A DNA stretch of 64,000 nt from a virus (lineage: Duplodnaviria; Caudoviricetes), in the IMG/VR virus record IMGVR_UViG_3300010376_000005, positions 1,971 through 65,970 of that record; one strand, written 5' to 3'. Shown here piece by piece: positions 1 through 64,000 of the stretch. The number at the start of each line of letters is the position of its first letter. Position 1 is the first letter of the stretch. Made by a program: the position numbers and the translations under genes. Below the pieces are notes generated by a model. That model worked only from the letters and a program-made list of their open reading frames with translations, was not told the DNA's origin and did no database searches.

Positions 1-1325
1 CCATTCGCCGCTTCGGCTAGGCGTCTGGGGTTGTGCGGCTCGAAGGTGAAGTTGGGGTTGGTCGAGCCCTCGAAGCCGCCGTGGCCGTGCTTCAGGTTGC
101 CGGAGATCCCCGTGGCCTGCATCCAGCGCGGCAGGAACTCATCGACCATGCGCCTGGAGATGTTCGCCTTGGCGTGTCGATCCAGCGCCTCCCACTGCTC
201 CTGTTGCCCCTCATCCCAGGTGCGGCCCGGCGCGATCTCGAAGTGGGTCTTGCCGCCGGCCGCGCGCAGCGCCGCACGGATAGCGCCGCCACGGGCGAAG
301 TTCTCAGGGTTTGCGGGCTGGCGCGCCTGACGGATGTCGGACTCGATCTTCTCGGGATCCTCGCTCGCAGGCCACTTGCCGATCCGCGTGAGGAGACTGG
401 GATCGTGTACGGCCATCTCGATCTTTTGCGGTCCGCTGCCGCCTTCGTTTGGCCAATTGGGGAGCGCCTCGGCCTCCCAGGCGCGGTTCTTCCGCCAGCC
501 CGATGCGGGCATTTCAGGACCGCCCCCGGTCCGCGCGTTCCACTCCCCGACGCCGTGTCCCATCATCGCCAGCTTGTGCGCGTCAGGCGCATCGGCGTGG
601 AAGGCGTGCACCGCCGCGTTCTTGCCGCCGTACCGCTGGCCATAGTGCCGGGCCAAGTCGATCGCCTGCTTCAGCTCCTCGGGGTTGCGCGCCAGTGCGC
701 CGTAGAAGCCCCGGCCGAGCGGCCGGATGTCGCCGGGCTCGCCGCTCCCCAGGTGCTTGAAGTCGATCGCGTCGAAGTCCCGGCCGCCGTGCACGAACAC
801 CGGCTTGAACGGCTTCGGCCGCCCCTTGGCCTGGGTGACGGTGGGGCCGCCATCCTGGCGTGCGGCTCGCATTGCCGCCGCCACTGCGCCGCCGGCCGCG
901 TTGCCCCACCGCAGCACCGGCACCTGGGGGATACCGAGTTCGCGAGCGGCGTGGGCCCGGTGGCGGCCGTCCTCCTTGCCGGTCGCCGAGATCTGCAGGG
1001 GATCGAGCGTGCGGCCAGCGCGGATGTGATCCTTGAGGTCGTCGATATTCTCGCGCGAGGTCTCATCGATCTTCAGGGGCCGGACCTTCGAGAGGAAGGC
1101 GTCCGGCGACATGTGCTCCATGCGCCCGCCGGTCTGCTTGTAATTGGCGTCGCCCCACCAGTTTGAGCGCGGAGCCAGGGGGTAGGCTGGACCGCCCTCC
1201 GCTCGACCCTCCCGCGCCGTCCGCAGCGCCGCCGCCACCGCCTGATCCTGCGGATGACCGGCGTGGACCATCTCGGAGATGTTCTGGCTCACCGTCGCCT
1301 GCGAGGATCCACGAGCGAGCGGCAT
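1..1325 (-). CDS. 5' part of a large modular virion-associated (polyvalent) protein: ParB-like plus ADP-ribosyltransferase-like domains; runs off the left edge
   Basis: Missing from the ORF track because it has no stop in the window. ATG at 1325 overlaps the upstream TGA. Manual translation: MPLARGSSQATVSQNISEMVHAGHPQDQAVAAAL..LDPLQISATGKEDGRHRAHAARELG..VFVHGGRDFDAIDF..GSGEPG..GRGFYG..EMAVHDP; G/C-ending codons throughout. Confidence 0.85.
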   Translation of the reverse strand, partial: MPLARGSSQATVSQNISEMVHAGHPQDQAVAAALRTAREGRAEGGPAYPLAPRSNWWGDANYKQTGGRMEHMSPDAFLSKVRPLKIDETSRENIDDLKDHIRAGRTLDPLQISATGKEDGRHRAHAARELGIPQVPVLRWGNAAGGAVAAAMRAARQDGGPTVTQAKGRPKPFKPVFVHGGRDFDAIDFKHLGSGEPGDIRPLGRGFYGALARNPEELKQAIDLARHYGQRYGGKNAAVHAFHADAPDAHKLAMMGHGVGEWNARTGGGPEMPASGWRKNRAWEAEALPNWPNEGGSGPQKIEMAVHDPSLLTRIGKWPASEDPEKIESDIRQARQPANPENFARGGAIRAALRAAGGKTHFEIAPGRTWDEGQQEQWEALDRHAKANISRRMVDEFLPRWMQATGISGNLKHGHGGFEGSTNPNFTFEPHNPRRLAEAAN

Positions 1326-1729
1326 CAGCTATAGCTCACCGAGAGCGTCTGGCCGGGGCCCGGCACGACCACGAGGCCGAACTGGTACGGCATGTTGATC
1401 ACGTAGATCCCGACCGCAGCCGGGATGGAGGCGATGACAGGTCCCGTCGCAGTGACCAGCGCGGCGTCGATGATCATGCTAGGACCCGGCGACCCGACGT
1501 CAGCCGTGACGCTCACCACCGCGACGCGGCCCTTGCCCTGCTTGAGCAGGGTGCGCGCGGTCAGCCCGGCGCCGAGCGTCTCGCCCTGGGCGTTCATGTA
1601 GCGCTGGGCGAGGTTCGCGATATTGCTGGCGATATGCTGCGCCGCCGTCAGCAGGTCGGACAGCGACGCGCCTGCAGGTCCGGCGCCGTGGCCAGGGTGG
1701 CTGGGGCGGTTGAAGCCAGGGTCGCTCAT
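1325..1729 (-). CDS. conserved phage structural-region hypothetical protein (134 aa)
   Basis: Start reassigned to the ATG at 1729, which overlaps the stop of the upstream gene (MSDPGFNRP...). Confidence 0.75.
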   Translation of the reverse strand: MSDPGFNRPSHPGHGAGPAGASLSDLLTAAQHIASNIANLAQRYMNAQGETLGAGLTARTLLKQGKGRVAVVSVTADVGSPGPSMIIDAALVTATGPVIASIPAAVGIYVINMPYQFGLVVVPGPGQTLSVSYS

Positions 1730-3813
1730 CCGTACCGCCCTGCAGGCTGTGCGCGGTAGCGGACGCGGCCTAGACGCCAGAACGAACCGTAGTCGCTGGA
1801 CATGATCTGCATGGCGAAGAGGCGCGCCCTGGCCCGCAGGTTGAACCACGTCGAAGCCTGGGTGCAGTAGAACGGCCCGATGGTGGTCGGCGGCTGCTCG
1901 GGGAAGTCGGCGAGCAGGACGCTGATCTGCAGCGTGGCGCTCTGCGCGGAGCCATACTCGCCATATCTCGCGTCCGGCCAAAATTCATCGATAAAGGTCT
2001 TGAGGTCGCCCTCGCTCATCGCGAAGTAACCCGTCTCGAACGACGAAATCAGCGGCTGATCGTCGGCGTCGTTGCTGGTTTCGTGCTGGTAGATCAGCAG
2101 GCGATTTGGGTCGGCCCCGATCGGCGGACCTAGCACCGACTGGTCGACCCAGGCTGAACGCGCCAACTGGCCATAATCCCACCAGCCGAGCGCATAGTTG
2201 TACTTGAGGAAGGTGCTCACCTCGCCGCCTGAGTTGAGCGTCGGGATGTACCAGGAGATCTCGTTGAAGCGGGCGTTGACCGCGACGCGGATCTTGTCGG
2301 TCTGCGACAGGTCGATGTCCTGGAATGCGACGTCCCACACGGGACACGCCAGCGGCTGCGCGCCCTCGCTCGTAAGCGAAAAGAATTGCGAAGCCCCCAT
2401 CCAGTAGATGACGCCATTGGCGCTCGCCGCAGCCTTGCGCCCGATCAGACCACACCCAGTGGCGATCTCCTGAAAACCGTAGACGTAGGGCGGTCCGATG
2501 TACTGCACCGACCAAATACTGAGATCGGTCCACAGCAGGCCCTGCTGCGGCCCCTGGATGCCGCCAACGATTTTCGAGCCCCGCGGCAGGCGATACGAGC
2601 CCGCCTGATTGGTCGCCTGGGCGATCCAGACATTGAAGTTGTTGACGTCACACCAGCAGATCAACAACGGGTCCTGCACGCCGTTGACGGTCGAGCCCCA
2701 GGCGATGATTTGGCGCTGCGGCATGGCGACGAAGAAGCCGTCGTTGACGGTGGGCGCGTTGGCGATCACCGCCGCCTGCGGGGCGCCTGCCGTCGGATCC
2801 CAAGAGTAGAGTGGCTGGAACTGGGTGTCGTTGATCGGGCAGGCGATCAGCACCTGCCCGTAGTTGTCGAGCACCCAGTCGTCAGCGGCGATCGGCGAGC
2901 CGACGGGCGGGTTGGCGGGCTGGCCGGCGCCGCCGAACGGGCCCAGGCCGAAGCCGCCCACGCCGAAGCCTGTCCCCCCCGAGGCGGGTCCGGCGCCGAA
3001 GCTGTAGACGTAGCGCGTATTGCCGCCGTTGACCGGCGTGGGGCCTGCGTTCGACGTGGCGACGGTGCTGGCGAGGATGGTGAACTGACTGGCCGAGATG
3101 ACCTGCTGGACAGTGTAGTTGCCCAGGATGGTGAGGCCGCCGATGGTCATCGGCACGATGGTTGCGAAGTTGCTGCCGACTGAAAGGCCGTGATTGTTCA
3201 GCGTGACTGTAACGTAGGCTGAACCGGCGGAGGTCTGGACGCTGGCGATGGTCGGAGAACTGTCGGTCGTGGCGGCGGGCAGCGGGTTGCCGAGCACGTC
3301 GGTGGCGGTGATCTGGTACTGCGTCGAGCTGACCGGCGTGATCAGATAGGAACCGCGCAGGATGAGGCCGCCGACCGAGATGGCGGTCTGGATGTAGACC
3401 GTCTCGAAGGGGGCGCTCAGGGTCGGCGCGTTGGGGTCGGTGATGGTGACGGTCGGCGAGCCTGCCGTGGTCGAGGCCTGCGGCGGGGTGTTGGTGGTGT
3501 AGGTGCTGGGCGTGATGTCCTGGACGACGCCGTTGGTGACCACCGCCAATTGCGAGCGGCCGCCGAATCTCTGCGTGCCGTAGGCAAGGTGCTTGACTGC
3601 GTTGGTGTCCTCCCAGGCCCACAGCGCCCTGACCGGCGCGGGCGTGGTCGAGGACAGATACTTCGACCAGCCGCCCAGCTTCTGGATCATCGGGCTGCCG
3701 GTGTCGTCGTACTGGTAGCGGATCAATTGCGAGGCGGAGATGCCGTACTGATTGAGCGCAGGGGTTCGGTTGACGTTGACCCCGTCGGCGAGCTGCACAG
3801 CTTGGTGCGGCAT
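1726..3813 (-). CDS. tail nozzle/stabilization protein (P22 gp10 / T7 gp12-like)
   Basis: 695 aa, beta-rich; motifs WCDVNNFNVW..TNQAGSYRL and GVIYWMG..FF; follows adaptor genes. Confidence 0.7.
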   Translation of the reverse strand: MPHQAVQLADGVNVNRTPALNQYGISASQLIRYQYDDTGSPMIQKLGGWSKYLSSTTPAPVRALWAWEDTNAVKHLAYGTQRFGGRSQLAVVTNGVVQDITPSTYTTNTPPQASTTAGSPTVTITDPNAPTLSAPFETVYIQTAISVGGLILRGSYLITPVSSTQYQITATDVLGNPLPAATTDSSPTIASVQTSAGSAYVTVTLNNHGLSVGSNFATIVPMTIGGLTILGNYTVQQVISASQFTILASTVATSNAGPTPVNGGNTRYVYSFGAGPASGGTGFGVGGFGLGPFGGAGQPANPPVGSPIAADDWVLDNYGQVLIACPINDTQFQPLYSWDPTAGAPQAAVIANAPTVNDGFFVAMPQRQIIAWGSTVNGVQDPLLICWCDVNNFNVWIAQATNQAGSYRLPRGSKIVGGIQGPQQGLLWTDLSIWSVQYIGPPYVYGFQEIATGCGLIGRKAAASANGVIYWMGASQFFSLTSEGAQPLACPVWDVAFQDIDLSQTDKIRVAVNARFNEISWYIPTLNSGGEVSTFLKYNYALGWWDYGQLARSAWVDQSVLGPPIGADPNRLLIYQHETSNDADDQPLISSFETGYFAMSEGDLKTFIDEFWPDARYGEYGSAQSATLQISVLLADFPEQPPTTIGPFYCTQASTWFNLRARARLFAMQIMSSDYGSFWRLGRVRYRAQPAGRYG

Positions 3814-3857
3814 GGTGATGGGCTCTTCTGACCGAAGCGCCCGGCAAACTGTGCCGA

Positions 3858-3875
3858 CTTACATTTGACGTCAAG
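3858..3875 (-). promoter_or_regulatory. TTGAC-N7-GTAAG motif copy upstream of the tail gene
   Basis: + strand reads CTTAC ATTTGAC GTCAAG, intergenic; one of 7 exact copies found. Confidence 0.6.
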
Positions 3876-3939
3876 TTTTGTGGAAAGCAGACCTTCCGCA
3901 ACGCGGCTTGTGAAAGGTGAAAGGCCGCTTCGCCTTTCG

Positions 3940-4692
3940 TTAGCTGCGGGTCGGCGTGGCGACCGGCGAGGCCGCCCTGGCGGTCCAGGCATCGGCTTCG
4001 AGGCGGCGGCGGAAGTCCTCGGCCTGGGCCCCCTGCATCAGCGTCCCGTACTGGGTCTCGTACGACTGCGCCATCTGCGGGTCGTCGGACTGGCGCCCGA
4101 AGTCGCGCTGGTAGGCGCTGATGTAGACCATGCACGCCAGCACCAGCAGCTCAGGCAGCCACGCCGAGATCCAGGTGGTCATCGAGTTCGCCTGCAGGGT
4201 GTTGGCGTAGGCCGCCAGCGAGGGCGAGCGCACCTCGCCGACCAGGGTAGTGGGATAAGGCTGGTCGGGCGTCGGCCCGAAGAGGAGCAGCGTCGAGGTA
4301 TTGCCCGCCGTGGCGAGGTCGCCGCCCAGCATCGCGAACACTGTGGGCAGGCCGGGCGTCGAGGTCGGCGGCCAGAGGGTCTGGATGTAGCTGCGCGCCA
4401 CCGGATTGAGCGGGAAGCCGTTGACCAGCACGTCCTGCACAACCATGAAGTCGCCGACGGGGACGGCGAGGATCGGGTTGCCGACGGTGAGCGAATAGGC
4501 CGGGCTGAGCGACTGCAGGTTGAGCAGCTCCAGGTCGCGCTGGATGCGGTCCTCGGCGTAGTTAAGCATCTGCGGGATCAGGGCGTTGAACTGCGGATCG
4601 CCCGTGACGACGCCGTTCACCGTCGTGGTCTGGTACGGCGCGAGCAGCGCCACCTGGGTGACCAGACCATTGTAGGTGAGCGGGTTGGGCAT
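3940..4692 (-). CDS. head-tail adaptor-like protein
   Basis: 250 aa, LNYAEDRIQRDL..P.PD..Y pattern of podophage adaptors; position in the tail module. Confidence 0.6.
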   Translation of the reverse strand: MPNPLTYNGLVTQVALLAPYQTTTVNGVVTGDPQFNALIPQMLNYAEDRIQRDLELLNLQSLSPAYSLTVGNPILAVPVGDFMVVQDVLVNGFPLNPVARSYIQTLWPPTSTPGLPTVFAMLGGDLATAGNTSTLLLFGPTPDQPYPTTLVGEVRSPSLAAYANTLQANSMTTWISAWLPELLVLACMVYISAYQRDFGRQSDDPQMAQSYETQYGTLMQGAQAEDFRRRLEADAWTARAASPVATPTRS

Positions 4693-4693
4693 C

Positions 4694-5299
4694 CTAGAAC
4701 GTCCCCGCGTCGATGATGCAGTTGTCGATCACGGCGCCGGCCCCGGCGCCCTGGAGGGCGGTGAGAGTGACGACGCCCGTGGCGCGGTTGATGCTCAGCC
4801 AGTTGCCCAGCAGCGTCTGGCCATCGTCGGCGTAGGCGAAGAGGTCGAAGTTGCTGCCGGTGTTCGAACCGGATTCAGGCGCGCCGTCGCCGAGCACCAA
4901 CTGCCAGCGGTCGAGGCCGGCGGTCTGGCCCATGATGTAATCGTATGGGCCTGAGGCGGCCTTGTTCAGGACGATGAAGGCGCTGCGCCCGAACGCGGGC
5001 GAGAACGTAAACGGCCCGGTCACTGTCGCCGCGCCCGTGAGCGGCACGAACGTCCCCTGCCCGTAGCCGGTCGCCGCGACGTCGGCGGAGGTGAGGACGA
5101 CGGCGCCACCGCGGCCGTTGAAGCTGGTAACCACCGGCCCGGCGAGACCGATCTGGTTCTCCACGTAGTCGGCGATGCCGGCGATCGTCGTCCGCACGTC
5201 GACGCCGGCTTGGTTGACCCAGAGCTGCTCGGGGCCGGCGAGGCTGATCGCCACCGGCAGGTTGGGGATGGTCTGGATCGGGGCGCCGCCATCCGCCAT
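4694..5299 (-). CDS. short tail-fibre-like structural protein
   Basis: VTSFNGRGGAVVL fibre motif; N- and C-termini resemble those of 8254..9534. Confidence 0.6.
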   Translation of the reverse strand: MADGGAPIQTIPNLPVAISLAGPEQLWVNQAGVDVRTTIAGIADYVENQIGLAGPVVTSFNGRGGAVVLTSADVAATGYGQGTFVPLTGAATVTGPFTFSPAFGRSAFIVLNKAASGPYDYIMGQTAGLDRWQLVLGDGAPESGSNTGSNFDLFAYADDGQTLLGNWLSINRATGVVTLTALQGAGAGAVIDNCIIDAGTF

Positions 5300-6198
5300 C
5301 ACTGCACGTCCTTGCTCTTGGGCGTCTGCGGCAGGCCCGTCTGCGGCACGGCGGGGAAGTCGCGCGGCAGGCCGATCTGGGCGGTGACGATCGTCGTCTC
5401 AGGGCCGAGGATCGAGCCGGGCGGCACAGGGGAATAGCAGCCGTACGTGAACACCGTCGCGGTCAGCGGCGTCACCGAGAAGGTGCCGTCGGCGAGAGGG
5501 TCGCCCGCGCCGGTCACCAGGATCTGGTTGTTCAGCACCAGCCCATGCGCGCGGCTGCAGGTGACGCGCACCAGCGGCGTGCCATCGGAGATGATCGAGG
5601 TGATCGGCAGCGGCACGCCGTACTGCACGTTCGCGTCGGTTTCCGCCATGAGGGCCTCCGAGGGATAGCCGGGCGGGCGCCCGGTGGGCGCTGGGGCCAT
5701 GATGATAGCACCCGTGTTCACGGGCGTACCCGCTGGCGTAGGCGTCCCCATGACCATCGACGCCGCCTGGGCGGTGACCATGGGCGTGGTGAGGTCGACC
5801 TCGCTGGCCAGGGTGACGTCCTGCAGCGGCGGCAGGGTGAGGCCGGTGGTCGACATCGCCGGGGTGTCGAGCGGCTTGGTCAGGCCCGTCCTCGGGTCGA
5901 CCTCGGTGGGGCCGGCGAGGCCCATGACCGACTGCTCGACGCTGAAATCTTCCGGGAACGGCAGCATCACCGGGACCGGGTCCGCCGGCCACACGACGGC
6001 CCTCTCCTGCTCGTTCGGGACGTCCAAGCAACGGTTGCACACGAATAGCCACGTCTGCAGCAGTGCTGCGCCGCGCCACGCCCGCTGGTTGTTCAGATCC
6101 TCGCGGTTGTACCAGATCCCACAGCGCTGACAGACACTGAACGCGCGCGGATTAGTGGAGCTTACTCGCGCTCGACCGGCCCTGCTCGCGTACGCCAT
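5299..6198 (-). CDS. conserved phage protein with N-terminal CxxC..CxxC
   Basis: CQRCG..VCNRCLD; stop overlaps the next start. Confidence 0.7.
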   Translation of the reverse strand: MAYASRAGRARVSSTNPRAFSVCQRCGIWYNREDLNNQRAWRGAALLQTWLFVCNRCLDVPNEQERAVVWPADPVPVMLPFPEDFSVEQSVMGLAGPTEVDPRTGLTKPLDTPAMSTTGLTLPPLQDVTLASEVDLTTPMVTAQAASMVMGTPTPAGTPVNTGAIIMAPAPTGRPPGYPSEALMAETDANVQYGVPLPITSIISDGTPLVRVTCSRAHGLVLNNQILVTGAGDPLADGTFSVTPLTATVFTYGCYSPVPPGSILGPETTIVTAQIGLPRDFPAVPQTGLPQTPKSKDVQ

Positions 6199-6201
6199 TG
6201 A

Positions 6202-6894
6202 TCAGGCCCTGAAGTACCCGGAGATCTGCGGGGATATATAGAACGCAGCTTGCTCCGTGTTGCGATTGGCGGCGATCTCGTAGCTCTCGTCGGCCAACAC
6301 CTTGAGGTTGCCGGCCACTGCCGGGTTCCAGACCAGGGCCAACCGCTGCGCGAGCGCGAACGCATACGCTTCGAGGAAATAATACGGCAGCTCGGGCGAG
6401 GCGCCGTTGACCATCTGGGAGTCCTGCATCCGCCGCAGGCGGTAGTAGGAGAGGCTCTGGTAGGTCCCGTCGGGGCACAGGTACAGGGTGATCGTCGGCG
6501 CGAGCAGTTGGTCATACCAGTACACGGTGACCGCGCCCTGCTGCAGCGGGCTGGAGTATGAGGCGTACTCGGTGCGCGAGATCGGCAGGATGATGCGGTT
6601 GCGCTGAGCCGCGCCCTGGCCCTGCGTTACGTAGGCGTCGAGCACGGCCACGGTGTTGCTGGGGACGGAATAGGTCGGGTTCCCCGGCACAAGCTGGATC
6701 GTCTGCAGATCGACCGCCCACAGGTTGATCCCCTGCGCCGACCACCGGGCGTTGACCAGATTGGCCGCCATCCGCGCCGATTCCATGTGGGACTGGGTGA
6801 GCGCGGTCTGGCGCACGCCGGCCAGATTGAAGCTGTACAGCGTCAGCTCGCCCAGCGAGGGCGCGAAAGCGTAGGCGCCTGAGGTCGCGTTCAT
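6202..6894 (-). CDS. head-tail connector / tail tubular protein A-like
   Basis: 230 aa, W..QGINLW..Q.I.L..G..TY pattern; operon context. Confidence 0.6.
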   Translation of the reverse strand: MNATSGAYAFAPSLGELTLYSFNLAGVRQTALTQSHMESARMAANLVNARWSAQGINLWAVDLQTIQLVPGNPTYSVPSNTVAVLDAYVTQGQGAAQRNRIILPISRTEYASYSSPLQQGAVTVYWYDQLLAPTITLYLCPDGTYQSLSYYRLRRMQDSQMVNGASPELPYYFLEAYAFALAQRLALVWNPAVAGNLKVLADESYEIAANRNTEQAAFYISPQISGYFRA

Positions 6895-8214
6895 TCAGTA
6901 GCCAATCGCCTCCCAGTAGCAGGCTGACGCGACGGTCCCGGAATTGGCGAGAGTATATCCGGTCGGGTTGATGATGGCGTTCCAGATCGACCCGGCCCCG
7001 ACGCTGGCGCCAGGGAGGGCGACCATGTTCCAACACGCATTCGGGAAGGGGATGGGGAACGTCCCGGCGAGGCTGCCGCCAGCCGGGACAGAGCCTGAGG
7101 TCCCCCACTGGCGGAGGATGCCGCCCGGAGACATCTCATAGCCCTGCTGGCTGAAGAGGAGGTGGTTGCCGGACAGCGAGACCAGCCGCCAGTAGCCGTT
7201 GCCGTCCCCGACCAGAATTATCTTCCCTCCCGCAGGTAGGGTCGTCGGAGCGTCCGACCCGCCGGGAAACGCCAGGGTGATGGGGACGGTGTTGATGTTG
7301 GAAATGGTGAAGGTGCGATTAAGTCCGGTCCCGGCGCTGGCGGCGTTGGGAAAGGTTATCGTCTGCGCGCCGGTCTGGGCGAGGCAGTTGAAACCGGCGT
7401 AGGCGTCGGAGAGGGTGAGAGCGCCTGCAGGGAGGGCTTGTTGTCCCCCCGCCTGCATCCCCCGGTTCCAGACCCAGCCGGTGTTGGCGATGTTCGTGGA
7501 ACTGTCGTCCGCTGGAGCTGTCGGTGCGGTTGCCGCGCCGCTAAGGGTCGTTGGGCCAGTGACGGCGAGGCCAGCAGAGCCCGCAATGCTAAGGCCGCCG
7601 GTTGTCGAGAGGAGTGAGACCACCCCAGTAGAGCGGGCGATGGAGAGGCAGGCGGTGGTGTCCAGATTGGCGTTGCTGTTGTTGTACCGGACGACGATGA
7701 GGTTCGCGCCGTTGGAAGGCGCGGTGTCAGTGGAACTGTCCTTGTAAATCGCCCAACGGTAACCGTTATTGGACTCCAGCAGTATTCCGCCCTGGGCGCT
7801 GATACCGGAGTTCATATAGAGGTAGTTACCCATCGACCAGTTGCCGGAAATAGTTCCGGAGCCGGTAAAGCTAACGCCGCCAGTGGAGGTGAGGCTGGGC
7901 GCGGTGATCCCCCCGGTGAAGGTCCCCCCCGCCAGGGTCATCACCTGGGTCCAGTTGGCTGGCGTGAACGCCCCGGCTGCGCTGGCCGCCGTCGCGCGGT
8001 AGAGGTTGCCCTGGTACGCGACGAGGGCGCCGATCGCGTAGTTGGCGGTGGTGGAGAAGATCGTTACGCCGATGAGGTCTTGGTTGACGCTCAGTGTATT
8101 GACCGCGCCAAGCTGGCCGTCTGCAAAGTTGACGTAGAGTTCGCCGGGTTGATGTCCAGCAGGCGGACGATTGCCGGTGACGTTGGAGCGGAGAGTGAGA
8201 ATTTTGTCGACCAT
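6895..8214 (-). CDS. tail fibre / receptor-binding protein
   Basis: C-terminal GGILRQWG..FPIPFPNAC fibre-tip motif; N-terminal YAIGALVAYQGNLYRA..W carbohydrate-binding-like motif; start taken at MVDKIL. Confidence 0.8.
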   Translation of the reverse strand: MVDKILTLRSNVTGNRPPAGHQPGELYVNFADGQLGAVNTLSVNQDLIGVTIFSTTANYAIGALVAYQGNLYRATAASAAGAFTPANWTQVMTLAGGTFTGGITAPSLTSTGGVSFTGSGTISGNWSMGNYLYMNSGISAQGGILLESNNGYRWAIYKDSSTDTAPSNGANLIVVRYNNSNANLDTTACLSIARSTGVVSLLSTTGGLSIAGSAGLAVTGPTTLSGAATAPTAPADDSSTNIANTGWVWNRGMQAGGQQALPAGALTLSDAYAGFNCLAQTGAQTITFPNAASAGTGLNRTFTISNINTVPITLAFPGGSDAPTTLPAGGKIILVGDGNGYWRLVSLSGNHLLFSQQGYEMSPGGILRQWGTSGSVPAGGSLAGTFPIPFPNACWNMVALPGASVGAGSIWNAIINPTGYTLANSGTVASACYWEAIGY

Positions 8215-8253
8215 GTGGTCAGTCCTCACAAAGCGGAATATTTATCCCGCTAC

Positions 8254-9534
8254 TCAAAAAGTCCCGCAGTCGATGACGAACGAGTCCAGTACAGCCGTGG
8301 GCGAGCTTCCGACCACCGACCCTGCGGTGACGGTCCCGGTCACCGACGCCGACGCCGCACCGATGCCCCCCGCCGATGTCACCGACGGCGCGTTGACGGG
8401 CCCTGCGTCCCAAGATCCTGTGGTGATGTCCCCCACCGTCACGATCGAGGTCTGCCCGGCATAGGTCGCGGCGATGCCGATGCCGCCCGAGCCGACAGAA
8501 ATCTGGCCCCCGATCCCCACCGCAGTGATGCCCGCGCTGGTGACGAGGAGACCGCCGTTGGTGGCGGCCACGGCGGCGATCCCTGAAGCCGAGACGTTGA
8601 TCCCGTTGCCGGCCACGGCGGCGATCCCGGCGCCGACGCTGATCCCGTTGCCGGCGACCGCGCCAATCCCTCCAGCCGTGACACTGAGGCCGCCACCGCT
8701 GGCGGCGACGGCGGCGATGCCAGTGCTTGAGACGCTGATCCCGTTGCCGGCCAGCGCCTCAATGCCTGCGGGGACGACGCTGAGACCACCCGCTGGCGCG
8801 GCCACCGCGCCGATCCCGGCGGACGTCACGCTGATCCCGTTGGTCGGCACCGCCGAGATGACGTTGCTGACGATCGAGATGCCATTGCCAGGGTTCGGCG
8901 ACGCCGAGGGGATCGCGTCGACGTAGGCCTTGGTCGCCGCATCCGTCGGGTTCACGGGCGCGGCCAGACTGATGAGATTGTGGCCATTCAGGCTGACGTT
9001 GGCCGTCGGGAGCGCAAGCTGGTCGAGCCGCAGCAGCGGGTGGACGTGATCGGCCCGCGCCCAGGTCGTCGCCGTCCCGATCGCGCCTGTGCCCGCGTCG
9101 ATCAGCGGGACCGTGGTCCCGCGGCCCAAGGCAATGGCGCCCTGCACGAAGGCGGTGCTGGCCGGGCTGGTGCTGCTGTCTGTCAGCGGCGCGACCGTCG
9201 GCGTCGTGGATCCCGCGAAGAGGTTGACCGGCCCCGACATCGTCCCGCCCGCGAGGGGCAGGCGCGTGGTGTCGGACGGATGGACGTGGTCGCCGCGGCT
9301 CCACAACGTCGAGGTCCCAGGCGCTGCTACACCGTCCATGGCCGGTGGCGCGTTGGACGGGGCCGGTGGGGCCGGCGGGACGTAGATCTCCTCCATGAGC
9401 GCCACGATGGCGTCCAGCGAGGTCTGCGAATCCACGCCCGCCTGATTGATCCAGACCACCTCGCCGCCGACCAGGGTCGCGGCTGCGGGCAGCTCGGGGA
9501 TGGTTTTGGTGGGATAGGGGAAGGGCTCGCCCAT
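8254..9534 (-). CDS. tail fibre shaft protein with internal repeats
   Basis: Start reassigned to MGEPFPYP (9534); two DHVHP motifs; about 9 GNGISV/GGLSV repeats. Confidence 0.75.
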   Translation of the reverse strand: MGEPFPYPTKTIPELPAAATLVGGEVVWINQAGVDSQTSLDAIVALMEEIYVPPAPPAPSNAPPAMDGVAAPGTSTLWSRGDHVHPSDTTRLPLAGGTMSGPVNLFAGSTTPTVAPLTDSSTSPASTAFVQGAIALGRGTTVPLIDAGTGAIGTATTWARADHVHPLLRLDQLALPTANVSLNGHNLISLAAPVNPTDAATKAYVDAIPSASPNPGNGISIVSNVISAVPTNGISVTSAGIGAVAAPAGGLSVVPAGIEALAGNGISVSSTGIAAVAASGGGLSVTAGGIGAVAGNGISVGAGIAAVAGNGINVSASGIAAVAATNGGLLVTSAGITAVGIGGQISVGSGGIGIAATYAGQTSIVTVGDITTGSWDAGPVNAPSVTSAGGIGAASASVTGTVTAGSVVGSSPTAVLDSFVIDCGTF

Positions 9535-9538
9535 CGGC

Positions 9539-10186
9539 TCACCCCGGCTGCTGCAGGAACGTCGCCGTGATCGAGCCCGTCCCCGAATTGAACACCACCT
9601 GCAGCGCCAGCGGGACGAAGCCGTAGCTGCCCTGCTCGTTGGTCGAGGCGCCAACGAGCGCGGAGATCGATGACGGCTCCCACTTCACCGCCGCAGGTGG
9701 GACCGGGTTGGTCGGCGAATTGGGGTCGTCGAACGTCTGGTTTACGGTGAAGTTGACCGCGCCGGTCGCGACGATCGAGTAGGTGAGGTTCTGGCCGCCG
9801 TAGTCGTTCAGCCTGATCGGCGGCGAGACGACCGCCGCAGCGGTGCCGACCGAGATGGCGCCCGCAGCCTTGCCGCTGATCCGCACCGAGGTGACGGTGG
9901 CGTAGTTGTTGACGCTCAGCACGGTCGTGGCGTTGACGCCCTGCACCACCTCGCCGATCGCGTCGCCGCGCCAGCTTGTCCCTTCGATCGTGAAGGTATG
10001 GGCCGTTTCGTTCGCGGCGCAGGTGATCAGGACATTGCGGGCCGCGTCGAGGACAGCGATCCCACCCGCCACGGTGGGTCCGTTGAGGGTCAGCGGCCCA
10101 GCGGCTGCAGGCGTCTGGGCGAGGCAGATCGCCGTGGCGGACGCCGCCGCCGTGAACGGGCCCATGGTGAGGGTCGTCGGCCGCAT
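9539..10186 (-). CDS. structural hypothetical protein
   Basis: 215 aa, typical codon usage, tightly packed operon. Confidence 0.7.
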   Translation of the reverse strand: MRPTTLTMGPFTAAASATAICLAQTPAAAGPLTLNGPTVAGGIAVLDAARNVLITCAANETAHTFTIEGTSWRGDAIGEVVQGVNATTVLSVNNYATVTSVRISGKAAGAISVGTAAAVVSPPIRLNDYGGQNLTYSIVATGAVNFTVNQTFDDPNSPTNPVPPAAVKWEPSSISALVGASTNEQGSYGFVPLALQVVFNSGTGSITATFLQQPG

Positions 10187-10199
10187 GGCGCGCCTGGGC

Positions 10200-10451
10200 T
10201 CAGTCTTCTTCGCTCATGAAGTGCCGGCCAGCCGGCTTCTCACCCGCCTTCGCCGAGCTGAACGGCCGCTCGTTGGCGCCAACGCCTCCGCCGCCCTTGC
10301 GCGGAGCCCGGCCGCCGGTCGCCCTGGCGTGCTCGCCGCGGATTTCGCCGACGTGCTTGCGCTCGTCCTTCCGCTCCTCCTCGCGGCCTTCAGCCCGCTC
10401 TTCCTTGTCTTTGCTGGTCTCGCCGCCGCGGCGGCGCATCTTCGTCTTCAT
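10200..10451 (-). CDS. small highly charged protein
   Basis: 83 aa, K/R/E-rich, carries RRGG and RATGG motifs. Confidence 0.65.
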   Translation of the reverse strand: MKTKMRRRGGETSKDKEERAEGREEERKDERKHVGEIRGEHARATGGRAPRKGGGGVGANERPFSSAKAGEKPAGRHFMSEED

Positions 10452-10477
10452 CGCAAGACCCTTGGTTCTGGTTGTGG

Positions 10478-11029
10478 TCAGCTTATCGGGGCGTTGATCC
10501 CCTGGACGTACTCGACAATGGCCAACGCGACGCCGGTTCCGGTGTTGGTCGAGGTGAACACCATCTGCTCATCGACATTGCCGATGTTGACCCAGTTCAG
10601 CAGCGTCGCGCCGGTTTCGGTCGTCACCGACGTGGTGGCGTTCGCCGCGCCCGTGACGGCGCCAGCGGCCGTGTAGGTGGTGGGCGAGACGGTGTTGCCG
10701 ATGCCGAAGGTGGTTGCCGCGCCGGTCCAGGGCGAAAGGATGAGCGTCGTGATCGCCAGGATCAGGCTCTGAGCCGGGATGATGATGTCGGGGCTGACGA
10801 ACACGCCTGCGGGCGACCCCGGCGAGGCGGCCTGGGTGATGCGCCCGGCCTGCACCATCTTGGCGTAGCCGACGTTGGCCAGCGCACCTGCGGTCGAGCC
10901 CAAGCCCGCGAGGGTCGAAGAGCCGTCCCAGTCCTTGATGTTGCCAGCGGTCAAGGGGCCGGTGAACTGGCTCGCGGGAAAGACAGGGTTGAGCGGAGAC
11001 TGGGTAAGCTGGCCGCCTTGGACGTTCAT
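10478..11029 (-). CDS. structural hypothetical protein downstream of the capsid gene
   Basis: 183 aa, SD-like GGAG upstream. Confidence 0.7.
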   Translation of the reverse strand: MNVQGGQLTQSPLNPVFPASQFTGPLTAGNIKDWDGSSTLAGLGSTAGALANVGYAKMVQAGRITQAASPGSPAGVFVSPDIIIPAQSLILAITTLILSPWTGAATTFGIGNTVSPTTYTAAGAVTGAANATTSVTTETGATLLNWVNIGNVDEQMVFTSTNTGTGVALAIVEYVQGINAPIS

Positions 11030-11038
11030 GGGTCGCTC

Positions 11039-11953
11039 CTAAGAGGTCGGATAGCTGGCCCAGCCGGCGCGCGGGTTGTAGTAAGCAAACGAGTAGCGTT
11101 CGTAAGCTTTGACCAGCAGGTTGTCGGTCACGAAGTCGACCTGCATGTCGGTTTCGAACGCGATACGGGTCATGTAGCTGAGCCCGTCAATATTCGTCAG
11201 CAGGAACCACGCGAAGGGACTGGTGAGGAAGTCCATCACCATGTAGCCCTCGGGCAAACCGCCCGCCGTCGAGTGGATTGCATTGACGTCGTTGTCGGCG
11301 GTTCCCGGCCGCAGCTCGGTCTTGGTCAGTCGGATCGCCACCGGCTCCAACTGCGGCGGCACGATCAGCTTGCGCGCCCTGGAGAACATGCGCAGCCCGG
11401 CCTGATCGCGGAACTGGGTGCGGACCTGCACCATGCCGTTGAGCAGGGACGCCTCGTTGAGATCAACTGGCGTCGCAGCGATGTTCGAATAGACCCCGCC
11501 GTCGATCGGGTGGTTCGGCGCGAATAACGAGACGCCGTCGCCGCCGATCGTCGGGTCGTACACTGAGCCGACGTTGAAGACATTCGCCCCGTACAACTCT
11601 TTGGTTTGTTGGTAGCTCTCCACCAAACCTAAGTTGCTGGGGTGGAACTGGCTCTTATACAGATTATCATCGATCGACTTGCGCGTCATTGCATAGCCGA
11701 GACCGATTTCCCTGTGCTCTTGATTGAAGATGAAGCGCTCACCAGCCGCGTTGTCGAACTGGGTTTGGCCGCCTTCAGTCTTGAGTTGGGCGAGACCCAG
11801 GTAACGCATCTCGACGGTGCGTTCGAGCGCCATCTTCGAGGTGTGCCGCGTGAAGACCTTGTCCCACTGGCTGGGGATCTGCTCGTACTTGCCTTCGACT
11901 CCGCGAAGCCCTGGCAGGAGAAGATCTCTGATTGCGGATAGGTTGACAGCCAT
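11039..11953 (-). CDS. major capsid protein (Mu gpT-like HK97 fold)
   Basis: MAVNLSAIRDLLLPGLRG..DGVSLFAPNHP..ARKLIVPPQLE..AYERYSF, characteristic of this capsid family. Confidence 0.9.
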   Translation of the reverse strand: MAVNLSAIRDLLLPGLRGVEGKYEQIPSQWDKVFTRHTSKMALERTVEMRYLGLAQLKTEGGQTQFDNAAGERFIFNQEHREIGLGYAMTRKSIDDNLYKSQFHPSNLGLVESYQQTKELYGANVFNVGSVYDPTIGGDGVSLFAPNHPIDGGVYSNIAATPVDLNEASLLNGMVQVRTQFRDQAGLRMFSRARKLIVPPQLEPVAIRLTKTELRPGTADNDVNAIHSTAGGLPEGYMVMDFLTSPFAWFLLTNIDGLSYMTRIAFETDMQVDFVTDNLLVKAYERYSFAYYNPRAGWASYPTS

Positions 11954-11962
11954 CGCGCGCCC

Positions 11963-12571
11963 CTATGCCTGCGCCGTCAGAGACTTGGTCTCGACGTTAT
12001 TGAAGGCCACGATCGCCCAATTGTACGGACCCGCCTGGGTGCCTGGACCGCCCGGTGGATCGACCACGAGGCTGACCACCCTGAACGGAAGCGTGGCGGT
12101 GACGGCGCGCGCGACAGCCATGTCGATGTACGCGCCCGAGATCCCGTTGGCGGTGTTGCCGGCGCCGTACCCGAACTGGGCGTTCAGGCCGACGTCGGCC
12201 GGCACGAACCCGACGGTGGGTGAGTTGCCGGCCTGGACCCGAAAGCGTGCGCCGGGCGCGTTGATGATCCAGCAGCGCGACAAGCTCCCGGCCGCCACGT
12301 CGCCGGCTGGCCAGTAGTTCGACCAGACCATCCGCTTCTGCGAGACGCTGAGGTACTCGCAGCCGATGAAAATGCCGGCGAGGACGCCCGCGCCGGGCCC
12401 AGGCCCAGTGGTCGCGCCCGCGATCGTGCTGTCGGCGAGGCGGAAGACCGGGTCGCCCGTGAACATCGGCGCCGTGGTCGACGCGATGTTCTCTTGCTGC
12501 TGCTCGTAAGTGGGTGGCGAGCCAAGCCCGGCCGCCTCCTGGAAGCCGTACGGCGCGTTGGTGTTCGGCAC
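11963..12571 (-). CDS. capsid decoration/cement protein
   Basis: MPNTNAPYGF..IFIGCEY..YWP; directly upstream of the capsid gene. Confidence 0.65.
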   Translation of the reverse strand: MPNTNAPYGFQEAAGLGSPPTYEQQQENIASTTAPMFTGDPVFRLADSTIAGATTGPGPGAGVLAGIFIGCEYLSVSQKRMVWSNYWPAGDVAAGSLSRCWIINAPGARFRVQAGNSPTVGFVPADVGLNAQFGYGAGNTANGISGAYIDMAVARAVTATLPFRVVSLVVDPPGGPGTQAGPYNWAIVAFNNVETKSLTAQA

Positions 12572-12660
12572 GGTCCCTCACCCTGAGGTGGGAAGTCCGT
12601 TGCCGACACCGGGCCGGGCAGACTGTGGCTTGAGATGATCCCGCCCCGAGGGGGATCGAC

Positions 12661-12677
12661 TTGACGCGGAACGTAAG
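12661..12677 (+). promoter_or_regulatory. TTGAC-N7-GTAAG motif copy
   Basis: TTGAC GCGGAAC GTAAG in a divergent intergenic region. Confidence 0.6.
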
Positions 12678-12740
12678 CCCCAGTGCGCGGAACTGTCAAC
12701 TTGGCGTTATCATCCAGTCCCCGGCCCAAAGGAGCCTGAC

Positions 12741-13103
12741 ATGACTGAAGCCCCCCTCCCCACCTTGAGTGTCCAGACCGAAGCCAGTGTGCAGGGTGTC
12801 GTGCGTGCGAGGAATGAACTGGAGCAATGGACGAAGAATCTCGAACAGGCGCTCGCCGACGACGTCGCCGCTGAGCCGCCCAGGCTGACGCACGATCAGG
12901 CGGCGCAAGTCGCCAAGACCTACGGCGTCCATTCCCCGAGCGCCCACCCAGCCAAGCAACCGGAGGAGACCCACCAAGCGCCGGCAGCGGCGACGGCGAC
13001 CCCCGAACCCGAACCGCAGCATTCAGCCGCGCATGAGGAAAAGGCTGATACCGGACATAAGGTGTCCGATGAAAAGGCTAAGAAACCAAGCGGTAGTCGC
13101 TGA
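12741..13103 (+). CDS. hypothetical protein
   Basis: AAGGAG SD; 120 aa. Confidence 0.65.
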   Translation: MTEAPLPTLSVQTEASVQGVVRARNELEQWTKNLEQALADDVAAEPPRLTHDQAAQVAKTYGVHSPSAHPAKQPEETHQAPAAATATPEPEPQHSAAHEEKADTGHKVSDEKAKKPSGSR

Positions 13104-13168
13104 GCATTGACGTACCGAGGCACACGCGCGTAGCTTACCCCCCGTGTCAATCGGCGCTTGTCGGTGGC

Positions 13169-13564
13169 ATGGGGGGGATCGGGTACGTCCCGTCTCTTAG
13201 GAGGGAAAGCAAGTTGTCAGAACCTCACTATCTTTCACAGGCTAAGCGGCCCGCGCCTAAGAGGCCGAATTTCATCCCGTCCACGCCCAACTATCTCAGT
13301 TATAACTGGATCGATAAAGATCCAGACATGGACTTCATTGTCGGACTTATCGGCGAGAGCGGGCTTAGTCCTGAAGATATCGAGTTCGAGACTGAGAAAA
13401 TCGGTCACAAGGTCAGCCGCTATACGATCATGGGCTGGCTCTACAAGGCCGTAAAACGCCCTCAAAACTACACCATGACCATCGTCGCCTTGGCGCTTGG
13501 CTACAGCAAAACGTGGGGTCCGCTAGAGGCGGCCAACGGTAATCGCAAGAGGGGAGCAGCATGA
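13169..13564 (+). CDS. XRE-like HTH protein
   Basis: VSRYTIMGWLYKAVKRPQNYTMTIVALALGY; lower GC; exact start uncertain. Confidence 0.55.
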   Translation: MGGIGYVPSLRRESKLSEPHYLSQAKRPAPKRPNFIPSTPNYLSYNWIDKDPDMDFIVGLIGESGLSPEDIEFETEKIGHKVSRYTIMGWLYKAVKRPQNYTMTIVALALGYSKTWGPLEAANGNRKRGAA

Positions 13565-14850
13565 ACGAGCGGGGGGATGCAGAGAACCTAATGTCGGTTC
13601 TTCAGCAGGCCATGCATCATTTCGACGGTAAATTGTCTCGCGAAGTGTCATTAGAACTGGTCGAACACTTCGTCGACAGTTCTAGAAAGATCGACCAGAT
13701 CCTCGGGCTCGCGGCGCCTCTCAATGGCCAGCCGGTCCGATCTGAGCCGGTTCGCGAGCAGCTCCAGGCGCCTAAGGCCCAGGCCCTGGCCGCGCCGGAA
13801 AAGCTGCCCCAATCGTCGGGACAGCTTTCAGAACGAAAGCCGGCCGAGGGCGATGTCTTCCGTGACGGCCAGTGGGGCAAGATGCTCCACACCAGGGCGC
13901 ATCAGCAACGTCACAGGAACGGCACGGTCGTCGACATCCCGGCCAGCGATCGGTTCTATCCCTACCCGCCGCACTCGAAGAAATTCAAAGCCCTGAACTC
14001 TGTGAAGTCGGTCAGCAAGAAGCCGACAACGACGGGGATGCACTCGTCTGAAGCATCGCCGCCGGACGAGAACGGCATCAGCATGCTGGGCGGCGTGCCA
14101 GGGCGTCTGATCCAGATGGCGGCGATGCAGCGCACGCTCAAGGACGGCACTGTTCAGGAGCAACCCGCACACATCCGCTGGCGCCCCCTGGGCGGCAAGG
14201 ACATGGCCAAGTGGAACGCGGCCCATGCCGACCAGCCGGCGCGCGAGAGAGCGACGCTGGCGACTAGCTCGGACGGGCAGATCGTCGAGCGGGCGCTGCA
14301 GGGCGAGCTGCCAGAGGTGATCGCCGTCGACCTGGGCGTCGACATCGAGCTTGTCTTCAAGCTGATGGCCAAGGCGCGCAAAGAGGGCGGTCTGGTGTTT
14401 CCTGGCGACGAGACCGGCCGCAACCTGTCGACCGCCTCGCCGCTGATGCAGAAGATTCGCGGGAGGCACATGGCGCCGCCGCCGCCGTGGTGGTGGCAGG
14501 ACCCCACTTCGCCGATCTGGGACAATCCCAATCTGCTGCCCAATGCGGTCGACGTGAAAGGCTCGATGGCGGCCCAGGGCCCGATGAGCGCCCTGTCCCA
14601 CGAGGCGATGTCGATGGCCGCCGCCCGGCGCGGCAAAACGCTCCGCCAGCACGTCGCAGAGCGGATCGAGATCGTCCGCCGCGTGCGCCTGGGCGAGAAA
14701 CCCGTGCAGGTCGCCAGGGACATGAACTGGGAGCCGTACAACGTCTACGGACTGCTGGCGCAGGTCGGCTATTCCGCGCAGGAAGCGGCGGCGCAGTACG
14801 GGCGCCCCGTTCTGGGCGGCAAGCAACCGGGGAAGCGAGCCGCGCGATGA
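13561..14850 (+). CDS. hypothetical protein with two HTH-like segments
   Basis: 429 aa; GELPEVIAVDLGV and GEKPVQVARDMNW. Confidence 0.7.
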   Translation: MNERGDAENLMSVLQQAMHHFDGKLSREVSLELVEHFVDSSRKIDQILGLAAPLNGQPVRSEPVREQLQAPKAQALAAPEKLPQSSGQLSERKPAEGDVFRDGQWGKMLHTRAHQQRHRNGTVVDIPASDRFYPYPPHSKKFKALNSVKSVSKKPTTTGMHSSEASPPDENGISMLGGVPGRLIQMAAMQRTLKDGTVQEQPAHIRWRPLGGKDMAKWNAAHADQPARERATLATSSDGQIVERALQGELPEVIAVDLGVDIELVFKLMAKARKEGGLVFPGDETGRNLSTASPLMQKIRGRHMAPPPPWWWQDPTSPIWDNPNLLPNAVDVKGSMAAQGPMSALSHEAMSMAAARRGKTLRQHVAERIEIVRRVRLGEKPVQVARDMNWEPYNVYGLLAQVGYSAQEAAAQYGRPVLGGKQPGKRAAR

Positions 14851-15020
14851 GCCACTTCCCATGGCGCGACCTGACTGTGTTCCTGCTGTTTGGGACCTGC
14901 GCGTTTCAGTCGCTCGCGATCTGGTATCTGCAGCGGCAGCTACAAGCGCTCGCCATCGTCCTCAAGATGGTCGCCGGGGCGCAGATGCACATGCTCAAGG
15001 CCTGGGGCTGGCGGAGATGA
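14847..15020 (+). CDS. small membrane protein
   Basis: MSHFPWRDLTVFLLFG..., ATGA overlaps at both ends. Confidence 0.55.
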   Translation: MSHFPWRDLTVFLLFGTCAFQSLAIWYLQRQLQALAIVLKMVAGAQMHMLKAWGWRR

Positions 15021-15676
15021 CCGACCTCGTCGCGGCCATCCGCGACATCCCGCTGCCGCCCGCGATGGCGAAGCTGCCGGTCCAGAACGGCTACCCGGTC
15101 CCGTGGTTTGTCGGCTGGGTCAATGGCGAGCCTGACTTCCGCATGATTGGCCCCGGCAAGGTGTTTCGGGCGGTCAAGGAGAAGCGCTGCTGGCTGTGCG
15201 GCGAGCCGCTGGGGCGGCTCAAGGCCTCGGTGATCGGTCCCATGTGCGCGGTCAACCGGATCACCAGCGAGCCGCCGTGCCACCCGCTGTGCGCCCACTA
15301 CGCCGTCCGCGCCTGCCCGTTTCTCAGCAACCCGCGGATGCGGCGGAACACCAAGGATCTGCCGGAGGAAGGGCAAGAGGCCGCCGGTATCCACATTGAC
15401 CGCAACCCCGGCGCGATGGTGCTCTGGATGAGCCTTGCGTTCAGCCGCCCATTCACGCCCCACCTCGGCAACCCCGGCGTGCTGTTCGATCTGCCGCCGC
15501 CGCATGCGGTCGAGTGGTGGATGCGCGGCCGGCGGGCGACGCGCGAGGAGGCGAAGGAAGCGGTCAAGGCCGGGTTGCCCGCCCTGCGTGAGGTCGCCGC
15601 CCAGGAAGGCGAAGAGGCCCTGCAGGCGCTCGCCGAGCAGGTGAATCGGATCTGGCCGCTGTACCCAGAGGAGTGA
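15017..15676 (+). CDS. conserved Cys/His-rich phage protein
   Basis: Start MTDLVAAIR; CWLCGEPL..EPPCHPLCAHYAVRACPFL. Confidence 0.75.
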   Translation: MTDLVAAIRDIPLPPAMAKLPVQNGYPVPWFVGWVNGEPDFRMIGPGKVFRAVKEKRCWLCGEPLGRLKASVIGPMCAVNRITSEPPCHPLCAHYAVRACPFLSNPRMRRNTKDLPEEGQEAAGIHIDRNPGAMVLWMSLAFSRPFTPHLGNPGVLFDLPPPHAVEWWMRGRRATREEAKEAVKAGLPALREVAAQEGEEALQALAEQVNRIWPLYPEE

Positions 15677-15679
15677 TCG

Positions 15680-16264
15680 TTGCATCTGCAGCAGAAAAAA
15701 CCCCTAGCCGTGCGTACACGGACCTGCGACGGCTGCGATCTCTGCTGCACGGTGAGCGGCGTCGCGGCCCTTGAGAAGCCGCCAGGGATCCGCTGCCGTC
15801 ATCTGACGGTCCTGGCCGAGCCGGGTCGCAACTGCATGATCTACGAGCGCCGGCCGGCGGACTGCAAATCGTTCCTGTGCATCTGGCGTTCGTCCGACAC
15901 GGCGCTGAGCGAGGCGTTCCGCCCCGCCGACTGTGGGTTCGCGCTCTGGGTCAACGATCCCTTCCAGTGGCCGATGGTGATCACCGTTGGCGTGGATCCG
16001 GCGCGGCCCGACGCCTGGGACCAACCGCATTACCGCGCCCGGTTCGCCGAGATCGCCTGGGAGCTGAACTGCATGGTCGCGATCGGCCAGGGCGCGCTCG
16101 CCAGCCACGTCTTCGCGCCTAGCGGCACGGTCTACGCCAAGGGTGACTACCCGATGTTCTTTTTGGCCAACGGGCACGTCGGCGTCCCCGACTTCGACTT
16201 CCGTCCCGGCGTGCGTCCCTCGATCCGTGAGATCGCCAGCATGCTGATGGGGATTCCGGCGTGA
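15680..16264 (+). CDS. YkgJ-like cysteine-cluster protein
   Basis: CDGCDLCC..CRHL..CMIYERRPADCKSFLC. Confidence 0.7.
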   Translation: MHLQQKKPLAVRTRTCDGCDLCCTVSGVAALEKPPGIRCRHLTVLAEPGRNCMIYERRPADCKSFLCIWRSSDTALSEAFRPADCGFALWVNDPFQWPMVITVGVDPARPDAWDQPHYRARFAEIAWELNCMVAIGQGALASHVFAPSGTVYAKGDYPMFFLANGHVGVPDFDFRPGVRPSIREIASMLMGIPA

Positions 16265-16512
16265 CCACCCCAACCCCGACGGAGCAGCGCATCGCGCTGA
16301 TTGCGACCGTTGCCGAAGCGATGCTCAATCCCGGCCCAGAGACGCCCAAGACGCGATTCCTCATCATCGCGCTGACCCCAGAGGGCGACGCCCACTCGTC
16401 CGGCAATCTGAGGATCCAAGAGGTCGGCGGCTTCCTCAGCGACTACGTCATGGGCATCGTCGCCAAAGGCGAGAAACGCCGCCGCCGCAGAGCCAAGGGA
16501 AACCCCGCGTGA
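16261..16512 (+). CDS. hypothetical protein
   Basis: 83 aa, GTGA overlaps. Confidence 0.55.
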   Translation: MTTPTPTEQRIALIATVAEAMLNPGPETPKTRFLIIALTPEGDAHSSGNLRIQEVGGFLSDYVMGIVAKGEKRRRRRAKGNPA

Positions 16513-16742
16513 CCGACGAGTCCGTGCTCTCGATGTGGACGGTGTACGACCACCCGAGTGACTTCCCCCACTGCTACGTCGCGCGGCGCCACGCCATCGT
16601 CCAGGGCCAATCCGTAGCGACCACCCAGGTGATGGTCTCAAACGAGCTGCGGGCCCTCCAGGGGATGCTGAGGGGGATGGGCCTCGTGAAGCTCGCGCGC
16701 GACCCGGACGACGACCCGGTGATTGTCGAGGTGTGGCTATGA
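16509..16742 (+). CDS. hypothetical protein, paralog of 49210..49440
   Basis: WTVYDHPSDFPHCYVAR..DDPVIVEVWL. Confidence 0.7.
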   Translation: MTDESVLSMWTVYDHPSDFPHCYVARRHAIVQGQSVATTQVMVSNELRALQGMLRGMGLVKLARDPDDDPVIVEVWL

Positions 16743-17074
16743 CGACGCGCGTCTGGATCGCCCAATGTCTCTGCCCCGACCGCCACTGCATCTGCGCGCT
16801 CACCGACGAGATCGATGACCGCGACGACCCTGCCCCGCTCGCCGAAGCCCTCGCCAAGGCGCTGGCGGACACCGTCAGGAAAATGCTCGCGGAGAAGCTG
16901 CTCAACCCCTGGTGCGGCCTGTGCGAGGCGCCTGAGGCGTCCTGGCATTTCGAGGTTGCCCGCACCCGCTTCGACACGCTGGAGGCGGCCAGGGCGTCGT
17001 TCGAACGGACCACTGAGGATCAGGCGATGACGCGCGCGATCTTCGGCGACATGGACCGCAGTCGATTGCAGTAG
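16739..17074 (+). CDS. hypothetical Cys-containing protein
   Basis: CLCPDRHC..NPWCGLC. Confidence 0.65.
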   Translation: MTTRVWIAQCLCPDRHCICALTDEIDDRDDPAPLAEALAKALADTVRKMLAEKLLNPWCGLCEAPEASWHFEVARTRFDTLEAARASFERTTEDQAMTRAIFGDMDRSRLQ

Positions 17075-17084
17075 GAGGAGCGTT

Positions 17085-17276
17085 ATGGACGCCAAAGAGA
17101 ACGGCGACGGGGCGACGACTCTCACCAGGATGGAAGCCTGCGCACGCCAGCAGCTTGATTGGATGCACTCTGAAGGATTCGAGCCTGACGTGATCGAGGC
17201 TCAGGAGGCGATTGTCGAGCTGCTGGGGCGGCTGATCGCGGTGGAGCGGGAGCTGCCTATCGCAGATTTGCGATAA
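17085..17276 (+). CDS. hypothetical protein
   Basis: GGAGGAG SD; 63 aa. Confidence 0.55.
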   Translation: MDAKENGDGATTLTRMEACARQQLDWMHSEGFEPDVIEAQEAIVELLGRLIAVERELPIADLR

Positions 17277-17282
17277 GCCGCT

Positions 17283-17304
17283 GGCGCCCCGTTTCCGGGG
17301 CGCC
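17283..17304. terminator. GC hairpin between convergent operons
   Basis: GGCGCCCCG tttc CGGGGCGCC; no U-tract. Confidence 0.45.
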
Positions 17305-17311
17305 GTGGGCC

Positions 17312-18127
17312 CTACCAGCCGAACTTCTCGGCGCAGATCGGGCCGATCGCGCGATCGATGCTCTCGCCTTTGGTCAGCTTGCGACCACAGCACGAGCAGG
17401 CGCCGACGCGCTGGCCGTAGGCGGTCGCCGCCGCCGCTGGATCCGCGACCGCGGCCAGGATGCGGACCGAGGCCTCCGAGCTGCACTCGCGCGAGGCGAC
17501 GAAGCGGCCGGCGGAGATCTTGCCCAGGTAGCTCTCGCCTTCCTTGACGTAGATCGCGCCAGCGTTCTTGCCCGAGGCGCTGGCCAGCGAGAACACGAAC
17601 GTGTCCAGCCGCAGCTTTGGGCGCGCCACCTGATGCGCCAGGGCGGCCTGGAAGGCCTCCTCGATCCGGCTGGCGTCGGTGGTCGGGGCGGCGGCCTCGC
17701 GGGCCACGCGCTCGACCTTGCGCTCGGCGTCGCGCTCGATGCAGCGGGTGACGGCGGCGAGCTGACGCTCGGTGAGGAAGCCGTACTTGCCGAGGGCCTC
17801 GTTCAGCGACGCGGCGAACTCGCCACGCGCGGACGCCAGCCATGCCACCTCGGCCGGGTGGGCCGCGGCCCAGGCCTCAGCCTTGTTGACCTTGGTCCTG
17901 GCGGTCGAGGCGCGGCTCTTCTGCCGCTGCACCATGCTGGTGCGGTACTCGACCTTGCCCGTGCCCTTGCAGGAGTAGCAGGGGCCGAGGCTGCGGTAGG
18001 TGCCGAAGCGGCCGGAGCCGCCGCACTTGGGGCAGCGCTCCACGAACACCTCGGGGGCCGCCTTGGGCGCGCGCGAGCCGGCGTTCAGGTCGTCCTCAAA
18101 GTCGGCGAAGAAGGCGTTGCCGGTCAT
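17312..18127 (-). CDS. DnaJ-type zinc finger plus DUF6011-like protein
   Basis: Start MTGNAFF; CPKCGGSG..CYSCKGTG; C-terminal CSCCGRKLT..SIDRAIGPICAEK. Confidence 0.75.
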   Translation of the reverse strand: MTGNAFFADFEDDLNAGSRAPKAAPEVFVERCPKCGGSGRFGTYRSLGPCYSCKGTGKVEYRTSMVQRQKSRASTARTKVNKAEAWAAAHPAEVAWLASARGEFAASLNEALGKYGFLTERQLAAVTRCIERDAERKVERVAREAAAPTTDASRIEEAFQAALAHQVARPKLRLDTFVFSLASASGKNAGAIYVKEGESYLGKISAGRFVASRECSSEASVRILAAVADPAAAATAYGQRVGACSCCGRKLTKGESIDRAIGPICAEKFGW

Positions 18128-18135
18128 GTCAGTCT

Positions 18136-18243
18136 CAGTCTTCCGTTCGCCCGCCGGGCCGATCCCAGCGGGTGATTTCCTGATACCTGACAATTTGACC
18201 TCCTGTAAATAAGCGGACGTCAGGAAACGGTGCGACAAGTTGG
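18136..18243 (-). repeat. repeated promoter/stem-loop element, copy A
   Basis: CTTGTCGCACC..GACGTCC..TTTACA-N18-TATCAG..GAAATCACC..GGCCCGGCGG on the minus strand. Confidence 0.8.
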
Positions 18244-18260
18244 CCGTCAGACGGCGGGCG

Positions 18261-18428
18261 TCAGATGCGCCCTCCCCGCGCGAGGGCGCGCTCCAGCGTC
18301 TCTGCGTAGGCGCGGCGATCCACCCGCGCGAGGTCGAACCCCTCCTTGTCGCACTCGCGGCGGATGATCCGCGCCGCGACCCGTTCCTGCTCTGCGATGA
18401 ACCGCTCATCGATCACCACTTTTCGCAT
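18261..18428 (-). CDS. hypothetical protein
   Basis: MRKVVIDERF..., start overlaps the upstream stop. Confidence 0.55.
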   Translation of the reverse strand: MRKVVIDERFIAEQERVAARIIRRECDKEGFDLARVDRRAYAETLERALARGGRI

Positions 18429-18700
18429 CAGGCAGCCTCCTTCACCTTGCGCTGCAGCCAGTGCAGCGCCGCAGCTTGGGCTTCTTCGTAGGTTTTGAAG
18501 TTGCGAAACCGGATCGAGCCATTGCCGTGCGCCTTGGTCCGCAAGCGGAACTGGCCGTAATACGAGCTGATCTGCGCGGACATTCCGCGCGGCATGGCAG
18601 GCGACACGAGCCATGAAACGAAGGCCTGGGTGCCGGCCGCGTTGTAAGTCTCCCTGAACTCGACAGGGAAGCTCAGGGAGGGGAAGTCGATGCGGGCCAT
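18428..18700 (-). CDS. hypothetical protein
   Basis: MARIDFPSLSF..., start overlaps the upstream stop. Confidence 0.6.
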   Translation of the reverse strand: MARIDFPSLSFPVEFRETYNAAGTQAFVSWLVSPAMPRGMSAQISSYYGQFRLRTKAHGNGSIRFRNFKTYEEAQAAALHWLQRKVKEAA

Positions 18701-19236
18701 CACTTCACCTTCCGCGAGGGCCACTGGTTGAACAGAAGGCCCAGCTTGGAGACGTTGACGATCTGGGTCGTCTTCCAGTGCTCGATCGCCTCGGCCTTGG
18801 TGACCTTCAGGATCGAGTAGCCCCAGACGTGCGAGCCGCTCAGGCTGGCGCTGTCGCAGTCGCCGATCTTGCCGACCAGCTTGGCGACGAAGGCGTCGTA
18901 CTGCGCCACGGCGTTGGCGACGGCGTCGGCGATGAACTTCGCCTCGCGCTCCGGCGAGCGGATCCGGGTGTTGGGCTCGTGCAGCCTGCGGGTGATCCAA
19001 GTGGCGCCCGTGAAGCTCTGCACGACCTCGTGCCGGCGGGTCTTGGCGCGGTAGGTCTCGCGGTTGTCGCGGCGGGAGTCGCCGCGCGGGAAGGCGCGAT
19101 CGAGATCCCAGTCGTTCTGGGCCAGGATGGCGAGGCGGCTGTCGATGAACGCGCGGGCGTCAGTGGCGGCGCGCGTCTCAGCCTCGACCCGCAGCGGGGC
19201 GACGGCGATGGCGACGGGGTGGTCGGCGGTGGGCAT
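18700..19236 (-). CDS. hypothetical protein
   Basis: Start MPTADHP directly after element copy B. Confidence 0.7.
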   Translation of the reverse strand: MPTADHPVAIAVAPLRVEAETRAATDARAFIDSRLAILAQNDWDLDRAFPRGDSRRDNRETYRAKTRRHEVVQSFTGATWITRRLHEPNTRIRSPEREAKFIADAVANAVAQYDAFVAKLVGKIGDCDSASLSGSHVWGYSILKVTKAEAIEHWKTTQIVNVSKLGLLFNQWPSRKVK

Positions 19237-19249
19237 CTCTGGATCTCTT

Positions 19250-19350
19250 GTGGTCCCGCCGGGCCAACCCCGCCGGTCATTTCTAGATATCCGGCTACTG
19301 CCCTGAGGACAATAACCGGATATCAACTAAGGGTGCGACAGGTTGTCAGG
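19250..19350 (-). repeat. repeated promoter/stem-loop element, copy B
   Basis: CTGTCGCACC..TTGTCC-N17-TATCTA..GGGGTTGGCCCGGCGG. Confidence 0.8.
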
Positions 19351-19374
19351 GCTGCGCCATGGGGTCTCTCGGGT

Positions 19375-19578
19375 TCAGGGGTTGATGTAGCGGATCGCGC
19401 TGCGGGCGATTGCGTGGCGGCGCGCGGATCCCTCAGCGGTCGAGACCGCCTCGCGGTAGGACTGGCATTCGTACGACGCGCGGACCGCGCCTCGGGCGGT
19501 GATCTCGCGAACCTTCCAGGTCGGCCAGCCCGCGCGCTTGGCGCGGGCGACCTCGATGGTGATGATCGGGGCGGCCAT
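19375..19578 (-). CDS. hypothetical protein
   Basis: 67 aa, start overlaps the upstream stop. Confidence 0.55.
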   Translation of the reverse strand: MAAPIITIEVARAKRAGWPTWKVREITARGAVRASYECQSYREAVSTAEGSARRHAIARSAIRYINP

Positions 19579-19847
19579 CAGTCCGTCGCCCAGTCTTCGT
19601 AGCGATCGGTCGCCGAGCTATAGATCTCCTTCAGCTCGGTGTTGACCAGATCCAAGGTGTTGCGGGTGAATTCGCAGTGCGACCAGTACTGGCCGGCGTC
19701 GCTGATGGTCTCGCTGTACCAAATCGCGGCCGAGAAGATCTCGTTCGCGTAGCCGGGGTGATCGTGCGCGGTCATCCAGGCGACGATCTTCTGCTCGTAG
19801 GCAGAGCCCAGGTACATGCCATAGTCGTCGTAGAAGGTGTGGGTCAT
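19578..19847 (-). CDS. hypothetical protein
   Basis: 89 aa, follows element copy C. Confidence 0.6.
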   Translation of the reverse strand: MTHTFYDDYGMYLGSAYEQKIVAWMTAHDHPGYANEIFSAAIWYSETISDAGQYWSHCEFTRNTLDLVNTELKEIYSSATDRYEDWATD

Positions 19848-19854
19848 CGCGGTC

Positions 19855-19951
19855 TCCGCCGCCGGGGCAGTCCCGTGCGGTGATTTCTAGATGCCTCAAA
19901 CTCGCCGGGCTTGTAAATAGCTCGATGCCAGGAAATGGTGCGACATGTTGG
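19855..19951 (-). repeat. repeated promoter/stem-loop element, copy C
   Basis: TGTCGCACC..TTTACA-N18-CATCTA..CACCGCACGGGACTGCCCCGGCGG; back to back with copy D. Confidence 0.8.
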
Positions 19952-19961
19952 CGCCGACCTG

Positions 19962-20056
19962 ACAACTTGCCGCACCTTTTTTGGACGTCGGTCTATTTAC
20001 AGCAGACCGAATAAGCAGGTATCCCGAAATCACACCGCACGGGACTGCCCCGGCGG
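19962..20056 (+). repeat. repeated promoter/stem-loop element, copy D
   Basis: CTTGCCGCACC..GACGTC..TTTACA-N18-TATCCC..CCGCACGGGACTGCCCCGGCGG. Confidence 0.8.
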
Positions 20057-20069
20057 AGGAGAAAACTCA

Positions 20070-20270
20070 ATGACCTACATCGTGAAGCAGGAGGCTGGGT
20101 TCTTGTCCTGGGAGGGCGGCTACACCCACGTCCGCCGGCCTGAAGACGCCCTGCAGTTCAACACCGTCCTTGGCGCCCAGGAGGCGGCGTTCTCTGCCGT
20201 CCAGGACCCTCGCCAGCGCGGTAGCATCGTGGATCGCCGCGAAGCCATCCGCCAGTTCTACGGCGACTGA
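20070..20270 (+). CDS. hypothetical protein
   Basis: MTYIVKQEAG, GGAGGAG SD. Confidence 0.6.
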   Translation: MTYIVKQEAGFLSWEGGYTHVRRPEDALQFNTVLGAQEAAFSAVQDPRQRGSIVDRREAIRQFYGD

Positions 20271-20271
20271 G

Positions 20272-20574
20272 ATGGGAGTCGCAGACACCATCCTCGCCCA
20301 GTTGGGCGGCGCCCGCTTCGTGGCCATGACCGGGGCTCGCGCCCTGGTCGCCGGTCCCGATCACCTCCAGTTCGTGCTGCCGCGCGGCGCGCTGAACGGG
20401 ACCAACAAGGTCCAGATCAAGCTTACGGGCGACGATCTGTACACGGTCGCGGTCTACCGCTTCAGCTCGCGCACCCTGGCCACGAAGCCCACCGCCCCGG
20501 CCGTCAACGGCGTCTACGCCGACGACCTGCGCGCGGTCTTCACCCGCCTCACCGGGCTCGACACGAGCCTCTGA
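20272..20574 (+). CDS. conserved phage hypothetical protein
   Basis: MGVADTILAQLGGARFVAMTGA..DDLYTV..VYADDL..F...TGL. Confidence 0.7.
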   Translation: MGVADTILAQLGGARFVAMTGARALVAGPDHLQFVLPRGALNGTNKVQIKLTGDDLYTVAVYRFSSRTLATKPTAPAVNGVYADDLRAVFTRLTGLDTSL

Positions 20575-20680
20575 TGAGCACCAGCCTGACCATAGAACTC
20601 GCCGTGTACGCCGCCGTCTGTGCAGCGTTCATCGGCTTCGTCATCTACAAAATCATCAAACCCTGAAAGGAAACTGACCA

Positions 20681-20923
20681 ATGGAAGAACTCTTCATCGA
20701 TAACCGGACGCCGACAATCAACAAGACGGACAAGGACAACTGCCTCCGTCGTGGCGTTCGCATCTATAGCGCCACGCCGTTTAGTGCGTGTCTGCAAATC
20801 CGCTCTCACACGGACAAGCAAGGCGTCTACGGCATGGTCCACCTGTCCCCCAGCGAATGCCGCGAACTGGGCGAGTGGCTCCTGGCCTACGCAGAAGAGA
20901 AGGCAAAAAACGCACCAAAATAA
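20681..20923 (+). CDS. hypothetical protein
   Basis: AAGGA SD; 80 aa. Confidence 0.55.
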   Translation: MEELFIDNRTPTINKTDKDNCLRRGVRIYSATPFSACLQIRSHTDKQGVYGMVHLSPSECRELGEWLLAYAEEKAKNAPK

Positions 20924-20928
20924 GCATC

Positions 20929-20957
20929 TTGCATGTTCTGCAAAGGTGTGCTATAAT
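20929..20957 (+). promoter_or_regulatory. sigma70-type promoter
   Basis: TTGCAT-N17-TATAAT upstream of AAGGAG and the start at 21010. Confidence 0.75.
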
Positions 20958-21009
20958 AGCCACACAGCTGAATTGCGGCTGTGTCATCGTCGTGACTTAA
21001 GGAGATCCA

Positions 21010-21735
21010 GTGACTACTCTCAAATTACGCGCGGTTTCACACCCGAAAGGTGACAAGAACCGCTATTGCGGGCCGTCCGCCATCTCAGCACTTACCGGGA
21101 TGGGCACGGGCGAGGCCGCTCGACTGATCAGAGCGGGCAGCAGGAAGACCGCCATCAAGGGAACCCACGAATCCGAAATGTTCCGCGCCCTGCGCCTGTG
21201 CGGGATCGTGTCGACTCCGCATCGGGTCCTCCGCACCCCTCAGGGCAAACAGCCCACCCTGGCCGAGTGGCTGCGCCAGACCCACGGCCGGCGCGGGGGG
21301 AAGGTGTTCCTGATCTCGGCCGGGCATCACTGGCAGCTCGTCAGCGGCAACCGCTTCGTCTGCGGCCAGACCGGCGACGTCGTCGCGCTCGACCACCCCA
21401 AGGTGCATCGGAGGTCCCGCGTCCGCGCGGTGTGGCTGCTGGAGGCGCCGACCGGCGTCAGCATCCCGCCCCTGGCCCGCAAGCCCAAGGCTCGGCCCCC
21501 AACCGCCTACGCCCAGGCGGTGCGGCTGGCCAAGCGCTGGCACCTGCGGATCGAGCGCGACGGGCGCGACTACTGGGTCTTCGGCCCCGAGGGCCTGTAC
21601 GAGGACGAGCACGGCGATCCGAAGGACGATCCCTGCGAGGGATGCCACTTCAGCGTCGGCTGGATCGAGGTGCTCGAAAAGGTCCAGGCCTACGTCGAAG
21701 ACCTGCAGGCCAGGGAGATGAAGGCTGCCGCCTGA
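21010..21735 (+). CDS. putative C39-like (papain-fold) cysteine peptidase
   Basis: YCGPSAIS..GT..EM..AL..G..HHWQLV pattern. Confidence 0.5.
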   Translation: MTTLKLRAVSHPKGDKNRYCGPSAISALTGMGTGEAARLIRAGSRKTAIKGTHESEMFRALRLCGIVSTPHRVLRTPQGKQPTLAEWLRQTHGRRGGKVFLISAGHHWQLVSGNRFVCGQTGDVVALDHPKVHRRSRVRAVWLLEAPTGVSIPPLARKPKARPPTAYAQAVRLAKRWHLRIERDGRDYWVFGPEGLYEDEHGDPKDDPCEGCHFSVGWIEVLEKVQAYVEDLQAREMKAAA

Positions 21736-21832
21736 GGCAGCTTGCCGCACCTTTTCGGGACGTCCGGCAATTGACCTGCGGGTCGATTGCCGGGTATCTC
21801 GAAATCACCGACGGGGCTGCCCCGGCGGCCAC
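21735..21832 (+). repeat. repeated promoter/stem-loop element, copy E
   Basis: CTTGCCGCACC..GACGTCC..TTGACC-N18-TATCTC..CACCGACGGGGCTGCCCCGGCGG. Confidence 0.8.
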
Positions 21833-21847
21833 CTACGGAGAGATCAA

Positions 21848-22060
21848 GTGAACACCGCCTACCGCATCGATTTTCAGATCCCCGGCTGTCTGCCAACCGT
21901 CCTGCACAGGTTCACCCGGCAGCGCGCCATGGCCAAGGCGCGGAGCCTGTCCGCCACGCGCGACTGCTCCGTCTACGCCATCGCCACTGTCGACGGCGTC
22001 GATACTGGGCAGCGCGTCTACTACGCCGGCAGCTTCAGCCACCAGGACGACGCGTTCTGA
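21848..22060 (+). CDS. hypothetical protein
   Basis: 70 aa, first gene after copy E. Confidence 0.55.
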   Translation: MNTAYRIDFQIPGCLPTVLHRFTRQRAMAKARSLSATRDCSVYAIATVDGVDTGQRVYYAGSFSHQDDAF

Positions 22061-22224
22061 TGACCCGCACCCACGCCTACGTCCTGCAGCGCCTCGAAGC
22101 GCTCGAAGCGCAGCGGGCCAGGGCGAAAAGCCCAAAGACCGCTGCGATCCTCGCGAACACCATCCAAGAGCTGCGGTACGTCCGCGACTACCTCGAAGCT
22201 GAACCTTCCAAAGGAAAACTCTGA
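22060..22224 (+). CDS. hypothetical protein
   Basis: MTRTHAYVLQRLE, TGATG coupling. Confidence 0.5.
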   Translation: MTRTHAYVLQRLEALEAQRARAKSPKTAAILANTIQELRYVRDYLEAEPSKGKL

Positions 22225-22225
22225 C

Positions 22226-22561
22226 ATGCCCACCATCAACATCCACTTCGCGGCCTTCGAGGACCAGCCGGTCCACGTCGCATCCGTCGCCGTGGCGGAC
22301 ACCTTCGAGACGGCCGAGGCCGCCCTGGAGGACGCCTACGCGAGGACCCAGAACGTCGCCGGCTCGTGGTCGCGCGGCCCGACCTTCGAGGACGGCTCGG
22401 CGAACCGCGACTACGACTGGCGGATCACAGTGATCGCCCCGCTGCCGGTCGAGGACGGCAAGACCTACGGCCACCGCTCGACCTGCGTCGGCGACATCTT
22501 CGAGGTCGATGGCGTGCGCTGGCGCGTCGCCGGCTTCGGCTTCAAGCCGGAGGCGGCGTGA
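22226..22561 (+). CDS. hypothetical protein
   Basis: HRSTCVGDIFEVDG..W.VAGFGF, a motif seen in YodL-like phage proteins. Confidence 0.65.
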   Translation: MPTINIHFAAFEDQPVHVASVAVADTFETAEAALEDAYARTQNVAGSWSRGPTFEDGSANRDYDWRITVIAPLPVEDGKTYGHRSTCVGDIFEVDGVRWRVAGFGFKPEAA

Positions 22562-22947
22562 TGAGCGCAGCAGCATGGTTTCGAGAGGCGCACGGTCAAC
22601 GCGTGATCAAGCGCGTGGCTGGCGTGGCCACCGTCGAGGACTGGCCGCAGATGGAAGCCGACGCGCGCCGTCAACTCGCCGCGCAAGGTTGCCCGGCTGA
22701 GCAAATTTGGATCGACGACGGAGGCGCTCTCAATTGGCCCGGCGGCTTCCTCAGGAAGCCCAAATTCCGCCCCGTGGAGGCCGGGCGGCTCGTCGTCCGC
22801 TCCAAGGACTACGGGTTCACGCCAGACGGCGCGGATCGGCCCGTATGGGGCGACAAGGCTGGATCGACCGTCGACGGCAGCCGGCTCGTGAAGCGGTACG
22901 GCAACGGTCTCGTGGTCACCTTTGAGATCGAGGGAGTCGCTGCATGA
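22561..22947 (+). CDS. hypothetical protein
   Basis: MSAAAWFRE, TGATG coupling. Confidence 0.6.
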   Translation: MSAAAWFREAHGQRVIKRVAGVATVEDWPQMEADARRQLAAQGCPAEQIWIDDGGALNWPGGFLRKPKFRPVEAGRLVVRSKDYGFTPDGADRPVWGDKAGSTVDGSRLVKRYGNGLVVTFEIEGVAA

Positions 22948-23168
22948 CCCGCGCCACGATCGAGGTGCCCCTGCACGAGGCGTCGACGCTTCGAGTGCTG
23001 GTCAGCTACGCCAAGGTCTCGGCGGCCAGCGACCAGAAGTTCTGGGCCGAGCAAGCCGAGAAGTCCAACAACCCTGACTTCGCGCGCGTCTGCCGATCTC
23101 GGGTCAATGACTACGTCGCCATGGCCGAGTGGGCCGACAACATGCTCAAGCTGCTGGAGGGGAAATGA
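22944..23168 (+). CDS. hypothetical protein
   Basis: 74 aa, ATGA overlap. Confidence 0.55.
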   Translation: MTRATIEVPLHEASTLRVLVSYAKVSAASDQKFWAEQAEKSNNPDFARVCRSRVNDYVAMAEWADNMLKLLEGK

Positions 23169-23377
23169 AGCTCTGTGAGGCTCATGTGCCGGCGCCCCGA
23201 GGGATCGGGGCGCGGCGGGTCAGCGAGCGGCCTGCCGGCCCTGGCGGCTGCACGCGCAAGGCGACGTACACCGATGGGCGCTACGTCTACTGCACCCAGC
23301 ACGCCAAGGAGCCGCCCACGCCCCTGGCGCCGGCCTCGGGGCGGATTCGAGCCGACTGCCGCAAGCTGGAGGACTGA
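23165..23377 (+). CDS. hypothetical protein (Cys/His)
   Basis: MKLCEAH..GCTRKA..YCTQH. Confidence 0.5.
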   Translation: MKLCEAHVPAPRGIGARRVSERPAGPGGCTRKATYTDGRYVYCTQHAKEPPTPLAPASGRIRADCRKLED

Positions 23378-23469
23378 GGCAGCTTGCCGCACTTTTTCCG
23401 GACACCCGGTTATTGCCTCCTGGGCGATAGCCGGGTATCTGGAATTTACCGGTGGGTTGGCCGCCGGGA
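23377..23469 (+). repeat. repeated promoter/stem-loop element, copy F
   Basis: CTTGCCGCAC..TTGCCT-N17-TATCTG..GGGTTGGCC. Confidence 0.8.
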
Positions 23470-23481
23470 GAGACCTTACCG

Positions 23482-23907
23482 ATGTCGACCAAAACCGCCA
23501 AACTGACAAAGACCCAGCGCAAGCTGATCGCCCAGGTCCGCGACGGCCGCGTCTTCGTGCAAACACACGTCTATCGCTCCGGCTACATGAAGACGTCCGA
23601 GGGCGGCGCCCGCGAATGGAGTGCGGCTGAAGGCCTGATCAAGCTCGGCTTGGCTGAGCTGATCGAGCGCAAGTCCGAGTCGACCTACGTGCGCAGCTCG
23701 ATGGGCCACCGCCGGGAGGCGTGGACCAACCACCAATACCGGCTGACCGACGCCGGTCTCGCCCTCCAGGCCGAGATCCTGGCCGCCGCCCGCGCCGAAG
23801 GCCGCGCGGCGCTCCAGGCCGGCGAGAGCCTCTACCACAGCCCCTACGCCTACGGCCCGCAGCGCGACGCTTGGCAGGCTGGCTGGCGCGAAGAAAGAAG
23901 GACGTGA
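23482..23907 (+). CDS. hypothetical protein with C-terminal Rmf/CrpP-like motif
   Basis: AEGRAALQAGE...SPY....RDAWQAGW. Confidence 0.6.
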   Translation: MSTKTAKLTKTQRKLIAQVRDGRVFVQTHVYRSGYMKTSEGGAREWSAAEGLIKLGLAELIERKSESTYVRSSMGHRREAWTNHQYRLTDAGLALQAEILAAARAEGRAALQAGESLYHSPYAYGPQRDAWQAGWREERRT

Positions 23908-24182
23908 TGGGCCGCCACATCGTCTACGTCACCCAGTTCGACGGTTTCTGGAGCCTGACGCCCAAGCAGTGGCGCGAGGTCGTCCGCACGGTCGTGGCCG
24001 GCGGCGAGTACAACCTCTCCGACTACCGGGAGATCCAGCGCCCGCGGTGCGTGCACAAGAACCACACCGGCCGTGGCTACTGGATCGACACCCTGGCCCA
24101 CAGCCTGCAGCAGATGCCCTGCGATTGGGACGACCAGCAGTGGCAGGACGAACTCCACGCGATCGACGGGGCGCTGCTATGA
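23907..24182 (+). CDS. hypothetical protein
   Basis: MGRHIVYVTQ, TGATG coupling. Confidence 0.6.
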   Translation: MGRHIVYVTQFDGFWSLTPKQWREVVRTVVAGGEYNLSDYREIQRPRCVHKNHTGRGYWIDTLAHSLQQMPCDWDDQQWQDELHAIDGALL

Positions 24183-24415
24183 CTGGGCGGAAGGCTGAGA
24201 CCATCGTCGGCACGGATCCCGTGACCGGCGCCGTCATCCGCAAGCGGGTCTTCAAAGGCCAGCGCGTGATCGCCTACGCCGCGCGCGACGAGAACAACCC
24301 TGGCCTCTACTGGGCGGTCCGTGGGACGCTCGAAGAGGCGCACCGCAAGTGCATGGCCGACACCCAGCGCCTCGGCGACGCGGTCGGCTACGTGTTCCCG
24401 GCTGAGGCGGTTTGA
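24179..24415 (+). CDS. hypothetical protein
   Basis: MTGRKAETIV, ATGA overlap. Confidence 0.55.
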   Translation: MTGRKAETIVGTDPVTGAVIRKRVFKGQRVIAYAARDENNPGLYWAVRGTLEEAHRKCMADTQRLGDAVGYVFPAEAV

Positions 24416-24498
24416 CGCACCTTTTTCGGACGTCCCGATATTGCGGTGCAGGCCGATCGTCGGGTATCTACAAATCACCGACGGGGTTGGCCCGGCGG
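24415..24498 (+). repeat. repeated promoter/stem-loop element, copy G
   Basis: CGCACC..GACGTCC..TTGCGG-N18-TATCTA..CACCGACGGGGTTGGCCCGGCGG. Confidence 0.8.
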
Positions 24499-24513
24499 AA
24501 AGGAAATCCATTC

Positions 24514-24741
24514 GTGACTCAGTTCAAGACAATCAAAGAAACCAAGGCCGCCGTCCGCAAGGCGAAGGCGGTTTTCATTCAGGCGCGCTTTGGCGTGTCC
24601 GAGAAGTGGCTGCGGGTCAGCAAGGAAACGGCCTTCGATCTGCTGGACTCCATCGATCCGAACGACACGCCCAAGGACATGGAGATGTTCGCTGGCAGCT
24701 TCGGCGAGATGGACATCGACCGTTACCTGTACCTCGGCTGA
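24514..24741 (+). CDS. hypothetical protein
   Basis: GTG start MTQFKTIKE after AAGGA. Confidence 0.55.
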   Translation: MTQFKTIKETKAAVRKAKAVFIQARFGVSEKWLRVSKETAFDLLDSIDPNDTPKDMEMFAGSFGEMDIDRYLYLG

Positions 24742-24787
24742 TCAGGCGACCTGATCGTTTCTTACGCTTCTGAGGTTCTCTAATCAC

Positions 24788-25168
24788 ATGACCACCGCCC
24801 AACCCCTCTGCCGTAGCTGCGGCAAGCCGATCGCGAAGCACAGCGAGACGGTGTACTTCCGCGACCCCGAGAACGTCGGCAAGCCCGGCATGCCAGCCTC
24901 GCACCTGGGCATCAGCCGCCACCTCGACGTCGCCTATCCGCAGTCGAAGGCCGAAGCCGCCCGCCACGTCAACGGCGAGATCATCTCGGTCAGGCGCTGG
25001 CCTGGGTGTGGGATCACCGCCGTCGGCGTGTGGGACGGCGAGACCTACAGGGATCAGTTCTTCTGCTCCAACGCCTGCGCCATCCGCCTGGGCCGCGCCG
25101 TGGCCCGCCAGGGCATGGTGATGCCCGAGTACAACGCGGCCCTCGCGGCCCAGAAGGAGAAACCATGA
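24788..25168 (+). CDS. hypothetical protein with CxxC and FCSxxC
   Basis: CRSCGK..FFCSNAC. Confidence 0.65.
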   Translation: MTTAQPLCRSCGKPIAKHSETVYFRDPENVGKPGMPASHLGISRHLDVAYPQSKAEAARHVNGEIISVRRWPGCGITAVGVWDGETYRDQFFCSNACAIRLGRAVARQGMVMPEYNAALAAQKEKP

Positions 25169-25413
25169 AACTTGAACTGAACATCGCCTGCAACAACGCC
25201 GCCTTTGACGACGGCAACCTTGGCCCCGAACTGGCGCGCATCCTGGGAGGCGTCGCCCGCTATCTCGGCTCCGAGGACTCTGCTGACATCCGCTTTTGGA
25301 TCGGCGAGCCGCGCAGCCTCCGCGACATCAACGGGAACACCGTTGGGACGTGGGCCATCACCGAAACCCCAGCAGAGGAGGCCGCGCGCCTCAGCAAGGC
25401 AGAGGAAGCCTGA
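25165..25413 (+). CDS. hypothetical protein
   Basis: MKLELNIACNNAAF..RDINGNTVG.W. Confidence 0.6.
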   Translation: MKLELNIACNNAAFDDGNLGPELARILGGVARYLGSEDSADIRFWIGEPRSLRDINGNTVGTWAITETPAEEAARLSKAEEA

Positions 25414-25415
25414 CC

Positions 25416-25649
25416 ATGTTGATGTTTGACACACTCAAGCTCTCGCGTGGGCTCCAGGCCGCCGGCATGCCACAAGCCCAGGCCGATGGCTTCGCCGCCG
25501 CGGTCAGTGACGCCACACAGGAGAGCGTCGCCACTAAGGCTGACCTCGCCGAGGCCAAGGCCGATATTCTGAAATGGGTCCTCGGAGCGCTCGGCCTGCA
25601 AACGGTCGTCGTCATCGGCGCCCTCGTCACCTTGGTGGCGCACCGATAA
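25416..25649 (+). CDS. DUF1640-like coiled-coil protein with C-terminal membrane anchor
   Basis: FDTLKLSRGLQAAGMPQAQA..ATKADL..LKW + hydrophobic tail. Confidence 0.7.
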   Translation: MLMFDTLKLSRGLQAAGMPQAQADGFAAAVSDATQESVATKADLAEAKADILKWVLGALGLQTVVVIGALVTLVAHR

Positions 25650-25668
25650 CCCCAGCGAAGGAGATCGC

Positions 25669-25863
25669 ATGACCACAGCCTACACCCCTGCCCGCCCGGT
25701 CGGGCGGCCGCCGCGGACGACCAAGCGGATCTGCGTGACGATGCGCTTCGAGGTCGAGGAACTGGCCGCGATCAGCGCCGCGGCGACCGAGGCCGGGGCG
25801 GAGGATCGCCACTCCTGGATGCTCGCCACGCTGCTGCGCGCGGCCAAGCAGAAGCGCCGCTAG
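25669..25863 (+). CDS. small DNA-binding protein (ribbon-helix-helix-like)
   Basis: GRPP..ICVTMRF..EELAAI. Confidence 0.5.
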   Translation: MTTAYTPARPVGRPPRTTKRICVTMRFEVEELAAISAAATEAGAEDRHSWMLATLLRAAKQKRR

Positions 25864-26195
25864 TGCGCGCCTGCCTCGACATCCCTGGCGACGCCGAGGG
25901 TGGTCGCGTCGTTGACGTGGCCACCTTCCTGCGCACCAAGACCCCGGCGACCCGCAAGGCCGCCCTGGCCGCCCTGGCCAAAGGGCAGCCCTACCGCAAC
26001 ATCCACGGCTCGTGGTCGCTGACGCCGCTGGCAAGGAGAGTTTGATGACCACTGGGGCGCGATGGTCTTTGGCCCTTGGGCCGCTGTGGCTGGTCCGGTG
26101 GTGGTGGGTCTCACGCTCATGTCGATGATGAAGGGAATATCCCGCGCAGTGGCCCGCGACATGGGCTGGAAGCGTCACTACGACGACGACCTGTA

Positions 26196-26435
26196 CTAGG
26201 ACGCCAGCCGGGGGCGCTCCGGCTCCAGGTCGGCCGCTGCCGCCTCCAGGCGCTCCCGCAGGGCGCGGATGACCTGGGGGGCGGCGGGGTGGTCCTGCAG
26301 CCGGCGATCGGCCGCCTGGATCTGCACCAGGGTCCGCAGCGGGACGCCCGTGAACTGGCTCATCCCCACAGCCCAGTTGGCGCCCCAGAGGCGCTCCCCC
26401 ATCCTGGCGACGATCGCGGCGGTCATTGGCGTCAC
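26196..26435 (-). CDS. HTH-like hypothetical protein
   Basis: WAVGMSQFTGVPLRTLVQI. Confidence 0.5.
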   Translation of the reverse strand: MTPMTAAIVARMGERLWGANWAVGMSQFTGVPLRTLVQIQAADRRLQDHPAAPQVIRALRERLEAAAADLEPERPRLAS

Positions 26436-26502
26436 ATTGCGTGCTTTCGCCGGTTGTCAAGTAAGATGCGCCCGTTGGGTTCCGCTCACGGAGGGCGATG
26501 TG

Positions 26503-27603
26503 ATGCGAACGCTCGGGATGTTCGACTACGTGATGCTCGGCGGGGGGGCGGTCGGCGCCGGCCTGATCCTCGCCTCGGCGATCCTGGCCACGGGCTGCGG
26601 GGCGCAGGCCAAGCCGGTGACCGGGACGTTCGCCATGGGGACAGGCGCGTCGGCGGGCACGCTGATCCTGGTGGACACGCCTAGCGCGATCCCGGCGGCG
26701 GTGAGGGCCTGTCCGGCGGCCAGCAGCCCCAACGTCCTGCCCAAGCCGTGCACCGTCCGGCTGAAGGAAGGGAACTGGACCTCGACCGATCTGCGCGGCA
26801 TGGCCCCGCCTGGGATGGTGACGGTGGATCTCAGCGGCTCGACTTTCCCCTTCTTCCGCCTCGGCCAGGACTCCAACCTGACCGTCAACGGCGGTCTGGT
26901 CGTCGGCGGCAACCAGTGGGGGCAGTGCTGGGCGGTCGACGGCGCAAGCAACGTGACGCTGCAGAACGGCAAGGCCGACGGCTGCATGCAGTCCGGCTAC
27001 CTGATGACCCGATCGCACGGGATCTCGTTCCTCAACCTGACGATCACCAACCCTGGCTGCGACGGCGTGCAGGTGGCCGGCGTCGACGGCTTCCTCGTCT
27101 CGGGCCTGCACTACTCAGGCTACGCCAACAGCACCAACACCTGCCACGCCGACGCCGTGCAGATGTGGGCGATGGAGGGCTACCCACTGCAGCACGGCAA
27201 GCTGCTCAACAACGTCGCCTCCTCGCTTGGACTCATCGTCGCCGATGGCCGCTCGTACGGCTCGCAGGGCTTCACCCTGTTCAACAACAACGGCCCAGGC
27301 GGGAGCGGGTATCCGATCGACGACATCGAGGTCAGCGGCAACATCGCCTACACCTATGGCGGCGTTTGCGTCGCGCTCTACCATGTCACCCACGCCGTTG
27401 CTGTCGACAACCAATGCATCAACCAGCAGCCAGAACCCTGGAAGGGCCGCTACGGCTTCCCAGGCTCAACGGGAAAGCTGGGGCCCAACTGGGTCGACGC
27501 CGTGGTGATCTACGGCGACGGGTGGAGCAACACGCGCAACGTGCCTGAAGGCATCCCGCACTACCAGGGCGGCGCTGACTTGCATCTGGAGCCGCTGCGG
27601 TGA
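26503..27603 (+). CDS. exported right-handed beta-helix (pectate-lyase-like) protein
   Basis: Hydrophobic N-terminus ending LATGC/AQA; repeats SNVTLQNG, ISFLNLTI, HADAVQMW, IEVSGN. Confidence 0.7.
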   Translation: MRTLGMFDYVMLGGGAVGAGLILASAILATGCGAQAKPVTGTFAMGTGASAGTLILVDTPSAIPAAVRACPAASSPNVLPKPCTVRLKEGNWTSTDLRGMAPPGMVTVDLSGSTFPFFRLGQDSNLTVNGGLVVGGNQWGQCWAVDGASNVTLQNGKADGCMQSGYLMTRSHGISFLNLTITNPGCDGVQVAGVDGFLVSGLHYSGYANSTNTCHADAVQMWAMEGYPLQHGKLLNNVASSLGLIVADGRSYGSQGFTLFNNNGPGGSGYPIDDIEVSGNIAYTYGGVCVALYHVTHAVAVDNQCINQQPEPWKGRYGFPGSTGKLGPNWVDAVVIYGDGWSNTRNVPEGIPHYQGGADLHLEPLR

Positions 27604-27977
27604 TCTGGAGGCGAATGAGCCTCCACCCTGTCGCCGACGCCGCCGCCTACGCATTTCCGGGCGCGATTCTTATCACGCTCGTGTTCGCGCCGCTGATCGC
27701 CATCTGGTGGTGGGGACGGATGAAGTGAGGCGTTTGTTACCTCCAACGCGCGGACGTAACAAAAAAGGCGCCCTGGCTTGTCCCCCGGCTGCAGGGCTAG
27801 TGGAACCGGGTGGGGCCAGGGCGTGAAGTGATCCAGTGCCCTCGGGATTGGTGAGGGCGGTCCTGATCTAGCAGAGTCGACGCGGGACGCAATCGCCTCG
27901 CTGGGGCCCCAAATTTCGTCGCTGGCGGCCGCGGCCGGGTGGGCCGCTATCATTGGGCGTCAAGCGCGGAAGGGGCG

Positions 27978-28232
27978 TCAGCGGGCAGTTTTGGGGCCTG
28001 GGCGCAGGGCGTCGATCGGGTTGGGTCCAGGCCCGCGCGTGCACATGGCCGGGACGCGCACTTGGATCGCCCCGCAGTTGAGACAGAACATGCCGTGGAC
28101 GCACGCCACGAGCGGCTTTCGCGCCGTGCAGGATCCACAGGTCATCTCGTGGACGTAGCCCGCAGTCTGCCACGCCGTAAGGCCCTCAATCTGCTCGGGG
28201 GTGAACGGGGCTTCGACGGTGTCGTTCGGCAT
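27978..28232 (-). CDS. small zinc-ribbon-like protein
   Basis: MPNDTVEAPF..TCGSC..CLNCG. Confidence 0.55.
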   Translation of the reverse strand: MPNDTVEAPFTPEQIEGLTAWQTAGYVHEMTCGSCTARKPLVACVHGMFCLNCGAIQVRVPAMCTRGPGPNPIDALRPGPKTAR

Positions 28233-28495
28233 GGCTGCCCCTCCCGCGGCGCTCGGCGTGGCGAGGTGTGTGCGGCCTCGCCATCGACCCGCCGTACACG
28301 CCCAGCCCAATTGGCGGGAGGGGCTCCTGATCCCTCGGCGCGGCTGCGGGGAGGCGGCCGGGTCGCAAGGATCAGGGAAAAGCGCCCTGGTGTGTCGCGC
28401 GTGTGGGAAGGTTCGTGGCCCACCAGGGCAAGGTAGGTCGTCGTGACCCGGCGTTGGAGAACCGGGCAAGTGGGACCTTACGCCTGACGACGTGC

Positions 28496-28699
28496 TCAGG
28501 CCAGCGTCGCGCGGCGGTGGGCCTGGACCTTGGCCAGTTCAGCGCCAGCCTCCGCCACCCGCTCGGCGAGGCGGTGCAGGGCGGCGGACAGCTCCGGGTT
28601 GCTCGCCTCGTGTTCGTCAGCCAGTTCGCTGAGGTGGCCGGCGGCGCTCTGCAGGCCGATCTGGATGAGGTCGAGACGGCCGTTGGTGGCGTCGGTCAT
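28496..28699 (-). CDS. hypothetical protein
   Basis: 67 aa, typical codon usage. Confidence 0.55.
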   Translation of the reverse strand: MTDATNGRLDLIQIGLQSAAGHLSELADEHEASNPELSAALHRLAERVAEAGAELAKVQAHRRATLA

Positions 28700-28955
28700 G
28701 TCGGGGCTCCGGGTTTAGGACCGTGGACGACGGTGAGGTCGTGCTCGACGACGCCCATTGCGGGATCGCCGCGCAGGTGGCTGGCGATGCGCTTGCGCCA
28801 GAAGTGACGGCGCTGATGAGGCCGACGTCGTTGGGATCCCCGCCTAGCTGGACAATGGCGTCTCTGGCCGTGTCGCGCTTGTCAGCGAGGTCTGTGTGAT
28901 CGAACAGCGGGTCCAGGGTGCGGACGAGGCGCGCAGCTTTGACGAGGGAGAACAT
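28696..28955 (-). pseudogene. possibly frameshifted small gene
   Basis: Frame with typical codon usage switches near 28815 (MFSLVKAAR.. then ..RRHFWRKRIASHLRGDP..). Confidence 0.3.
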
Positions 28956-29155
28956 CAGGAGGCGCTTTCGATGAGGGCCCAACCGGCCTCTGTGAGGGCG
29001 ACACGGCTGAAGTCGGAGTGGCCATGGCAGGGGATGAGGGTGACGAGGCCCTTGGCGTACAGCGCGCCGAGCTGTTCGCATTTGCACTCGCCAAGCGAAG
29101 ACGTGTCTTCCTTCGACAGCCAGTTGAGCAGGAAGGCTTCGGTCATGGTCATCAT
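28955..29155 (-). CDS. hypothetical protein
   Basis: MMTMTEAFLLNWL..ALTEAG. Confidence 0.5.
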   Translation of the reverse strand: MMTMTEAFLLNWLSKEDTSSLGECKCEQLGALYAKGLVTLIPCHGHSDFSRVALTEAGWALIESAS

Positions 29156-29484
29156 GGTCCGCCCTGGCGCTGCAGCTCCTCGATCGCCGCCGGGGTGAGG
29201 TCGCAGAGGATGGCGTGGGCGCCCCATTGGTTGACGATGAACGGGGGCGCGTTGGCGAGGGTGACGACGCCGGCTGCAATGAGCGCGTCGAGGACGCCCT
29301 CGTTCTCGCCCCAGGTCTTGATCCAGACTTGGTGGGGCTCGATCGGAGGGGCGTCGAGGTCTTCGAGGCTGACGGTGGCGCGGCAGACGGGTTCGTCCTC
29401 GTGGATCTCGATGGCCGTCGCGCCGTCGCTGTATTGGCCAAACCTGATGCGGCCGGCGTAGGGGGGCGTGGCGACGGTGATCAT
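29152..29484 (-). CDS. hypothetical protein
   Basis: ATVSL..P...VWIKTWGENEGVLDAL. Confidence 0.7.
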   Translation of the reverse strand: MITVATPPYAGRIRFGQYSDGATAIEIHEDEPVCRATVSLEDLDAPPIEPHQVWIKTWGENEGVLDALIAAGVVTLANAPPFIVNQWGAHAILCDLTPAAIEELQRQGGP

Positions 29485-29756
29485 TGCTTCGCCTCCGTGA
29501 TGGTTGCATCGGAGTCGACGACGCCAAACTCGCGCTTGGCCATCTCGATGATGAACTCGCCAGCGGCGTTGGCGTCCGCCTCCGTGGCGAAGTTGCCAAC
29601 GATGAGGACGACGTCCCAGCGGCCCATGACGGGGTTGTGGTGGATCTCCACGACGACGGGGTTGGCCTCGGGATTGGCCAGCGAGACCGCCACCCGGCTG
29701 GTGGGCTTGGGGTCGGCGATGCGGCCCTTGACCTTGCGGCGCTTGGCTTCACCCAT
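29481..29756 (-). CDS. hypothetical protein (MGEAKRR N-terminus)
   Basis: 91 aa, ATGA overlap. Confidence 0.6.
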   Translation of the reverse strand: MGEAKRRKVKGRIADPKPTSRVAVSLANPEANPVVVEIHHNPVMGRWDVVLIVGNFATEADANAAGEFIIEMAKREFGVVDSDATITEAKQ

Positions 29757-29870
29757 GGTGCGTCGCCCAGGCGATGACGGCGATGAGCGTCGCCAGGATG
29801 ATGGTCACGGCCAGCCAGACGATGGCGAGGCCAAGCCATTTGAGGCTGCGCTCCAGGGGCGTGGGCTCGC

Positions 29871-30584
29871 TCATGCCGCTTGTCCCATTTTGATGCGGCC
29901 AATGATGTCGGCGAGCAGGGTGAGGGCGCGCTCAGCCTCTGTCAGCAGTTGCTTGGCGGTGGGCGCGCGCATGTGGTCGACGACGGAGACGAGCTGCTTG
30001 CACAGTTGGAGGCGGTTGGCTTCGAGGTCGGGCGTCCACTCGCGGGCGATGGCGGCGCGGACGTTGAGGCGGTTGGCGGCTTCGGCGGCGATGGTGACGG
30101 CGACGTGGTCGCCAACGCAGACGCCGTGCTCGGGGGTGGCGTCGGGGAAGTTGGCGGGATCATCGCAGAAGCGCGGGTAGCCAAGGGCGGCGCCGAGGAG
30201 CTGACAGATCTCCTCGTTCTCGCGGGCGACGGCGGTGCGCAGGCGGGTGGCGTCATCGTCGGGCGGCGGCATCTGCGGGGCTGGGACATCAAGCGCCTTG
30301 GCGTTGATCGGCGTCAGGACGCGGACGAGGTTGGTGAATTCGTTGAGGAACAGGGTGCGGATGGTCAGCGTGGCGGCGTCGCTGCCGGGCTGGTGGAGGC
30401 CGGCCAGCCACATGGCGACAAGGTCGCCGAGGACCGCGGATTGGATGGACGGACCATGGTCGCGGAGGATGGGGCTGATCTGGGCGACGAGGGCCTCAGT
30501 GGTGTCGATGGCAAGCTTGTCCATGGTCATGCCGGGCTTGTCGGGATTGATTTCGTTGGGGAATTTTTCTGGTGGCTGGGTCAT
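29871..30584 (-). CDS. hypothetical protein
   Basis: Start MTQPPEKF; typical codon usage. Confidence 0.65.
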   Translation of the reverse strand: MTQPPEKFPNEINPDKPGMTMDKLAIDTTEALVAQISPILRDHGPSIQSAVLGDLVAMWLAGLHQPGSDAATLTIRTLFLNEFTNLVRVLTPINAKALDVPAPQMPPPDDDATRLRTAVARENEEICQLLGAALGYPRFCDDPANFPDATPEHGVCVGDHVAVTIAAEAANRLNVRAAIAREWTPDLEANRLQLCKQLVSVVDHMRAPTAKQLLTEAERALTLLADIIGRIKMGQAA

Positions 30585-30637
30585 GCTGAACCTGACGCGA
30601 TTTCGTAAGGGGTTGAAAAGGTTAGGCGCGGTGTTTT

Positions 30638-30946
30638 GGGGGGACACATGAGGGGACGCTCGGGGGACGCAGTTTCGAGTGTGTGCGTCCCCCATTAACT
30701 TATTATATTTCTTATTCTTTTCTTAGTAGGGGACAGAGGGGGACGCAGTTTGGAGATATTACGCGCTATGCGAGAGAAAAAAAGACACACCACATCAACG
30801 CGTGAATCACTACGCGCGTGGTGGCGCATATACACAAACTGCGTCCCCCTGCGTCCCCCACCCCAAAATCGCTTTTGGGTTCAACGATTTAGGGGGGGAC
30901 ACATCGAGTTTTTCTGCGTCCCCCCGTGCGTCCCCCTGCGTCCCCC
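30638..30946. repeat. iteron-like array; putative replication origin
   Basis: 12 copies of a GGGGAC core (mostly GGGGGACGCA/TGCGTCCCCC) in both orientations around an AT-rich tract (30694-30727). Confidence 0.7.
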
Positions 30947-31058
30947 ACTCGGAATTTCCCTTTTGCTTTCGCGGCTTAAGGGAAAATGGGTGGCATCAGG
31001 AAAAAGGACGGGTGAGCGATTGGGAACCTGAGTGCTCGGCGTGTCAAGCAGAGCCGCG

Positions 31059-31277
31059 TCAGTAATCACCAAGCAAGCTTATCTGTGAGACGTCGGACCA
31101 GGGGATCAGGCGAAAGGTTCCCCGCTCCCCGGCTTCAGTCTTCACTGGAGTGACAACAACACCGATCGCGTCGGCCGCCTGGATCTCACAGTTGAACAGA
31201 CCAGGATCACCGCGCCACCACAGGGCTGCGGGGATCGTGGAATGATCGTCCAGGATGGTGAGCAGGAACTTGAGCAT
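31059..31277 (-). CDS. hypothetical protein
   Basis: AGGAG SD; 72 aa. Confidence 0.5.
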   Translation of the reverse strand: MLKFLLTILDDHSTIPAALWWRGDPGLFNCEIQAADAIGVVVTPVKTEAGERGTFRLIPWSDVSQISLLGDY

Positions 31278-31288
31278 TGGGCTCTCCT

Positions 31289-31306
31289 GTTGACTTATAA
31301 GTCAAC
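31289..31306. promoter_or_regulatory. perfect 18-bp palindrome
   Basis: GTTGACTTATAAGTCAAC between divergent 31277 and terS. Confidence 0.55.
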
Positions 31307-31383
31307 GCTGTAAGGAGCGTTTGTAGAAGAGGTGGGGCGCCCGCTTTCGCTGATCGTCAAGCCGTTTTAGTGTCGCGCGCGAG

Positions 31384-31962
31384 ATGCCGCACGCCCCTCC
31401 CAGCCGGCGCCCCAAGCGCGTCGAGCCCGAGCAGATCAAGCACGACGTGCTGCAGGGTCTCGCGACCGGCTTACCGTTGACGGTCATCGCCCGGCGCAAC
31501 GGCATCAGTCAGGTGGCCATCAACAAGTGGGAGCGGCGCGACCCAGGCTTCGCTGAGGAGGTCGCAGCGGCCAGAGCGTTGGGCTGGGACAGCCTCGCGG
31601 TCGAGTGCTTGGACATCATCGACGACAAGAGCGACGACGTGCTGATCGATGCTGAGGGGATCCCGCGCGCCAACACCGCGGCGGTGCTGCGCGCCAAGGC
31701 GCGTGTCGAGACGAGGCTACGCCTGCTCGCGTGCTGGGATGTGGGCCGCTACGGGGCCCAGAAGACCGTCAAGGTCGAAGGGGAGATCGTGGCGACGCAG
31801 CGCCATGTGCTGGATCCGAGCCTGCTGGATGAGGCAGGACGAGCCGCGCTGAGGCATGTGCTCGCGCAGGCTGAAGCCCAGGGGCTGTTGCCAGCCCCTG
31901 AGCCTGAAGATGCAGAGTTTGAGGACGCCTCAGGCGCGGGCGAGGATGTTGCTGACGGTTGA
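31384..31962 (+). CDS. terS: terminase small subunit
   Basis: N-terminal [39 protein letters not shown] (Sf6-like pattern). Confidence 0.85.
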
Positions 31963-32607
31963 CGGCCGCCAGTCGCCGCCGCGCGCCGTCTTTACGCCCC
32001 GCTCATTGAGCGCGTCAGCGATGCCCTGCAGCGTGATGACGCCCTTGGCGTTCAGCTCGCGGATGATCGGCAGCACGTTGGCCGCGAAGGCGTCAGCCTG
32101 GGCCTTCTGGGCGGCGTTGCCGAGCGCCTGGACCTGATCCAGCTTCTTGCTGCCCAGCACCTTGCCCTGGGCGATCTTGGCCTGCAGCGCGGCGCTGGTG
32201 CGCTCGCCGATCATCCGCCGCTCCTCTTGGGCCAACGAGGCATACACATGCAGCATGAAGTCAGGGACGTCGACGCCCAGCGACGCCACGATGAACGGCA
32301 CGCCTTGCGACATCAGGCCAGAGATGAAGGCGACGTCGCGCGACAAACGGTCAAGCTTGGCGACCACGACAGTGGCCTTGGCCTTGCGCGCCTGCTTCAT
32401 CGCCTGGGCCAGGATCGGCCGGCGTTCGAGCGCGTCGGCGCCCTTCCCGGTCTCGACCTCGACGTGCCACGCGATGACGGGCAGCCCCTCGCGCTCGGCG
32501 AAGGACTCGATGGCGGCGCGCTGGGCTTCGAGGCCCAGGCCAGACTTGCCTTGCCGGCCGGTGGAGACCCGCAGGTAGGCGACGAGGGCGGTGTGTTTCG
32601 TGCTCAT
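31930..32607 (-). CDS. small serine recombinase (resolvase/invertase family)
   Basis: YLRVSTGRQ catalytic motif, [19 protein letters not shown]-terminal [10 protein letters not shown]. Confidence 0.92.
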
Positions 32608-32611
32608 TTCG

Positions 32612-32637
32612 AAACCCTACACGACCGTCTAGGGTTT
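32612..32637. other. candidate serine-recombinase crossover site
   Basis: AAACCCTACACG-AC-CGTCTAGGGTTT: 12-bp arms (11/12 inverted match) around a 2-bp core, directly upstream of the recombinase. Confidence 0.6.
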
Positions 32638-33213
32638 GGAAACGCCTATCTTGATGTCCAGAATGTCGCACTTCGCCTCGCCGTCGGGACGCCGGCGGCC
32701 TTGACAGGTTGTCGCACCCTCGAGACACAACACCAATGAAATCAATGACGTAGCAGCGGCCTCGCCCCCCCCCGGTGGGGGACGCCCTGGGCAGTCCACC
32801 CCAACCTGGGTAGGTGGAGCATCCCCCCCCGGATATCGCCACATTTTCCCAAATTGGGGCCCCCTTTTCGGGTCCTCCCTGGGGCAAATTCGACCCCCTA
32901 TGCGCGGGCAGATCATGCCCGGCAAAACGGCCAAAAGGGATTTGCCTGCCCCCGCCTATTTCGGCCCATTTCGCCGCCTATTTAACGGCCGGCCGGCGAC
33001 GCATACCCCCCCTGCCCCTCGCCGGTCAGACCCTCCCGTCGTGACCTCCTGGCGGGAGGGTCGCCTGAACACCTCGTGAACGGTCCTGATTCGTTCCTCA
33101 GAGGTGCAGACGCTCGGCGATGATCAGGCCGAGGGTGACGCCGATCGTGCCGTAGGTCATGTTTCCTCCCCTGCGAGCGGCCATCTTGCCGCCCAGCCCG
33201 GCCAGTCGCAAAC

Positions 33214-33230
33214 TTGACGCCCAAGGTAAG
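33214..33230 (+). promoter_or_regulatory. TTGAC-N7-GTAAG motif copy at the terL start
   Basis: TTGAC GCCCAAG GTAAG, 8 nt before the ATG. Confidence 0.6.
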
Positions 33231-33238
33231 CGTCACCC

Positions 33239-34969
33239 ATGGCCCTGATCGACTTCAACGGCCTACTCATCGACCCCCAACAGCAGCGCGCGGCGTTCGA
33301 GCGCTACGACCTGGAGCAGGATCTCTACGCCTTCACCGCCGCCGCGTGGCCGCACATTGACCCTGCCCCGTTCCGCCCAGGCTGGCCAATCGAGGCGGTC
33401 TGCCAGCACCTGGAGGCAGTCGCCGACGGCGACATCCGCCGCCTGATCATCAACATCCCGCCCCGCAGCGGCAAATCCAGCCTCTGCAGCGTCTGCTTCC
33501 CCGCCTGGGTGTGGGCGCAGAAACAGACCAGCCCGACCAGCGGCCCCGGCGTGCAGTTCGTCTTCGCGTCGTACGCCGAGAAGCTCGCCCTGCGGTTCAG
33601 CCTCAGAAACCGCCGCCTGATCACCTCCGACTGGTACAGAAAGCGCTGGGGCGACAGGTTCACCCTGCACGCCGACGAAAACACAACCCACCGCTTCGTC
33701 AACGACAAGTCCGGCGAGCGGCTGGTCACCTCGATCTCAGGCACCGCCACCGGCTTTGGCGGCAATATCTTCGTCATCGACGACCCCAACGCGGCCAACG
33801 AGGCGTTCAGTGAAGCCGCGATCCAGGAGGTGATCGACTGGTGGGACCAGACCGCCAGCACGCGTCTCAACGATATTGACCTGGGCGCGTTCGTGATCAT
33901 CCAGCAGCGGCTGGCCGAGAACGACCTCACCGGCCACGTCCTGGAGCAGGCGATCGGCGAGTGGCAGCTCCTCATGCTGCCGATGCACTACGACCCCGAT
34001 CGCGTCGTCGTCACCAGCATCGGCTGGAAGGATCCGCGCACCCGCGAGGGCGAGCTGCTGTGGCCCGACCGCTTCCCCGACCACGCCGTGCGGCAGCTCG
34101 AACAGACGCTGGGCCCGTTCGGCGCCGCCGGTCAGCTTGAACAGAGCCCCAAGCCCAAGGGGGGCGGCGTCGTCAAATATGAGTGGTGGAACGCCTGGGA
34201 GCACGCCGCCTACCCGCCGATGGACTTCATCCTGGCGTCGCTCGACACCGCCTACACCGAGAAAACCGAGAACGACTACAGCGCGATGACCATCTGGGGC
34301 GTGTTCACCTACGACGTCCTGGCGGTCCCTGGCCGCGTCATCGGCTCCGACGGCCGCCCCTTGTACCTGGGCGATCGCAACTACGCCCAGGAGAGCCCCA
34401 GAGTGATGCTGATGCACGCGTGGCAGATCCGCCTCCCGCTGCACGAACTGGTGGTCAAGGTCGCCGACTCCTGTCGCCGAATGAAAGTGGACCTGCTCCT
34501 TATAGAGAATAAGGCGTCGGGCATCAGCGTCAGCCAGGAGATGCAGCGCCTCTACGGCCACGAGGACTGGGGCGTCGAGCTGAACGACCCCAAGAGCATC
34601 GACAAGCTCTCCCGCCTGCACTCCGTCGTCCCCCTGTTCGCCCCCGAGCTGCGCCAGAAGACCGACGCCCAGGGCCGACCGTTAAGGGACCAGCACGGCG
34701 AGCCGATCGTCATCTCCGCCCGCGGCGGTCTCGTCTACGCGCCCAGCGATCCTGGCATGCCGACCTTCCGCGTGTGGGCCGAGGCGTGCATCCGGCAGGT
34801 CGAGAGCTTCCCGCACGGGGCGCACGACGATTACGTCGACACCGTCTCCCAGGCCCTGCGCTGCCTGCGCGACAGGGGCCTGCTGAGCCTGCCGAGCGAG
34901 AGGCTTGCCGATCTTAACTTGACATCGCAGTATAGTGGCAGTCCGGCGCCGCTCTACCCGACCGTCTGA
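33239..34969 (+). CDS. terL: terminase large subunit
   Basis: NIPPRSGKS Walker A, IDDP Walker B, LDTAY..NDYSA and HDDYVD nuclease motifs. Confidence 0.95.
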   Translation: MALIDFNGLLIDPQQQRAAFERYDLEQDLYAFTAAAWPHIDPAPFRPGWPIEAVCQHLEAVADGDIRRLIINIPPRSGKSSLCSVCFPAWVWAQKQTSPTSGPGVQFVFASYAEKLALRFSLRNRRLITSDWYRKRWGDRFTLHADENTTHRFVNDKSGERLVTSISGTATGFGGNIFVIDDPNAANEAFSEAAIQEVIDWWDQTASTRLNDIDLGAFVIIQQRLAENDLTGHVLEQAIGEWQLLMLPMHYDPDRVVVTSIGWKDPRTREGELLWPDRFPDHAVRQLEQTLGPFGAAGQLEQSPKPKGGGVVKYEWWNAWEHAAYPPMDFILASLDTAYTEKTENDYSAMTIWGVFTYDVLAVPGRVIGSDGRPLYLGDRNYAQESPRVMLMHAWQIRLPLHELVVKVADSCRRMKVDLLLIENKASGISVSQEMQRLYGHEDWGVELNDPKSIDKLSRLHSVVPLFAPELRQKTDAQGRPLRDQHGEPIVISARGGLVYAPSDPGMPTFRVWAEACIRQVESFPHGAHDDYVDTVSQALRCLRDRGLLSLPSERLADLNLTSQYSGSPAPLYPTV

Positions 34970-35026
34970 GCATCCCCCCGCCAGACGCTCCGAGCAGCGG
35001 CGGCGCCGGGCGACAGAGGAGACGGC

Positions 35027-35245
35027 ATGGGGCCGCGGATTCTGGCGCAGGCGATATGTGATCCCGGCAACTTCAAGGTCGCCGACCGGGTCAACGACCA
35101 GCCGTTCCTCGTCCACGTCACAGGTCAGCTCGACGGCGGCGACGCCCTGCCCAAGCGCGATTACGAGATCGCCGCCCCCAGCGAGTGTGACGCCGCCCAG
35201 ACTGGCCTCAGCCGTTACATTGATGAGATGGTGAGGCTGAACTGA
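35027..35245 (+). CDS. hypothetical protein
   Basis: GGAG SD; TGATG coupling to the portal gene. Confidence 0.55.
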   Translation: MGPRILAQAICDPGNFKVADRVNDQPFLVHVTGQLDGGDALPKRDYEIAAPSECDAAQTGLSRYIDEMVRLN

Positions 35246-37641
35246 TGGCCGGGTTCAGCCGCGCCAACCTGCGTCTGGTCCCCCCGCCTGGGGGGCCCGC
35301 CATCGCCAACGACGACATCACCATCGACGTCGCCGAAGAGCCCGACGACCTGCAGGCCAACGACGAGGGCCAGATCCTCCGCATCGAGCACGGCGACGGC
35401 TCGGTCACCATCAGCATGAACGACCGCCCGCTGATCCCCAGCGGCGACGCCCCCAACAGCGGCGACTGGTTCCGCAACCTCGCCGAGGAGCTGAGCGAGG
35501 ACACCCTGGGCACGGTGGCCGAGGATCTGCTGCGCGGCGTCAGCGATGACGAGACCTCGCGCAAGGAGTGGATCGACTCGGTGGCGACCTTCGTGCGCCT
35601 GCTCGGCGTCACCCCCGAGGTGCCCAACGTCAGCGCCGGATCGACCGACGGCGCCCCGGTCGAGGGGATGAGCAAGGTCCGCCACCCGCTGCTGCTGGAG
35701 GCGGTGCTGCGCTTTCAGGCCAACGCCAGGGGCGAATTCTTACCCGCCGACGGGCCGATGAAGATCCGCGACGACTCCATCTCGGCCGGCGTCGAAATGG
35801 AGCTGCTCGCCGACGCGCTCGAAAAAGACATGAACCACTACCTGACGGCGCACGCGACCGAGTACTACCCCGACACCGATCGCATGTGGTTCCGCCTCGG
35901 GCTCGAAGGCACGGCGTTCAAGAAGGTCTACAGGTGTCCCCTGCGGATGCGGCCGGTCAGCGAGACGGTGACGGCCGAGAACCTGATCGTCTCCAACGAC
36001 GCCACCGACCTCGCCAACGCCCGCCGCGTCACCCACCGGCTGATGATGAGCCGCACCACCATCCGGCGGATGCAGATCATCGGCGCCTATCGCGACATCG
36101 ACCTGGGGACGCCGGTCGAGCCGACCCTCGACGAGGCGCAGCGCGAGATGCGCCGCCAGCAGGGGATCACCGACACCACCCTCAACCCCGACGATCGCGA
36201 TCGGCAGCTCTACGAGATCTACTGCGACCTCGACCTCGTCGGCTACGAGCACATGTGGAAGGGCAAGCCGTCCGGCCTGGAGATCCCCTATCGGGTGACC
36301 ATCGACGTCACCAGCCGGCAGGTGCTCAGCCTTGTGCGCGACTACGTCGAGGACGAGGCCTCTGAGCTGCCCAAGCGGCGCGAGACGTTCGTCCAGTATT
36401 GCTATGTGCCTGGTTTTGGTTTTTATGCGCTTGGGCTAGGTCATATCCTCGGCAATACAGATAACGCGCTCACTGCTGCTTGGCGTGAGATGCTAGATAA
36501 TGGCATGTTCGCAAACTTCCCGGGATTTTTAGTGGCAAAAGGAGCCACTAGACAGCAAACATCTATTCTACGCGTGCCGCCCGGCGGTGGAGCGCCGATC
36601 GATACTTTGGGCAAGCCGATTTCGCAGGCGGTGATGCCGCTGCCCTACCAGACCACCCAGATGCCGCCGCTGATGGCGCTGATCGACTCGATGGCGACGA
36701 CCGGCGCGCGGATCGGCGGGACCGCCGAGATCCAGGTCGGCGAGGGCAAGCAGGACGCGCCCGTGGGCACGACGCTGGCGCTGATCGATCAGGCGACCAA
36801 GGTGGAGAACAGCGTCCACAAGCGCATCCACACCGCCCAGGGGCAAGAGTTCAAGCTGATCGTGGCGCTGTTCCGCGAGCATCCGGAAGACTTCCTGCGC
36901 ACAGAGAAGAAGGACTCCAACTTCGCCTGGGACGCGCAGACCTTCCTGCAGGCGCTCGACACCTGCGAACTGGTGCCGCAGGCCGATCCGAACACCTCCA
37001 GCCAATTGCAACGCCTGATGAAGGCGATGGGGATCAAGCAACTGCAGGCGCAGAGTCAGAGCCTGTACGACCCGATCGCCGTCGACACCTACGCGCTCAA
37101 GACGATGGGCGTGAACAACCCGCAGCAATTTTTCGTCCCGCCACAGTCGATGGCGCAGCCGCCGCCGGAGCTGCAGCAGATGCAGGCCGAGATGCAGTCG
37201 AAGCTGCAGCAGGCCAACGCGAAGACCATGGACGCCAACTCCAAGGCCGCCATGGCCAAGGCCAAACTGGCCGAGACCCAGGCCAAGATCGCCCAGGGCG
37301 GCTTCGCCAAGGCCGGCGGCGCCGCCGCCCCGCCCAGCCCGCTCGATGCGATCAACGCCCGCGCCAAAATGATGGACGCCGAGACCCGCCGCTTCGACGC
37401 CCACGCCAAGATCCAGGAGACGGACCAGCAGTCGGCCGACCGCGCTGCCGATCGGCAGGCGGAGCAGCACTCCGATCAGGTGGATCTGGTCAAGGCGCTG
37501 CTCGCCCACCACGCCGACATCGGGGAATCAATGTTCGCGCACGCGCACGAGGCGCGCGAGGGCGCGCTCGATCGCGAAGCGGATCTCAAGCAGGCGAAGA
37601 TCGCCGCCAAAGCCAAACCAAAGGGAAAGACCAATGGATGA
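35245..37641 (+). CDS. portal protein
   Basis: 798 aa after terL; SRKEW..HPLLLEAVLRFQA..PVGTTLALI.Q..KV.NSVHKRIH. Confidence 0.9.
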   Translation: MAGFSRANLRLVPPPGGPAIANDDITIDVAEEPDDLQANDEGQILRIEHGDGSVTISMNDRPLIPSGDAPNSGDWFRNLAEELSEDTLGTVAEDLLRGVSDDETSRKEWIDSVATFVRLLGVTPEVPNVSAGSTDGAPVEGMSKVRHPLLLEAVLRFQANARGEFLPADGPMKIRDDSISAGVEMELLADALEKDMNHYLTAHATEYYPDTDRMWFRLGLEGTAFKKVYRCPLRMRPVSETVTAENLIVSNDATDLANARRVTHRLMMSRTTIRRMQIIGAYRDIDLGTPVEPTLDEAQREMRRQQGITDTTLNPDDRDRQLYEIYCDLDLVGYEHMWKGKPSGLEIPYRVTIDVTSRQVLSLVRDYVEDEASELPKRRETFVQYCYVPGFGFYALGLGHILGNTDNALTAAWREMLDNGMFANFPGFLVAKGATRQQTSILRVPPGGGAPIDTLGKPISQAVMPLPYQTTQMPPLMALIDSMATTGARIGGTAEIQVGEGKQDAPVGTTLALIDQATKVENSVHKRIHTAQGQEFKLIVALFREHPEDFLRTEKKDSNFAWDAQTFLQALDTCELVPQADPNTSSQLQRLMKAMGIKQLQAQSQSLYDPIAVDTYALKTMGVNNPQQFFVPPQSMAQPPPELQQMQAEMQSKLQQANAKTMDANSKAAMAKAKLAETQAKIAQGGFAKAGGAAAPPSPLDAINARAKMMDAETRRFDAHAKIQETDQQSADRAADRQAEQHSDQVDLVKALLAHHADIGESMFAHAHEAREGALDREADLKQAKIAAKAKPKGKTNG

Positions 37642-37855
37642 CGGATCCCTACAGGGTCTGAAGGATCACCTGACGAAGGCGCAGGAACTGCTGTTCCACG
37701 ATGACCGGCTGGCCTCGCTCGCCGACCTCGACCACGCCAAGCAGCATCTGCAGGCCGCCGTCGAGACGCTGGAAGAGTGGCTGTCGCCGCCCAACCCCTA
37801 CGTGTCCACCACCCTGAGGCCGGGCCTTCAACGGATCGGAGACAACGATGGCTGA
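37634..37855 (+). CDS. hypothetical protein
   Basis: 73 aa, overlapping start/stop. Confidence 0.5.
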   Translation: MDDGSLQGLKDHLTKAQELLFHDDRLASLADLDHAKQHLQAAVETLEEWLSPPNPYVSTTLRPGLQRIGDNDG

Positions 37856-39455
37856 TGTCGGCGCGAACGCGGCGCAACACTACCGCGAGGAGATGCGCTC
37901 CAAGGCGGCCAAGATCGCGGGCGACCGCGACGCCGTGAACGTCGACGGCTCCGAATTCACCCCGGCCGAGAAGCTGTACGCTGGGGTCAAGACCGGCATG
38001 CGGCCGATCAGCCGGCAAGCCCGTAGGGCCGGAGGAGCGGTGCGGCCCGAGCTTGAGCCGCAAGGCGAGCACGCGCCCCATCGCCCCGATCGCCCGGCCA
38101 GGGCCAGGGGCGGCGGCTTTGGCGAGGCCTTCGTCAACCGCGACCAGAAGGCCGCCAACGCCGAGCGCGAGGGCGAGTACCCCAACGGCGGGATGAGGGC
38201 CGGCGGCCGCACCGGGCGCGCCGAGGGCGGCTATCTGCCCCGCGAGGGCGGACCCTCCGAGACGCGCGCGCTGCGCAAGAAGACCGCCTCCAGCGAGGTC
38301 GAGACCGATCCTCAGCCGGCGGCGGAAGACGGTCGCCGCGCCCGGCAGATGGGCGGACCCCTGGCGGCGCCGCTGGCGGCCGGCATGGGCGGCCAGGGCC
38401 GCATGGCCTTCAACTTCGCGCCCGATCGCGCGCAGATGCTCGCCGACGGCGGCCGGGCCAAGGCGCACGAGCGCTACGGCCACGGGCCCGACTGTAGCTG
38501 TCCGTCCTGCCGCAAGGGCCGGGCGGACGGCGGCGGGGTGGAGGATGAGTTGCCTGCGAGCGCCGCACCGTCGCGCGCCGCAGCTCCACCCCGCTACAAC
38601 CGCGACGCCGTGCAGGCGGCGATCGATCAGTCCAACCGCCGCGGCCAGCGCATCGGCGGCAGGGAGGCGGCGATGATTCACGCCGTCCTCAAGGGTCACC
38701 AGCGCGAGGACAAGGCCAAGGGCGGCGGTTTCCGCACCGCCTCGGGCGCCGTCTCGACCGAGGGTCGCGAGAAGGCCGAGAAGAAGGGCCAGACGATGCC
38801 CGGCGGCGGGTTCCCGATCAGGAATGATGAGGATCTGAAGAACGCCAAGCACAGCGTCGGGCGCGCCAAAAACCCGGAAAAGGCGCGCGCCTGGATCAAC
38901 AAGCGGGCCAAGGAACTCGGCAAGCCGCCGATCGGCAAGGCTAAGGGCGGTTCAGCCCAGCCCGATCCCGACGAATTGGGACGGTTCGTTCGCCGGATGT
39001 CGCATCACCCGGCGCCGGACATCCAGGAGATGGTTCGGCAGCGGTTCGGAGGCTACCGGATCGGCTCTGACGAGCTGCAGGGTCATCTCGCCCCAGATGA
39101 TGAGGCTCAGCCCCGCGCTCGTGGCGGCAGATCGGGCAAGGGCAAGACCAACATCAACATCGTCATCGCGACGCCGGGTGGCCAGAGCCAGCAGGGCGCT
39201 GCGCCGCCTCCTGGCGGTCCGCCAGTAGGACCGCCGATGCGGCCGCCCGGCATGCCCGTGCCGATGATGCCGCCAGGGGCCATGCCCCCGCCTGGAGCAC
39301 CTGCGCCGATGGCGGCGCCGATGATGCCCCCTGGCGGCATGCCGCCCCCTGGGTTGCCGCCGCGGGCCAAGGGCGGCCGCGCGCCGCGGGCCGGATCGGG
39401 CTCGGGCCTGGGGCGGCTGGAGAAGGCTGAGCGCCAGGAGCGCAAGGAGGACTGA
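37848..39455 (+). CDS. low-complexity head-associated protein with about 11 xAxGG motifs
   Basis: RAGG, RARGG, RAEGG, LADGG, RADGG, KAKGG etc.; one module reads FPIRNDEDLKNAKHSVGRAKNPEKARAWINKRAKELG. Confidence 0.8.
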   Translation: MADVGANAAQHYREEMRSKAAKIAGDRDAVNVDGSEFTPAEKLYAGVKTGMRPISRQARRAGGAVRPELEPQGEHAPHRPDRPARARGGGFGEAFVNRDQKAANAEREGEYPNGGMRAGGRTGRAEGGYLPREGGPSETRALRKKTASSEVETDPQPAAEDGRRARQMGGPLAAPLAAGMGGQGRMAFNFAPDRAQMLADGGRAKAHERYGHGPDCSCPSCRKGRADGGGVEDELPASAAPSRAAAPPRYNRDAVQAAIDQSNRRGQRIGGREAAMIHAVLKGHQREDKAKGGGFRTASGAVSTEGREKAEKKGQTMPGGGFPIRNDEDLKNAKHSVGRAKNPEKARAWINKRAKELGKPPIGKAKGGSAQPDPDELGRFVRRMSHHPAPDIQEMVRQRFGGYRIGSDELQGHLAPDDEAQPRARGGRSGKGKTNINIVIATPGGQSQQGAAPPPGGPPVGPPMRPPGMPVPMMPPGAMPPPGAPAPMAAPMMPPGGMPPPGLPPRAKGGRAPRAGSGSGLGRLEKAERQERKED

Positions 39456-39649
39456 TGGCGTCGGCTCCGCAACTCGAGGCTACGCTTCGCGAGATCATCG
39501 CGGAGGTGCGCGCGGACACGATCGGCGAACTCGTGGCTGGCGGTCCTGAGGACTACGCCGCCTACCGCGAGACCGTCGGTTACATCCGCGCGCTCGATCA
39601 GTTTCCCGAGTGGTGCGCCGAGGCGGGCAAGAAGCTGGATGAGAGGTGA
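39455..39649 (+). CDS. hypothetical protein
   Basis: DYAAYRETVGYIRAL, conserved before GroES-like genes. Confidence 0.65.
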   Translation: MASAPQLEATLREIIAEVRADTIGELVAGGPEDYAAYRETVGYIRALDQFPEWCAEAGKKLDER

Positions 39650-39652
39650 AAA

Positions 39653-40045
39653 ATGCCGGTGACGGCGGCGTACACGCACACCGAAGACCCCCGCGAGAAG
39701 CTGCTGGCGGCGGTCGGCGACGTTTCAGGCGTCGAGATCTTCCACAACCAAGTGCTGGTGGCGGTCTACATCGCGCCGGAGAAGACCAAGGGCGGCATCA
39801 TCCGGCCTCAGACCAACGTCGATGAGGACAAATACCAGGGAAAAGTTGGTCTGATCCTCAAATGCGCGCCGGAAGCCTTCAAACCGGACAAGAAATGGCA
39901 GTGGCCGGAAGACATCGGCGAGGGCGACTGGGTGTTTTACCGGATTTCCGACACCACGGCGGCGACGATCAACGGACAGGCGTGCCGATTGATCGATGAC
40001 GTCGACATCAAGGGGCGCCTCGGCCACCCGGACACGGTCTGGTAG
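39653..40045 (+). CDS. groES: GroES-like co-chaperonin
   Basis: NQVLV..PEKTKGGII..VGLILK..GDWVFY..DDVDI. Confidence 0.75.
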   Translation: MPVTAAYTHTEDPREKLLAAVGDVSGVEIFHNQVLVAVYIAPEKTKGGIIRPQTNVDEDKYQGKVGLILKCAPEAFKPDKKWQWPEDIGEGDWVFYRISDTTAATINGQACRLIDDVDIKGRLGHPDTVW

Positions 40046-40063
40046 GCGCCAGGGAGCGAAAGC

Positions 40064-41038
40064 ATGGCCAAAGGCGGCGATTCCATCGATCTGGCGCTCG
40101 AAGAACTCGAAAACGAGCCCCTGCCGACCCAAACGCGCGACCGATCCCGCCAAGAGGACGAGATTCAGGTCGATTATGCCGAGGACGGCGACGAGTCCGC
40201 GCCGGCTGGGCGTGAAACAGACGGAAACGCGCCTGAAACACGCGAAATCGAGCCCCAGGAGGGCATCGACGAGCTGCGCGCCCGCCTGCAGGCGTCCGAT
40301 GCGGCCCGCCGGCAGGCCGAGGACCGCGCCAACACCGCCGAACAGGCCCGTGCACAGGCCACAGGCGCCACCCAGGACGCCAATGTGCAGATGCTGAGCA
40401 CCGCGCTGGACAGCGTCAGGCAGCAACTGGGCGCCCTGGAGGCGAATCTGGCGGAAGCCTACTCCGTGCAGGACTTCGCGACCGCCGCGAAGATCCAGAC
40501 CGAGCTTGCCAAGACCGCGCAGCGTGAATCGATCATCGAAAACGGCCTCGAACAGCTCAAGGCCGCGCCGCGCGAGCAGCCAAGGGCGCCGCCGGCGCCC
40601 TTGGACGAGGTCGAGGCGGTCGCCAGGACTCTGACCCCGAACGCCGCCGCCTGGGTCCGCGCCCACCCGACCTACGTCACCGACCAACGGCTCAACAACA
40701 AGCTTGTCGCCGCCCACTGGAACGCGATGGGCGACGGTCTCGTGGCCGACAGCCCCGAATACATCGCCTACGTGGAAGACAAGCTGGGCATTAGCCGTTC
40801 AGCCACAGAGAGGACCCCCGTGCCCGAAACCCGCCGCGCAGCGCCCCCCGCCGCCCCGCCCAGCCGTGGCGCCAACGGCGGCGCCAATCCGGCTCGCGTC
40901 ACCCTCACCCGTGAGCAGCGGGAGTCGGCGCATGAGAATTTCCCCGATGAGATGGCGCAGGATCCGACCGGCCGGAAGGCTGAGCAGGCGTACGCCCGCA
41001 ACATGCTGATTTTGCGCCGCGAGGGGAGGATGAACTGA
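40064..41038 (+). CDS. capsid scaffolding-like protein
   Basis: Acidic coiled coil, H..A..DG..SPEY..YVE, C-terminal YARN. Confidence 0.6.
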   Translation: MAKGGDSIDLALEELENEPLPTQTRDRSRQEDEIQVDYAEDGDESAPAGRETDGNAPETREIEPQEGIDELRARLQASDAARRQAEDRANTAEQARAQATGATQDANVQMLSTALDSVRQQLGALEANLAEAYSVQDFATAAKIQTELAKTAQRESIIENGLEQLKAAPREQPRAPPAPLDEVEAVARTLTPNAAAWVRAHPTYVTDQRLNNKLVAAHWNAMGDGLVADSPEYIAYVEDKLGISRSATERTPVPETRRAAPPAAPPSRGANGGANPARVTLTREQRESAHENFPDEMAQDPTGRKAEQAYARNMLILRREGRMN

Positions 41039-41598
41039 TGTCCCGCACCGACGATGAGGCCGTTGAGGCCCTGGCCAATGAAATGCGGCCGCAGGATCCG
41101 CGTGCGGGAGGCGCACGCGAGGAGTCTCCCCGCGAGCGCGCGGCCCGGCGCGCTGCCGAGATCATGGGCCACCTGGACGCCTCGCTGGACGAGGGCCAGG
41201 ACGAACTGGCGCTCGACGGCATCACCATTCCCGACGGCTGGAGCTACGAGTGGAAGCGCCAGACTGTGTACGGGAAAAGCGACCCCGCGTACGACACGCG
41301 GCTGGCCAGGACTGGCTGGGAGCCGGTGCCGTCTGAGCGCCACCCGCAGATGATGCCCAAGGGCCACCGGGGCGAGATCACCCGCGACGGGCTGGTGCTG
41401 ATGGAGCGGCCGGCGGTGATCACCGACAAGGTCCGGCAGATCATGATCGAGCGCGCCCGCGGCGCCGTGCGGCTGAAGGAGAGGCAATTGAACGAGGCCC
41501 CCGACGGGACCTTCGACCGGGTGGACGAGCGCGGGCGGCCCACGGCGCGGATTCAGACCACCCATGGTCCGGTCGTGATCCCGGTCCCGACGGAGTGA
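41038..41598 (+). CDS. conserved head-module protein
   Basis: IPDGWSYEWKR..GWEPVP..RDGLVLMERP. Confidence 0.75.
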   Translation: MSRTDDEAVEALANEMRPQDPRAGGAREESPRERAARRAAEIMGHLDASLDEGQDELALDGITIPDGWSYEWKRQTVYGKSDPAYDTRLARTGWEPVPSERHPQMMPKGHRGEITRDGLVLMERPAVITDKVRQIMIERARGAVRLKERQLNEAPDGTFDRVDERGRPTARIQTTHGPVVIPVPTE

Positions 41599-41831
41599 TG
41601 GCGATGCCTGGACTTCTCACCCTGCTCCTCTGGCTCATCGTCATCGTCGCCATCTTCGGCGTGGCGTGGTGGGCCCTGAGCCAGATCCCCCTGCCGCCGC
41701 CGTTCCGGGTGGTGGTCAACATCGTCTTCGCGGTCATCGCGGTGATCGTGCTCATCTGGCTCGCGACCACCCTGCTCGGCGGTCCGCCGCATGTCAGCCG
41801 CCTTACGGCCGGCGCACGATGGTTCGTCTGA
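41598..41831 (+). CDS. small two-TM membrane protein (holin candidate)
   Basis: Two hydrophobic helices joined by IPLPPPFR. Confidence 0.6.
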   Translation: MAMPGLLTLLLWLIVIVAIFGVAWWALSQIPLPPPFRVVVNIVFAVIAVIVLIWLATTLLGGPPHVSRLTAGARWFV

Positions 41832-41968
41832 GCCGGATCATCCTGCTGCTCTGCCTGCTGGCGCCCTTGGAGGCGTGCGTCCTGGTCATTGACCAGCCGG
41901 TGAACGTCGAACGCCATCCGCCAGCAGAGCATCACGAGGAGGACGAGGAGCACGTCGTCCACCTGTGA
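41819..41968 (+). CDS. small lipoprotein
   Basis: MVRLSRIILLLCLLAPLEAC lipobox-like; overlaps the membrane-protein gene. Confidence 0.5.
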   Translation: MVRLSRIILLLCLLAPLEACVLVIDQPVNVERHPPAEHHEEDEEHVVHL

Positions 41969-41969
41969 A

Positions 41970-42010
41970 CTTACCGGCAGAGTCAAGTCTGCATTGACAT
42001 AAATCGAAAG
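41970..42010. promoter_or_regulatory. two back-to-back TTGAC-N7-G(T/A)AAG copies
   Basis: CTTAC CGGCAGA GTCAA (41970-41986) and TTGAC ATAAATC GAAAG (41994-42010). Confidence 0.6.
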
Positions 42011-42058
42011 TCGCGAAACTGTCAGCGGGGGGACGCCCGATCGATAGGGTGACGACTG

Positions 42059-42859
42059 ATGTCTGAGACCCTGGTCATCTACGACCGCATGTGCAGCGCC
42101 ATCACGGAGTGCATCCGTGTGGATGAGGCCAAGGATATCCGCGACAAATCCCTCGCCTTGGCCTGTTACTACCGGCAGGCGCGCAACGAAGAAGCCGAAC
42201 GCGGCGCGCTGAATATCCGCCTGCGGGCGAGCCGCCGGATCGGCCAGTTGCTCAAAGAGATGACGCGGGCTGAGACGCCTAACCCGGAAGGGATCGGCGG
42301 TCGGGGCCATAAGGTTGTTATGTCCAATGGTGGGACACAACAAAGTCCCTACGCCCAGGCCCTCACCGACAATGACATCTCACGCCAGCAGGCCGGTCGT
42401 TTCCAGGCCCTCGCCGACGTGCCCGAGGACGAGTTCGAGGCGGCCCTAGTGGGACCTGATATTCACGCCATGATCGACAGCGATGCCGACGAGGTGTCGC
42501 CGACCTCGATCGCGACCGCCCTGTGCAAGAAGTACGCCCACGACAGGCTGGAGCCGCACATCCACTACGCCGCCCTGGAGCACTTCAAGCAGCTCGCCCG
42601 GCAGGTGCTGCGTGGGCGGCTCGACCCGTCCTCCACTGAGAGCGACGCCTATGAGGGTGAGTTGTTTTCCGGTCATCTCCAAGAGCGTTATCCGTTGCCG
42701 CCGCGCCCAGGCCAGGAGCCGATGTACAAGAAACGGGAGCTGCTGACCGATGAGGAAGCGATGTGGAATATCCAGGCCCTTCAACGCGCAGCCGACGCGC
42801 TGGCCATGCACTCTCGTGCGCTACTGGCATGGTTCGAAAGCCGTTTTGTTCCAGCCTAA
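42059..42859 (+). CDS. hypothetical phage protein
   Basis: YDRMC..VDEAKDIRDK..YYRQARN..IRLRA.RRIGQLL helical N-terminal domain. Confidence 0.75.
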   Translation: MSETLVIYDRMCSAITECIRVDEAKDIRDKSLALACYYRQARNEEAERGALNIRLRASRRIGQLLKEMTRAETPNPEGIGGRGHKVVMSNGGTQQSPYAQALTDNDISRQQAGRFQALADVPEDEFEAALVGPDIHAMIDSDADEVSPTSIATALCKKYAHDRLEPHIHYAALEHFKQLARQVLRGRLDPSSTESDAYEGELFSGHLQERYPLPPRPGQEPMYKKRELLTDEEAMWNIQALQRAADALAMHSRALLAWFESRFVPA

Positions 42860-43039
42860 TTGGACGATGAACAACAATCAGAACGCTCAGCCGTCGTCTG
42901 ACCGCTGTCCCAAGTGCGGGAGCACGGATCCGGCGGTGTTTCGTGACTATGTGTACGAGTACCAGGACCATCGGTACTCCGTACCTTGCGCTCACATCTT
43001 CCATTTTACCCGGCGGACGGTCGTGGGCGACTACACGCC

Positions 43040-45274
43040 TTATCCGTAGGATTCACTGTAGTCCTGCACGGCGTCCTTCAGCTTGATCCCGTAGAAGCTC
43101 CGACCATTCTTGTGGCTGCGGTCGCGGTTGAAGCCGAGCTTGCCCAGGCGGGTCGAGAACGAGTTGATGGTGCCGGGTTGGACGCTGGCGTTCAGGGCGT
43201 ACTGCTTCCAGGCGGGATAGAGGACGCCGACGCGGCTCTTGGCCATGGCGTCGCTGACGTCGCAGGCGTCCTCGATCCAGGACAGCATGCTATCGGCTTC
43301 GGCAAGGTAGTCCTCGGTGGCCGCCTTCACGGCGGCGGGTCGTTCGAGACCCTCGGCCTTCAACCGTTCGAGCCCCTCCATCTGCCATTTGAGGATGCCG
43401 GGCCCTTCGTCTCGGATCAGGCGGGCGACGAGATCCTGGTCGCGGTGCGCGTCATCGACGGTGGCGGAGAATTCGATGAGGTGGATGCGCCGCTTGATCG
43501 CCTCGTCGACGCTCTTCAGCGCAGGTTTGGCGTTGCCGGACATGATGAGCAGGGCGCTCGTGGTGAACTCGATGCTGTTCTCAGCCATCCCCCGCGCCCT
43601 GATCTTGTCGCCGCCCGTGATCGCCTTGACACGGGCCTCGTTCCATGTGGCGTCCTCAGGAACCTCGCTGGCGGTGACGAGGCGGGCGCCGCGCAGCGGC
43701 ATCAGCTCCTCAGTGTGTGGTTCCCAGCGCCGCTGGAGGAAGGTGCCGGCCATCATCGTGGCGGCGTAGTCGCCCATCACGCCCGCGAGCACCTGCAAGA
43801 ACACGCCTTTGCCGTTGGAGCCGGCGCCGAAAATGAACGCGAACATCTGCAGACGGCGCTCGCCGATGAGGGCGTAGCCGGCCAGCTTCTGCAGGTAGTG
43901 GATGAAATCGGGATCGCCGCCCGTCGCCCAGTCGAGGAACGCCAGCCATTGGGGACACTCGCCGCCGGGCGAAACCGCCGTGATCTTGGTCAGCAGATCG
44001 GCGCGCCGATGAGCGCGTCGGCGGGGCGTTCCCTGCAGATCCCAGGTCCCGTCAGGCGTGTTGAGCAGCCAGGGCTTAGCGTCGAGGTCGTCGATGCGGA
44101 TCAACCGCTTGAGCCGCAGTTGTGCGGCGATGGCGTTGAGCTTGGCATTGCTCATCAGCGCCAGTTCATCCTTGGCGCTTGCCTTGGGAATGATCTCGGC
44201 GTCGAGCCAGTCGCGCAGGCGGCCGAGGACGTGCAGTTCGCCCTGGTCGACCAAGCGCCGCCCGTCCCAGTCCAGCCAGCCGTTGGGCGAATAGCAACTG
44301 TTGTCGTCGATCGCCGCGAACATGGCGGCCAGGACGCTGTCGCCAATGCTGGCGAGCGTCCCTGCTGAAGGTGGTTTGAGGGCGAAGTCCGGCAGCGTCG
44401 CGGTGAGCGCTTCGAGGTCGGCGGGAGTGTGTTTTTCCAGGTAGTTCGAGCTGTCGCCCTTTAACGGGCATTCCGGCCACATCTGTCCCAGATCGAGCAC
44501 TCGTACGCGCCGGGCGACGGGCGCCAGATTCTCCGCCACGTTTTGGGCGTGGTCCTGGCCGGGGAACACGGGACGACCGTCTGGATGGCGTAGCAGCTCG
44601 CCTGTGGCGGCATTCTTCGACTGCGGGTCGTTGTCGGCGACGATGACGACGTCGGCGGTCTTGAAGAATTTGTTGTACGAGGCCTTCCATTTGCCGGCCC
44701 CGCCAGGGTGGGTGGTGGCGGCGAAGCCGGCGGCGCGCAGGTTGTCGACGTCCTTCTCGCCCTCCACGATATAGATGGTCTGACCGGCGGCGATGGCGGC
44801 GATCAGCTCAGGCAAGCGGTAGGGGATCAGCGTGATCCCCTTCATCGACCATATCCAGTCGCCCTTGCCGTCGGGGCGTCGCTGCCGAAAATCCTTGGGA
44901 TCTAGGCGGACGACCTGGAAGCGCAGCGCGCCCTCCTCATCGAGATAGCTGTAGATCGCGATGATCTTCGCGCGAGGCGCCGTATGGCCGTTCGACTTGG
45001 CTCCCCGCACCGGGTGCTTTTCGTCCAGCCACTTCATGGCCCCCTTAAGATCGGTGGCCTCACCCTGGCGGATGATGAGTTTGAGGGTGCCACCGCCGGT
45101 TCCGGCCTCGTTGTCGAAGAAGACGCCCTTCTCGCGATCGACGGCGAGCGAGCCGCGCGCGCCCCAGCGCAGCACTCTGCCATTGGAGAGGCCCCAGTTG
45201 GGTTCGCCGAGCAGCTCCAGGGCGACGGGCTCGATCAGGGCGCGGAGGTCTTCCTCACTGCGGTTGGAGGCCAC
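43040..45274 (-). CDS. TOPRIM primase fused to P4/D5-like SF3 helicase
   Basis: IVEGEKD..GGAGKW..DND TOPRIM; FGAGSNGKG Walker A; ITGGDKIRAR; GNAKP. Confidence 0.92.
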   Translation of the reverse strand: MASNRSEEDLRALIEPVALELLGEPNWGLSNGRVLRWGARGSLAVDREKGVFFDNEAGTGGGTLKLIIRQGEATDLKGAMKWLDEKHPVRGAKSNGHTAPRAKIIAIYSYLDEEGALRFQVVRLDPKDFRQRRPDGKGDWIWSMKGITLIPYRLPELIAAIAAGQTIYIVEGEKDVDNLRAAGFAATTHPGGAGKWKASYNKFFKTADVVIVADNDPQSKNAATGELLRHPDGRPVFPGQDHAQNVAENLAPVARRVRVLDLGQMWPECPLKGDSSNYLEKHTPADLEALTATLPDFALKPPSAGTLASIGDSVLAAMFAAIDDNSCYSPNGWLDWDGRRLVDQGELHVLGRLRDWLDAEIIPKASAKDELALMSNAKLNAIAAQLRLKRLIRIDDLDAKPWLLNTPDGTWDLQGTPRRRAHRRADLLTKITAVSPGGECPQWLAFLDWATGGDPDFIHYLQKLAGYALIGERRLQMFAFIFGAGSNGKGVFLQVLAGVMGDYAATMMAGTFLQRRWEPHTEELMPLRGARLVTASEVPEDATWNEARVKAITGGDKIRARGMAENSIEFTTSALLIMSGNAKPALKSVDEAIKRRIHLIEFSATVDDAHRDQDLVARLIRDEGPGILKWQMEGLERLKAEGLERPAAVKAATEDYLAEADSMLSWIEDACDVSDAMAKSRVGVLYPAWKQYALNASVQPGTINSFSTRLGKLGFNRDRSHKNGRSFYGIKLKDAVQDYSESYG

Positions 45275-45788
45275 GGCCTACCTCCCCCCGGCGACCTCCC
45301 GGTGTCTCGCCATCATCACGCGCCAGACCGGCTGCGCCGATGAGGGCGGCCTCGGCGCGGTCGATATCCTGTTTGCGCGCGAACAGCAGCGCGTGCCTGG
45401 GCCAACGGGCGACGGCTCGCGACCTCGCCACGTCCTTGTTCTCCTTGCCGGGCGGCACCCCGGCGAACCTTTTCCAGGTCGGCGGCGTCACCCAGACGAT
45501 CGGCAGATCGAAGGCGGCGGCGATGCCCTCAAGAACTCCCCTAGCGCGACCAAAGGCGAAGGCGGCGACCTTGGCGTCCGTGGGTCGCGCGGAAACGAAT
45601 TCTGCGTAGATCCGTTCGGCCCCGGCATGGGCGATGATCTCGGAGAGCAAAGGCGCGTTAGTGGCGTGCCGACCGTTCGCTTCTAGCAGTGACGGCATGT
45701 CAAAAACTTCAAGCAACTCACCGGACTCACTGAGCACGGCGACGGCTCCTTTTGCACCGAGATCAATACCGAGAACCCGCGCCGCCAT
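45255..45788 (-). CDS. ruvC: RuvC-like Holliday junction resolvase
   Basis: LGIDLGAKGA..AE..FGRARG..P.TWK..DRAEAALI; start MAARVLG. Confidence 0.8.
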   Translation of the reverse strand: MAARVLGIDLGAKGAVAVLSESGELLEVFDMPSLLEANGRHATNAPLLSEIIAHAGAERIYAEFVSARPTDAKVAAFAFGRARGVLEGIAAAFDLPIVWVTPPTWKRFAGVPPGKENKDVARSRAVARWPRHALLFARKQDIDRAEAALIGAAGLARDDGETPGGRRGEVGRGLQPQ

Positions 45789-45825
45789 TGTGCTAAACCT
45801 CAGAGGTACAAGCCCAGTAACAAGT

Positions 45826-45862
45826 CTTGACAAGCTCCGCTTGACAGGCGCCGCTTGACAGG
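45826..45862 (+). repeat. three CTTGACA direct repeats, 14-bp period
   Basis: TTGACA at 45827, 45841 and 45855. Confidence 0.7.
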
Positions 45863-45866
45863 GAAC

Positions 45867-46127
45867 TTAAGGTGCTCGGCCTGCTGCGGCGGCCGCCTCA
45901 GGGTGAGGTGGGTCGTAGAGGTCGGGACGAAGGCGCCAAGCGGGGATTCCAGTGAGAGCTGAAAGTTGTCGCACCCACTCAGCGGGGATGACGCGCCAGC
46001 CGCAGAGAGCTTGCTTGCTGATGCCTAGCTCGTTCGCGATCTCCGTCAGCCGGCCGCGATACTCAGCCCTGAACGCTACGACCGCCTTCTGCGCTGCTGG
46101 AGAGGGTACGCCGACGCGCTGTGCCAT
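45867..46127 (-). CDS. cro: Cro/YdaS-like transcriptional regulator
   Basis: IANELGISKQALCGW..IP..LRPDLY; divergent from the repressor. Confidence 0.8.
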   Translation of the reverse strand: MAQRVGVPSPAAQKAVVAFRAEYRGRLTEIANELGISKQALCGWRVIPAEWVRQLSALTGIPAWRLRPDLYDPPHPEAAAAAGRAP

Positions 46128-46171
46128 GGTCACGCCCTTGGTCGCTTTCGTCCGTCCCCACCCTTGTCCCA

Positions 46172-46188
46172 CTTACATTCGGCGTCAA
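46172..46188 (-). promoter_or_regulatory. TTGAC-N7-GTAAG motif in the cro/cI intergenic region
   Basis: CTTAC ATTCGGC GTCAA. Confidence 0.65.
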
Positions 46189-46202
46189 GTGGAGCCTGTC
46201 CA

Positions 46203-46835
46203 ATGTCCGTGAGGGGTGGCGGTCTCGATGGCGTTGGCGGTGGTGGCAAAGTCCGCGACAGCGCCACCAAAACAATTGGTCAGCGCATCGCTAGGGCGCG
46301 GGATAGCTACGGTCTGAGCCAAGTCCAATTAGCCGCCAATCTGGACGTCACGCGCGCGGCGGTCAGCCAGTACGAGAAGGACATCATCAGGCCTCGGGAC
46401 AAGGTGATCGAGACGCTGGCGGCGTTCTTCAAATGTGACCGCGAATGGTTCGAGCATGGTCGGGGCAAACAGCCCAGTCCAGCCGACGCGCCGATGGTTC
46501 TCCAAGAAATCAACGCCATGTACTTGTCGAAGGTGGGGACGACGATCGGCGATGCCGCCAGCGGTGGCGAGTGGCGTTTGCCTTTTGCGATTTTCGCCGG
46601 GGCGGGATTGTCCGTTCGCGATCACATCGCTGTGACCACCGCGCCCAACGCCGTGGGACCGATCCACAAGGGCGACAGGGTCGTGATTGACACTGGTCGT
46701 AGGAGGGGCGAAGGGGTCGTGCTCGTTGTCTCGGACGGAGGCCCTCGGCTTCTAAAAATCGGTCAGAGCACGAATGATCAGCACGCTACTGCACCGATCG
46801 TCGGGTACGTGATCGCCTTTTTGCGAACCCTGTAA
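46203..46835 (+). CDS. cI: CI-like repressor (XRE HTH plus degenerate S24-like domain)
   Basis: IGQRIARAR..GLSQVQLA..VTRAAVSQYEK; C-terminal IHKGDRVVID. Confidence 0.8.
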   Translation: MSVRGGGLDGVGGGGKVRDSATKTIGQRIARARDSYGLSQVQLAANLDVTRAAVSQYEKDIIRPRDKVIETLAAFFKCDREWFEHGRGKQPSPADAPMVLQEINAMYLSKVGTTIGDAASGGEWRLPFAIFAGAGLSVRDHIAVTTAPNAVGPIHKGDRVVIDTGRRRGEGVVLVVSDGGPRLLKIGQSTNDQHATAPIVGYVIAFLRTL

Positions 46836-46952
46836 GCGGACCGTGCTTTTCGACACTGCAAAATTCCGTCAATTTGCGCTTGACCGTACCCTCGATCGGG
46901 ACTTACGCTCCCCGTCAAGTTGAGTACTAGTATCGGGGATGGGGTGTAAGCC

Positions 46953-47207
46953 ATGCTCAGCCCGAAGACACCAGCATCGGCGTTAATCGACAGGATCCAA
47001 GAGCGCACCGATGATGGTGTGCGTGAGGCGATCCACACCGTCGAAGCATTGGGCGGCAAGGCCGCAGTCGATGACTTCTTGCAACACCATGTATCCTACG
47101 TAGCTGGTCTTGTGATTGCTACGTATGGGCAGGCGCGCGCCTGTAGGATGATGGCAGGTGGTCTTTTCGCTGCTGAGCACTATTCTTCTGAGGGTCTAGA
47201 GTGTTGA
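46953..47207 (+). CDS. hypothetical protein (lower GC)
   Basis: 84 aa. Confidence 0.5.
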   Translation: MLSPKTPASALIDRIQERTDDGVREAIHTVEALGGKAAVDDFLQHHVSYVAGLVIATYGQARACRMMAGGLFAAEHYSSEGLEC

Positions 47208-47208
47208 G

Positions 47209-48105
47209 ATGGACGAGCCCCACGGCAATGCGGGCACGCCGGAGGAACGCCGCACCGGCATAGGCGGCTCCGACGCCGCCGCCGCGCTGGGTCTGTCGCC
47301 ATGGCAGACACCTTACGATCTGTGGGAACAAAAGACCGGCCGCGCGCCGCCGATCGAGCAGACCGAACCCATGCTCTGGGGCCATTTGCTGGAAGATATC
47401 GTCCGCCGTGAGTACGCCCGCCGCACCGGCCTTGAGGCGCGCCCGGTCGCGGAGATGATCCGTCACCCCCATCGGTCGTGGATGTTCGCGCACCTCGATG
47501 GCGAGGTGCTCGGCTTGCCCCGAAAGGTAATTTTGGAGGTGAAGACCTCGCGCACCAGCCAGGGCTGGGGCGACGACGAAACCGACCAGATCCCGCTCCC
47601 CTACCTGATCCAGGCCCACCACAACATGTCGGTCGCCCAGGCTGAGGTCTGCGATGTCCCGGTGCTGATCGGCGGCAGTGATTTCCGCATCTACGTGGTC
47701 GTTCGCGATCCCCAGATCGAGCAGCAGCTCTTCGAGCGCGAGGCGGAGTTCTGGGAGTTCGTGACCCGAGATCAGCCGCCGCCGCCGACCACCGTGGAAG
47801 ATGCGGTGCGCCGCTGGGGTCACCTCGACGCCGAAGGTCAGGTCGTGGCCGGCAACGCCGAGATCGCCGCCGTGAAGACGTTGCGCCTCCTGCATCGACA
47901 GAAGGCTGCACTCACAGCGCTCGAAGAGAAGATGCGGCTCGTCGTCATGGAGGCGATGGGCGACGACGGCCTGCGCCTCGTCGACGGGTCTGGCGAGCTG
48001 CTGGTGACGTGGAAACTGGACAACGGCCGCAAGGGGTACACCGTGGCTGCAAAGGAGCCCTCGCGCCGTTTCCTGGTCAAGAACCTGGAGGACGCGGATG
48101 TCTGA
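47209..48105 (+). CDS. YqaJ-like viral recombinase exonuclease
   Basis: RRTGIGGSDAAA.LG.SPW..WGHLLE..AHLDG..LEVKT..Y..Q. Confidence 0.92.
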   Translation: MDEPHGNAGTPEERRTGIGGSDAAAALGLSPWQTPYDLWEQKTGRAPPIEQTEPMLWGHLLEDIVRREYARRTGLEARPVAEMIRHPHRSWMFAHLDGEVLGLPRKVILEVKTSRTSQGWGDDETDQIPLPYLIQAHHNMSVAQAEVCDVPVLIGGSDFRIYVVVRDPQIEQQLFEREAEFWEFVTRDQPPPPTTVEDAVRRWGHLDAEGQVVAGNAEIAAVKTLRLLHRQKAALTALEEKMRLVVMEAMGDDGLRLVDGSGELLVTWKLDNGRKGYTVAAKEPSRRFLVKNLEDADV

Positions 48106-49096
48106 CGAACTGCAGTCCAGCGGGAGTCTCGTCAGCAACCCGCTCGGCGCGACGGCGGTGGCGCCCGCGCACAGCGATCGCGAGGCGGCCGCCGAGGTCG
48201 CCGTTCAGCGCGAACTGGCTGAGGTGCAGGGCGCGGTGATCATGGCGCGCCGCTACCCGCGCAATCAGATCCGCGCGATGGACGTCATCCTGCAGGCCTG
48301 CACCCGCCCCTCGCTCGCCGAGCGGGCGTTGTACAACTACTCGCGCGGCGGCACCGAGATCAGCGGCGCGTCGATCCGCTTGGCCGAGGTGTGCGCCCAG
48401 GCGTGGGGCAACATCTCGTTCGGCATGCGCGAGGTCGAGCAGCGCGCCTACGCCGGCCGCCCTGGCGAAAGCACGATTGTCGCCTACGCCTGGGACCTGG
48501 AGACCAACGTGCGCGACGAGCGCGTCTTCCAGGTCAAGCACGAGCGCCATTCGCGCAGCGGCTCCTCCCGGCTGACCGACCCGCGCGACGTCTACGAACT
48601 GGTCGCCAACCAGGGCGCGCGGCGCCTGCGCGCCTGCATCCTGGCGGTGATCCCTGGCGACGTGGTCGAGGCGGCGGTCGAGCAGTGCGAGCAGACGATG
48701 CTGGCCAAGGCCGACACCTCGCCGGAGGCGGTCGGCAAGTTGGTGCAGGCGTTCACGCCGTTCGGCGTCACCCGCGAGATGATCGAGGCGCGGATCCAGC
48801 GCCGTATCGAGTCCATCCGCCCGGCCCAGATCGTGCAGCTCCGCAAGGTGTGGTCGTCGCTCAACGACAACATGTCCGTCGCCTCGGACTGGTTCGAGAT
48901 GGGCAAGCCCGCGGCAGCGGGCGGTGCGGCGGTGCCGGCTGAGCAGGCGGCGCTGCAGGGCAACGAGGGTCTGAAGGCGAAGTTGGGCGAGAAGGCCTCG
49001 CCAGCGCCTCAGGAGGCCCAGGCGTCGCTGCTGGAGAACGAGCACGTCGACGAGGATGGGGTCATCCACACCCGCGAACCCGGCGAGGAGGGCTGA
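48098..49096 (+). CDS. putative single-strand annealing partner of YqaJ
   Basis: Coupled to YqaJ; ARRYPR..RGG..ISGASIRLAE..AWDLETN; function inferred from position. Confidence 0.55.
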   Translation: MSDELQSSGSLVSNPLGATAVAPAHSDREAAAEVAVQRELAEVQGAVIMARRYPRNQIRAMDVILQACTRPSLAERALYNYSRGGTEISGASIRLAEVCAQAWGNISFGMREVEQRAYAGRPGESTIVAYAWDLETNVRDERVFQVKHERHSRSGSSRLTDPRDVYELVANQGARRLRACILAVIPGDVVEAAVEQCEQTMLAKADTSPEAVGKLVQAFTPFGVTREMIEARIQRRIESIRPAQIVQLRKVWSSLNDNMSVASDWFEMGKPAAAGGAAVPAEQAALQGNEGLKAKLGEKASPAPQEAQASLLENEHVDEDGVIHTREPGEEG

Positions 49097-49209
49097 TGGA
49101 TGCGCCCGATCCGTCTTGTCGCCGTCGAGGCGATCGACGCGGCTAGTCGGGGCGCGCCGCGTCCGAGCCTGCTGGCCCGGCTGTTCATGGCGCTGCGTCA
49201 GGTGCTGCG

Positions 49210-49440
49210 GTGAGCGGCTTCCCGCATCAGGGTCGACGGATATGGGTGATCACGGACCACCCGAGCGACTACCCGCACGACTTCGTGGCTCGCCTGTGGA
49301 TCGGCGACGAGGTGTCGGAGACCGACGTCATCTGCGCCCATAACCTTGGGGCGCTGCGCTCGATGCTCCACGCCAAGGGCTATCATCAGTATGCGCGACA
49401 CCCCAGCGATAAGCCCGAGATCGTGGAGTCTTGGATATGA
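49210..49440 (+). CDS. hypothetical protein, paralog of 16509..16742
   Basis: WVITDHPSDYPHDFVAR..DKPEIVESWI. Confidence 0.7.
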   Translation: MSGFPHQGRRIWVITDHPSDYPHDFVARLWIGDEVSETDVICAHNLGALRSMLHAKGYHQYARHPSDKPEIVESWI

Positions 49441-49661
49441 GGGGCTACGACTACGATCCCGCGTGCGAAGAACTCGCCGAGGTGTTCATCGACGATCCGC
49501 CCGAGCGCTCGCGGATCCTCGCGGTGGGCTTCACCCAGGACGACCTCGTCACCCTGCGGCATCGGCTGGCCCAGACGATCCAGGACGCGATCGAGGGCTG
49601 GTTCACGGCGCTGGAGGATGAGATCGCCGGGCGCCCTGGCCCGCTGCTGGAGGACAACTGA
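49437..49661 (+). CDS. hypothetical protein
   Basis: YDPACEELAEVF..LAQTIQDAIE.W. Confidence 0.6.
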   Translation: MRGYDYDPACEELAEVFIDDPPERSRILAVGFTQDDLVTLRHRLAQTIQDAIEGWFTALEDEIAGRPGPLLEDN

Positions 49662-49996
49662 TGGGCGAGGCCAAGCGCCGGCAGGAGCGCAACCGCGCCG
49701 TCTCCGATCAGATCGCCAAGGCCACCGCCGATCAGGGGCGGCTGATCGAGTTTGGCTGGTTCGCCGCGCAGCGCGTCCTGCAGTGGGACGGCAAGTCTGA
49801 GGCCGAGCGGCGCGACCTGCGTCTCGCCTTCTACACCGGCGCCCAGCACCTCTGGGGCTCGATCATGGGCCTGCTCGATCCTGGCGTCGTTGTCACCGAC
49901 GATGACCTGTCGCGCATGGATCTGATCGGCGAGGAACTGGACAGCTTTGCGCGCGAGATGACGGCCCTGCTGGGCGAGCCAGGGGGCCGATCGTGA
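49661..49996 (+). CDS. hypothetical protein (MGEAKRR N-terminus)
   Basis: AFYTGAQHLWGSI motif. Confidence 0.65.
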   Translation: MGEAKRRQERNRAVSDQIAKATADQGRLIEFGWFAAQRVLQWDGKSEAERRDLRLAFYTGAQHLWGSIMGLLDPGVVVTDDDLSRMDLIGEELDSFAREMTALLGEPGGRS

Positions 49997-50265
49997 GCGA
50001 CTACAACGAGGCGGCTGAGAGCTTCAGGGACGGTCTCCGCATAGCTGGGTTGTTTTACGCTGCTAGTGAGGCTCTGTACGAAATTGATGTGAACGTGCCG
50101 GGTAGTGATGGGAATTGGGAGGGGTGGAAGGGTACAAATATCAAGAACGTCTTAGCTTTGTTGAACACCGCTGATGAAATGATCAAGGCGCTACTTATCG
50201 AATTCGCCAAGCTTCCTGATGGTCCGCTGCCTCCAGAGCTGGTGGAGGAGATGAAACAGAAATAA
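49993..50265 (+). CDS. hypothetical protein, lower GC
   Basis: Many A/T-ending codons. Confidence 0.55.
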   Translation: MSDYNEAAESFRDGLRIAGLFYAASEALYEIDVNVPGSDGNWEGWKGTNIKNVLALLNTADEMIKALLIEFAKLPDGPLPPELVEEMKQK

Positions 50266-50562
50266 GACCGGCCAGGGCCCTCGTCGTCACCCAACAGCGA
50301 GGAACCCGACCGCCCTCGCCCGTTGCCCCCGCTGCGGGCGAGGGACCTCTTCCAAGGAGGACGACAATGGGAAAGCCATTAAAGGGACGACTCCGCAGGC
50401 GGTCAGCCAAGCACCGCGACCCTTTCGACCTGCCGTTCGGGGCCGATCCCCTTGACGGCCCCGTCGACGCCGGCCGGCGGCCGACGCCGCCGAAACTCAA
50501 GCGCCCCCGCAAGCCGGCCAAACCCGGCGCCCTGGCTCGTGCTCTGGCCCATCGACCCCGCC

Positions 50563-50790
50563 ATGCTCCCTAACAGCGTCCTGGGCGACCCGCGCGATCC
50601 TGACGCCCGCCCAGCCCAGTGTTCGCGGTGCGGCGCTCGGCTCGCGCCGGAGCGGGATCGGCCGCTCTACGTGTGCGGCAACGCCAGGGACGATGGGAGC
50701 TGCGACGTCTGGCAATACTGCCCCCGCTGTGAGGACGTGATCCTCGAAGCCATCCGGCGCGAGCATCCTGAGGTGTCAGGACGCACTTGA
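50563..50790 (+). CDS. small zinc-finger-like protein
   Basis: CSRCG..YCPRCE. Confidence 0.5.
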   Translation: MLPNSVLGDPRDPDARPAQCSRCGARLAPERDRPLYVCGNARDDGSCDVWQYCPRCEDVILEAIRREHPEVSGRT

Positions 50791-50829
50791 CGCGGATATA
50801 AGTTGATGTCAGGAAATGGAGCAATCCCT

Positions 50830-51033
50830 ATGAGGGAGGTGCGCTTTGTTCGGGTGAAGAGGTTCACCGAACTGACGGGTTTCACCCAGAAGGCGGTCTA
50901 CTGCAAGATCGCCGACGGGGTGTGGATGCAAAATCGTGAGTACCGGCGTGGGCCGGACAACTCAATTCTGATGGATCTGGAGGGGTATGAGAAATGGGCG
51001 CTAGGGCAGCAACAGGCACCGTCGAAAAGCTGA
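50830..51033 (+). CDS. xis: excisionase
   Basis: FTELTGFTQKAVYCKIADGVW..EY...PD..I..DLEGYEKW; overlaps the int start. Confidence 0.85.
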   Translation: MREVRFVRVKRFTELTGFTQKAVYCKIADGVWMQNREYRRGPDNSILMDLEGYEKWALGQQQAPSKS

Positions 51034-52181
51034 AGAACTCTATTCGAATTAAGTTTCGATGGAATGGTCAACGGTGCGCTGAAACTCTTGAGATTCCGCC
51101 AACGCCAAGGAACATCAAAGCAGCCGACGAGCTGCTAATTAACATCGTTGCTGAAATCAAAATCGGCAAATTCGACTATGCCCGCCACTTCCCCAACAGC
51201 CCCCGCGCCGCCGGGCAGCCGAAATCCGAGACCAAGACGTTCGCCGCGTTCGCCGAGGAGTGGCTGGCCACAGCGACGGTCAGCAAGGGGACGAAGAAGA
51301 AGTACATCGACGCGCTCAAGGTCTGGGGCCGAACCTTCGGCGCCATGCCGCTGACCGATGTGAAGCACATGAAGATCAAGGCGATCATCGCGGAGCGTTA
51401 CGATGACGGGCAAGGCGTGTCAGGCAAGACCCTCAACAATGATCTGATCCCTCTGCGCCATATGCTCGCCGCCGCCGTGCTGGACGGGCAGATCACCGTC
51501 TCGCCCGCCGCTGGGATCAAGAACCTGAAGCACCAGAAGCCGCTCATCGATCCGTTCACGGTCGAGGAGATGGAACTGATCCTGGCCTATCTGCGGGACC
51601 ACGCGCCGGTCGAGGTGTGGGCCTATTACGAGTTCGCCTTCCTGACCGGGTTGCGGCCCAGCGAGCAGATCATCGTCCGCTGGAGCAAGGTCGACTGGCG
51701 GCGGGCCACCCTGCGGATCGACACGGCGCGCACCTACGCCCAGGAGAAGGGCACCAAGACCTCGACCGTTCGCGAGATCGATCTGACGCCGCGGGCCATG
51801 GCCGTGCTGACGCGGATGAAGCCGTTCACGTTCATGAAGGGCGAGGAGACGCCGATCTTCCAGAACCCCGCCACCGGAGCGCCGTGGAACGATGCGGAGT
51901 ATCAGCGGACGACGTGGTTCCATCCGGCGCTTCGCAAATTGGGAATACGCAAGCGCGACGCCTACGCGACCCGGCACACCTTCGCGACCATCGCGCTGAT
52001 GGGCGGCGCCAACCCGGCGTACATCTCCCGGCAGATGGGTCACAAGAACGCGAAGATGCTTTTCGAGGTCTACGCCAAGTGGATCGACGGCGCCGACAAG
52101 GGTCGCGAGCGGGCCAAACTGGAAGCCGCTTTTGGTCCAGTTGGTCCACAGTTGGTCCAGAATGGCGAAAAAAGCCAATGA
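50994..52181 (+). CDS. int: tyrosine integrase with N-terminal arm-binding domain
   Basis: TGLRPSE, GTKT, YATRHTFAT, QMGH, YAKW. Confidence 0.95.
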   Translation: MGARAATGTVEKLKNSIRIKFRWNGQRCAETLEIPPTPRNIKAADELLINIVAEIKIGKFDYARHFPNSPRAAGQPKSETKTFAAFAEEWLATATVSKGTKKKYIDALKVWGRTFGAMPLTDVKHMKIKAIIAERYDDGQGVSGKTLNNDLIPLRHMLAAAVLDGQITVSPAAGIKNLKHQKPLIDPFTVEEMELILAYLRDHAPVEVWAYYEFAFLTGLRPSEQIIVRWSKVDWRRATLRIDTARTYAQEKGTKTSTVREIDLTPRAMAVLTRMKPFTFMKGEETPIFQNPATGAPWNDAEYQRTTWFHPALRKLGIRKRDAYATRHTFATIALMGGANPAYISRQMGHKNAKMLFEVYAKWIDGADKGRERAKLEAAFGPVGPQLVQNGEKSQ

Positions 52182-52320
52182 AATCAGTGCGGATGAGAGG
52201 ACTCGAACCTAATTTTGGGGGGTTTCAGGAGGATTACAGAGGAAAAATGCCGAACAAATTCAACATCGGTAATCCTCTGTTAACCTCCTCAATCCGCCAG
52301 TTGGTCCACGAGTTGGTCCA
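52132..52320. mobile_element. attP region: tRNA-like core flanked by arm-type repeats
   Basis: Core 52188-52210 reverse-complements to AGGTTCGAGTCCTCTCATCCGCA (T-arm plus acceptor of a tRNA starting GCGGATG); TTGGTCCA at 52132, 52141, 52152, 52301, 52313. Confidence 0.85.
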
Positions 52321-52335
52321 CGGAGACCCCATTTT

Positions 52336-52569
52336 ATGGATACCCATCGAACCATCCGCGTCGGCGAGTCCTGGGTGTCTGGCGCGAGTGCGGAGACTCG
52401 AACCCACACCGTCTCGGTGACCGTCGAGATCGGCGGCGACATCCTCACCGACACCGGCCTGGGGCTGGCGATCCGCCTGCTGGAGCGCAAGCGAAACGAG
52501 CTTCGCAATCGCAAACTCAACAAGGCGGATCGCCGCACCCGAGAGCGGGAGGCCGACAGTGGCGTATGA
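52336..52569 (+). CDS. hypothetical protein
   Basis: 77 aa. Confidence 0.45.
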   Translation: MDTHRTIRVGESWVSGASAETRTHTVSVTVEIGGDILTDTGLGLAIRLLERKRNELRNRKLNKADRRTREREADSGV

Positions 52570-52801
52570 CGGAGTTCACGAGGTGCAAGGCGTCTATGCA
52601 GGGGAGTCGTCGTCCAGCACCCACAAGGGCTGGGTGTCCGTGGCGCAGGGTAATGGCGGCGTCCGCATCACCATTGAGATCAACCTCGCCGTCAGTGTGA
52701 CCATGTCGCCCACGGCGGCGCGGCGGCTGGCGACCATGCTCCGCCGACAGGCGACGCGGCACGAGCAGCGCATCCAGGCCGCCAAAGGGGACTCAACGTG
52801 A
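52559..52801 (+). CDS. hypothetical protein
   Basis: 80 aa, overlapping neighbours. Confidence 0.5.
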   Translation: MAYDGVHEVQGVYAGESSSSTHKGWVSVAQGNGGVRITIEINLAVSVTMSPTAARRLATMLRRQATRHEQRIQAAKGDST

Positions 52802-53052
52802 GTCCGCCCCGGCCGCCGCCCTGTCGCCGCGGCCACCTCCCTGGCGTGTGGCTGGGCGAGCGGATCGGCTGGACATGGCCGCGCTGCGACGCGTTCTGTC
52901 AGCCGATGACCAAAACGGAGGGGCTCACGCTACGGGTCGCGGTCGAGGCGCTGGAGAACGTCAAGCAGGCCTGCGTGACTGAAGAGACGTTCCAAATGGT
53001 GAGCGCGGCCCTCGCTCGCATCCGCGAACTCGTCGGGGCGGATCAGCGGTAG
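52798..53052 (+). CDS. hypothetical protein
   Basis: 84 aa, GTGA overlap. Confidence 0.45.
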   Translation: MSPPRPPPCRRGHLPGVWLGERIGWTWPRCDAFCQPMTKTEGLTLRVAVEALENVKQACVTEETFQMVSAALARIRELVGADQR

Positions 53053-53068
53053 ACGAACGCCGCCGCTG

Positions 53069-53132
53069 GACGTGGCTACGTTGTGGCGGCTACAACTGCC
53101 AGCCCGCGCCTCAGACGTGGCTACGTTGTGGC
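53069..53132 (+). repeat. 19-bp direct repeat, 2 copies
   Basis: GACGTGGCTACGTTGTGGC at 53069 and 53114. Confidence 0.75.
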
Positions 53133-53325
53133 TACACGCCTCAGTCTGAATTGTCGATCTCTCCCGGCGGCGGCCGCAGATCCTCCGGCTCATCCTCATC
53201 GCCTGGGTAGGGTCGGCCGACCGCCTTCCCATACGCCTTGCGCGATAGCCGATACGCCTCCTGCTTTCGCTCCGCCTCGGTGACGGCGAACAGGAACCGG
53301 GGATCTACACGGCTATGGTCGGCCA

Positions 53326-53835
53326 TCAGCGATAGGCGAACGCCGCCGCTCCCGCTCCGCCGGCTGCGCCAGGACCGCCGCCTGCGCCGCTGGAGATGAT
53401 GCCGATGATCGGCTGGCCGCCTGCGGTTGGCGAGCCCTGGTTGCCCGAGACGAGGACGCCGGAGCCTGAGGCGACGCCGCCTGCGCCGCCGAAAAGGCCC
53501 CCTGCAGCTCCTGGGCCGGCGACCTGATTGAAGCCCGCGCCGACCACGCTCGATGCGGTCGAGGTCAGACCTGGAGCGCCGCCTGCGGAGATCTCGACGG
53601 CGAACGAGAGCCCGACGGGGCCCAGCGGGATGACCACCTCGCACCAGCCGCCGGATCCGCCGCCGGCCGTCCCTCCGCCGCCGCCAGGACCGCCGACCTG
53701 CAGGGTCAGGCTCGTCGCGCCCGGCGGCGTGGTCTCGGTGTAGGTCCCAGCCACCATGTAGGCGTGGGTGACGGGGACGAACCCAGGCGGTTGCTGGTTG
53801 ACGGCGCTGAACGTGTCGCGGGCGGCGAAGGTCAT
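53326..53835 (-). CDS. glycine-rich tail-associated protein
   Basis: Start reassigned to MTFAARD (53835); GGPGGGGG..GGSGGW. Confidence 0.7.
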   Translation of the reverse strand: MTFAARDTFSAVNQQPPGFVPVTHAYMVAGTYTETTPPGATSLTLQVGGPGGGGGTAGGGSGGWCEVVIPLGPVGLSFAVEISAGGAPGLTSTASSVVGAGFNQVAGPGAAGGLFGGAGGVASGSGVLVSGNQGSPTAGGQPIIGIISSGAGGGPGAAGGAGAAAFAYR

Positions 53836-54725
53836 CAGGCGAATCCCGTCAGCAGAGCGGCGAGCCAGACGCCGTTGATGAAGGTGGCGACCAGCATGTC
53901 GATCGCCCCCGGCGCGGTCGATAGCACCCCTGGCGTGCCGTTGACCCATCGAAAGCTTGAGGGCCACAGCGCCGTGCGGTTGCCGGTGCTGTCCTGCTGC
54001 ATCTGGATGTTGACCGTCTGACCGTCGACCATGTTCGAGAACACGGGCGGGCTGCTCATGTTCGTCGTGAGGGTGACGCGGAACACATTCGACTTGCTGC
54101 AGTCGATCGGCATCGCCGCGGTTTGGAAGGCGAGCGCCTGGGTGAGGGTGGCGGCGCTGGCCTGCACGTCGAGCGGCTCTGTGACGGTCCAGAGGCCGAC
54201 ATTGCCGCCGACGGTGAGCGGGCCGCTGATGCTCAGGCCGCTGGTCGACGGGGCGTAGACGAGGCCTGTGGCGCCGGCCAGGGCCCCGCCAGCGTTGACC
54301 TGGACTTGGTTGGCAGATCCGCCCGCGCCCGTGTTGGCCGTGTCGCCGAACCGGGCGCCGTTGATCGGGTCGATGACGACGGTCGCGGCGACGCCTGACT
54401 GCACCTCGATCGTGGTGCCGCCATTGGCCGAGGCGAACCAGATCGAGTTGTCGCTGGTGAGGTTCCACACGAACAAGAACCGCGCCACGCCCGCGGGCAA
54501 TTGGAAGGTGATCGAGGCGGTCGGGGATCCGGTGACCACCAAGCTGGCGCAGCCGTACTGGGCCAAGGTCAGCGTCTGCACGCCGCTCAGGCCCGTCGCA
54601 TTGATCATGGCGACGGTCCCGAAGGCGGTGTCGATCGTCTGCGAGGTCGCGTTGACCACGCTATCCCACGTCCCGACGTCGGCCCCGTTCGCCGGCTGCT
54701 GGATGCTGAGGTTCGTCGTGACCAT
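53835..54725 (-). CDS. tail/fibre-associated structural protein
   Basis: GADVGTWDSVVN..ID; C-terminal QQDSTGNRT..WPSSFRW..LSTAPGAID. Confidence 0.7.
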   Translation of the reverse strand: MVTTNLSIQQPANGADVGTWDSVVNATSQTIDTAFGTVAMINATGLSGVQTLTLAQYGCASLVVTGSPTASITFQLPAGVARFLFVWNLTSDNSIWFASANGGTTIEVQSGVAATVVIDPINGARFGDTANTGAGGSANQVQVNAGGALAGATGLVYAPSTSGLSISGPLTVGGNVGLWTVTEPLDVQASAATLTQALAFQTAAMPIDCSKSNVFRVTLTTNMSSPPVFSNMVDGQTVNIQMQQDSTGNRTALWPSSFRWVNGTPGVLSTAPGAIDMLVATFINGVWLAALLTGFA

Positions 54726-57337
54726 TAGAAGCCTCGCTGAGCCACCTGCAGCGCGCGCGCTACCGTGTCATCGGAAAGTCCGAGGAGGGGCTTGGTGGCC
54801 GCCTGGGAGGCCCTCTGCGCCCGTTCTGCGCGCTGCATCAGCTTTTCGGTCATGTCGCCGACCTCGCCGCCGACGGCGAAGCCGATCCGGCCGCCCGCGG
54901 CCTGCGGCGTTGCGTCGATCAGCTTATCCCAGTCGTCGTGGTCGTGGGCTGCGGTCGCGTCTTTAGGCGGCTCGACCGGCTCGGCGTCTGGCGTCGCGGA
55001 GTTGTCGACCACGGGTGCTGCTGACGTTGGCGCTGGCGCTGGCGTTAGCGCCTGCAGCCCAACAGCGTGCGCCCTCGACAGCGCGGGCGCGGCCGTACCG
55101 GCGGCCTCGACGCCAGCGGCGACCGGATTGATGAGACCGCCAGCCGTGGGCGCGCCAGCCCTGGCGGCCCCACGGGCGAAGTGTCCTGTAAGCGCCTCGC
55201 CAGCAGCCTCGGCGCCGACTCCAGCCGCTCCAAGGACTGGCTCCCTGACGATCCACGGAACCGCGTGGAGGGCGGGGATCAGCGGCGCCATGGCCGCGCT
55301 GAATAGTCCGGCGCCGGTTGCGCGCGCCACCGGGCCCAGACCTGGGGAGCCACCTGCCATCGGGTTGTCCAGCGCATCGGTGGCGCTGGCGGCCAGCCGC
55401 AGGTCTGAAGCCTCGGTCGGCGAGAACACCTGCTGACCAAGTGGGGTGTCGAGGAAAGCGCGGACAGCGCTTGGCTTGGCGACCATGGCGCCCGTCTGCG
55501 GATCGGTTGCGAGCGCGGTCTGGCGGATGTGGTCGTCCAGCGCCTGCTTAGAGGCAGGATCGGCAAAGGGGCCGTTGGCGAGGTCTTCGTAGAGTTTCGA
55601 CGCCGTGGCTGGCGTCTTTAGCGTTCCGGGTTTCACCAAGTCCTTGGCAAGTTCAGCGTGCGCCGTTTCAGCACTGCCGCCAAGATCTACATCGCCAGGA
55701 GCGCTATCCACTGCCTGGATACCGCTCTTTTTGACGGCCCTACGTACAGTTGGATTGGCGTCGTTGCCGAAATTATTATGGTAACTTTGATTTGCTTTGT
55801 TGGCGTTGCGATAGTTGATGAACGAGTCAGGGGTCGTGTCAGGCGATACCGCCGCGCCGGCTGGTTGGGCTTTATCACCGAGCCCCCACCTCTCGGCCCA
55901 AGCATTCAGGTCAGGATCAATGTCGCTGAGCGACACTCCTGAGGCTGGCGTCACGGGCGTCGCGCCGGCCATGTCCGTCACGGATTTATCGAAGGCGCCC
56001 TTCAGGACGCCTGTCTCATGCGGCGTGAGGCTGGTGTCCAGATTGCCGATGCCTCTGCGAAGGTCATTGAGGTTGGGGAAGGTGAGCTTCCCCGCATCGC
56101 CGAAGACCTTGGTCGCGTCCGTCAGTCGGGTGATCGCGTTCGCCAGACCTGGGCGCGCAGCCTCCAGCAGCTTCGGATTGGACTCGATCTGGTTCTTAGG
56201 GTCCTCCAGCGCCGCCTTGATGTTCTGGCCAAGCGTGCTCTGGAACGTCGCCGGATCGACCGTACCGGGGCTGGAGGTGCGCGCCGTCTTGTAGGCGTTA
56301 TCGACAGCCGTCTTCGCCTGCGTGTGGGCCTCGTTCAGCGTGTCGCCGAGCACGGTGTCGCTGACCGGCGGCCCGGCCATCGCTTGCAGTTTCTGGCCGA
56401 TCGCCGCTTTGCCGTTGGCGATCATCTTGTCCGTCACCGCCTGCGCCGACCTTGGAGGCGCGGCGCCCGTCACTGGACCTCGCGGCGCTGGGACGCCGTG
56501 ATAGGTGATCAGGCCCTCCCGCACGGCGGCCGGGTTGACGCCCTTGTTCTGCATCGCTGACGCCACAGCGGTCCTGACCCCAGGGCGCGCCAGATCTGCG
56601 TCCGTGAGGCCGGGCGCGGCCTGCGAAATCATCGCGCGGGCTTTAGGCGTGAACGCGCCGTTCTGGTCGAGGACTGCGCCCCCGCGGACCGCCGTGCGAG
56701 CCGCTCGCGCGCCCCTGGCCGCGAGTGAGCCGGACAGTTGGAGTGGATCGACATACTTGGCTGCACCCAGCGCGCGCCCGATCGCGGACTCGCCCGTCAA
56801 GGCCTCGCCGCCGGCCGCGATCGTGCCGAGATCCATCGCCGTGCCGCCAGGATCCTGGACCGCTGTGCTGACGACGTTCTGGGGGTTGCCATAGGGGTGC
56901 CGCGGATCGATCCCGACGTATCTCTGGTTGAGGTTACGCACGATGTCGGCCCCGATGGACGGGGTGCCTGGAGCGGGTTTCCGCGGCGGCGTTATGTTGA
57001 GCGCGCGGAGCGCCGGATCGAGCGTGGATCCACCAAAGGCGTCGTAGAGGCCATAGGTGAGGCGCGGGTCTGGGTGGACGATGGCGCGTCCGACGTTTCG
57101 GATGTCCTCGGCGGCGGTAGGGAAGAAACGGTGCGCGACCGCGCTCGGCAGGTCCGCGAGCGTCTCCTGGCCTTTCGGCGGCGCGTTGTAGGTCGGCGAG
57201 AACGTACTCGCCAGCGACGTCCACGGATCTCTGGGAGCCGGCGGTGCGGCCCGTGGCGGCGGCCTGGGCGGCGCAGATCTCGGTGGCGTCGCGGCGGGAC
57301 GCCCGTCAATCAGATCATCCCATGGATCGCGGGCCAT
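54725..57337 (-). CDS. large internal virion (ejection) protein
   Basis: 870 aa, Ala-rich; AAGGRIGFAVGG then C-terminal LL..SDDTVARAL..A. Confidence 0.65.
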   Translation of the reverse strand: MARDPWDDLIDGRPAATPPRSAPPRPPPRAAPPAPRDPWTSLASTFSPTYNAPPKGQETLADLPSAVAHRFFPTAAEDIRNVGRAIVHPDPRLTYGLYDAFGGSTLDPALRALNITPPRKPAPGTPSIGADIVRNLNQRYVGIDPRHPYGNPQNVVSTAVQDPGGTAMDLGTIAAGGEALTGESAIGRALGAAKYVDPLQLSGSLAARGARAARTAVRGGAVLDQNGAFTPKARAMISQAAPGLTDADLARPGVRTAVASAMQNKGVNPAAVREGLITYHGVPAPRGPVTGAAPPRSAQAVTDKMIANGKAAIGQKLQAMAGPPVSDTVLGDTLNEAHTQAKTAVDNAYKTARTSSPGTVDPATFQSTLGQNIKAALEDPKNQIESNPKLLEAARPGLANAITRLTDATKVFGDAGKLTFPNLNDLRRGIGNLDTSLTPHETGVLKGAFDKSVTDMAGATPVTPASGVSLSDIDPDLNAWAERWGLGDKAQPAGAAVSPDTTPDSFINYRNANKANQSYHNNFGNDANPTVRRAVKKSGIQAVDSAPGDVDLGGSAETAHAELAKDLVKPGTLKTPATASKLYEDLANGPFADPASKQALDDHIRQTALATDPQTGAMVAKPSAVRAFLDTPLGQQVFSPTEASDLRLAASATDALDNPMAGGSPGLGPVARATGAGLFSAAMAPLIPALHAVPWIVREPVLGAAGVGAEAAGEALTGHFARGAARAGAPTAGGLINPVAAGVEAAGTAAPALSRAHAVGLQALTPAPAPTSAAPVVDNSATPDAEPVEPPKDATAAHDHDDWDKLIDATPQAAGGRIGFAVGGEVGDMTEKLMQRAERAQRASQAATKPLLGLSDDTVARALQVAQRGF

Positions 57338-57343
57338 CTTATC

Positions 57344-60300
57344 TCACTGGTTGGGGACCAAGCTGAAGCCGGTGGCGGAACGGGCGTCGGTGATCGCCAT
57401 GCGCCCCTTGTATCGGCCCGAAGGGATGATGAACGGCGTCCCATGATCCGGGTTCTGCGCCGTGGCCTTCGGCCAGTTCTGGACTTGGGCTGCCGAGGTC
57501 GGGTGGCGCGGATGCGCTTCCTTCTCCGCCAGGGACATACCTTGGAAATAAGGGATCTTGTCGGCGGCGCGCTGGTTGAAGCCGTCGATGGGGTGCTCCT
57601 TGGCCCAATCGGTGTCGTAGTCGCTGACGTTCGGGGCCGTGACGTGCTGTCGGTTGGCGCGCCAATCGGTCAGTTGCTGAGCCTTCTGATCAAGGGCGCC
57701 CTGTAGCTGGCTGATGATGCTGAAGCGCGTGGCGGGCCCCAGACTCGGGTCGGGGAGCGCCGCTTGCGAGCCCGACAGACCGGCGGCTGGAGCGCCGTGC
57801 AGGATCTCAGCCCCGAGCGCCCCGGCGGCGCCGGTAAACGCCAACCGCATCGTGTCCTTCTTGCCGGTCTGATAGGCTTCCTGGACGCGCTTGTCGGCGT
57901 TGGTGACGACGCTCTCGAACGGCGTGCCTCGCGCCTTGGCGACGATGTCCGCCCAAGCTGACTCCATGCCTTCCGGATCCGTAGTGCCGTAGAGGCGGGT
58001 CAGGTCGCCCACCAGCGTTTTGGTCGTCGAGTATTGGCCGTTGGGGTCGAAGAACTGTGAGGCTTCGGCGTTGCGGTGATCGATGACTGCTTGGCCAGTT
58101 TGCTGCTGGCTCATGTTGTTCGCCACAGCCTGAGCATTTTGCTGGTAACCCGTCTCGAACGTCCCGTCTTTGCGTCGCGGCAGCGTTCCGTGACCCCCGG
58201 TGACCTCATCGTACCGCTTCTGTGCGGCATCGGCGTCGCCGGGACGGCCTGCTGCGTTGTTCGCGATGACCGCAGCACGCAGCATGTCGGGGTTATCCAG
58301 GTCTTGCAGTTGCGACGTATCCACCTGCTGCAAGGGGACGCCTGACGTCGCGTAGTCGCCGTTGGCAAGCTTGGCCGTTACCGACGCGCCAGCGGCGAGT
58401 GGCGCGTGTGTGTGCGCAGTCGGCGCTACAGGAGATCCAACTTGATGAGCAGGAACACCGCCAGCGCCGCCAGCGCCGCCACCGCCAAACCCATCAGGCC
58501 CAGCCACCACACCAGGACCAATAGTGTGACCACCGGCACCCCCGGAATTCCCAAGGGAGACAGCACCCAGCGGAGCGGCGCGAGCAGGGAGCGAAGGTTG
58601 CGCCGGAGCGCCTGGAGATTGTCCTGAAGGAGGAGATCCATTCGAAGGTCCTATTGCCGCGGCGACTGGGTTCTGCCAACCGCCCGCCACGGCGCCATAA
58701 AGTTGATACGCTTGCTGTAGCAGCGCATTCCTGGCGTTTGTACCATCCTCCAGGCTGTATTGTTGACCCGTCATTGTGTCGCGATAGCCCGGCATCCCGT
58801 TCGCCAATTTGATAGGCGCGAAACGCGCGTCGATGATGTTGAGCGCGTGCTGGAAGGCAGGCCCGGCCACGTTCAGGCGCTGTGTCTGCGCCTCGTACGC
58901 TGTGATTGGGACGCCAGCGGCCTGCGCCTGGGTGCCGGTGCCGACCGTGGCCGTCTCCGCGGCTTGGCGCGCATTGGCCATGTCGTAGGCGCGTTGCTGC
59001 TGGTAGGCCGCGGCCCCTGAGGCGCCGCCGACCAACAGCGCCGTGAGCGGATGACTGGTCGGCGCAGACGCGGCTGCGCCCGCCGCCTCCGCGAGCGGGA
59101 TCCAATGTTCTGGCTGCGCAAGCCAGCCCAGGACGCCGGGCTTCTTCTGGTTTTGCGCCGCCACAAGCTGGTCGTACTTGTCCTGCTGAACCTCCTGACG
59201 CGCCCGCGCCACGTTCAAATAAGGGTCCATCCCGAGTGGAGGTTGAGGAGGCGCAGCAGCTCCGCCGAAGCCGGCCGTATCATCGGCCCTTGCCTTCCTC
59301 GGCGGCGGCGCAACCGACGTGTCGTCGGGGTGGATGCCCATGCTGGTGTCGACGCTGTCGTCCTGGACGACGCTGGGGTCGTCGGGGCCAACCACGCCTG
59401 CGCCCGCAAAGCCCCGGCGCACCGCGCCGCCCGTGGCGCGGATGCTGCGATCGGCCCATTGGACGAACTGACCGGCGGTCTTGCCGGCCATGATGTGGGG
59501 GTTCTCGCGGATCGCGATCGGCCGCACGAGGTTCTCCATCGGCGTCGACGGATCGGCCTGCAGCACGCGCGGACCCTCGTGGGGGCCCAGGATCCACATG
59601 ACGTGCTCGGTGGCCGGGTTCACCGGGATGTTCTGCGCCTGCAGCGTGGCGGCGTTGTCGGCGCGCAGATGCGGGACCATCTGGGCCTGCAGCGCATTGC
59701 CCTCGGGCGTGCCGTGCAGCGCCAGGATCTGCGCGTCGCTCATGCCGGCGGCGCGGTCGGGGAACACCTTCTTGAACTCGCCCAGGAACGTCCTGGGGAG
59801 GAACTGCCCAGGCCCGTTGGCGCCGGAGAGCGGGTTGAGGCCGGTCCCTTCAGACCTCAGCGTGCCAGCGAAGCCGGCGGGCGTTGGGGCGGCGCCAGGA
59901 GCCCCGCTGGGGCGGGCGGCGGCGGCGAGGCCAGGGGCTGGCGCGGCGGGACCGCCAGGGCCGTCTGCGGGGCTCTCCGGGGCCACAGCGTTGGCGAAGC
60001 CGGCTGGCCGGCGCCGCTGCGGCGCCGGGGTCGTCAGCGTCTGACGCAGGAGCGCGTCGAGGTCGGAATTCCTGTCGGCGGTCTCCAGGTCGCTGATCAG
60101 GTCGTTCGTCGGATCGCCGCCCGTCGCGAAGCCGATCCGGCCGCCACGGCGAGCGCCGCCCGCGAACTGCCCCGCGGTTTTCGCAATCTGTGCGGCATCG
60201 TCCATAAATTCCATGAAGCCGCTCTTCTGTGGCTTGGGCAGATCGGCCGGATGCAACTGGGCAGTCGACTGCGTATCGGGAATGTCGAGGCCAGCCCCTT

Positions 60301-62203
60301 GCGGGTGGTAGGGGTCCGTGCCCTGCGGCGGGGCGGTGGGATCAGAGCTGCCGCTGTCAGGCGTGTCGTCAAAGCCGCCATCCGCCCGGCCACGACGACG
60401 ACGTGCGCCGATGAAGCCGCCGGCCGCGGAGCCGATGTCGAACAGAGAACTGGCGTCAGCCGTGGCGTCCTGGGCAGCGCTGGCGGTGTCCTGGGCGGCG
60501 CTGCTGACGTCGGCAGCGGCGTCCTTGGCGGCGGACTCGGCGGACTCGGCGGCCTGGGCTGAGCCGTACGACGTGGGGAGGTCGTGCCACGCGGCCTGCG
60601 TGGCGGGAGAGGACGCGGCGCGGGCGGCGGCGGCGTCGGCATGGGCGGCCAGCATCTTTTGGCCGCCTTGCACGAGGCTCTTGCCTTGGTTCCAGAAGCT
60701 CCTGGCGTCGCCAGCGTCCTGCGCCGCCTGATGGATCGGATCGTAGTTCTCCCGCGGCTTCGGCAGCTCGGCGGGCGCGAGGTGCGCGATCGGCACGTTG
60801 GCCTGCGGCACGTAGCTCGATCCGCCGTGCGGCGCGCCGCTCGCCGAACCGCCGTAGAGGCCGCTCCCCGCGAATGGCCCGAAACTCCCCTCCTGCGCCT
60901 GTAGCATCTGGCCGATGTCCATCGGCACCACGCCAGCGGGATAGGCGACGCCGCCGAAGCCCTGGTAGCCGCCGGCCTGACGCGCGCGGCGCGGCTCCGC
61001 GTCCCAACCGGCGTTGTCGTTGGCCGCATTGGCGAAGCCGCCGCGCTCCGCCGCCTCCTGGGTGGCGCGGCCGTACTCGACCGCCTTGAAGCCGGACGGG
61101 GTCTCGGCGACCGCCTCGGGGTGACGCCGCTCGGTCTCCTGGGCGGAGAGGCCCATGCGCCACGTCGGATCGCCCTTGTAGCGGAACCTGTAGATGTTGG
61201 CGCCGTCGAAGCCTTTGCCGACCGGCTGCATGTCTTCCTTGACCCGCTCGTCGGACATGAACAGACCACCGGGCTGTGTGCCGGTAGTCGTCGAGCCAGA
61301 CAACGCGCCCGTTCCTTCGGCTATGTTGGCTAAGAATTGTGCAGTCTGGAACGGATATGACTGTTGTTGCAAGAATTGATTGTATAGAGCAGTAAGACCA
61401 GCCTGTTGTGTCTGTTGTTCTACTTGCCCAGCGCCGAGTTCTGCTTGCCCTTGCTGCAGCTCGGCCCCCTGCAGGCCCTGCCCCAGGCTGGCCAGAAGCT
61501 GCGCGTTGCTCTGTCCCATGCCGAAGCCTTGCTGCGCCAAGGCGGCCATGCTCTGGCCGGTCTGCTGCAGGGCCGCCCGGTTGGCCTGGGCGGCGGCGAG
61601 GTTGACGCCCTGCTGCTGCTGCGCCGTCGACAGCGCCTGATTGTAGGCGTCGCTGAGGATCCCCGAGTAGGTCTGCCCCGCAGCGAGCTGCTGCTGGCCC
61701 GCCAGCACGGCCGCGGCGATGCCTGATCGGTCGCCGCCGAAGGCGCCTGAGGAGATGGCGTTGCCCATCTGCCCAGCCTGCTGTTGCTGGTTGGTCTGGT
61801 TGATTAGGGCCTCGGTCGAGCCGAGCACGGTCCCCAGGTAGGGGTTCATGTACTGGCCGATCGTGGAGGCGTCGATCTGCGAGGGATCCACCGCCTGCCC
61901 GCCGGCCAGGGCGAAGCCGGTCGCCGAGTTCATGTACGGCTGCGCGCCTGCATAGGCGCCCTGCGCCGCGCTGGTGGCGGCCCCGTAGTACGACGGCGCG
62001 ACAGCGCCCGCATTGTTGATGGTGCCGATCCCCGCCTGCTGCTGGGCGTTTACGGGGGCGACGAAGGCGCTGGGATCGGTCGAATAGACCTGGAACGGCG
62101 CAGCCGCGGCTTGCTGGGCCTGCGCGTTGACTGAATTGTATCGCGCCAAGACCTGCGGAGGTATTGAAACTTGTGAGGAAGAGGTAGAGGTCTTACCGCC
62201 CAC
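57344..62203 (-). CDS. large ejection protein with internal S74-like chaperone domain and lytic-transglycosylase-like domain
   Basis: 1619 aa; SDERVKED..IYRFRYKG..MGLSAQE; SEG..NPLSGANGPGQF..TF. Confidence 0.8.
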   Translation of the reverse strand: MGGKTSTSSSQVSIPPQVLARYNSVNAQAQQAAAAPFQVYSTDPSAFVAPVNAQQQAGIGTINNAGAVAPSYYGAATSAAQGAYAGAQPYMNSATGFALAGGQAVDPSQIDASTIGQYMNPYLGTVLGSTEALINQTNQQQQAGQMGNAISSGAFGGDRSGIAAAVLAGQQQLAAGQTYSGILSDAYNQALSTAQQQQGVNLAAAQANRAALQQTGQSMAALAQQGFGMGQSNAQLLASLGQGLQGAELQQGQAELGAGQVEQQTQQAGLTALYNQFLQQQSYPFQTAQFLANIAEGTGALSGSTTTGTQPGGLFMSDERVKEDMQPVGKGFDGANIYRFRYKGDPTWRMGLSAQETERRHPEAVAETPSGFKAVEYGRATQEAAERGGFANAANDNAGWDAEPRRARQAGGYQGFGGVAYPAGVVPMDIGQMLQAQEGSFGPFAGSGLYGGSASGAPHGGSSYVPQANVPIAHLAPAELPKPRENYDPIHQAAQDAGDARSFWNQGKSLVQGGQKMLAAHADAAAARAASSPATQAAWHDLPTSYGSAQAAESAESAAKDAAADVSSAAQDTASAAQDATADASSLFDIGSAAGGFIGARRRRGRADGGFDDTPDSGSSDPTAPPQGTDPYHPQGAGLDIPDTQSTAQLHPADLPKPQKSGFMEFMDDAAQIAKTAGQFAGGARRGGRIGFATGGDPTNDLISDLETADRNSDLDALLRQTLTTPAPQRRRPAGFANAVAPESPADGPGGPAAPAPGLAAAARPSGAPGAAPTPAGFAGTLRSEGTGLNPLSGANGPGQFLPRTFLGEFKKVFPDRAAGMSDAQILALHGTPEGNALQAQMVPHLRADNAATLQAQNIPVNPATEHVMWILGPHEGPRVLQADPSTPMENLVRPIAIRENPHIMAGKTAGQFVQWADRSIRATGGAVRRGFAGAGVVGPDDPSVVQDDSVDTSMGIHPDDTSVAPPPRKARADDTAGFGGAAAPPQPPLGMDPYLNVARARQEVQQDKYDQLVAAQNQKKPGVLGWLAQPEHWIPLAEAAGAAASAPTSHPLTALLVGGASGAAAYQQQRAYDMANARQAAETATVGTGTQAQAAGVPITAYEAQTQRLNVAGPAFQHALNIIDARFAPIKLANGMPGYRDTMTGQQYSLEDGTNARNALLQQAYQLYGAVAGGWQNPVAAAIGPSNGSPPSGQSPGAPAQPSLPARAAPLGAVSLGNSGGAGGHTIGPGVVAGPDGFGGGGAGGAGGVPAHQVGSPVAPTAHTHAPLAAGASVTAKLANGDYATSGVPLQQVDTSQLQDLDNPDMLRAAVIANNAAGRPGDADAAQKRYDEVTGGHGTLPRRKDGTFETGYQQNAQAVANNMSQQQTGQAVIDHRNAEASQFFDPNGQYSTTKTLVGDLTRLYGTTDPEGMESAWADIVAKARGTPFESVVTNADKRVQEAYQTGKKDTMRLAFTGAAGALGAEILHGAPAAGLSGSQAALPDPSLGPATRFSIISQLQGALDQKAQQLTDWRANRQHVTAPNVSDYDTDWAKEHPIDGFNQRAADKIPYFQGMSLAEKEAHPRHPTSAAQVQNWPKATAQNPDHGTPFIIPSGRYKGRMAITDARSATGFSLVPNQ

Positions 62204-62205
62204 AG

Positions 62206-62745
62206 CTATGCCTCCTCTTCACTCTTGCGAGAGTTGGGCCAGTAGATCCAGTAACAGCCACTGGGTTTACCCAGGAAGCGCTGGTAGAGCCGCATCTTGG
62301 CTTCGACGCGCGACGCGGAAAGCACGCCGATCGACAGCGGTATGCCGAGGCTGTCGGCGACATCCATGGAGAACTCGGCCAGACGCGCCGCACGGCCGCC
62401 GCGAGCCTGCCGGAACTGCGGGTGGACGAAGATGGCGCGCTCTTCGACGTGCGGATGCTGCGAGTACCAGATGCTGCCGATGCGCAGGAGGACGGCGCCT
62501 TCGAGCGGCTGGGATCCTGGCGCGCCGATGACGCCGACGATGCCCCTATCGAGGTTCAGCGCCGCCCACACGTCCTGCAGGACGAGGACCGGGTCGTGCG
62601 GCAGGAACTCGTTCTCGACGCAACCCATCAAGGCCAATTCCATCACCGCGTCGACCTCGGCCGGCGTCGCCACACGGACGTGCGGCGTCGGCTCGACCGC
62701 CTCGTCGGGGGGTTCGTGCACGACCATGTCGCTGGCGTCGTCCAC
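62206..62745 (-). CDS. GNAT-like protein of the ejection module
   Basis: VRVAT..ERAIFVHPQFRQARGGRA..L.EF. Confidence 0.6.
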   Translation of the reverse strand: MDDASDMVVHEPPDEAVEPTPHVRVATPAEVDAVMELALMGCVENEFLPHDPVLVLQDVWAALNLDRGIVGVIGAPGSQPLEGAVLLRIGSIWYSQHPHVEERAIFVHPQFRQARGGRAARLAEFSMDVADSLGIPLSIGVLSASRVEAKMRLYQRFLGKPSGCYWIYWPNSRKSEEEA

Positions 62746-62747
62746 GG

Positions 62748-64000
62748 TCAGTCCTTTGCCGGGCCGGGCAGGCCCTTGAGGGTTTTGATGTGCTTGGCGC
62801 GGCTGCGCTTGACGAACTCATCGAGCACGCGGCAGCCCAGGTCGGCGTCGCCGCCGCCGGCCGCCCGCACCTGCTCGGGCGAGAGGACGTACTCGCCGCC
62901 GGCCGCGACGATCGGCACGCCCCTGTCGCCATTGGCGGCGCGACCGCCTCGGGAATCGCCGCCCGTGGCGCGGCCAGGGCGCTCGAAGTCGGGGTCGTAC
63001 TGCTGGCTAACGCGCTCGTAGCTGCCGTCATCGAGCATCGCCTGCAGGCGGCTGAGGTGGGCGGTGGCTGTCGGCAGGTCCCGCTGGCCCATCGCCACGG
63101 CCGCCTCGCGGGCGGCGTGCTGGGCGTCGTTGTACACCGGCAGCTTGCGGTGCTCGGCGCTGTAGGCGTCGAGTTGGGGCAGCTGCGGGATCCGCGCGAT
63201 GCGCTCGCCGTCCACCCGGTTGGTGGTCAGCCCGAGCATGCGGCTGACCTTGGGCGCGACGAACTCGCGGCCAAAGCGCCCGCCATGCTCGGCCATGCGG
63301 TGGGTGAGGTCGCCGACGTGCTCCAGGCCCCAGCCAAGCGCGTTGGCCGAGGGATAGTCGGTCTTGGCGAGAGCCCACTGAGCCTTGAGCATGGCCCGCT
63401 CAGGCTTGTCCCGCTGGGCGTCGGCCAGGGCGTTGAACGCCGCCGTCTTGGCGTCGGTGGCGACCTGGCCCCCGTCGGCCCTGGCGATCCCGCCGCGCGA
63501 GTTCTGCAGCGGCTCGCCGTAGGGGCCTGAGCCCTGGCCATAGGGGCCGCCGGTCTGGCCGTACGGCGTGCCGCCGAACAGCCTTCGCATCGTCTTGAAG
63601 CCGGCGGTGGTGTTACCCTCGCCGAAGCTGCTGACCACGTCGGCGGGCAGCACGTACGACCCCGACGGCACATGCATCGGCAGGTGGTCGGTGCGGCCGG
63701 CGACGTGCGAGTGGATCGGGCCGACGTGCAGGTGGGGAACGTGGGGGCGGTGGGCGCCGTGCAGGTTGGAGTGGAAGAGCAGCGGGCCGCCCTCGGCGAA
63801 ACCGCCGTGAGCGAAACCTCCTAACGCTGGTGCTGCTTGCGCCGCCTCATCCACTCGGCCGCCCGCGAGGCCGCCGCCTTGGATTGCGCCGGGGTCATGA
63901 TCGGTTGCGGCGGGTCCGGGTGATCCGAGAGCATTTCGTGGATGGTCGGGTTGCGCTTGGGGTGACGGGGCGACTTCGTCGGCGTCGAGTGGGCGCCCGA
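62748..64000 (-). CDS. 3' part of a modular virion-associated protein; open to the right edge
   Basis: The frame of the 62748..63854 ORF stays open to 64000; HVGPIHS..AGRTDHLPMHVPSGSYVLPADVVS and VPIVAAGGEYVL. Confidence 0.8.
   Translation of the reverse strand, partial: GRPLDADEVAPSPQAQPDHPRNALGSPGPAATDHDPGAIQGGGLAGGRVDEAAQAAPALGGFAHGGFAEGGPLLFHSNLHGAHRPHVPHLHVGPIHSHVAGRTDHLPMHVPSGSYVLPADVVSSFGEGNTTAGFKTMRRLFGGTPYGQTGGPYGQGSGPYGEPLQNSRGGIARADGGQVATDAKTAAFNALADAQRDKPERAMLKAQWALAKTDYPSANALGWGLEHVGDLTHRMAEHGGRFGREFVAPKVSRMLGLTTNRVDGERIARIPQLPQLDAYSAEHRKLPVYNDAQHAAREAAVAMGQRDLPTATAHLSRLQAMLDDGSYERVSQQYDPDFERPGRATGGDSRGGRAANGDRGVPIVAAGGEYVLSPEQVRAAGGGDADLGCRVLDEFVKRSRAKHIKTLKGLPGPAKD

Follow-up and report, generated by a model that had tools for sequence, protein, structure and literature searches.

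The repeats described here lie in a 64,000-nt window (positions 1,971 to 65,970) of the virus record IMGVR_UViG_3300010376_000005, which is 65,970 bp long and represents an uncultured phage with a GC content of 66%; coordinates are those of the window. Because an integrase and a cI-like HTH protein are encoded, the phage is temperate. Its host is probably a Caulobacter-like alphaproteobacterium, the integrase being nearest to one from a Caulobacter genome (59% identity). TerL is at most 40% identical to that of any deposited phage, and the phage collection contained no DNA match. The gene content includes a tyrosine integrase, a resolvase-like protein, and a YqaJ exonuclease, and a cI-like/cro-like gene pair is located at 45.9-46.8 kb.

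Seven copies of the repeat, named A to G, are confined to 18.1-24.5 kb (Table 1). Copies C, B, and A form a leftward and copies D, E, F, and G a rightward series, with C and D arranged back to back and about 20 nt between their upstream boxes. Every copy faces the genes downstream of it and spans the distance from a stop codon to the next start codon, and the gaps filled in this way comprise 98-138 nt. In the rightward arm the gaps with E, F, and G (112, 104, and 98 nt) are the only ones longer than 86 nt. Within one cassette the genes overlap or abut (-4 to +2 nt), as is typical of operons. The copies thus described appear rather likely to divide the accessory region, which is rich in ORFans and 10 kb long, into short operons that run in two divergent series, and the predicted regulatory cassette heading groups of accessory genes is supported. 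The genes behind the copies are unrelated ORFans, either without family matches or of unknown function, and since they are not paralogues of one another the repeat must have been kept for its own sake. For the 271-aa gene behind copy A the start at 18127 is supported by homologues that align from residues 3-9. The nearest complete relatives lack the entire 10-kb region, and no homologues of the cassette genes were found in them.

Table 1. Coordinates of the seven repeat copies, their parts, and neighbouring sites.
Feature	Coordinates	Strand	Upstream box	-35-like hexamer	-10-like hexamer	Leader hairpin	Long hairpin	Genes headed and remarks
Copy A	18128..18252	-	18229-18238	18204-18209	18180-18185	18150-18172	none	271-aa gene (17312-18127, -)
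Copy B	19237..19356	-	19332-19341	19307-19312	19284-19289	19256-19276	19286-19324, 18 pairs	internal; three genes (18700-19236, 18428-18700, 18261-18428)
Copy C	19848..19956	-	19937-19946	19912-19917	19888-19893	19859-19880	none	primary leftward unit at the divergence point; two genes (19578-19847, 19375-19578)
Copy D	19957..20069	+	19967-19976	19996-20001	20020-20025	20035-20056	none	primary rightward unit; four genes between 20070 and 20923
Copy E	21733..21847	+	21742-21751	21771-21776	21795-21800	21808-21828	21753-21804, 22 pairs	internal; preceding stop codon 21733-21735; six genes between 21848 and 23377
Copy F	23375..23481	+	23384-23393	23413-23418	23436-23441	23449-23467	23396-23444, 22 pairs	internal; stop codon 23375-23377; three genes between 23482 and 24415
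Copy G	24403..24513	+	24412-24421	24441-24446	24465-24470	24478-24498	weak central hairpin only	internal; 75-aa gene (24514-24741, +)
Intrinsic-terminator-like hairpin	24739..24757	+						T-rich tail; directly 3' of the first gene behind G
9-bp GC hairpin	17283..17304	.						found by reading the sequence; in the 35-nt gap between the leftward arm and the rightward operon that it meets
AT-rich promoter-like site	20929..20957	+		TTGCAT	TATAAT			outside the family; 17-nt spacer, TGn before TATAAT

The whole record holds exactly seven copies, at the places where they had been noted, and no eighth. Two degenerate patterns that are independent of each other, representing the upstream box and the -10/GAAAT box, respectively, were scanned; both match the same seven places and no others, with a chance expectation of about 0.5-0.6 matches and none of 100 shuffles reaching seven. 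With an nhmmer profile the copies score 74-89 bits, and all else remains under 20 bits. The alignment of the seven copies extends over about 105 nt with a mean column identity of 67-73% and 34 invariant columns. No other record in the collections searched carries the element, and no Rfam covariance model matched 17000-26000 on either strand at E up to 1. We regard it as fairly probable that the seven elements are paralogous promoter-plus-leader cassettes.

In every copy the parts follow one another in the order originally noted. The first is an upstream box, TTGnCGCACC, which has CTG in copy B and ATG in copy C. It is followed by a T-run of 3-6 nt, two T of which are invariant, located 15-19 nt upstream of the -35-like hexamer, and by a GACGTC-like box, which reads GATATC in B and is degenerate in C and F. 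The -35-like hexamer, TT(G/T)nnn, is separated from the -10-like hexamer, TATCnn (CATCTA in C), by 18 nt in A, C, D, E, and G and by 17 nt in B and F. Next come the GAAATCACC block and a GC hairpin of -12 to -19 kcal/mol, and the start codon lies 11-22 nt beyond. The distance between upstream box and -10 is rigid, amounting to 50 or 51 nt in all copies. That the element begins at the preceding stop codon is correct for E and F, in which the stop belongs to a conserved 5' extension (CTGAGG), but not for G, whose stop codon (24413-24415) is inside the upstream box.

Both a promoter-like core and a conserved leader hairpin are parts of the repeat, as had been proposed. The -35-like hexamers are weak (three to five of six matches), TATC lacks the T at -7, and a strict E. 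coli-type promoter scan lists none of the seven copies. The -10 element of the Caulobacter RpoD is GCtANAWC, without a T at the last position (PMC8144410). The TATC -10 of the copies is closer to this motif than to the E. coli -10. The 18-nt spacer exceeds by one the range first reported for Caulobacter. The best fit to the host-type -35 consensus is found in the upstream box, and no -10 follows this box at a distance that could be used.

With rather more confidence than doubt we favour the explanation that the copies are co-regulated promoter-plus-leader cassettes, of which we infer promoter activity, regulator, RNA fate, and recombination. The host RNA polymerase with its primary sigma factor would use the -35-like and TATC hexamers, 17 or 18 nt apart, and the likely start site would be about 7 nt past the TATC hexamer in a conserved A-rich block. 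Relative to this start, the invariant upstream parts would be an asymmetric box near -61, the T-run near -54, and a small palindrome near -45. Because the hexamers are weak and the upstream parts are invariant and at a rigid distance, the promoters are probably switched together, either by a single DNA-binding regulator, encoded by the phage or the host, or through contacts of the polymerase alpha subunit. Common control should also be needed because seven promoters serve about 20 genes in a temperate phage. We identified no regulator of the seven copies.

The rigid upstream box might be a phage repressor site similar to the stoperators of Cluster A mycobacteriophages, a reading that is compatible with co-regulated cassettes but that we consider rather unlikely. 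The further step, that a repressor bound in the lysogen silences the cassettes by blocking initiation or elongation, is similarly doubtful. The box is asymmetric, comprises about 11 bp, looks like a -35 element with an extension, and occurs in seven intergenic copies that are all oriented with the downstream genes, which matches the description of stoperators as short, asymmetric, -35-like intergenic sites along the direction of transcription of a temperate phage (PMC9283540). Moreover, a temperate phage must keep its cassette genes silent. However, stoperators are bare sites of about 13 bp distributed genome-wide and present also at the early lytic promoter near the repressor gene (PMC9283540), while the box is part of a 105-nt unit, restricted to one region, and absent from the cI-like/cro-like region, which holds a different genome-wide motif. 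The cI-like protein is an ordinary HTH_3 protein, for which palindromes would be the expected targets. In addition, a box near -61 would be upstream of the polymerase footprint, where an activator fits better than a repressor.

In B, E, and F the stretch from the -35 to the -10 hexamer forms an inverted repeat, as originally noted, with 18, 22, and 22 pairs and z-scores of -3.4, -4.1, and -5.2, respectively. This inverted repeat is internal to the element (columns 31-82 of alignment A1). It pairs in 87% of the cells, and in 36-54% when the partner columns are slid. The long hairpin is absent from the primary divergent copies C and D and also from the internal copy A, and is weak in G. Covariation among the aligned copies is modest (four pairs with double changes, a score reached by 49 of 500 shuffles), owing to their small number and their relatedness. 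In B, E, and F the sense strand folds 8-11 kcal/mol more stably than the antisense strand (-28.9/-17.4, -35.3/-27.2, and -36.5/-27.7 kcal/mol; G: -15.7/-11.0), and about ten G-U pairs were counted from the folds vs one A-C juxtaposition.

This strand preference, together with the restriction of the long hairpins to internal copies, could mean that the elements act in RNA only. Transcription would then start only at C/D or elsewhere and yield two long polycistronic RNAs, the likeness to promoters being incidental, which we consider rather unlikely. The elements would be intercistronic processing or stability sites with an RNase III-type long hairpin and a GC hairpin guarding the new 5' end, a proposal to which we give no more credit. 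Natural RNase III substrates are of the size of the 22-pair stem, and phage T7 has RNase III processing hairpins between its early genes. As in T7, hairpins of about 20 bp would separate early cistrons, and after cutting the upstream RNA would retain a protective stem at its 3' end. No intrinsic terminators were found between the cassettes, so read-through is expected. However, the T7 sites are not promoters, and only three of the five internal copies have the required stem length. Copies A, C, D, and G lack the long hairpin and nevertheless retain all other blocks, and since C and D have only each other upstream a promoter must lie within C/D. The predicted RNA structure leaves no role for the invariant upstream box or for the rigid 50/51-nt geometry, and the asymmetry of T vs G could also be explained by selection for TTG in the left arm. 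On the explanation that we favour, co-regulated promoter cassettes, the complementary promoter arms of the internal copies B, E, F, and weakly G would mean that read-through RNA folds into a hairpin of 18-22 bp. This hairpin could attenuate read-through, be a target of RNase III-type cutting, or shield the 3' end of the upstream RNA, and thereby each cassette would be insulated from its neighbour.

Each transcript would open with the GC hairpin, 1-3 nt from its 5' end, which by analogy to known 5' stem-loop stabilisers may protect the mRNA from 5'-end-dependent decay. This hairpin is kept in all seven copies, including F, where it is in a shifted register within the most divergent sequence of the copies. 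The proposal that it resembles a nut/boxB or put site and makes the polymerase terminator-resistant is very improbable. Like lambda nut, it is a small leader hairpin just past each putative start of an early promoter in a temperate phage, and there is a terminator-like site past the first gene behind G. However, boxB is recognised via its loop, and here the loops vary in sequence and size while the stems are conserved. No boxA-like companion was seen, nor a second conserved single-stranded box between hairpin and SD, and no N-like protein was identified. Seven sites, compared to two in lambda, do not fit the lambda pattern either, and within the cassettes there are hardly any terminators to overcome.

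The PeSL elements of T4-type phages had been proposed as precedent, and they are the right one: in the published description the parts and their order are the same as here (PMC2839356). It starts with the stop codon, a T/AT-rich tract, the -35/-10 boxes, and a stem-loop with G-T pairs between or over the boxes, and ends with a stem that is commonly GGGG..CCCC, the SD, and the start codon (PMC2839356). Such cassettes are found in RB49/phi1, PST, and nt-1, where recombination between copies leads to indels between close relatives and to mini-circles (PMC2839356, PMC4122927). Both types are composite units that recur between the genes of a variable region rich in ORFans, extend from the upstream stop to the SD and start codon, have a stable stem-loop at the boxes (here the GC hairpin in all seven copies and the 18-22-bp stem in B, E, and F), and have an AT-rich tract upstream of the -35, although the T-run is much shorter here than in T4-type phages. 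The sigma-70-like boxes of PeSLs may correspond to the weak hexamers with a 17/18-nt spacer that a strict consensus scan does not find. Further differences concern the sequence and the phage lineage, which are unrelated (here temperate, 66% GC, and probably with an alphaproteobacterial host), the copy number (seven compared to dozens), the additional upstream box, which is invariant and fixed at 50/51 nt, and the presence of two separate hairpins, of which the long one is found only in internal copies. The integrase and cI-like gene, the TerL identity, and the missing DNA match speak against common descent with, or sequence likeness to, the T4-type elements. The same layout in a GC-rich temperate phage with hosts from a quite different group would suggest that PeSL-type arrangements arise by convergence.

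As dispersed homologies in one orientation, the copies could be crossover points at which cassettes are gained and lost. The nearest neighbour of a copy changes from segment to segment, which is the only hint of recombination between the copies. These mosaic segments, the dispersal of copies with an internal inverted repeat, the stop codons that E and F provide to the upstream genes, and the integrase, resolvase-like protein, and YqaJ exonuclease could also be expected if the repeat were a selfish MITE or Correia-like element or a set of integron-type sites for the integrase or a serine recombinase. This seems highly unlikely. The MITE/Correia-like class was rejected because the inverted repeat is internal instead of terminal, the element ends are not complementary, and no target-site duplication was seen. 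Orientation to the genes and distance to the start codons are the same in all copies, none was found outside this genome, and a low-GC insert (20.7-21.0 kb) came in although its left border bears no element.

If co-regulated cassettes are the correct explanation, the PeSL principle, namely that promoter/hairpin repeats drive and delimit ORFan cassettes, would extend beyond lytic, AT-rich T4-type phages to one that is temperate, rich in GC, and associated with a quite different group of hosts. The upstream box, with its rigid placement, indicates a regulator that could be fished out, and a promoter with RNA-pairing arms would be a compact, testable case of one sequence maybe working as both DNA and RNA. 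It is conceivable, but on balance doubtful, that one sequence performs three jobs, being a promoter, an RNA processing or insulating hairpin, and, with the box near -61 as a mimic of the host's -35 consensus, the operator of a phage regulator. The whole accessory region would then be a single, lineage-specific regulon with built-in insulation, an arrangement of which, to our knowledge, no example among temperate phages of alphaproteobacteria has been described. With the seven units, an operon structure can be annotated in a region whose genes are almost all without known function.

The only other large gap of the rightward arm, in front of a 241-aa gene (21010-21735), is filled by the AT-rich promoter-like site of Table 1, which the strict scan omits because its -35 has only three of six matches. 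At the other end of the region, the leftward arm ends at 17312 and the opposing rightward operon at 17276, and the GC hairpin in the gap between them is likely the end of the leftward transcription unit.

The alignment of the seven copies (A to G) spans about 105 nt, and the claimed order of the parts, from the upstream box, T-run, and small palindrome through the -35-like and -10-like hexamers and the A-rich block to the leader hairpin and the SD, is borne out in it. Two separate degenerate patterns led to the identical seven places and to none other, either in the window or in the entire record, with about 0.5 chance matches expected, and the profile scores of the copies are 74-89 bits. Alignment, patterns, and profile thus confirm the observation of a seven-copy element. 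The distance from the upstream box to the -10 box is 50 or 51 nt in all seven copies, and the conserved 5' part extends about 8-10 nt farther upstream (CTGA..). The elements were supposed to begin at the preceding stop codon in E, F, and G. This holds for E and F, whose stop codons lie inside the conserved 5' part, but not for G, where the stop is inside the upstream box. Taken together, the elements are probably promoter-plus-leader cassettes under common regulation, each with its own RNA hairpins.

Because C and D lie back to back, the cassettes form two divergent arms (see table). Within the cassettes the genes overlap or adjoin (-4 to +2 nt), and the sole large gaps of the rightward arm are those holding E, F, and G (112, 104, and 98 nt) and one of 86 nt. 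Copy A contains a strong SD-like AGGAGG followed by an in-frame TTG (18193-18209), which would lengthen the 271-aa gene by 22 residues. The alignments of homologues begin at residues 3-9 of the shorter form, which favours the ATG at 18127 as the start.

Features of the window and their coordinates (window positions)
Feature	Position	Strand	Remarks
Leftward arm		-	C, 2 genes, B, 3 genes, A, 1 gene; ends at GC hairpin 17283-17304 and meets a convergent operon
Rightward arm, first part		+	D, 4 genes, AT-rich promoter-like site, 241-aa gene, E, 6 genes, F, 3 genes
Rightward arm, last part		+	G, 1 gene, terminator-like hairpin 24739-24757, about 8 element-free genes to 27728
Small terminase (terS)	31384-31962
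Large terminase	33239-34969
cro/YdaS-like protein	45867-46172	-	
cI-like HTH_3 protein	46164-46835	+	divergent from the cro/YdaS-like protein; immunity region 45867-46835
Tyrosine integrase	50994-52181		with arm-binding domain
Second motif, copies 1-5	3874, 12661, 13150, 26460, 31360	-, +, -, -, -	
Second motif, copies 6-10	33214, 41986, 41994, 46188, 46918	+, -, +, -, -	

The window covers bases 1971-65970 of a single 65,970-bp virus record with a GC content of about 66%, and contains no tRNA gene. It also encodes a portal, a primase-helicase, a resolvase-like protein, and a YqaJ exonuclease. Based on its recognisable proteins, including the terminases, the portal, the integrase, and the cI-like HTH_3 protein, the phage is a temperate tailed phage. 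The integrase has its best match (59% identity) in a Caulobacter genome, followed by Comamonadaceae at about 45%. There is no close deposited phage, the top terminase identity being 40%. Relatives with terminases 73-87% identical are known solely as IMG/VR contigs (sample series 33000367xx-33000368xx), two of which, G001 (65 kb) and G002 (73 kb), represent complete genomes. In another relative, L243 (IMGVR_UViG_3300036846_001253), a YqaJ/cI/primase block (recombination/cI/primase) is located immediately upstream of terS, and window 15.7-31.3 kb has no counterpart in the L243 stretch compared. The order of modules therefore varies inside this phage group.

The cassette proteins show no paralogy among themselves, which rules out gene duplication as the origin of the repeat. 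Few of them match known families: the 271-aa protein phrog_4046/DUF6011, the 178-aa protein phrog_4687, and the 100-aa protein phrog_9437. The 141-aa protein behind F (23482-23907) ends in a stretch resembling ribosome modulation factor (RMF in Pfam; E 1.4e-5, 25.5 bits, just short of the 27.9-bit cut-off). For the genes from 17312 to 27728, no homologues were found in G001 or G002. Among 5.8 billion proteins the nearest homologue of the 178-aa protein is 58% identical. Homologues of the 271-aa and 178-aa proteins do not exceed 58% identity, and their flanks do not contain the element. Given the missing homologues in the complete relatives, the different module order in L243, and the distance of the nearest 178-aa homologue, the element region is a lineage-specific, hyperplastic accessory region.

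The hexamer pair of the original prediction, with its spacer of 17 or 18 nt, is the sole pair with workable spacing. Copies A, C, and D share TTTACA as their -35-like hexamer, E has TTGACC, and B, F, and G have weaker versions; the -10-like hexamer is TATCnn. A strict scan for E. coli-type promoters listed none of the seven pairs, because their -10 does not end in T. Nor does the -10 of the Caulobacter RpoD consensus (-35 TTGaCgS, -10 GCtANAWC; PMC8144410). The best fit to the -35 consensus is found in the upstream box (TTGnCGC in five copies), and no -10-like sequence follows it at any usable distance. Pairing it with the TATT motif as -10 would need a hexamer spacer of 20-21 nt, and nothing -10-like was found 10-14 nt downstream of it. 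Patterns of the ECF, sigma-54, and RpoH types were missing from some copies or had the wrong spacing, and sites of known host regulators (CtrA, LexA, DnaA, IHF, and CcrM) are not consistently present in the copies.

If transcription started about 7 nt past the -10, the upstream box would be centred at about -61, the T-run at about -54, and the small palindrome (GGACGTCC; GATATC in B) at about -45. Activator sites or contacts of the alpha subunit typically lie at such positions. A common regulator of the seven predicted promoters is expected, because in a prophage as many as seven promoters, serving about 20 genes, would hardly go without control; our search for one yielded no candidate. The upstream box could also be read as an operator, which we consider rather improbable. 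Like the stoperators (PMC9283540), the upstream box is asymmetric, intergenic, and oriented. Unlike these, it does not occur in the cI/cro region, and the immunity region, 20 kb away from the elements, contains zero copies of the element boxes.

At the RNA level, all seven copies have a leader GC hairpin (-12 to -19 kcal/mol) that starts 1-3 nt past the A of the conserved A-rich block. The leader region of copy F is only 52-62% identical to the other copies, yet a 7-bp stem is retained in shifted register. The loops vary from copy to copy, so that the suggested nut-type antitermination role is unlikely. A central inverted repeat extends from the T-run to the A-rich block in all copies, with 87% of the cells pairing versus 36-54% if the partner columns are slid by 1-3. 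It reaches 18, 22, and 22 pairs in B, E, and F, and the inverted repeat noted earlier in these copies folds far better than shuffles (z -3.4, -4.1, and -5.2), which is not the case for A, C, and D (z -1.05, 0.02, and -1.7). In the long stems the sense RNA is 8-11 kcal/mol more stable than the antisense, because almost all non-Watson-Crick positions are G-U on the sense strand. This bias points to selection on the transcript, although it could also stem from the left arm being obliged to keep TTG for the -35. The check for covariation revealed four pairs with double changes, a modest signal given only seven, related copies, and its score was reached by 49 of 500 shuffles. No Rfam family matches the element.

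No transcription reaches the primary divergent copies C and D from upstream, and they do not have the long hairpin, which is present in four of the five internal copies (strong in B, E, and F, weak in G; the exception is A). This distribution fits a role on read-through RNA, such as attenuation, RNase III-type cutting, or protection of upstream 3' ends, and such a role has been proposed for the stem-loops of the PeSL cassettes of T4-type phages (PMC2839356). Classical intrinsic termination is unlikely because no U-tract follows the long stems on either strand. That the elements act as RNA signals only seems doubtful to us: the long hairpins and their strand bias speak for it, the fixed distance from the upstream box to the -10 box against it.

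PeSLs consist of a stop codon, a T/AT-rich tract, -35/-10 boxes, an SD, and a start codon in ORFan-rich variable regions, and their stem-loop, which in most cases spans the -10 or lies between the two boxes, contains G-T pairs, with GGGG..CCCC stems (PMC2839356). The layout of the present elements agrees part for part, whereas sequence and phage lineage are unrelated. On paper, the elements work like PeSLs. However, the likeness is one of layout alone, while shuffling and mini-circles are the defining evolutionary behaviour of PeSLs. A MITE-like element is excluded by the absence of terminal inverted repeats.

The nearest neighbours of the copies differ by segment. E, F, and G group together in the 5' part, and B with F and A with D in the middle; in the hairpin segment C matches D at 96% identity, E is nearest to C, B to G, and F stands apart. 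These groupings are compatible with exchange between copies, if weakly over such short segments, and are the one line of evidence that bears on the proposed mobile or recombining cassettes. Downstream of the lower-GC gene 20681-20923 (GC 0.56), an AT-rich promoter-like site (20929-20957; TTGCAT, 17 nt, TATAAT with TGn) precedes the 241-aa gene. The stretch 20667-21009 looks like a moron-type insert between the D cassette and element E, and has no element at its left border. This gene and the AT-rich promoter show that genes also entered the region without an element at the junction.

Megablast and blastn searches gave no match to the element in deposited phages. A loose two-box pattern gave only single chance matches in viral and genome contigs, for the latter among the matches listed, and a stricter pattern gave 25 single chance matches in metagenome contigs, none accompanied by the upstream box. 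G001, G002, and three fragments, searched by pattern and BLAST, contained no element, an nhmmer profile found no further copies in all 402 fetched loci, and covariance model R1, run without a positive control, found none in those searched of 151 genomes of the family of the Caulobacter genome with the closest integrase. The relatives do not contain a comparable repeat family; in a k-mer repeat census, noise was too high in the GC-rich DNA of this phage. The early region of G001 has, in place of the seven-copy family, only two copies of a 39-nt alphaproteobacterial-type promoter (CTTGAC, 17 nt, CTAGAT; L332:665-703 and 3885-3923, L332 being the G001 locus). An unrelated phage with a homologue of the 271-aa protein contains repeated units of about 40 nt, each with a GC hairpin, SD, and ATG, between small genes (three and two copies; L183:6014-6508 and 11358-11709), which lack a promoter-like part.

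Ten copies of a second intergenic motif, TTGAC-N7-G(T/A)AAG, precede the operons for structure, packaging, and replication as well as the cro-like gene; one of them ends 8 nt ahead of the start codon of the terminase. The first half of the motif (aaCTTGACG) is similar to the upstream box of the elements, but the motif is too compact for a -35/-10 pair. Two separate signal families thus seem to exist in this genome. In addition, a lower-GC gap ahead of terS (30662-30946) contains at least six copies of the 11-mer GGGGGACGCAG, with both orientations represented. The 11-mer is iteron-like, so that the gap may be an origin or packaging region.

What the first reader, a model, noticed from the sequence alone, without database searches (positions are those of the whole stretch)
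37848..39455. Recurring xAxGG motif punctuates at least six virion-associated proteins: candidate polyprotein processing or module-swapping system
Seen: about 11 copies here (RAGG, RARGG, RAEGG, RQMGG, LADGG, RADGG, KAKGG x2, RARGG, RAKGG); also in 1..1325 (RAEGG, RQDGG, FARGG, RAAGG), 10200..10451, 54725..57337 (AAGG, FAVGG), 57344..62203 (RQAGG, RADGG, FATGG, RATGG) and 62748..64000 (FAHGG, FAEGG, RADGG, RATGG). The motifs bound recognisable domains and are not evident in replication or early proteins. No HK97-type head protease was recognised. Knowledge: GG-directed cleavage is used by adenovirus and ASFV maturation proteases and by C39 peptidases, and FATGG/YATGG occurs in the processed C-terminus of the lambda tape measure protein. 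Inference: GG sites mark cleavage or targeting points that release separate cargo effectors.
Basis: partly seen in the sequence, partly recalled or inferred. Interest (0 to 1): 0.8.

Follow-up and report, generated by a model that had tools for sequence, protein, structure and literature searches.

The report
Gly-Gly joint peptide in phage cargo
A five-residue peptide (Arg/Lys/Phe, Ala, any, Gly, Gly) joins the swappable modules of the proteins this phage probably packs into its head and ejects into the host. It matches the one mapped site where phage T5 cuts its tail ruler protein, so it is probably a cutting site, but no cut has been shown here.

Summary
[RKFLYMH][AQ]xGG occurs 9 times in the 535-aa protein at 37848-39455 (0.6 expected) and 12 times in a 1474-aa protein (1.2 expected). 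All other genes sit at chance.

The motif is the joint between modules:
- 52% of homology breakpoints in the giant protein lie within 10 aa of a copy (15% expected).
- All 34 relatives with a domain inserted into the conserved C-terminal carrier have a joint, or a close variant, at both ends of the insert.
- Joints fall in low-confidence (disordered) stretches of the structure models.
- The motif persists in relatives of 35-65% GC.

Cleavage is plausible but unproven. T5 tape measure pb2 is cut after R1127, the first residue of an RAEGG that is invariant across T5-like phages. That predicts a cut before the Ala, not after GG.

I recognised no dedicated maturation protease. The C39-like candidate does not co-occur with the motif.

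Earlier reports of this scan found the same joint in giant tape measure and crAss-like cargo proteins of other phages. I found no published description.

The parts
37848..39455 (+). P0001: a 535-aa basic, Gly/Pro-rich, disordered protein encoded just after the portal gene. It has 9 strict joints, at aa 85, 124, 166, 198, 225, 289, 364, 423 and 506 (nt 38100-38114, 38217-38231, 38343-38357, 38439-38453, 38520-38534, 38712-38726, 38937-38951, 39114-39128, 39363-39377).
   Evidence: Translation and coordinates. Enrichment. The Atlas model has pLDDT 0.49. In the family alignment A1 all GG pairs are invariant, and an insertion of about 86 columns is bounded by joint copies on both sides.
1..1325 (-). 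N-terminal 441 aa of the 1474-aa polyvalent cargo protein. The gene continues leftwards out of the window, through the contig ends, to 62748. Joints: RAEGG aa 41, KQTGG 63, RQDGG 156, FARGG 343, RAAGG 354.
   Evidence: HMMER domain edges fall at 39-150 and at 354/359-601.
1206..1325 (-). N-terminal 40-aa helical hairpin domain of the giant protein (phrog_2423), followed directly by RAEGG.
   Evidence: PHROG E=2.9e-11. The AF2 model shows a helical hairpin with pLDDT 75-87. The same domain heads the 'head maturation protease' of Acinetobacter phage AP22 and Burkholderia phage BcepB1A.
62748..64000 (-). C-terminal 416 aa of the same giant protein. Joints: FAHGG, FAEGG, RADGG, RATGG, RAAGG (nt 63801-63815, 63786-63800, 63468-63482, 62958-62972, 62853-62867).
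   Evidence: More than 1132 database relatives share this end.
63507..63731 (-). Carrier module, Part A (LHVGPIHS...GRTDHLP...SGSYVLPADVV...PYGE).
   Evidence: Invariant columns in alignments A2 and A4. AF2 gives a beta-hairpin plus two helices, with pLDDT up to 93.
62973..63467 (-). Helical cassette of about 165 aa, inserted between Part A and Part B and fenced by RADGG and RATGG.
   Evidence: Short relatives join Part A and Part B with a single joint. All 34 insert-bearing relatives have a joint or a close variant at both ends. No Pfam match.
62748..62918 (-). Carrier module, Part B (VPIVAAGGEYVLSPEQV...LDEFVKR...LPGPAKD) and the stop codon.
   Evidence: The alignment to lambda gpH 751-773 is weak (hhalign E=0.078).
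57344..62203 (-). P0002: a 1619-aa internal virion / ejection protein. Joints: RQAGG aa 408, RADGG 606, FATGG 692, RATGG 922.
   Evidence: PHROG 'DNA ejection protein' and 'virion structural protein'. In 80 related loci the homologous gene carries 3-8 joints against about 1 expected.
61109..61255 (-). Peptidase_S74 self-cleaving intramolecular chaperone domain inside P0002 (aa 317-365). The Ser317/Lys322 dyad is present in SDERVK.
   Evidence: Pfam E=3.5e-5, 24.5 bits against a cut-off of 22. Sequence.
54725..57337 (-). P0003: an 870-aa internal protein with one extended joint, GGRIGFAVGG (FAVGG at 54866-54880).
   Evidence: P0002 has the same 10-mer form (GGRIGFATGG), and so does the relative MW202675.1 (GGRVGFAQGG). 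One copy is not significant alone.
10200..10451 (-). P0010: an 83-aa basic protein in the head gene block, with RATGGRAPRKGG (10311-10325). It resembles the P0001 C-terminal RAKGGRAPR.

Best explanation
Shown: [R/K/F/Y]-[A/Q]-x-G-G (often followed by x-V) is a conserved joint peptide. It sits in disordered linkers between independently folding modules of proteins that this temperate podophage, which has an SU10-type portal, probably packages and ejects.

Shown: the 1474-aa protein is a small carrier into which at least five unrelated cassettes have been placed. The carrier has an N-terminal helical hairpin and a split Part A / Part B module. Each cassette is fenced by a joint. Relatives gain, lose and move cassettes exactly at joints.

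Inferred: the joint is a recognition site for endoproteolytic processing that frees the cassettes from the carrier and chops the disordered P0001. This would happen during virion assembly or after ejection. By analogy with T5 pb2 (R1127|AEGG), the cut is predicted between the first motif residue and the Ala. The protease would be a host enzyme or an unrecognised virion activity, because the phage encodes no recognisable maturation protease.
For: - Enrichment is strong: 9 against 0.6 and 12 against 1.2, with the reversed motif and local shuffles as controls.
- In 80 related viral loci of 39-65% GC, carrier genes hold 176 copies against 11.8 expected. The large downstream internal protein holds 3-8 against about 1. 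The other 771 genes hold 120 against 90.
- The motif is kept in the 35%-GC Pelagibacter phage HTVC027P.
- A logo anchored only on GG gives R/K at -3 (0.49) and Ala at -2 (0.44).
- 52% of homology breakpoints lie within 10 aa of a joint, against 15% expected and a maximum of 19.7% in 2000 randomisations.
- Inserts are fenced at both ends in 34 of 34 cases.
- The ParB-like cassette at the giant's N-terminus sits between Part A and Part B in P0229, again fenced.
- Joints fall in stretches with pLDDT below 50.
- T5 pb2 is cut 'after R1127' (PMC10038345). R1127 opens RAEGG, and R-A-x-G-G is invariant in T5-like tape measures down to 37% identity.
- Lambda gpH has FATGG at 733. A cut there gives 79.5 + 12.8 kDa, close to the reported loss of about 14 kDa. 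The real site and protease are unknown.
- Host proteases do process ejection proteins: the P22 record says OpdA removes 20 residues from gp7.
Against: - No cleavage product has been observed for any member of this family.
- The precedent is a single mapped site in a different kind of protein, a siphophage tape measure.
- The carrier module matches no protease fold or sequence.
- No dedicated maturation protease was recognised among about 55 ORFs scanned.
- Accepting both basic and aromatic residues at the position before the cut would be unusual for one protease.
- Part A and Part B seem to form one unit, which cuts flanking an insert would split into two chains.
- No relative encodes a cassette as a separate gene ending at a joint.
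- A conserved joint could serve translocation or recombination without ever being cut.
Confidence: 0.5

Rival explanations
1. The joint is never cut. It is a conserved flexible hinge that lets a chain of modules unfold, thread through the portal and tail channel, and refold one module at a time. Because every cassette carries the same joint, recombination between joints reshuffles cassettes.
For: - Joints are disordered and rich in Gly.
- Insertions carry one extra joint copy, like a repeat left by joint-to-joint recombination.
- No dedicated protease was recognised in the genome.
- Phage N4 virion RNA polymerase is packaged unprocessed (PMC5512222).
Against: - Plain linkers rarely keep a specific Arg/Lys-Ala-x-Gly-Gly sequence across 35-67% GC and more than a thousand proteins.
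- The same pentapeptide is the mapped T5 cut site and is invariant there.
- Polyvalent proteins of other lineages share the same domains but lack the motif at their junctions. So the motif is not needed simply to link domains.
Confidence: 0.3
2. The joint is a short binding motif. Repeated copies would dock the cargo to the capsid interior, the portal or the packaged DNA, acting as a packaging or targeting signal rather than a cleavage site.
For: - The motif is restricted to probable internal proteins.
- It is flanked by basic residues, and the extended form GG-R-I-G-F-A-x-GG could make a short strand.
- P0001 is basic and disordered with 9 copies.
Against: - The position of the motif tracks module boundaries precisely, which a docking signal has no need to do.
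- A separate, better candidate for targeting exists: the N-terminal hairpin shared with head proteases of other phages.
- No partner is known.
Confidence: 0.12
3. The phage's own C39-like cysteine peptidase (21010-21735) cuts after the Gly-Gly, as bacteriocin leader peptidases do.
For: - The sequence has a Cys motif (YCGPSAIS) and a later His (GHHWQLV).
- The Atlas model aligns to Peptidase_C39 clusters at TM 0.43-0.52.
Against: - No Pfam or PHROG match.
- No homologue was found in the held parts of the motif-bearing relatives MW202675.1 (50 of 61 kb) and HTVC027P (47.6 of 57.6 kb).
- Its homologues lie in phage records, three of the five at least 95% complete, that lack the carrier. The one record where genes could be called well shows no motif enrichment.
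- It lies in the early region.
- The T5 cut is before the Ala, not after GG.
Confidence: 0.05
4. The motif is a by-product of Gly-, Ala- and Arg-rich composition in a 67%-GC genome.
For: These proteins are rich in G, A and R.
Against: - Local and global shuffles and the reversed motif all give about 1 copy or fewer where 9-12 are seen.
- The motif is kept at 35-52% GC.
- GG pairs are invariant in alignments.
Confidence: 0.02

Closest known systems
Phage T5 tape measure protein pb2 and its maturation into pb2* and pb2C (Linares et al. 2023, PMC10038345)
   Same: - The same pentapeptide, RAEGG, lies exactly at the mapped cut (after R1127).
- It is invariant in T5-like phages down to 37% identity.
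- It separates a C-terminal module from the rest of a protein that is ejected ahead of the DNA.
   Different: - T5 has one functional copy in a siphophage tail ruler.
- Here 27 copies fence many cassettes in head-packaged proteins of a short-tailed phage that has no tape measure.
- The T5 protease is also unknown.
Polyvalent proteins of phages and conjugative elements (Iyer, Burroughs, Anand, de Souza, Aravind 2017, PMC5512222)
   Same: - Long phage proteins that string unrelated effector domains.
- Relatives of this carrier hold NUDIX, ART-PolyVal and InPase domains.
- They are presumed to enter the host with the DNA.
   Different: - That paper proposes processing by zincin-like metallopeptidase domains.
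- A text search of it finds no glycine or linker motif.
- No such peptidase domain is found here.
- Polyvalent proteins of other lineages that share these domains lack the joint.
Lambda gpH to gpH* plus gpHC
   Same: - FATGG and YATGG lie in the Gly-rich region from which about 14 kDa is removed.
- They are followed by GEFVFT, which resembles Part B (GGEYVLSP).
   Different: - The cleavage site and protease are unknown.
- The sequence similarity to Part B is not significant (hhalign E=0.078).
T4 internal proteins with capsid targeting sequence, cut by prohead protease gp21 (and phiKZ/SPN3US head protease sites)
   Same: Cargo is loaded into the head and trimmed at a short consensus site. Here the N-terminal hairpin followed by a joint would play the part of the targeting sequence.
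   Different: - Those phages encode the protease, and its site also occurs in the scaffold and capsid proteins.
- No prohead protease was recognised here, and the capsid protein lacks the motif.

Membership tests
Polyvalent proteins (Iyer et al. 2017) | Several unrelated domains in one phage-encoded polypeptide | tested here: met
   HMMER finds separate homology blocks at aa 39-150, 354-601 and about 605-1095, plus the carrier. Each block occurs in different contexts in other proteins.
Polyvalent proteins (Iyer et al. 2017) | Domains typical of the class (ParB/DdrB-like, ART-PolyVal, InPase, NUDIX and others) | tested here: inconclusive
   Relatives of the carrier hold PF00293, PF18760 and PF18823. 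In this protein there is only a weak PHROG ParB-like hit (E=4.8e-4), and no Pfam hit on any single cassette.
Polyvalent proteins (Iyer et al. 2017) | Embedded zincin-like metallopeptidase proposed to process the chain | tested here: inconclusive
   No peptidase family matched in Pfam or PHROGs. The unassigned cassettes were not folded.
T5 pb2-type maturation site | R-A-x-G-G pentapeptide at a module boundary of an ejected protein | tested here: met
T5 pb2-type maturation site | Peptide bond after the first residue is cut in the virion | not testable with these tools
   Needs mass spectrometry of particles. No cultured relative with a proteome was found.
T5 pb2-type maturation site | The host protein is a tape measure protein | tested here: not met
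   This phage has SU10-type portal, adaptor and nozzle genes and no tape measure.
C39 double-glycine leader processing | C39 peptidase domain | tested here: inconclusive
   P0005 has no Pfam match. The Atlas structure comparison gives TM 0.43-0.52 to C39 clusters.
C39 double-glycine leader processing | An N-terminal leader of 15-30 residues ending in GG, and a peptidase that occurs together with its substrates | tested here: not met
   The motifs are internal and repeated. The peptidase candidate and the motif do not occur together.
Prohead-protease processing (T4 gp21, HK97, phiKZ types) | A prohead protease gene in the head module | tested here: not met
   About 55 ORFs were scanned with Pfam, and the roughly 36 structural and neighbouring ones also with PHROGs. 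None matched a protease family. A separate scaffold-like protein (40064-41038) is present.
Peptidase_S74 intramolecular chaperone (in P0002) | Domain match above the Pfam cut-off, with the Ser-Lys dyad | tested here: met
   24.5 bits against a cut-off of 22. S317 and K322 lie in SDERVK. Self-cleavage itself is not testable here.

The most novel reading that the evidence does not exclude
The R/K/F/Y-A-x-G-G joint is a common release code of tailed phages. One conserved protease, a host enzyme or an unrecognised virion activity, would cut it in ejected proteins of both long-tailed phages (T5 pb2, lambda gpH, giant cassette-bearing tape measures) and short-tailed phages (this carrier family and the internal virion proteins). 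Phages could then add or exchange ready-made effector enzymes simply by inserting joint-fenced cassettes.
Probability: 0.3. Interest if true: 0.85.

Novelty: new variant of a known kind. Interest (0 to 1): 0.62.

Why it matters
If the joint is a cleavage site, it would give a simple rule for reading hundreds to thousands of uncharacterised phage proteins. Each stretch between two joints would be one deliverable module.

It would link two long-standing puzzles to a defined pentapeptide that can be mutated in model phages: where and how lambda gpH is cut, and what cuts T5 pb2.

It would also show that short-tailed phages use the same device in their head-packaged proteins that long-tailed phages use in their tail rulers.

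The carrier family (N-terminal hairpin, Part A, Part B) is large: more than 1132 proteins and at least 594 viral contigs. It matches no known fold or Pfam family.

Tried and rejected
- **Composition artefact:** rejected by global and local shuffles, the reversed motif and low-GC relatives.
- **C39-like peptidase P0005 as the processing enzyme:**
  - It has no family match.
  - It was not found in the held parts of motif-bearing relatives.
  - Its homologues lie in phages without the carrier.
  - Gene calling was poor in two of the three low-GC records, so that check is weak.
- **Carrier module as a protease:**
  - Two AF2 models were made. The better one has pLDDT 77 and pTM 0.71.
  - Foldseek against the PDB gave no match at E<=0.001.
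  - VIA-align wide gave a best Z of 3.9-6.0, on helices only.
  - A profile search of PDB sequences found nothing.
  - This leaves the fold unassigned. It does not exclude any family.
- **Homology of Part B to the lambda gpH C-terminus:** hhalign gives the expected register but E=0.078, so I treat it as a resemblance only.
- **Split genes ending at a joint:** the six ORFs with a joint near the C-terminus all appear to be truncated at a locus end.
- **P0001 as the scaffold:** rejected. The acidic coiled-coil protein at 40064-41038 fits that role better. The major capsid protein is at 11039-11953.
- **Literature:** text searches for the motif strings returned only primer sequences. No paper describing the joint was found.
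- **Tools and papers not available:** Zivanovic et al. 2014 on T5 was not held.
Full report
**Context**

The window is bases 1971-65970 of a 65,970-bp viral contig. The last 123 bases of the contig repeat bases 24-146, so the contig is circular and 65,847 bp long. It is 67% GC.

Genes recognised:
- Integrase, primase-helicase and a RecE-like exonuclease.
- Large terminase at 33239-34969 and an SU10-type portal at 35245-37641.
- SU10-type adaptors, a nozzle-like protein and tail fibres.
- A major capsid protein at 11039-11953.
- A GroES-like gene, followed by an acidic coiled-coil protein at 40064-41038 that looks like the scaffold.

About 55 ORFs were scanned with Pfam, and the roughly 36 structural and neighbouring ones also with PHROGs. 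None matched a protease family.

Portal relatives include the uncultured phage MW202675.1 (58% identity), Pelagibacter phage HTVC027P, Roseobacter phages and Caulobacter phages.

Counts of [RKFLYMH][AQ]xGG:

| Protein | Observed | Expected |
|---|---|---|
| P0001 (37848-39455) | 9 | 0.61 (global shuffle), 0.65 (30-aa local shuffle) |
| 1474-aa giant protein | 12 | 1.05-1.23 |
| P0002 | 4 | 1.2-1.3 |
| P0003 | 1 | about 0.4 |
| 83-aa P0010 | 1 | 0.07 |

The reversed motif occurs only once in P0001 and 4 times in the giant protein. The remaining genes are at chance.

It starts at 1325 on the minus strand, runs through the contig ends and stops at 62748.

The extended form of the motif is basic-GG-basic-(I/V)-(G/A)-[FKR]-[AQ]-x-GG, often followed by x-V.

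**The motif is not a composition effect and is not private to this phage**

- MW202675.1 (59% GC) has the motif in the equivalent proteins.
- The 35%-GC pelagiphage has KADGGRIGY, MAVGGRVGY and YADGGRIGF.
- Across 80 viral loci that encode the carrier (39-65% GC):
  - carrier genes hold 176 copies against 11.8 expected;
  - the large gene just downstream, the P0002 equivalent, holds 3-8 against about 1;
  - the other 771 genes hold 120 against 90.
- A logo anchored only on GG dipeptides in the variable N-terminal parts of 119 relatives gives R/K at -3 (0.49) and Ala at -2 (0.44).

**The motif is the joint between modules**

*The carrier family.* The C-terminal 416 aa of the giant protein has more than 1132 relatives of 228-728 aa. 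They share three elements:
- Part A (LHVGPIHS-x-VAGRTDHLP ... SGSYVIPADI ... PYGE).
- Part B (VPIVAAGGEYVLSP ... LDEFVKR ... LPGPKKD).
- Usually a 40-aa N-terminal hairpin.

Everything else varies. Variable parts include NUDIX, ART-PolyVal, InPase, a methyltransferase and unknown domains.

*Inserts between Part A and Part B.* In 77 members the two parts are joined by one joint. In all 34 members with an insert there, a joint or a close variant stands at both ends.

*Moved cassettes.* The ParB-like block at the giant's aa 39-150 reappears between Part A and Part B in P0229, again fenced by joints.

*Homology edges.* An exhaustive HMMER search with aa 1-1098 places homology edges at 354/359-601 and at about 600-640. 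These lie next to RAAGG (354), FAYGG (600) and LARGG (608).

*Breakpoint statistics.* Over 737 homology breakpoints, 52% lie within 10 aa of a joint. The expectation is 15%, and the maximum in 2000 randomisations was 19.7%. These hits are not independent of one another.

*The P0001 family.* All GG pairs are invariant. An insertion of about 86 columns is flanked by GGRAHRQDGG and GGRAHRAEGG.

*Structure models.* AF2 models put the joints in stretches with pLDDT below 50, between confident elements. The Atlas model of P0001 is disordered.

*Other lineages.* Polyvalent proteins of other lineages share the large domains but lack the joint. The joint therefore belongs to particular phage lineages and is not a general feature of multi-domain proteins.

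**Is the joint cut?**

Nothing here measures cleavage. The closest experimental anchor is T5:
- The tape measure pb2 is cut after R1127 (PMC10038345).
- In the T5 sequence, R1127 is the first residue of RAEGG.
- R-A-x-G-G is invariant in Klebsiella, Providencia and Vibrio relatives down to 37% identity.

Lambda is consistent with this but not decisive:
- gpH has FATGG at 733 and YATGG at 778.
- gpH loses about 14 kDa from its Gly-rich C-terminal region, but the site and the protease are unknown (PMC12617516).
- A cut near 731 would give fragments of 79.5 and 12.8 kDa.
- Part B aligns to gpH 751-773 in the expected register, but without significance.

Host proteases can process ejection proteins. 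The P22 record states that OpdA removes 20 residues from gp7.

P0002 also carries a known self-cleaving element. A Peptidase_S74 domain with its Ser-Lys dyad lies at a module boundary. Processing of at least one of these chains is therefore expected on independent grounds.

**What argues for caution**

- No protease was recognised.
- The carrier matches no known fold.
- The C39-like protein at 21010-21735 has only weak structural support. It does not travel with the motif.
- No relative encodes a cassette as a separate gene ending at a joint.

An uncut hinge that aids threading and recombination remains a serious rival.

**Targeting**

The N-terminal hairpin (phrog_2423) also heads proteins annotated as head maturation proteases in Acinetobacter phage AP22 and Burkholderia phage BcepB1A. 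A mini-domain of P0001 (aa about 298-384) occurs in capsid maturation protease and portal genes of Microbacterium and Gordonia phages. Both facts fit loading of these proteins into the procapsid, but neither shows it.

**Relation to earlier work**

Earlier reports of this scan describe the same (Y/F)AxGG-x-V joint. They found it fencing cassettes in giant tape measure proteins and in crAss-like cargo proteins of other uncultured phages. Several of them also cite the T5 site. I had reached the T5 link independently before reading them.

This case extends the pattern to the head-packaged proteins of a short-tailed temperate phage and to a very large carrier family. I found no published description of the joint.

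**Verdict**

The module-junction reading is well supported. Cleavage is the best-supported mechanism, at about even odds. The cut is predicted before the Ala rather than after Gly-Gly.

Noticed in passing
window 1-1325 and 62748-64000; contig ends: The contig ends overlap by 123 bp. Naive circularisation therefore duplicates 41 aa inside the giant gene. The true product is 1474 aa, and the two ORFs at the window ends are one gene.
   Followed up: yes
61109-61255 (-): A Peptidase_S74 self-cleaving chaperone domain (SDERVK, Ser317/Lys322) lies inside the 1619-aa P0002, after an N-terminal part of 316 aa that resembles stand-alone ejection proteins of about 390 aa. P0002 looks like a fusion that may cut itself at 316|317.
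   Followed up: partly
1206-1325 (-): The 40-aa N-terminal hairpin (phrog_2423) is shared with the N-termini of 'head maturation protease' genes of Acinetobacter phage AP22 and Burkholderia phage BcepB1A. It is a candidate procapsid-targeting domain.
   Followed up: partly
38739-38999 (+), P0001 aa about 298-384: This mini-domain (FPIRNDEDLKNAKHSVGRAK...) matches parts of genes annotated as capsid maturation protease or portal in Microbacterium and Gordonia phages and a mangrove-soil virus. It also matches unannotated genes of Bacteroides phages.
   Followed up: no
relatives P0020 aa 46-88 (not in this window): A 40-aa mini-cassette (GLYANIHAKQERI...GAPT) fenced by joints is 55-75% identical to small ORFs or gene parts in many marine T7-like cyanophages, pelagiphages and roseophages.
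   Followed up: no
21010-21735 (+): An early-region protein with a Cys motif (YCGPSAIS) and a later His (GHHWQLV). It shows weak structural likeness to Peptidase_C39 (TM 0.43-0.52). It belongs to virus-only clusters and is not linked to the joint motif.
   Followed up: partly
39653-41038 (+): A GroES-like gene (Cpn10, E=2.8e-7) directly precedes an acidic coiled-coil, scaffold-like protein. The same pairing is found in HTVC027P, Caulobacter phage RW and MW202675.1. The scaffold-like protein begins MAKGG, which has the joint pattern at its very N-terminus.
   Followed up: no
23452-23907 (+): The C-terminal 43 aa match the ribosome modulation factor family (PF04957, E=1.6e-5, 25.3 bits, just under the 27.9 cut-off). 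This may be a phage-encoded RMF-like domain.
   Followed up: no
38484-38531 (+), P0001 aa 213-228: HGPDCSCPSCRKGRAD, preceded by HERYG, is conserved in four of five family members. It looks like a small Cys/His metal-binding knuckle lying between two joints.
   Followed up: no
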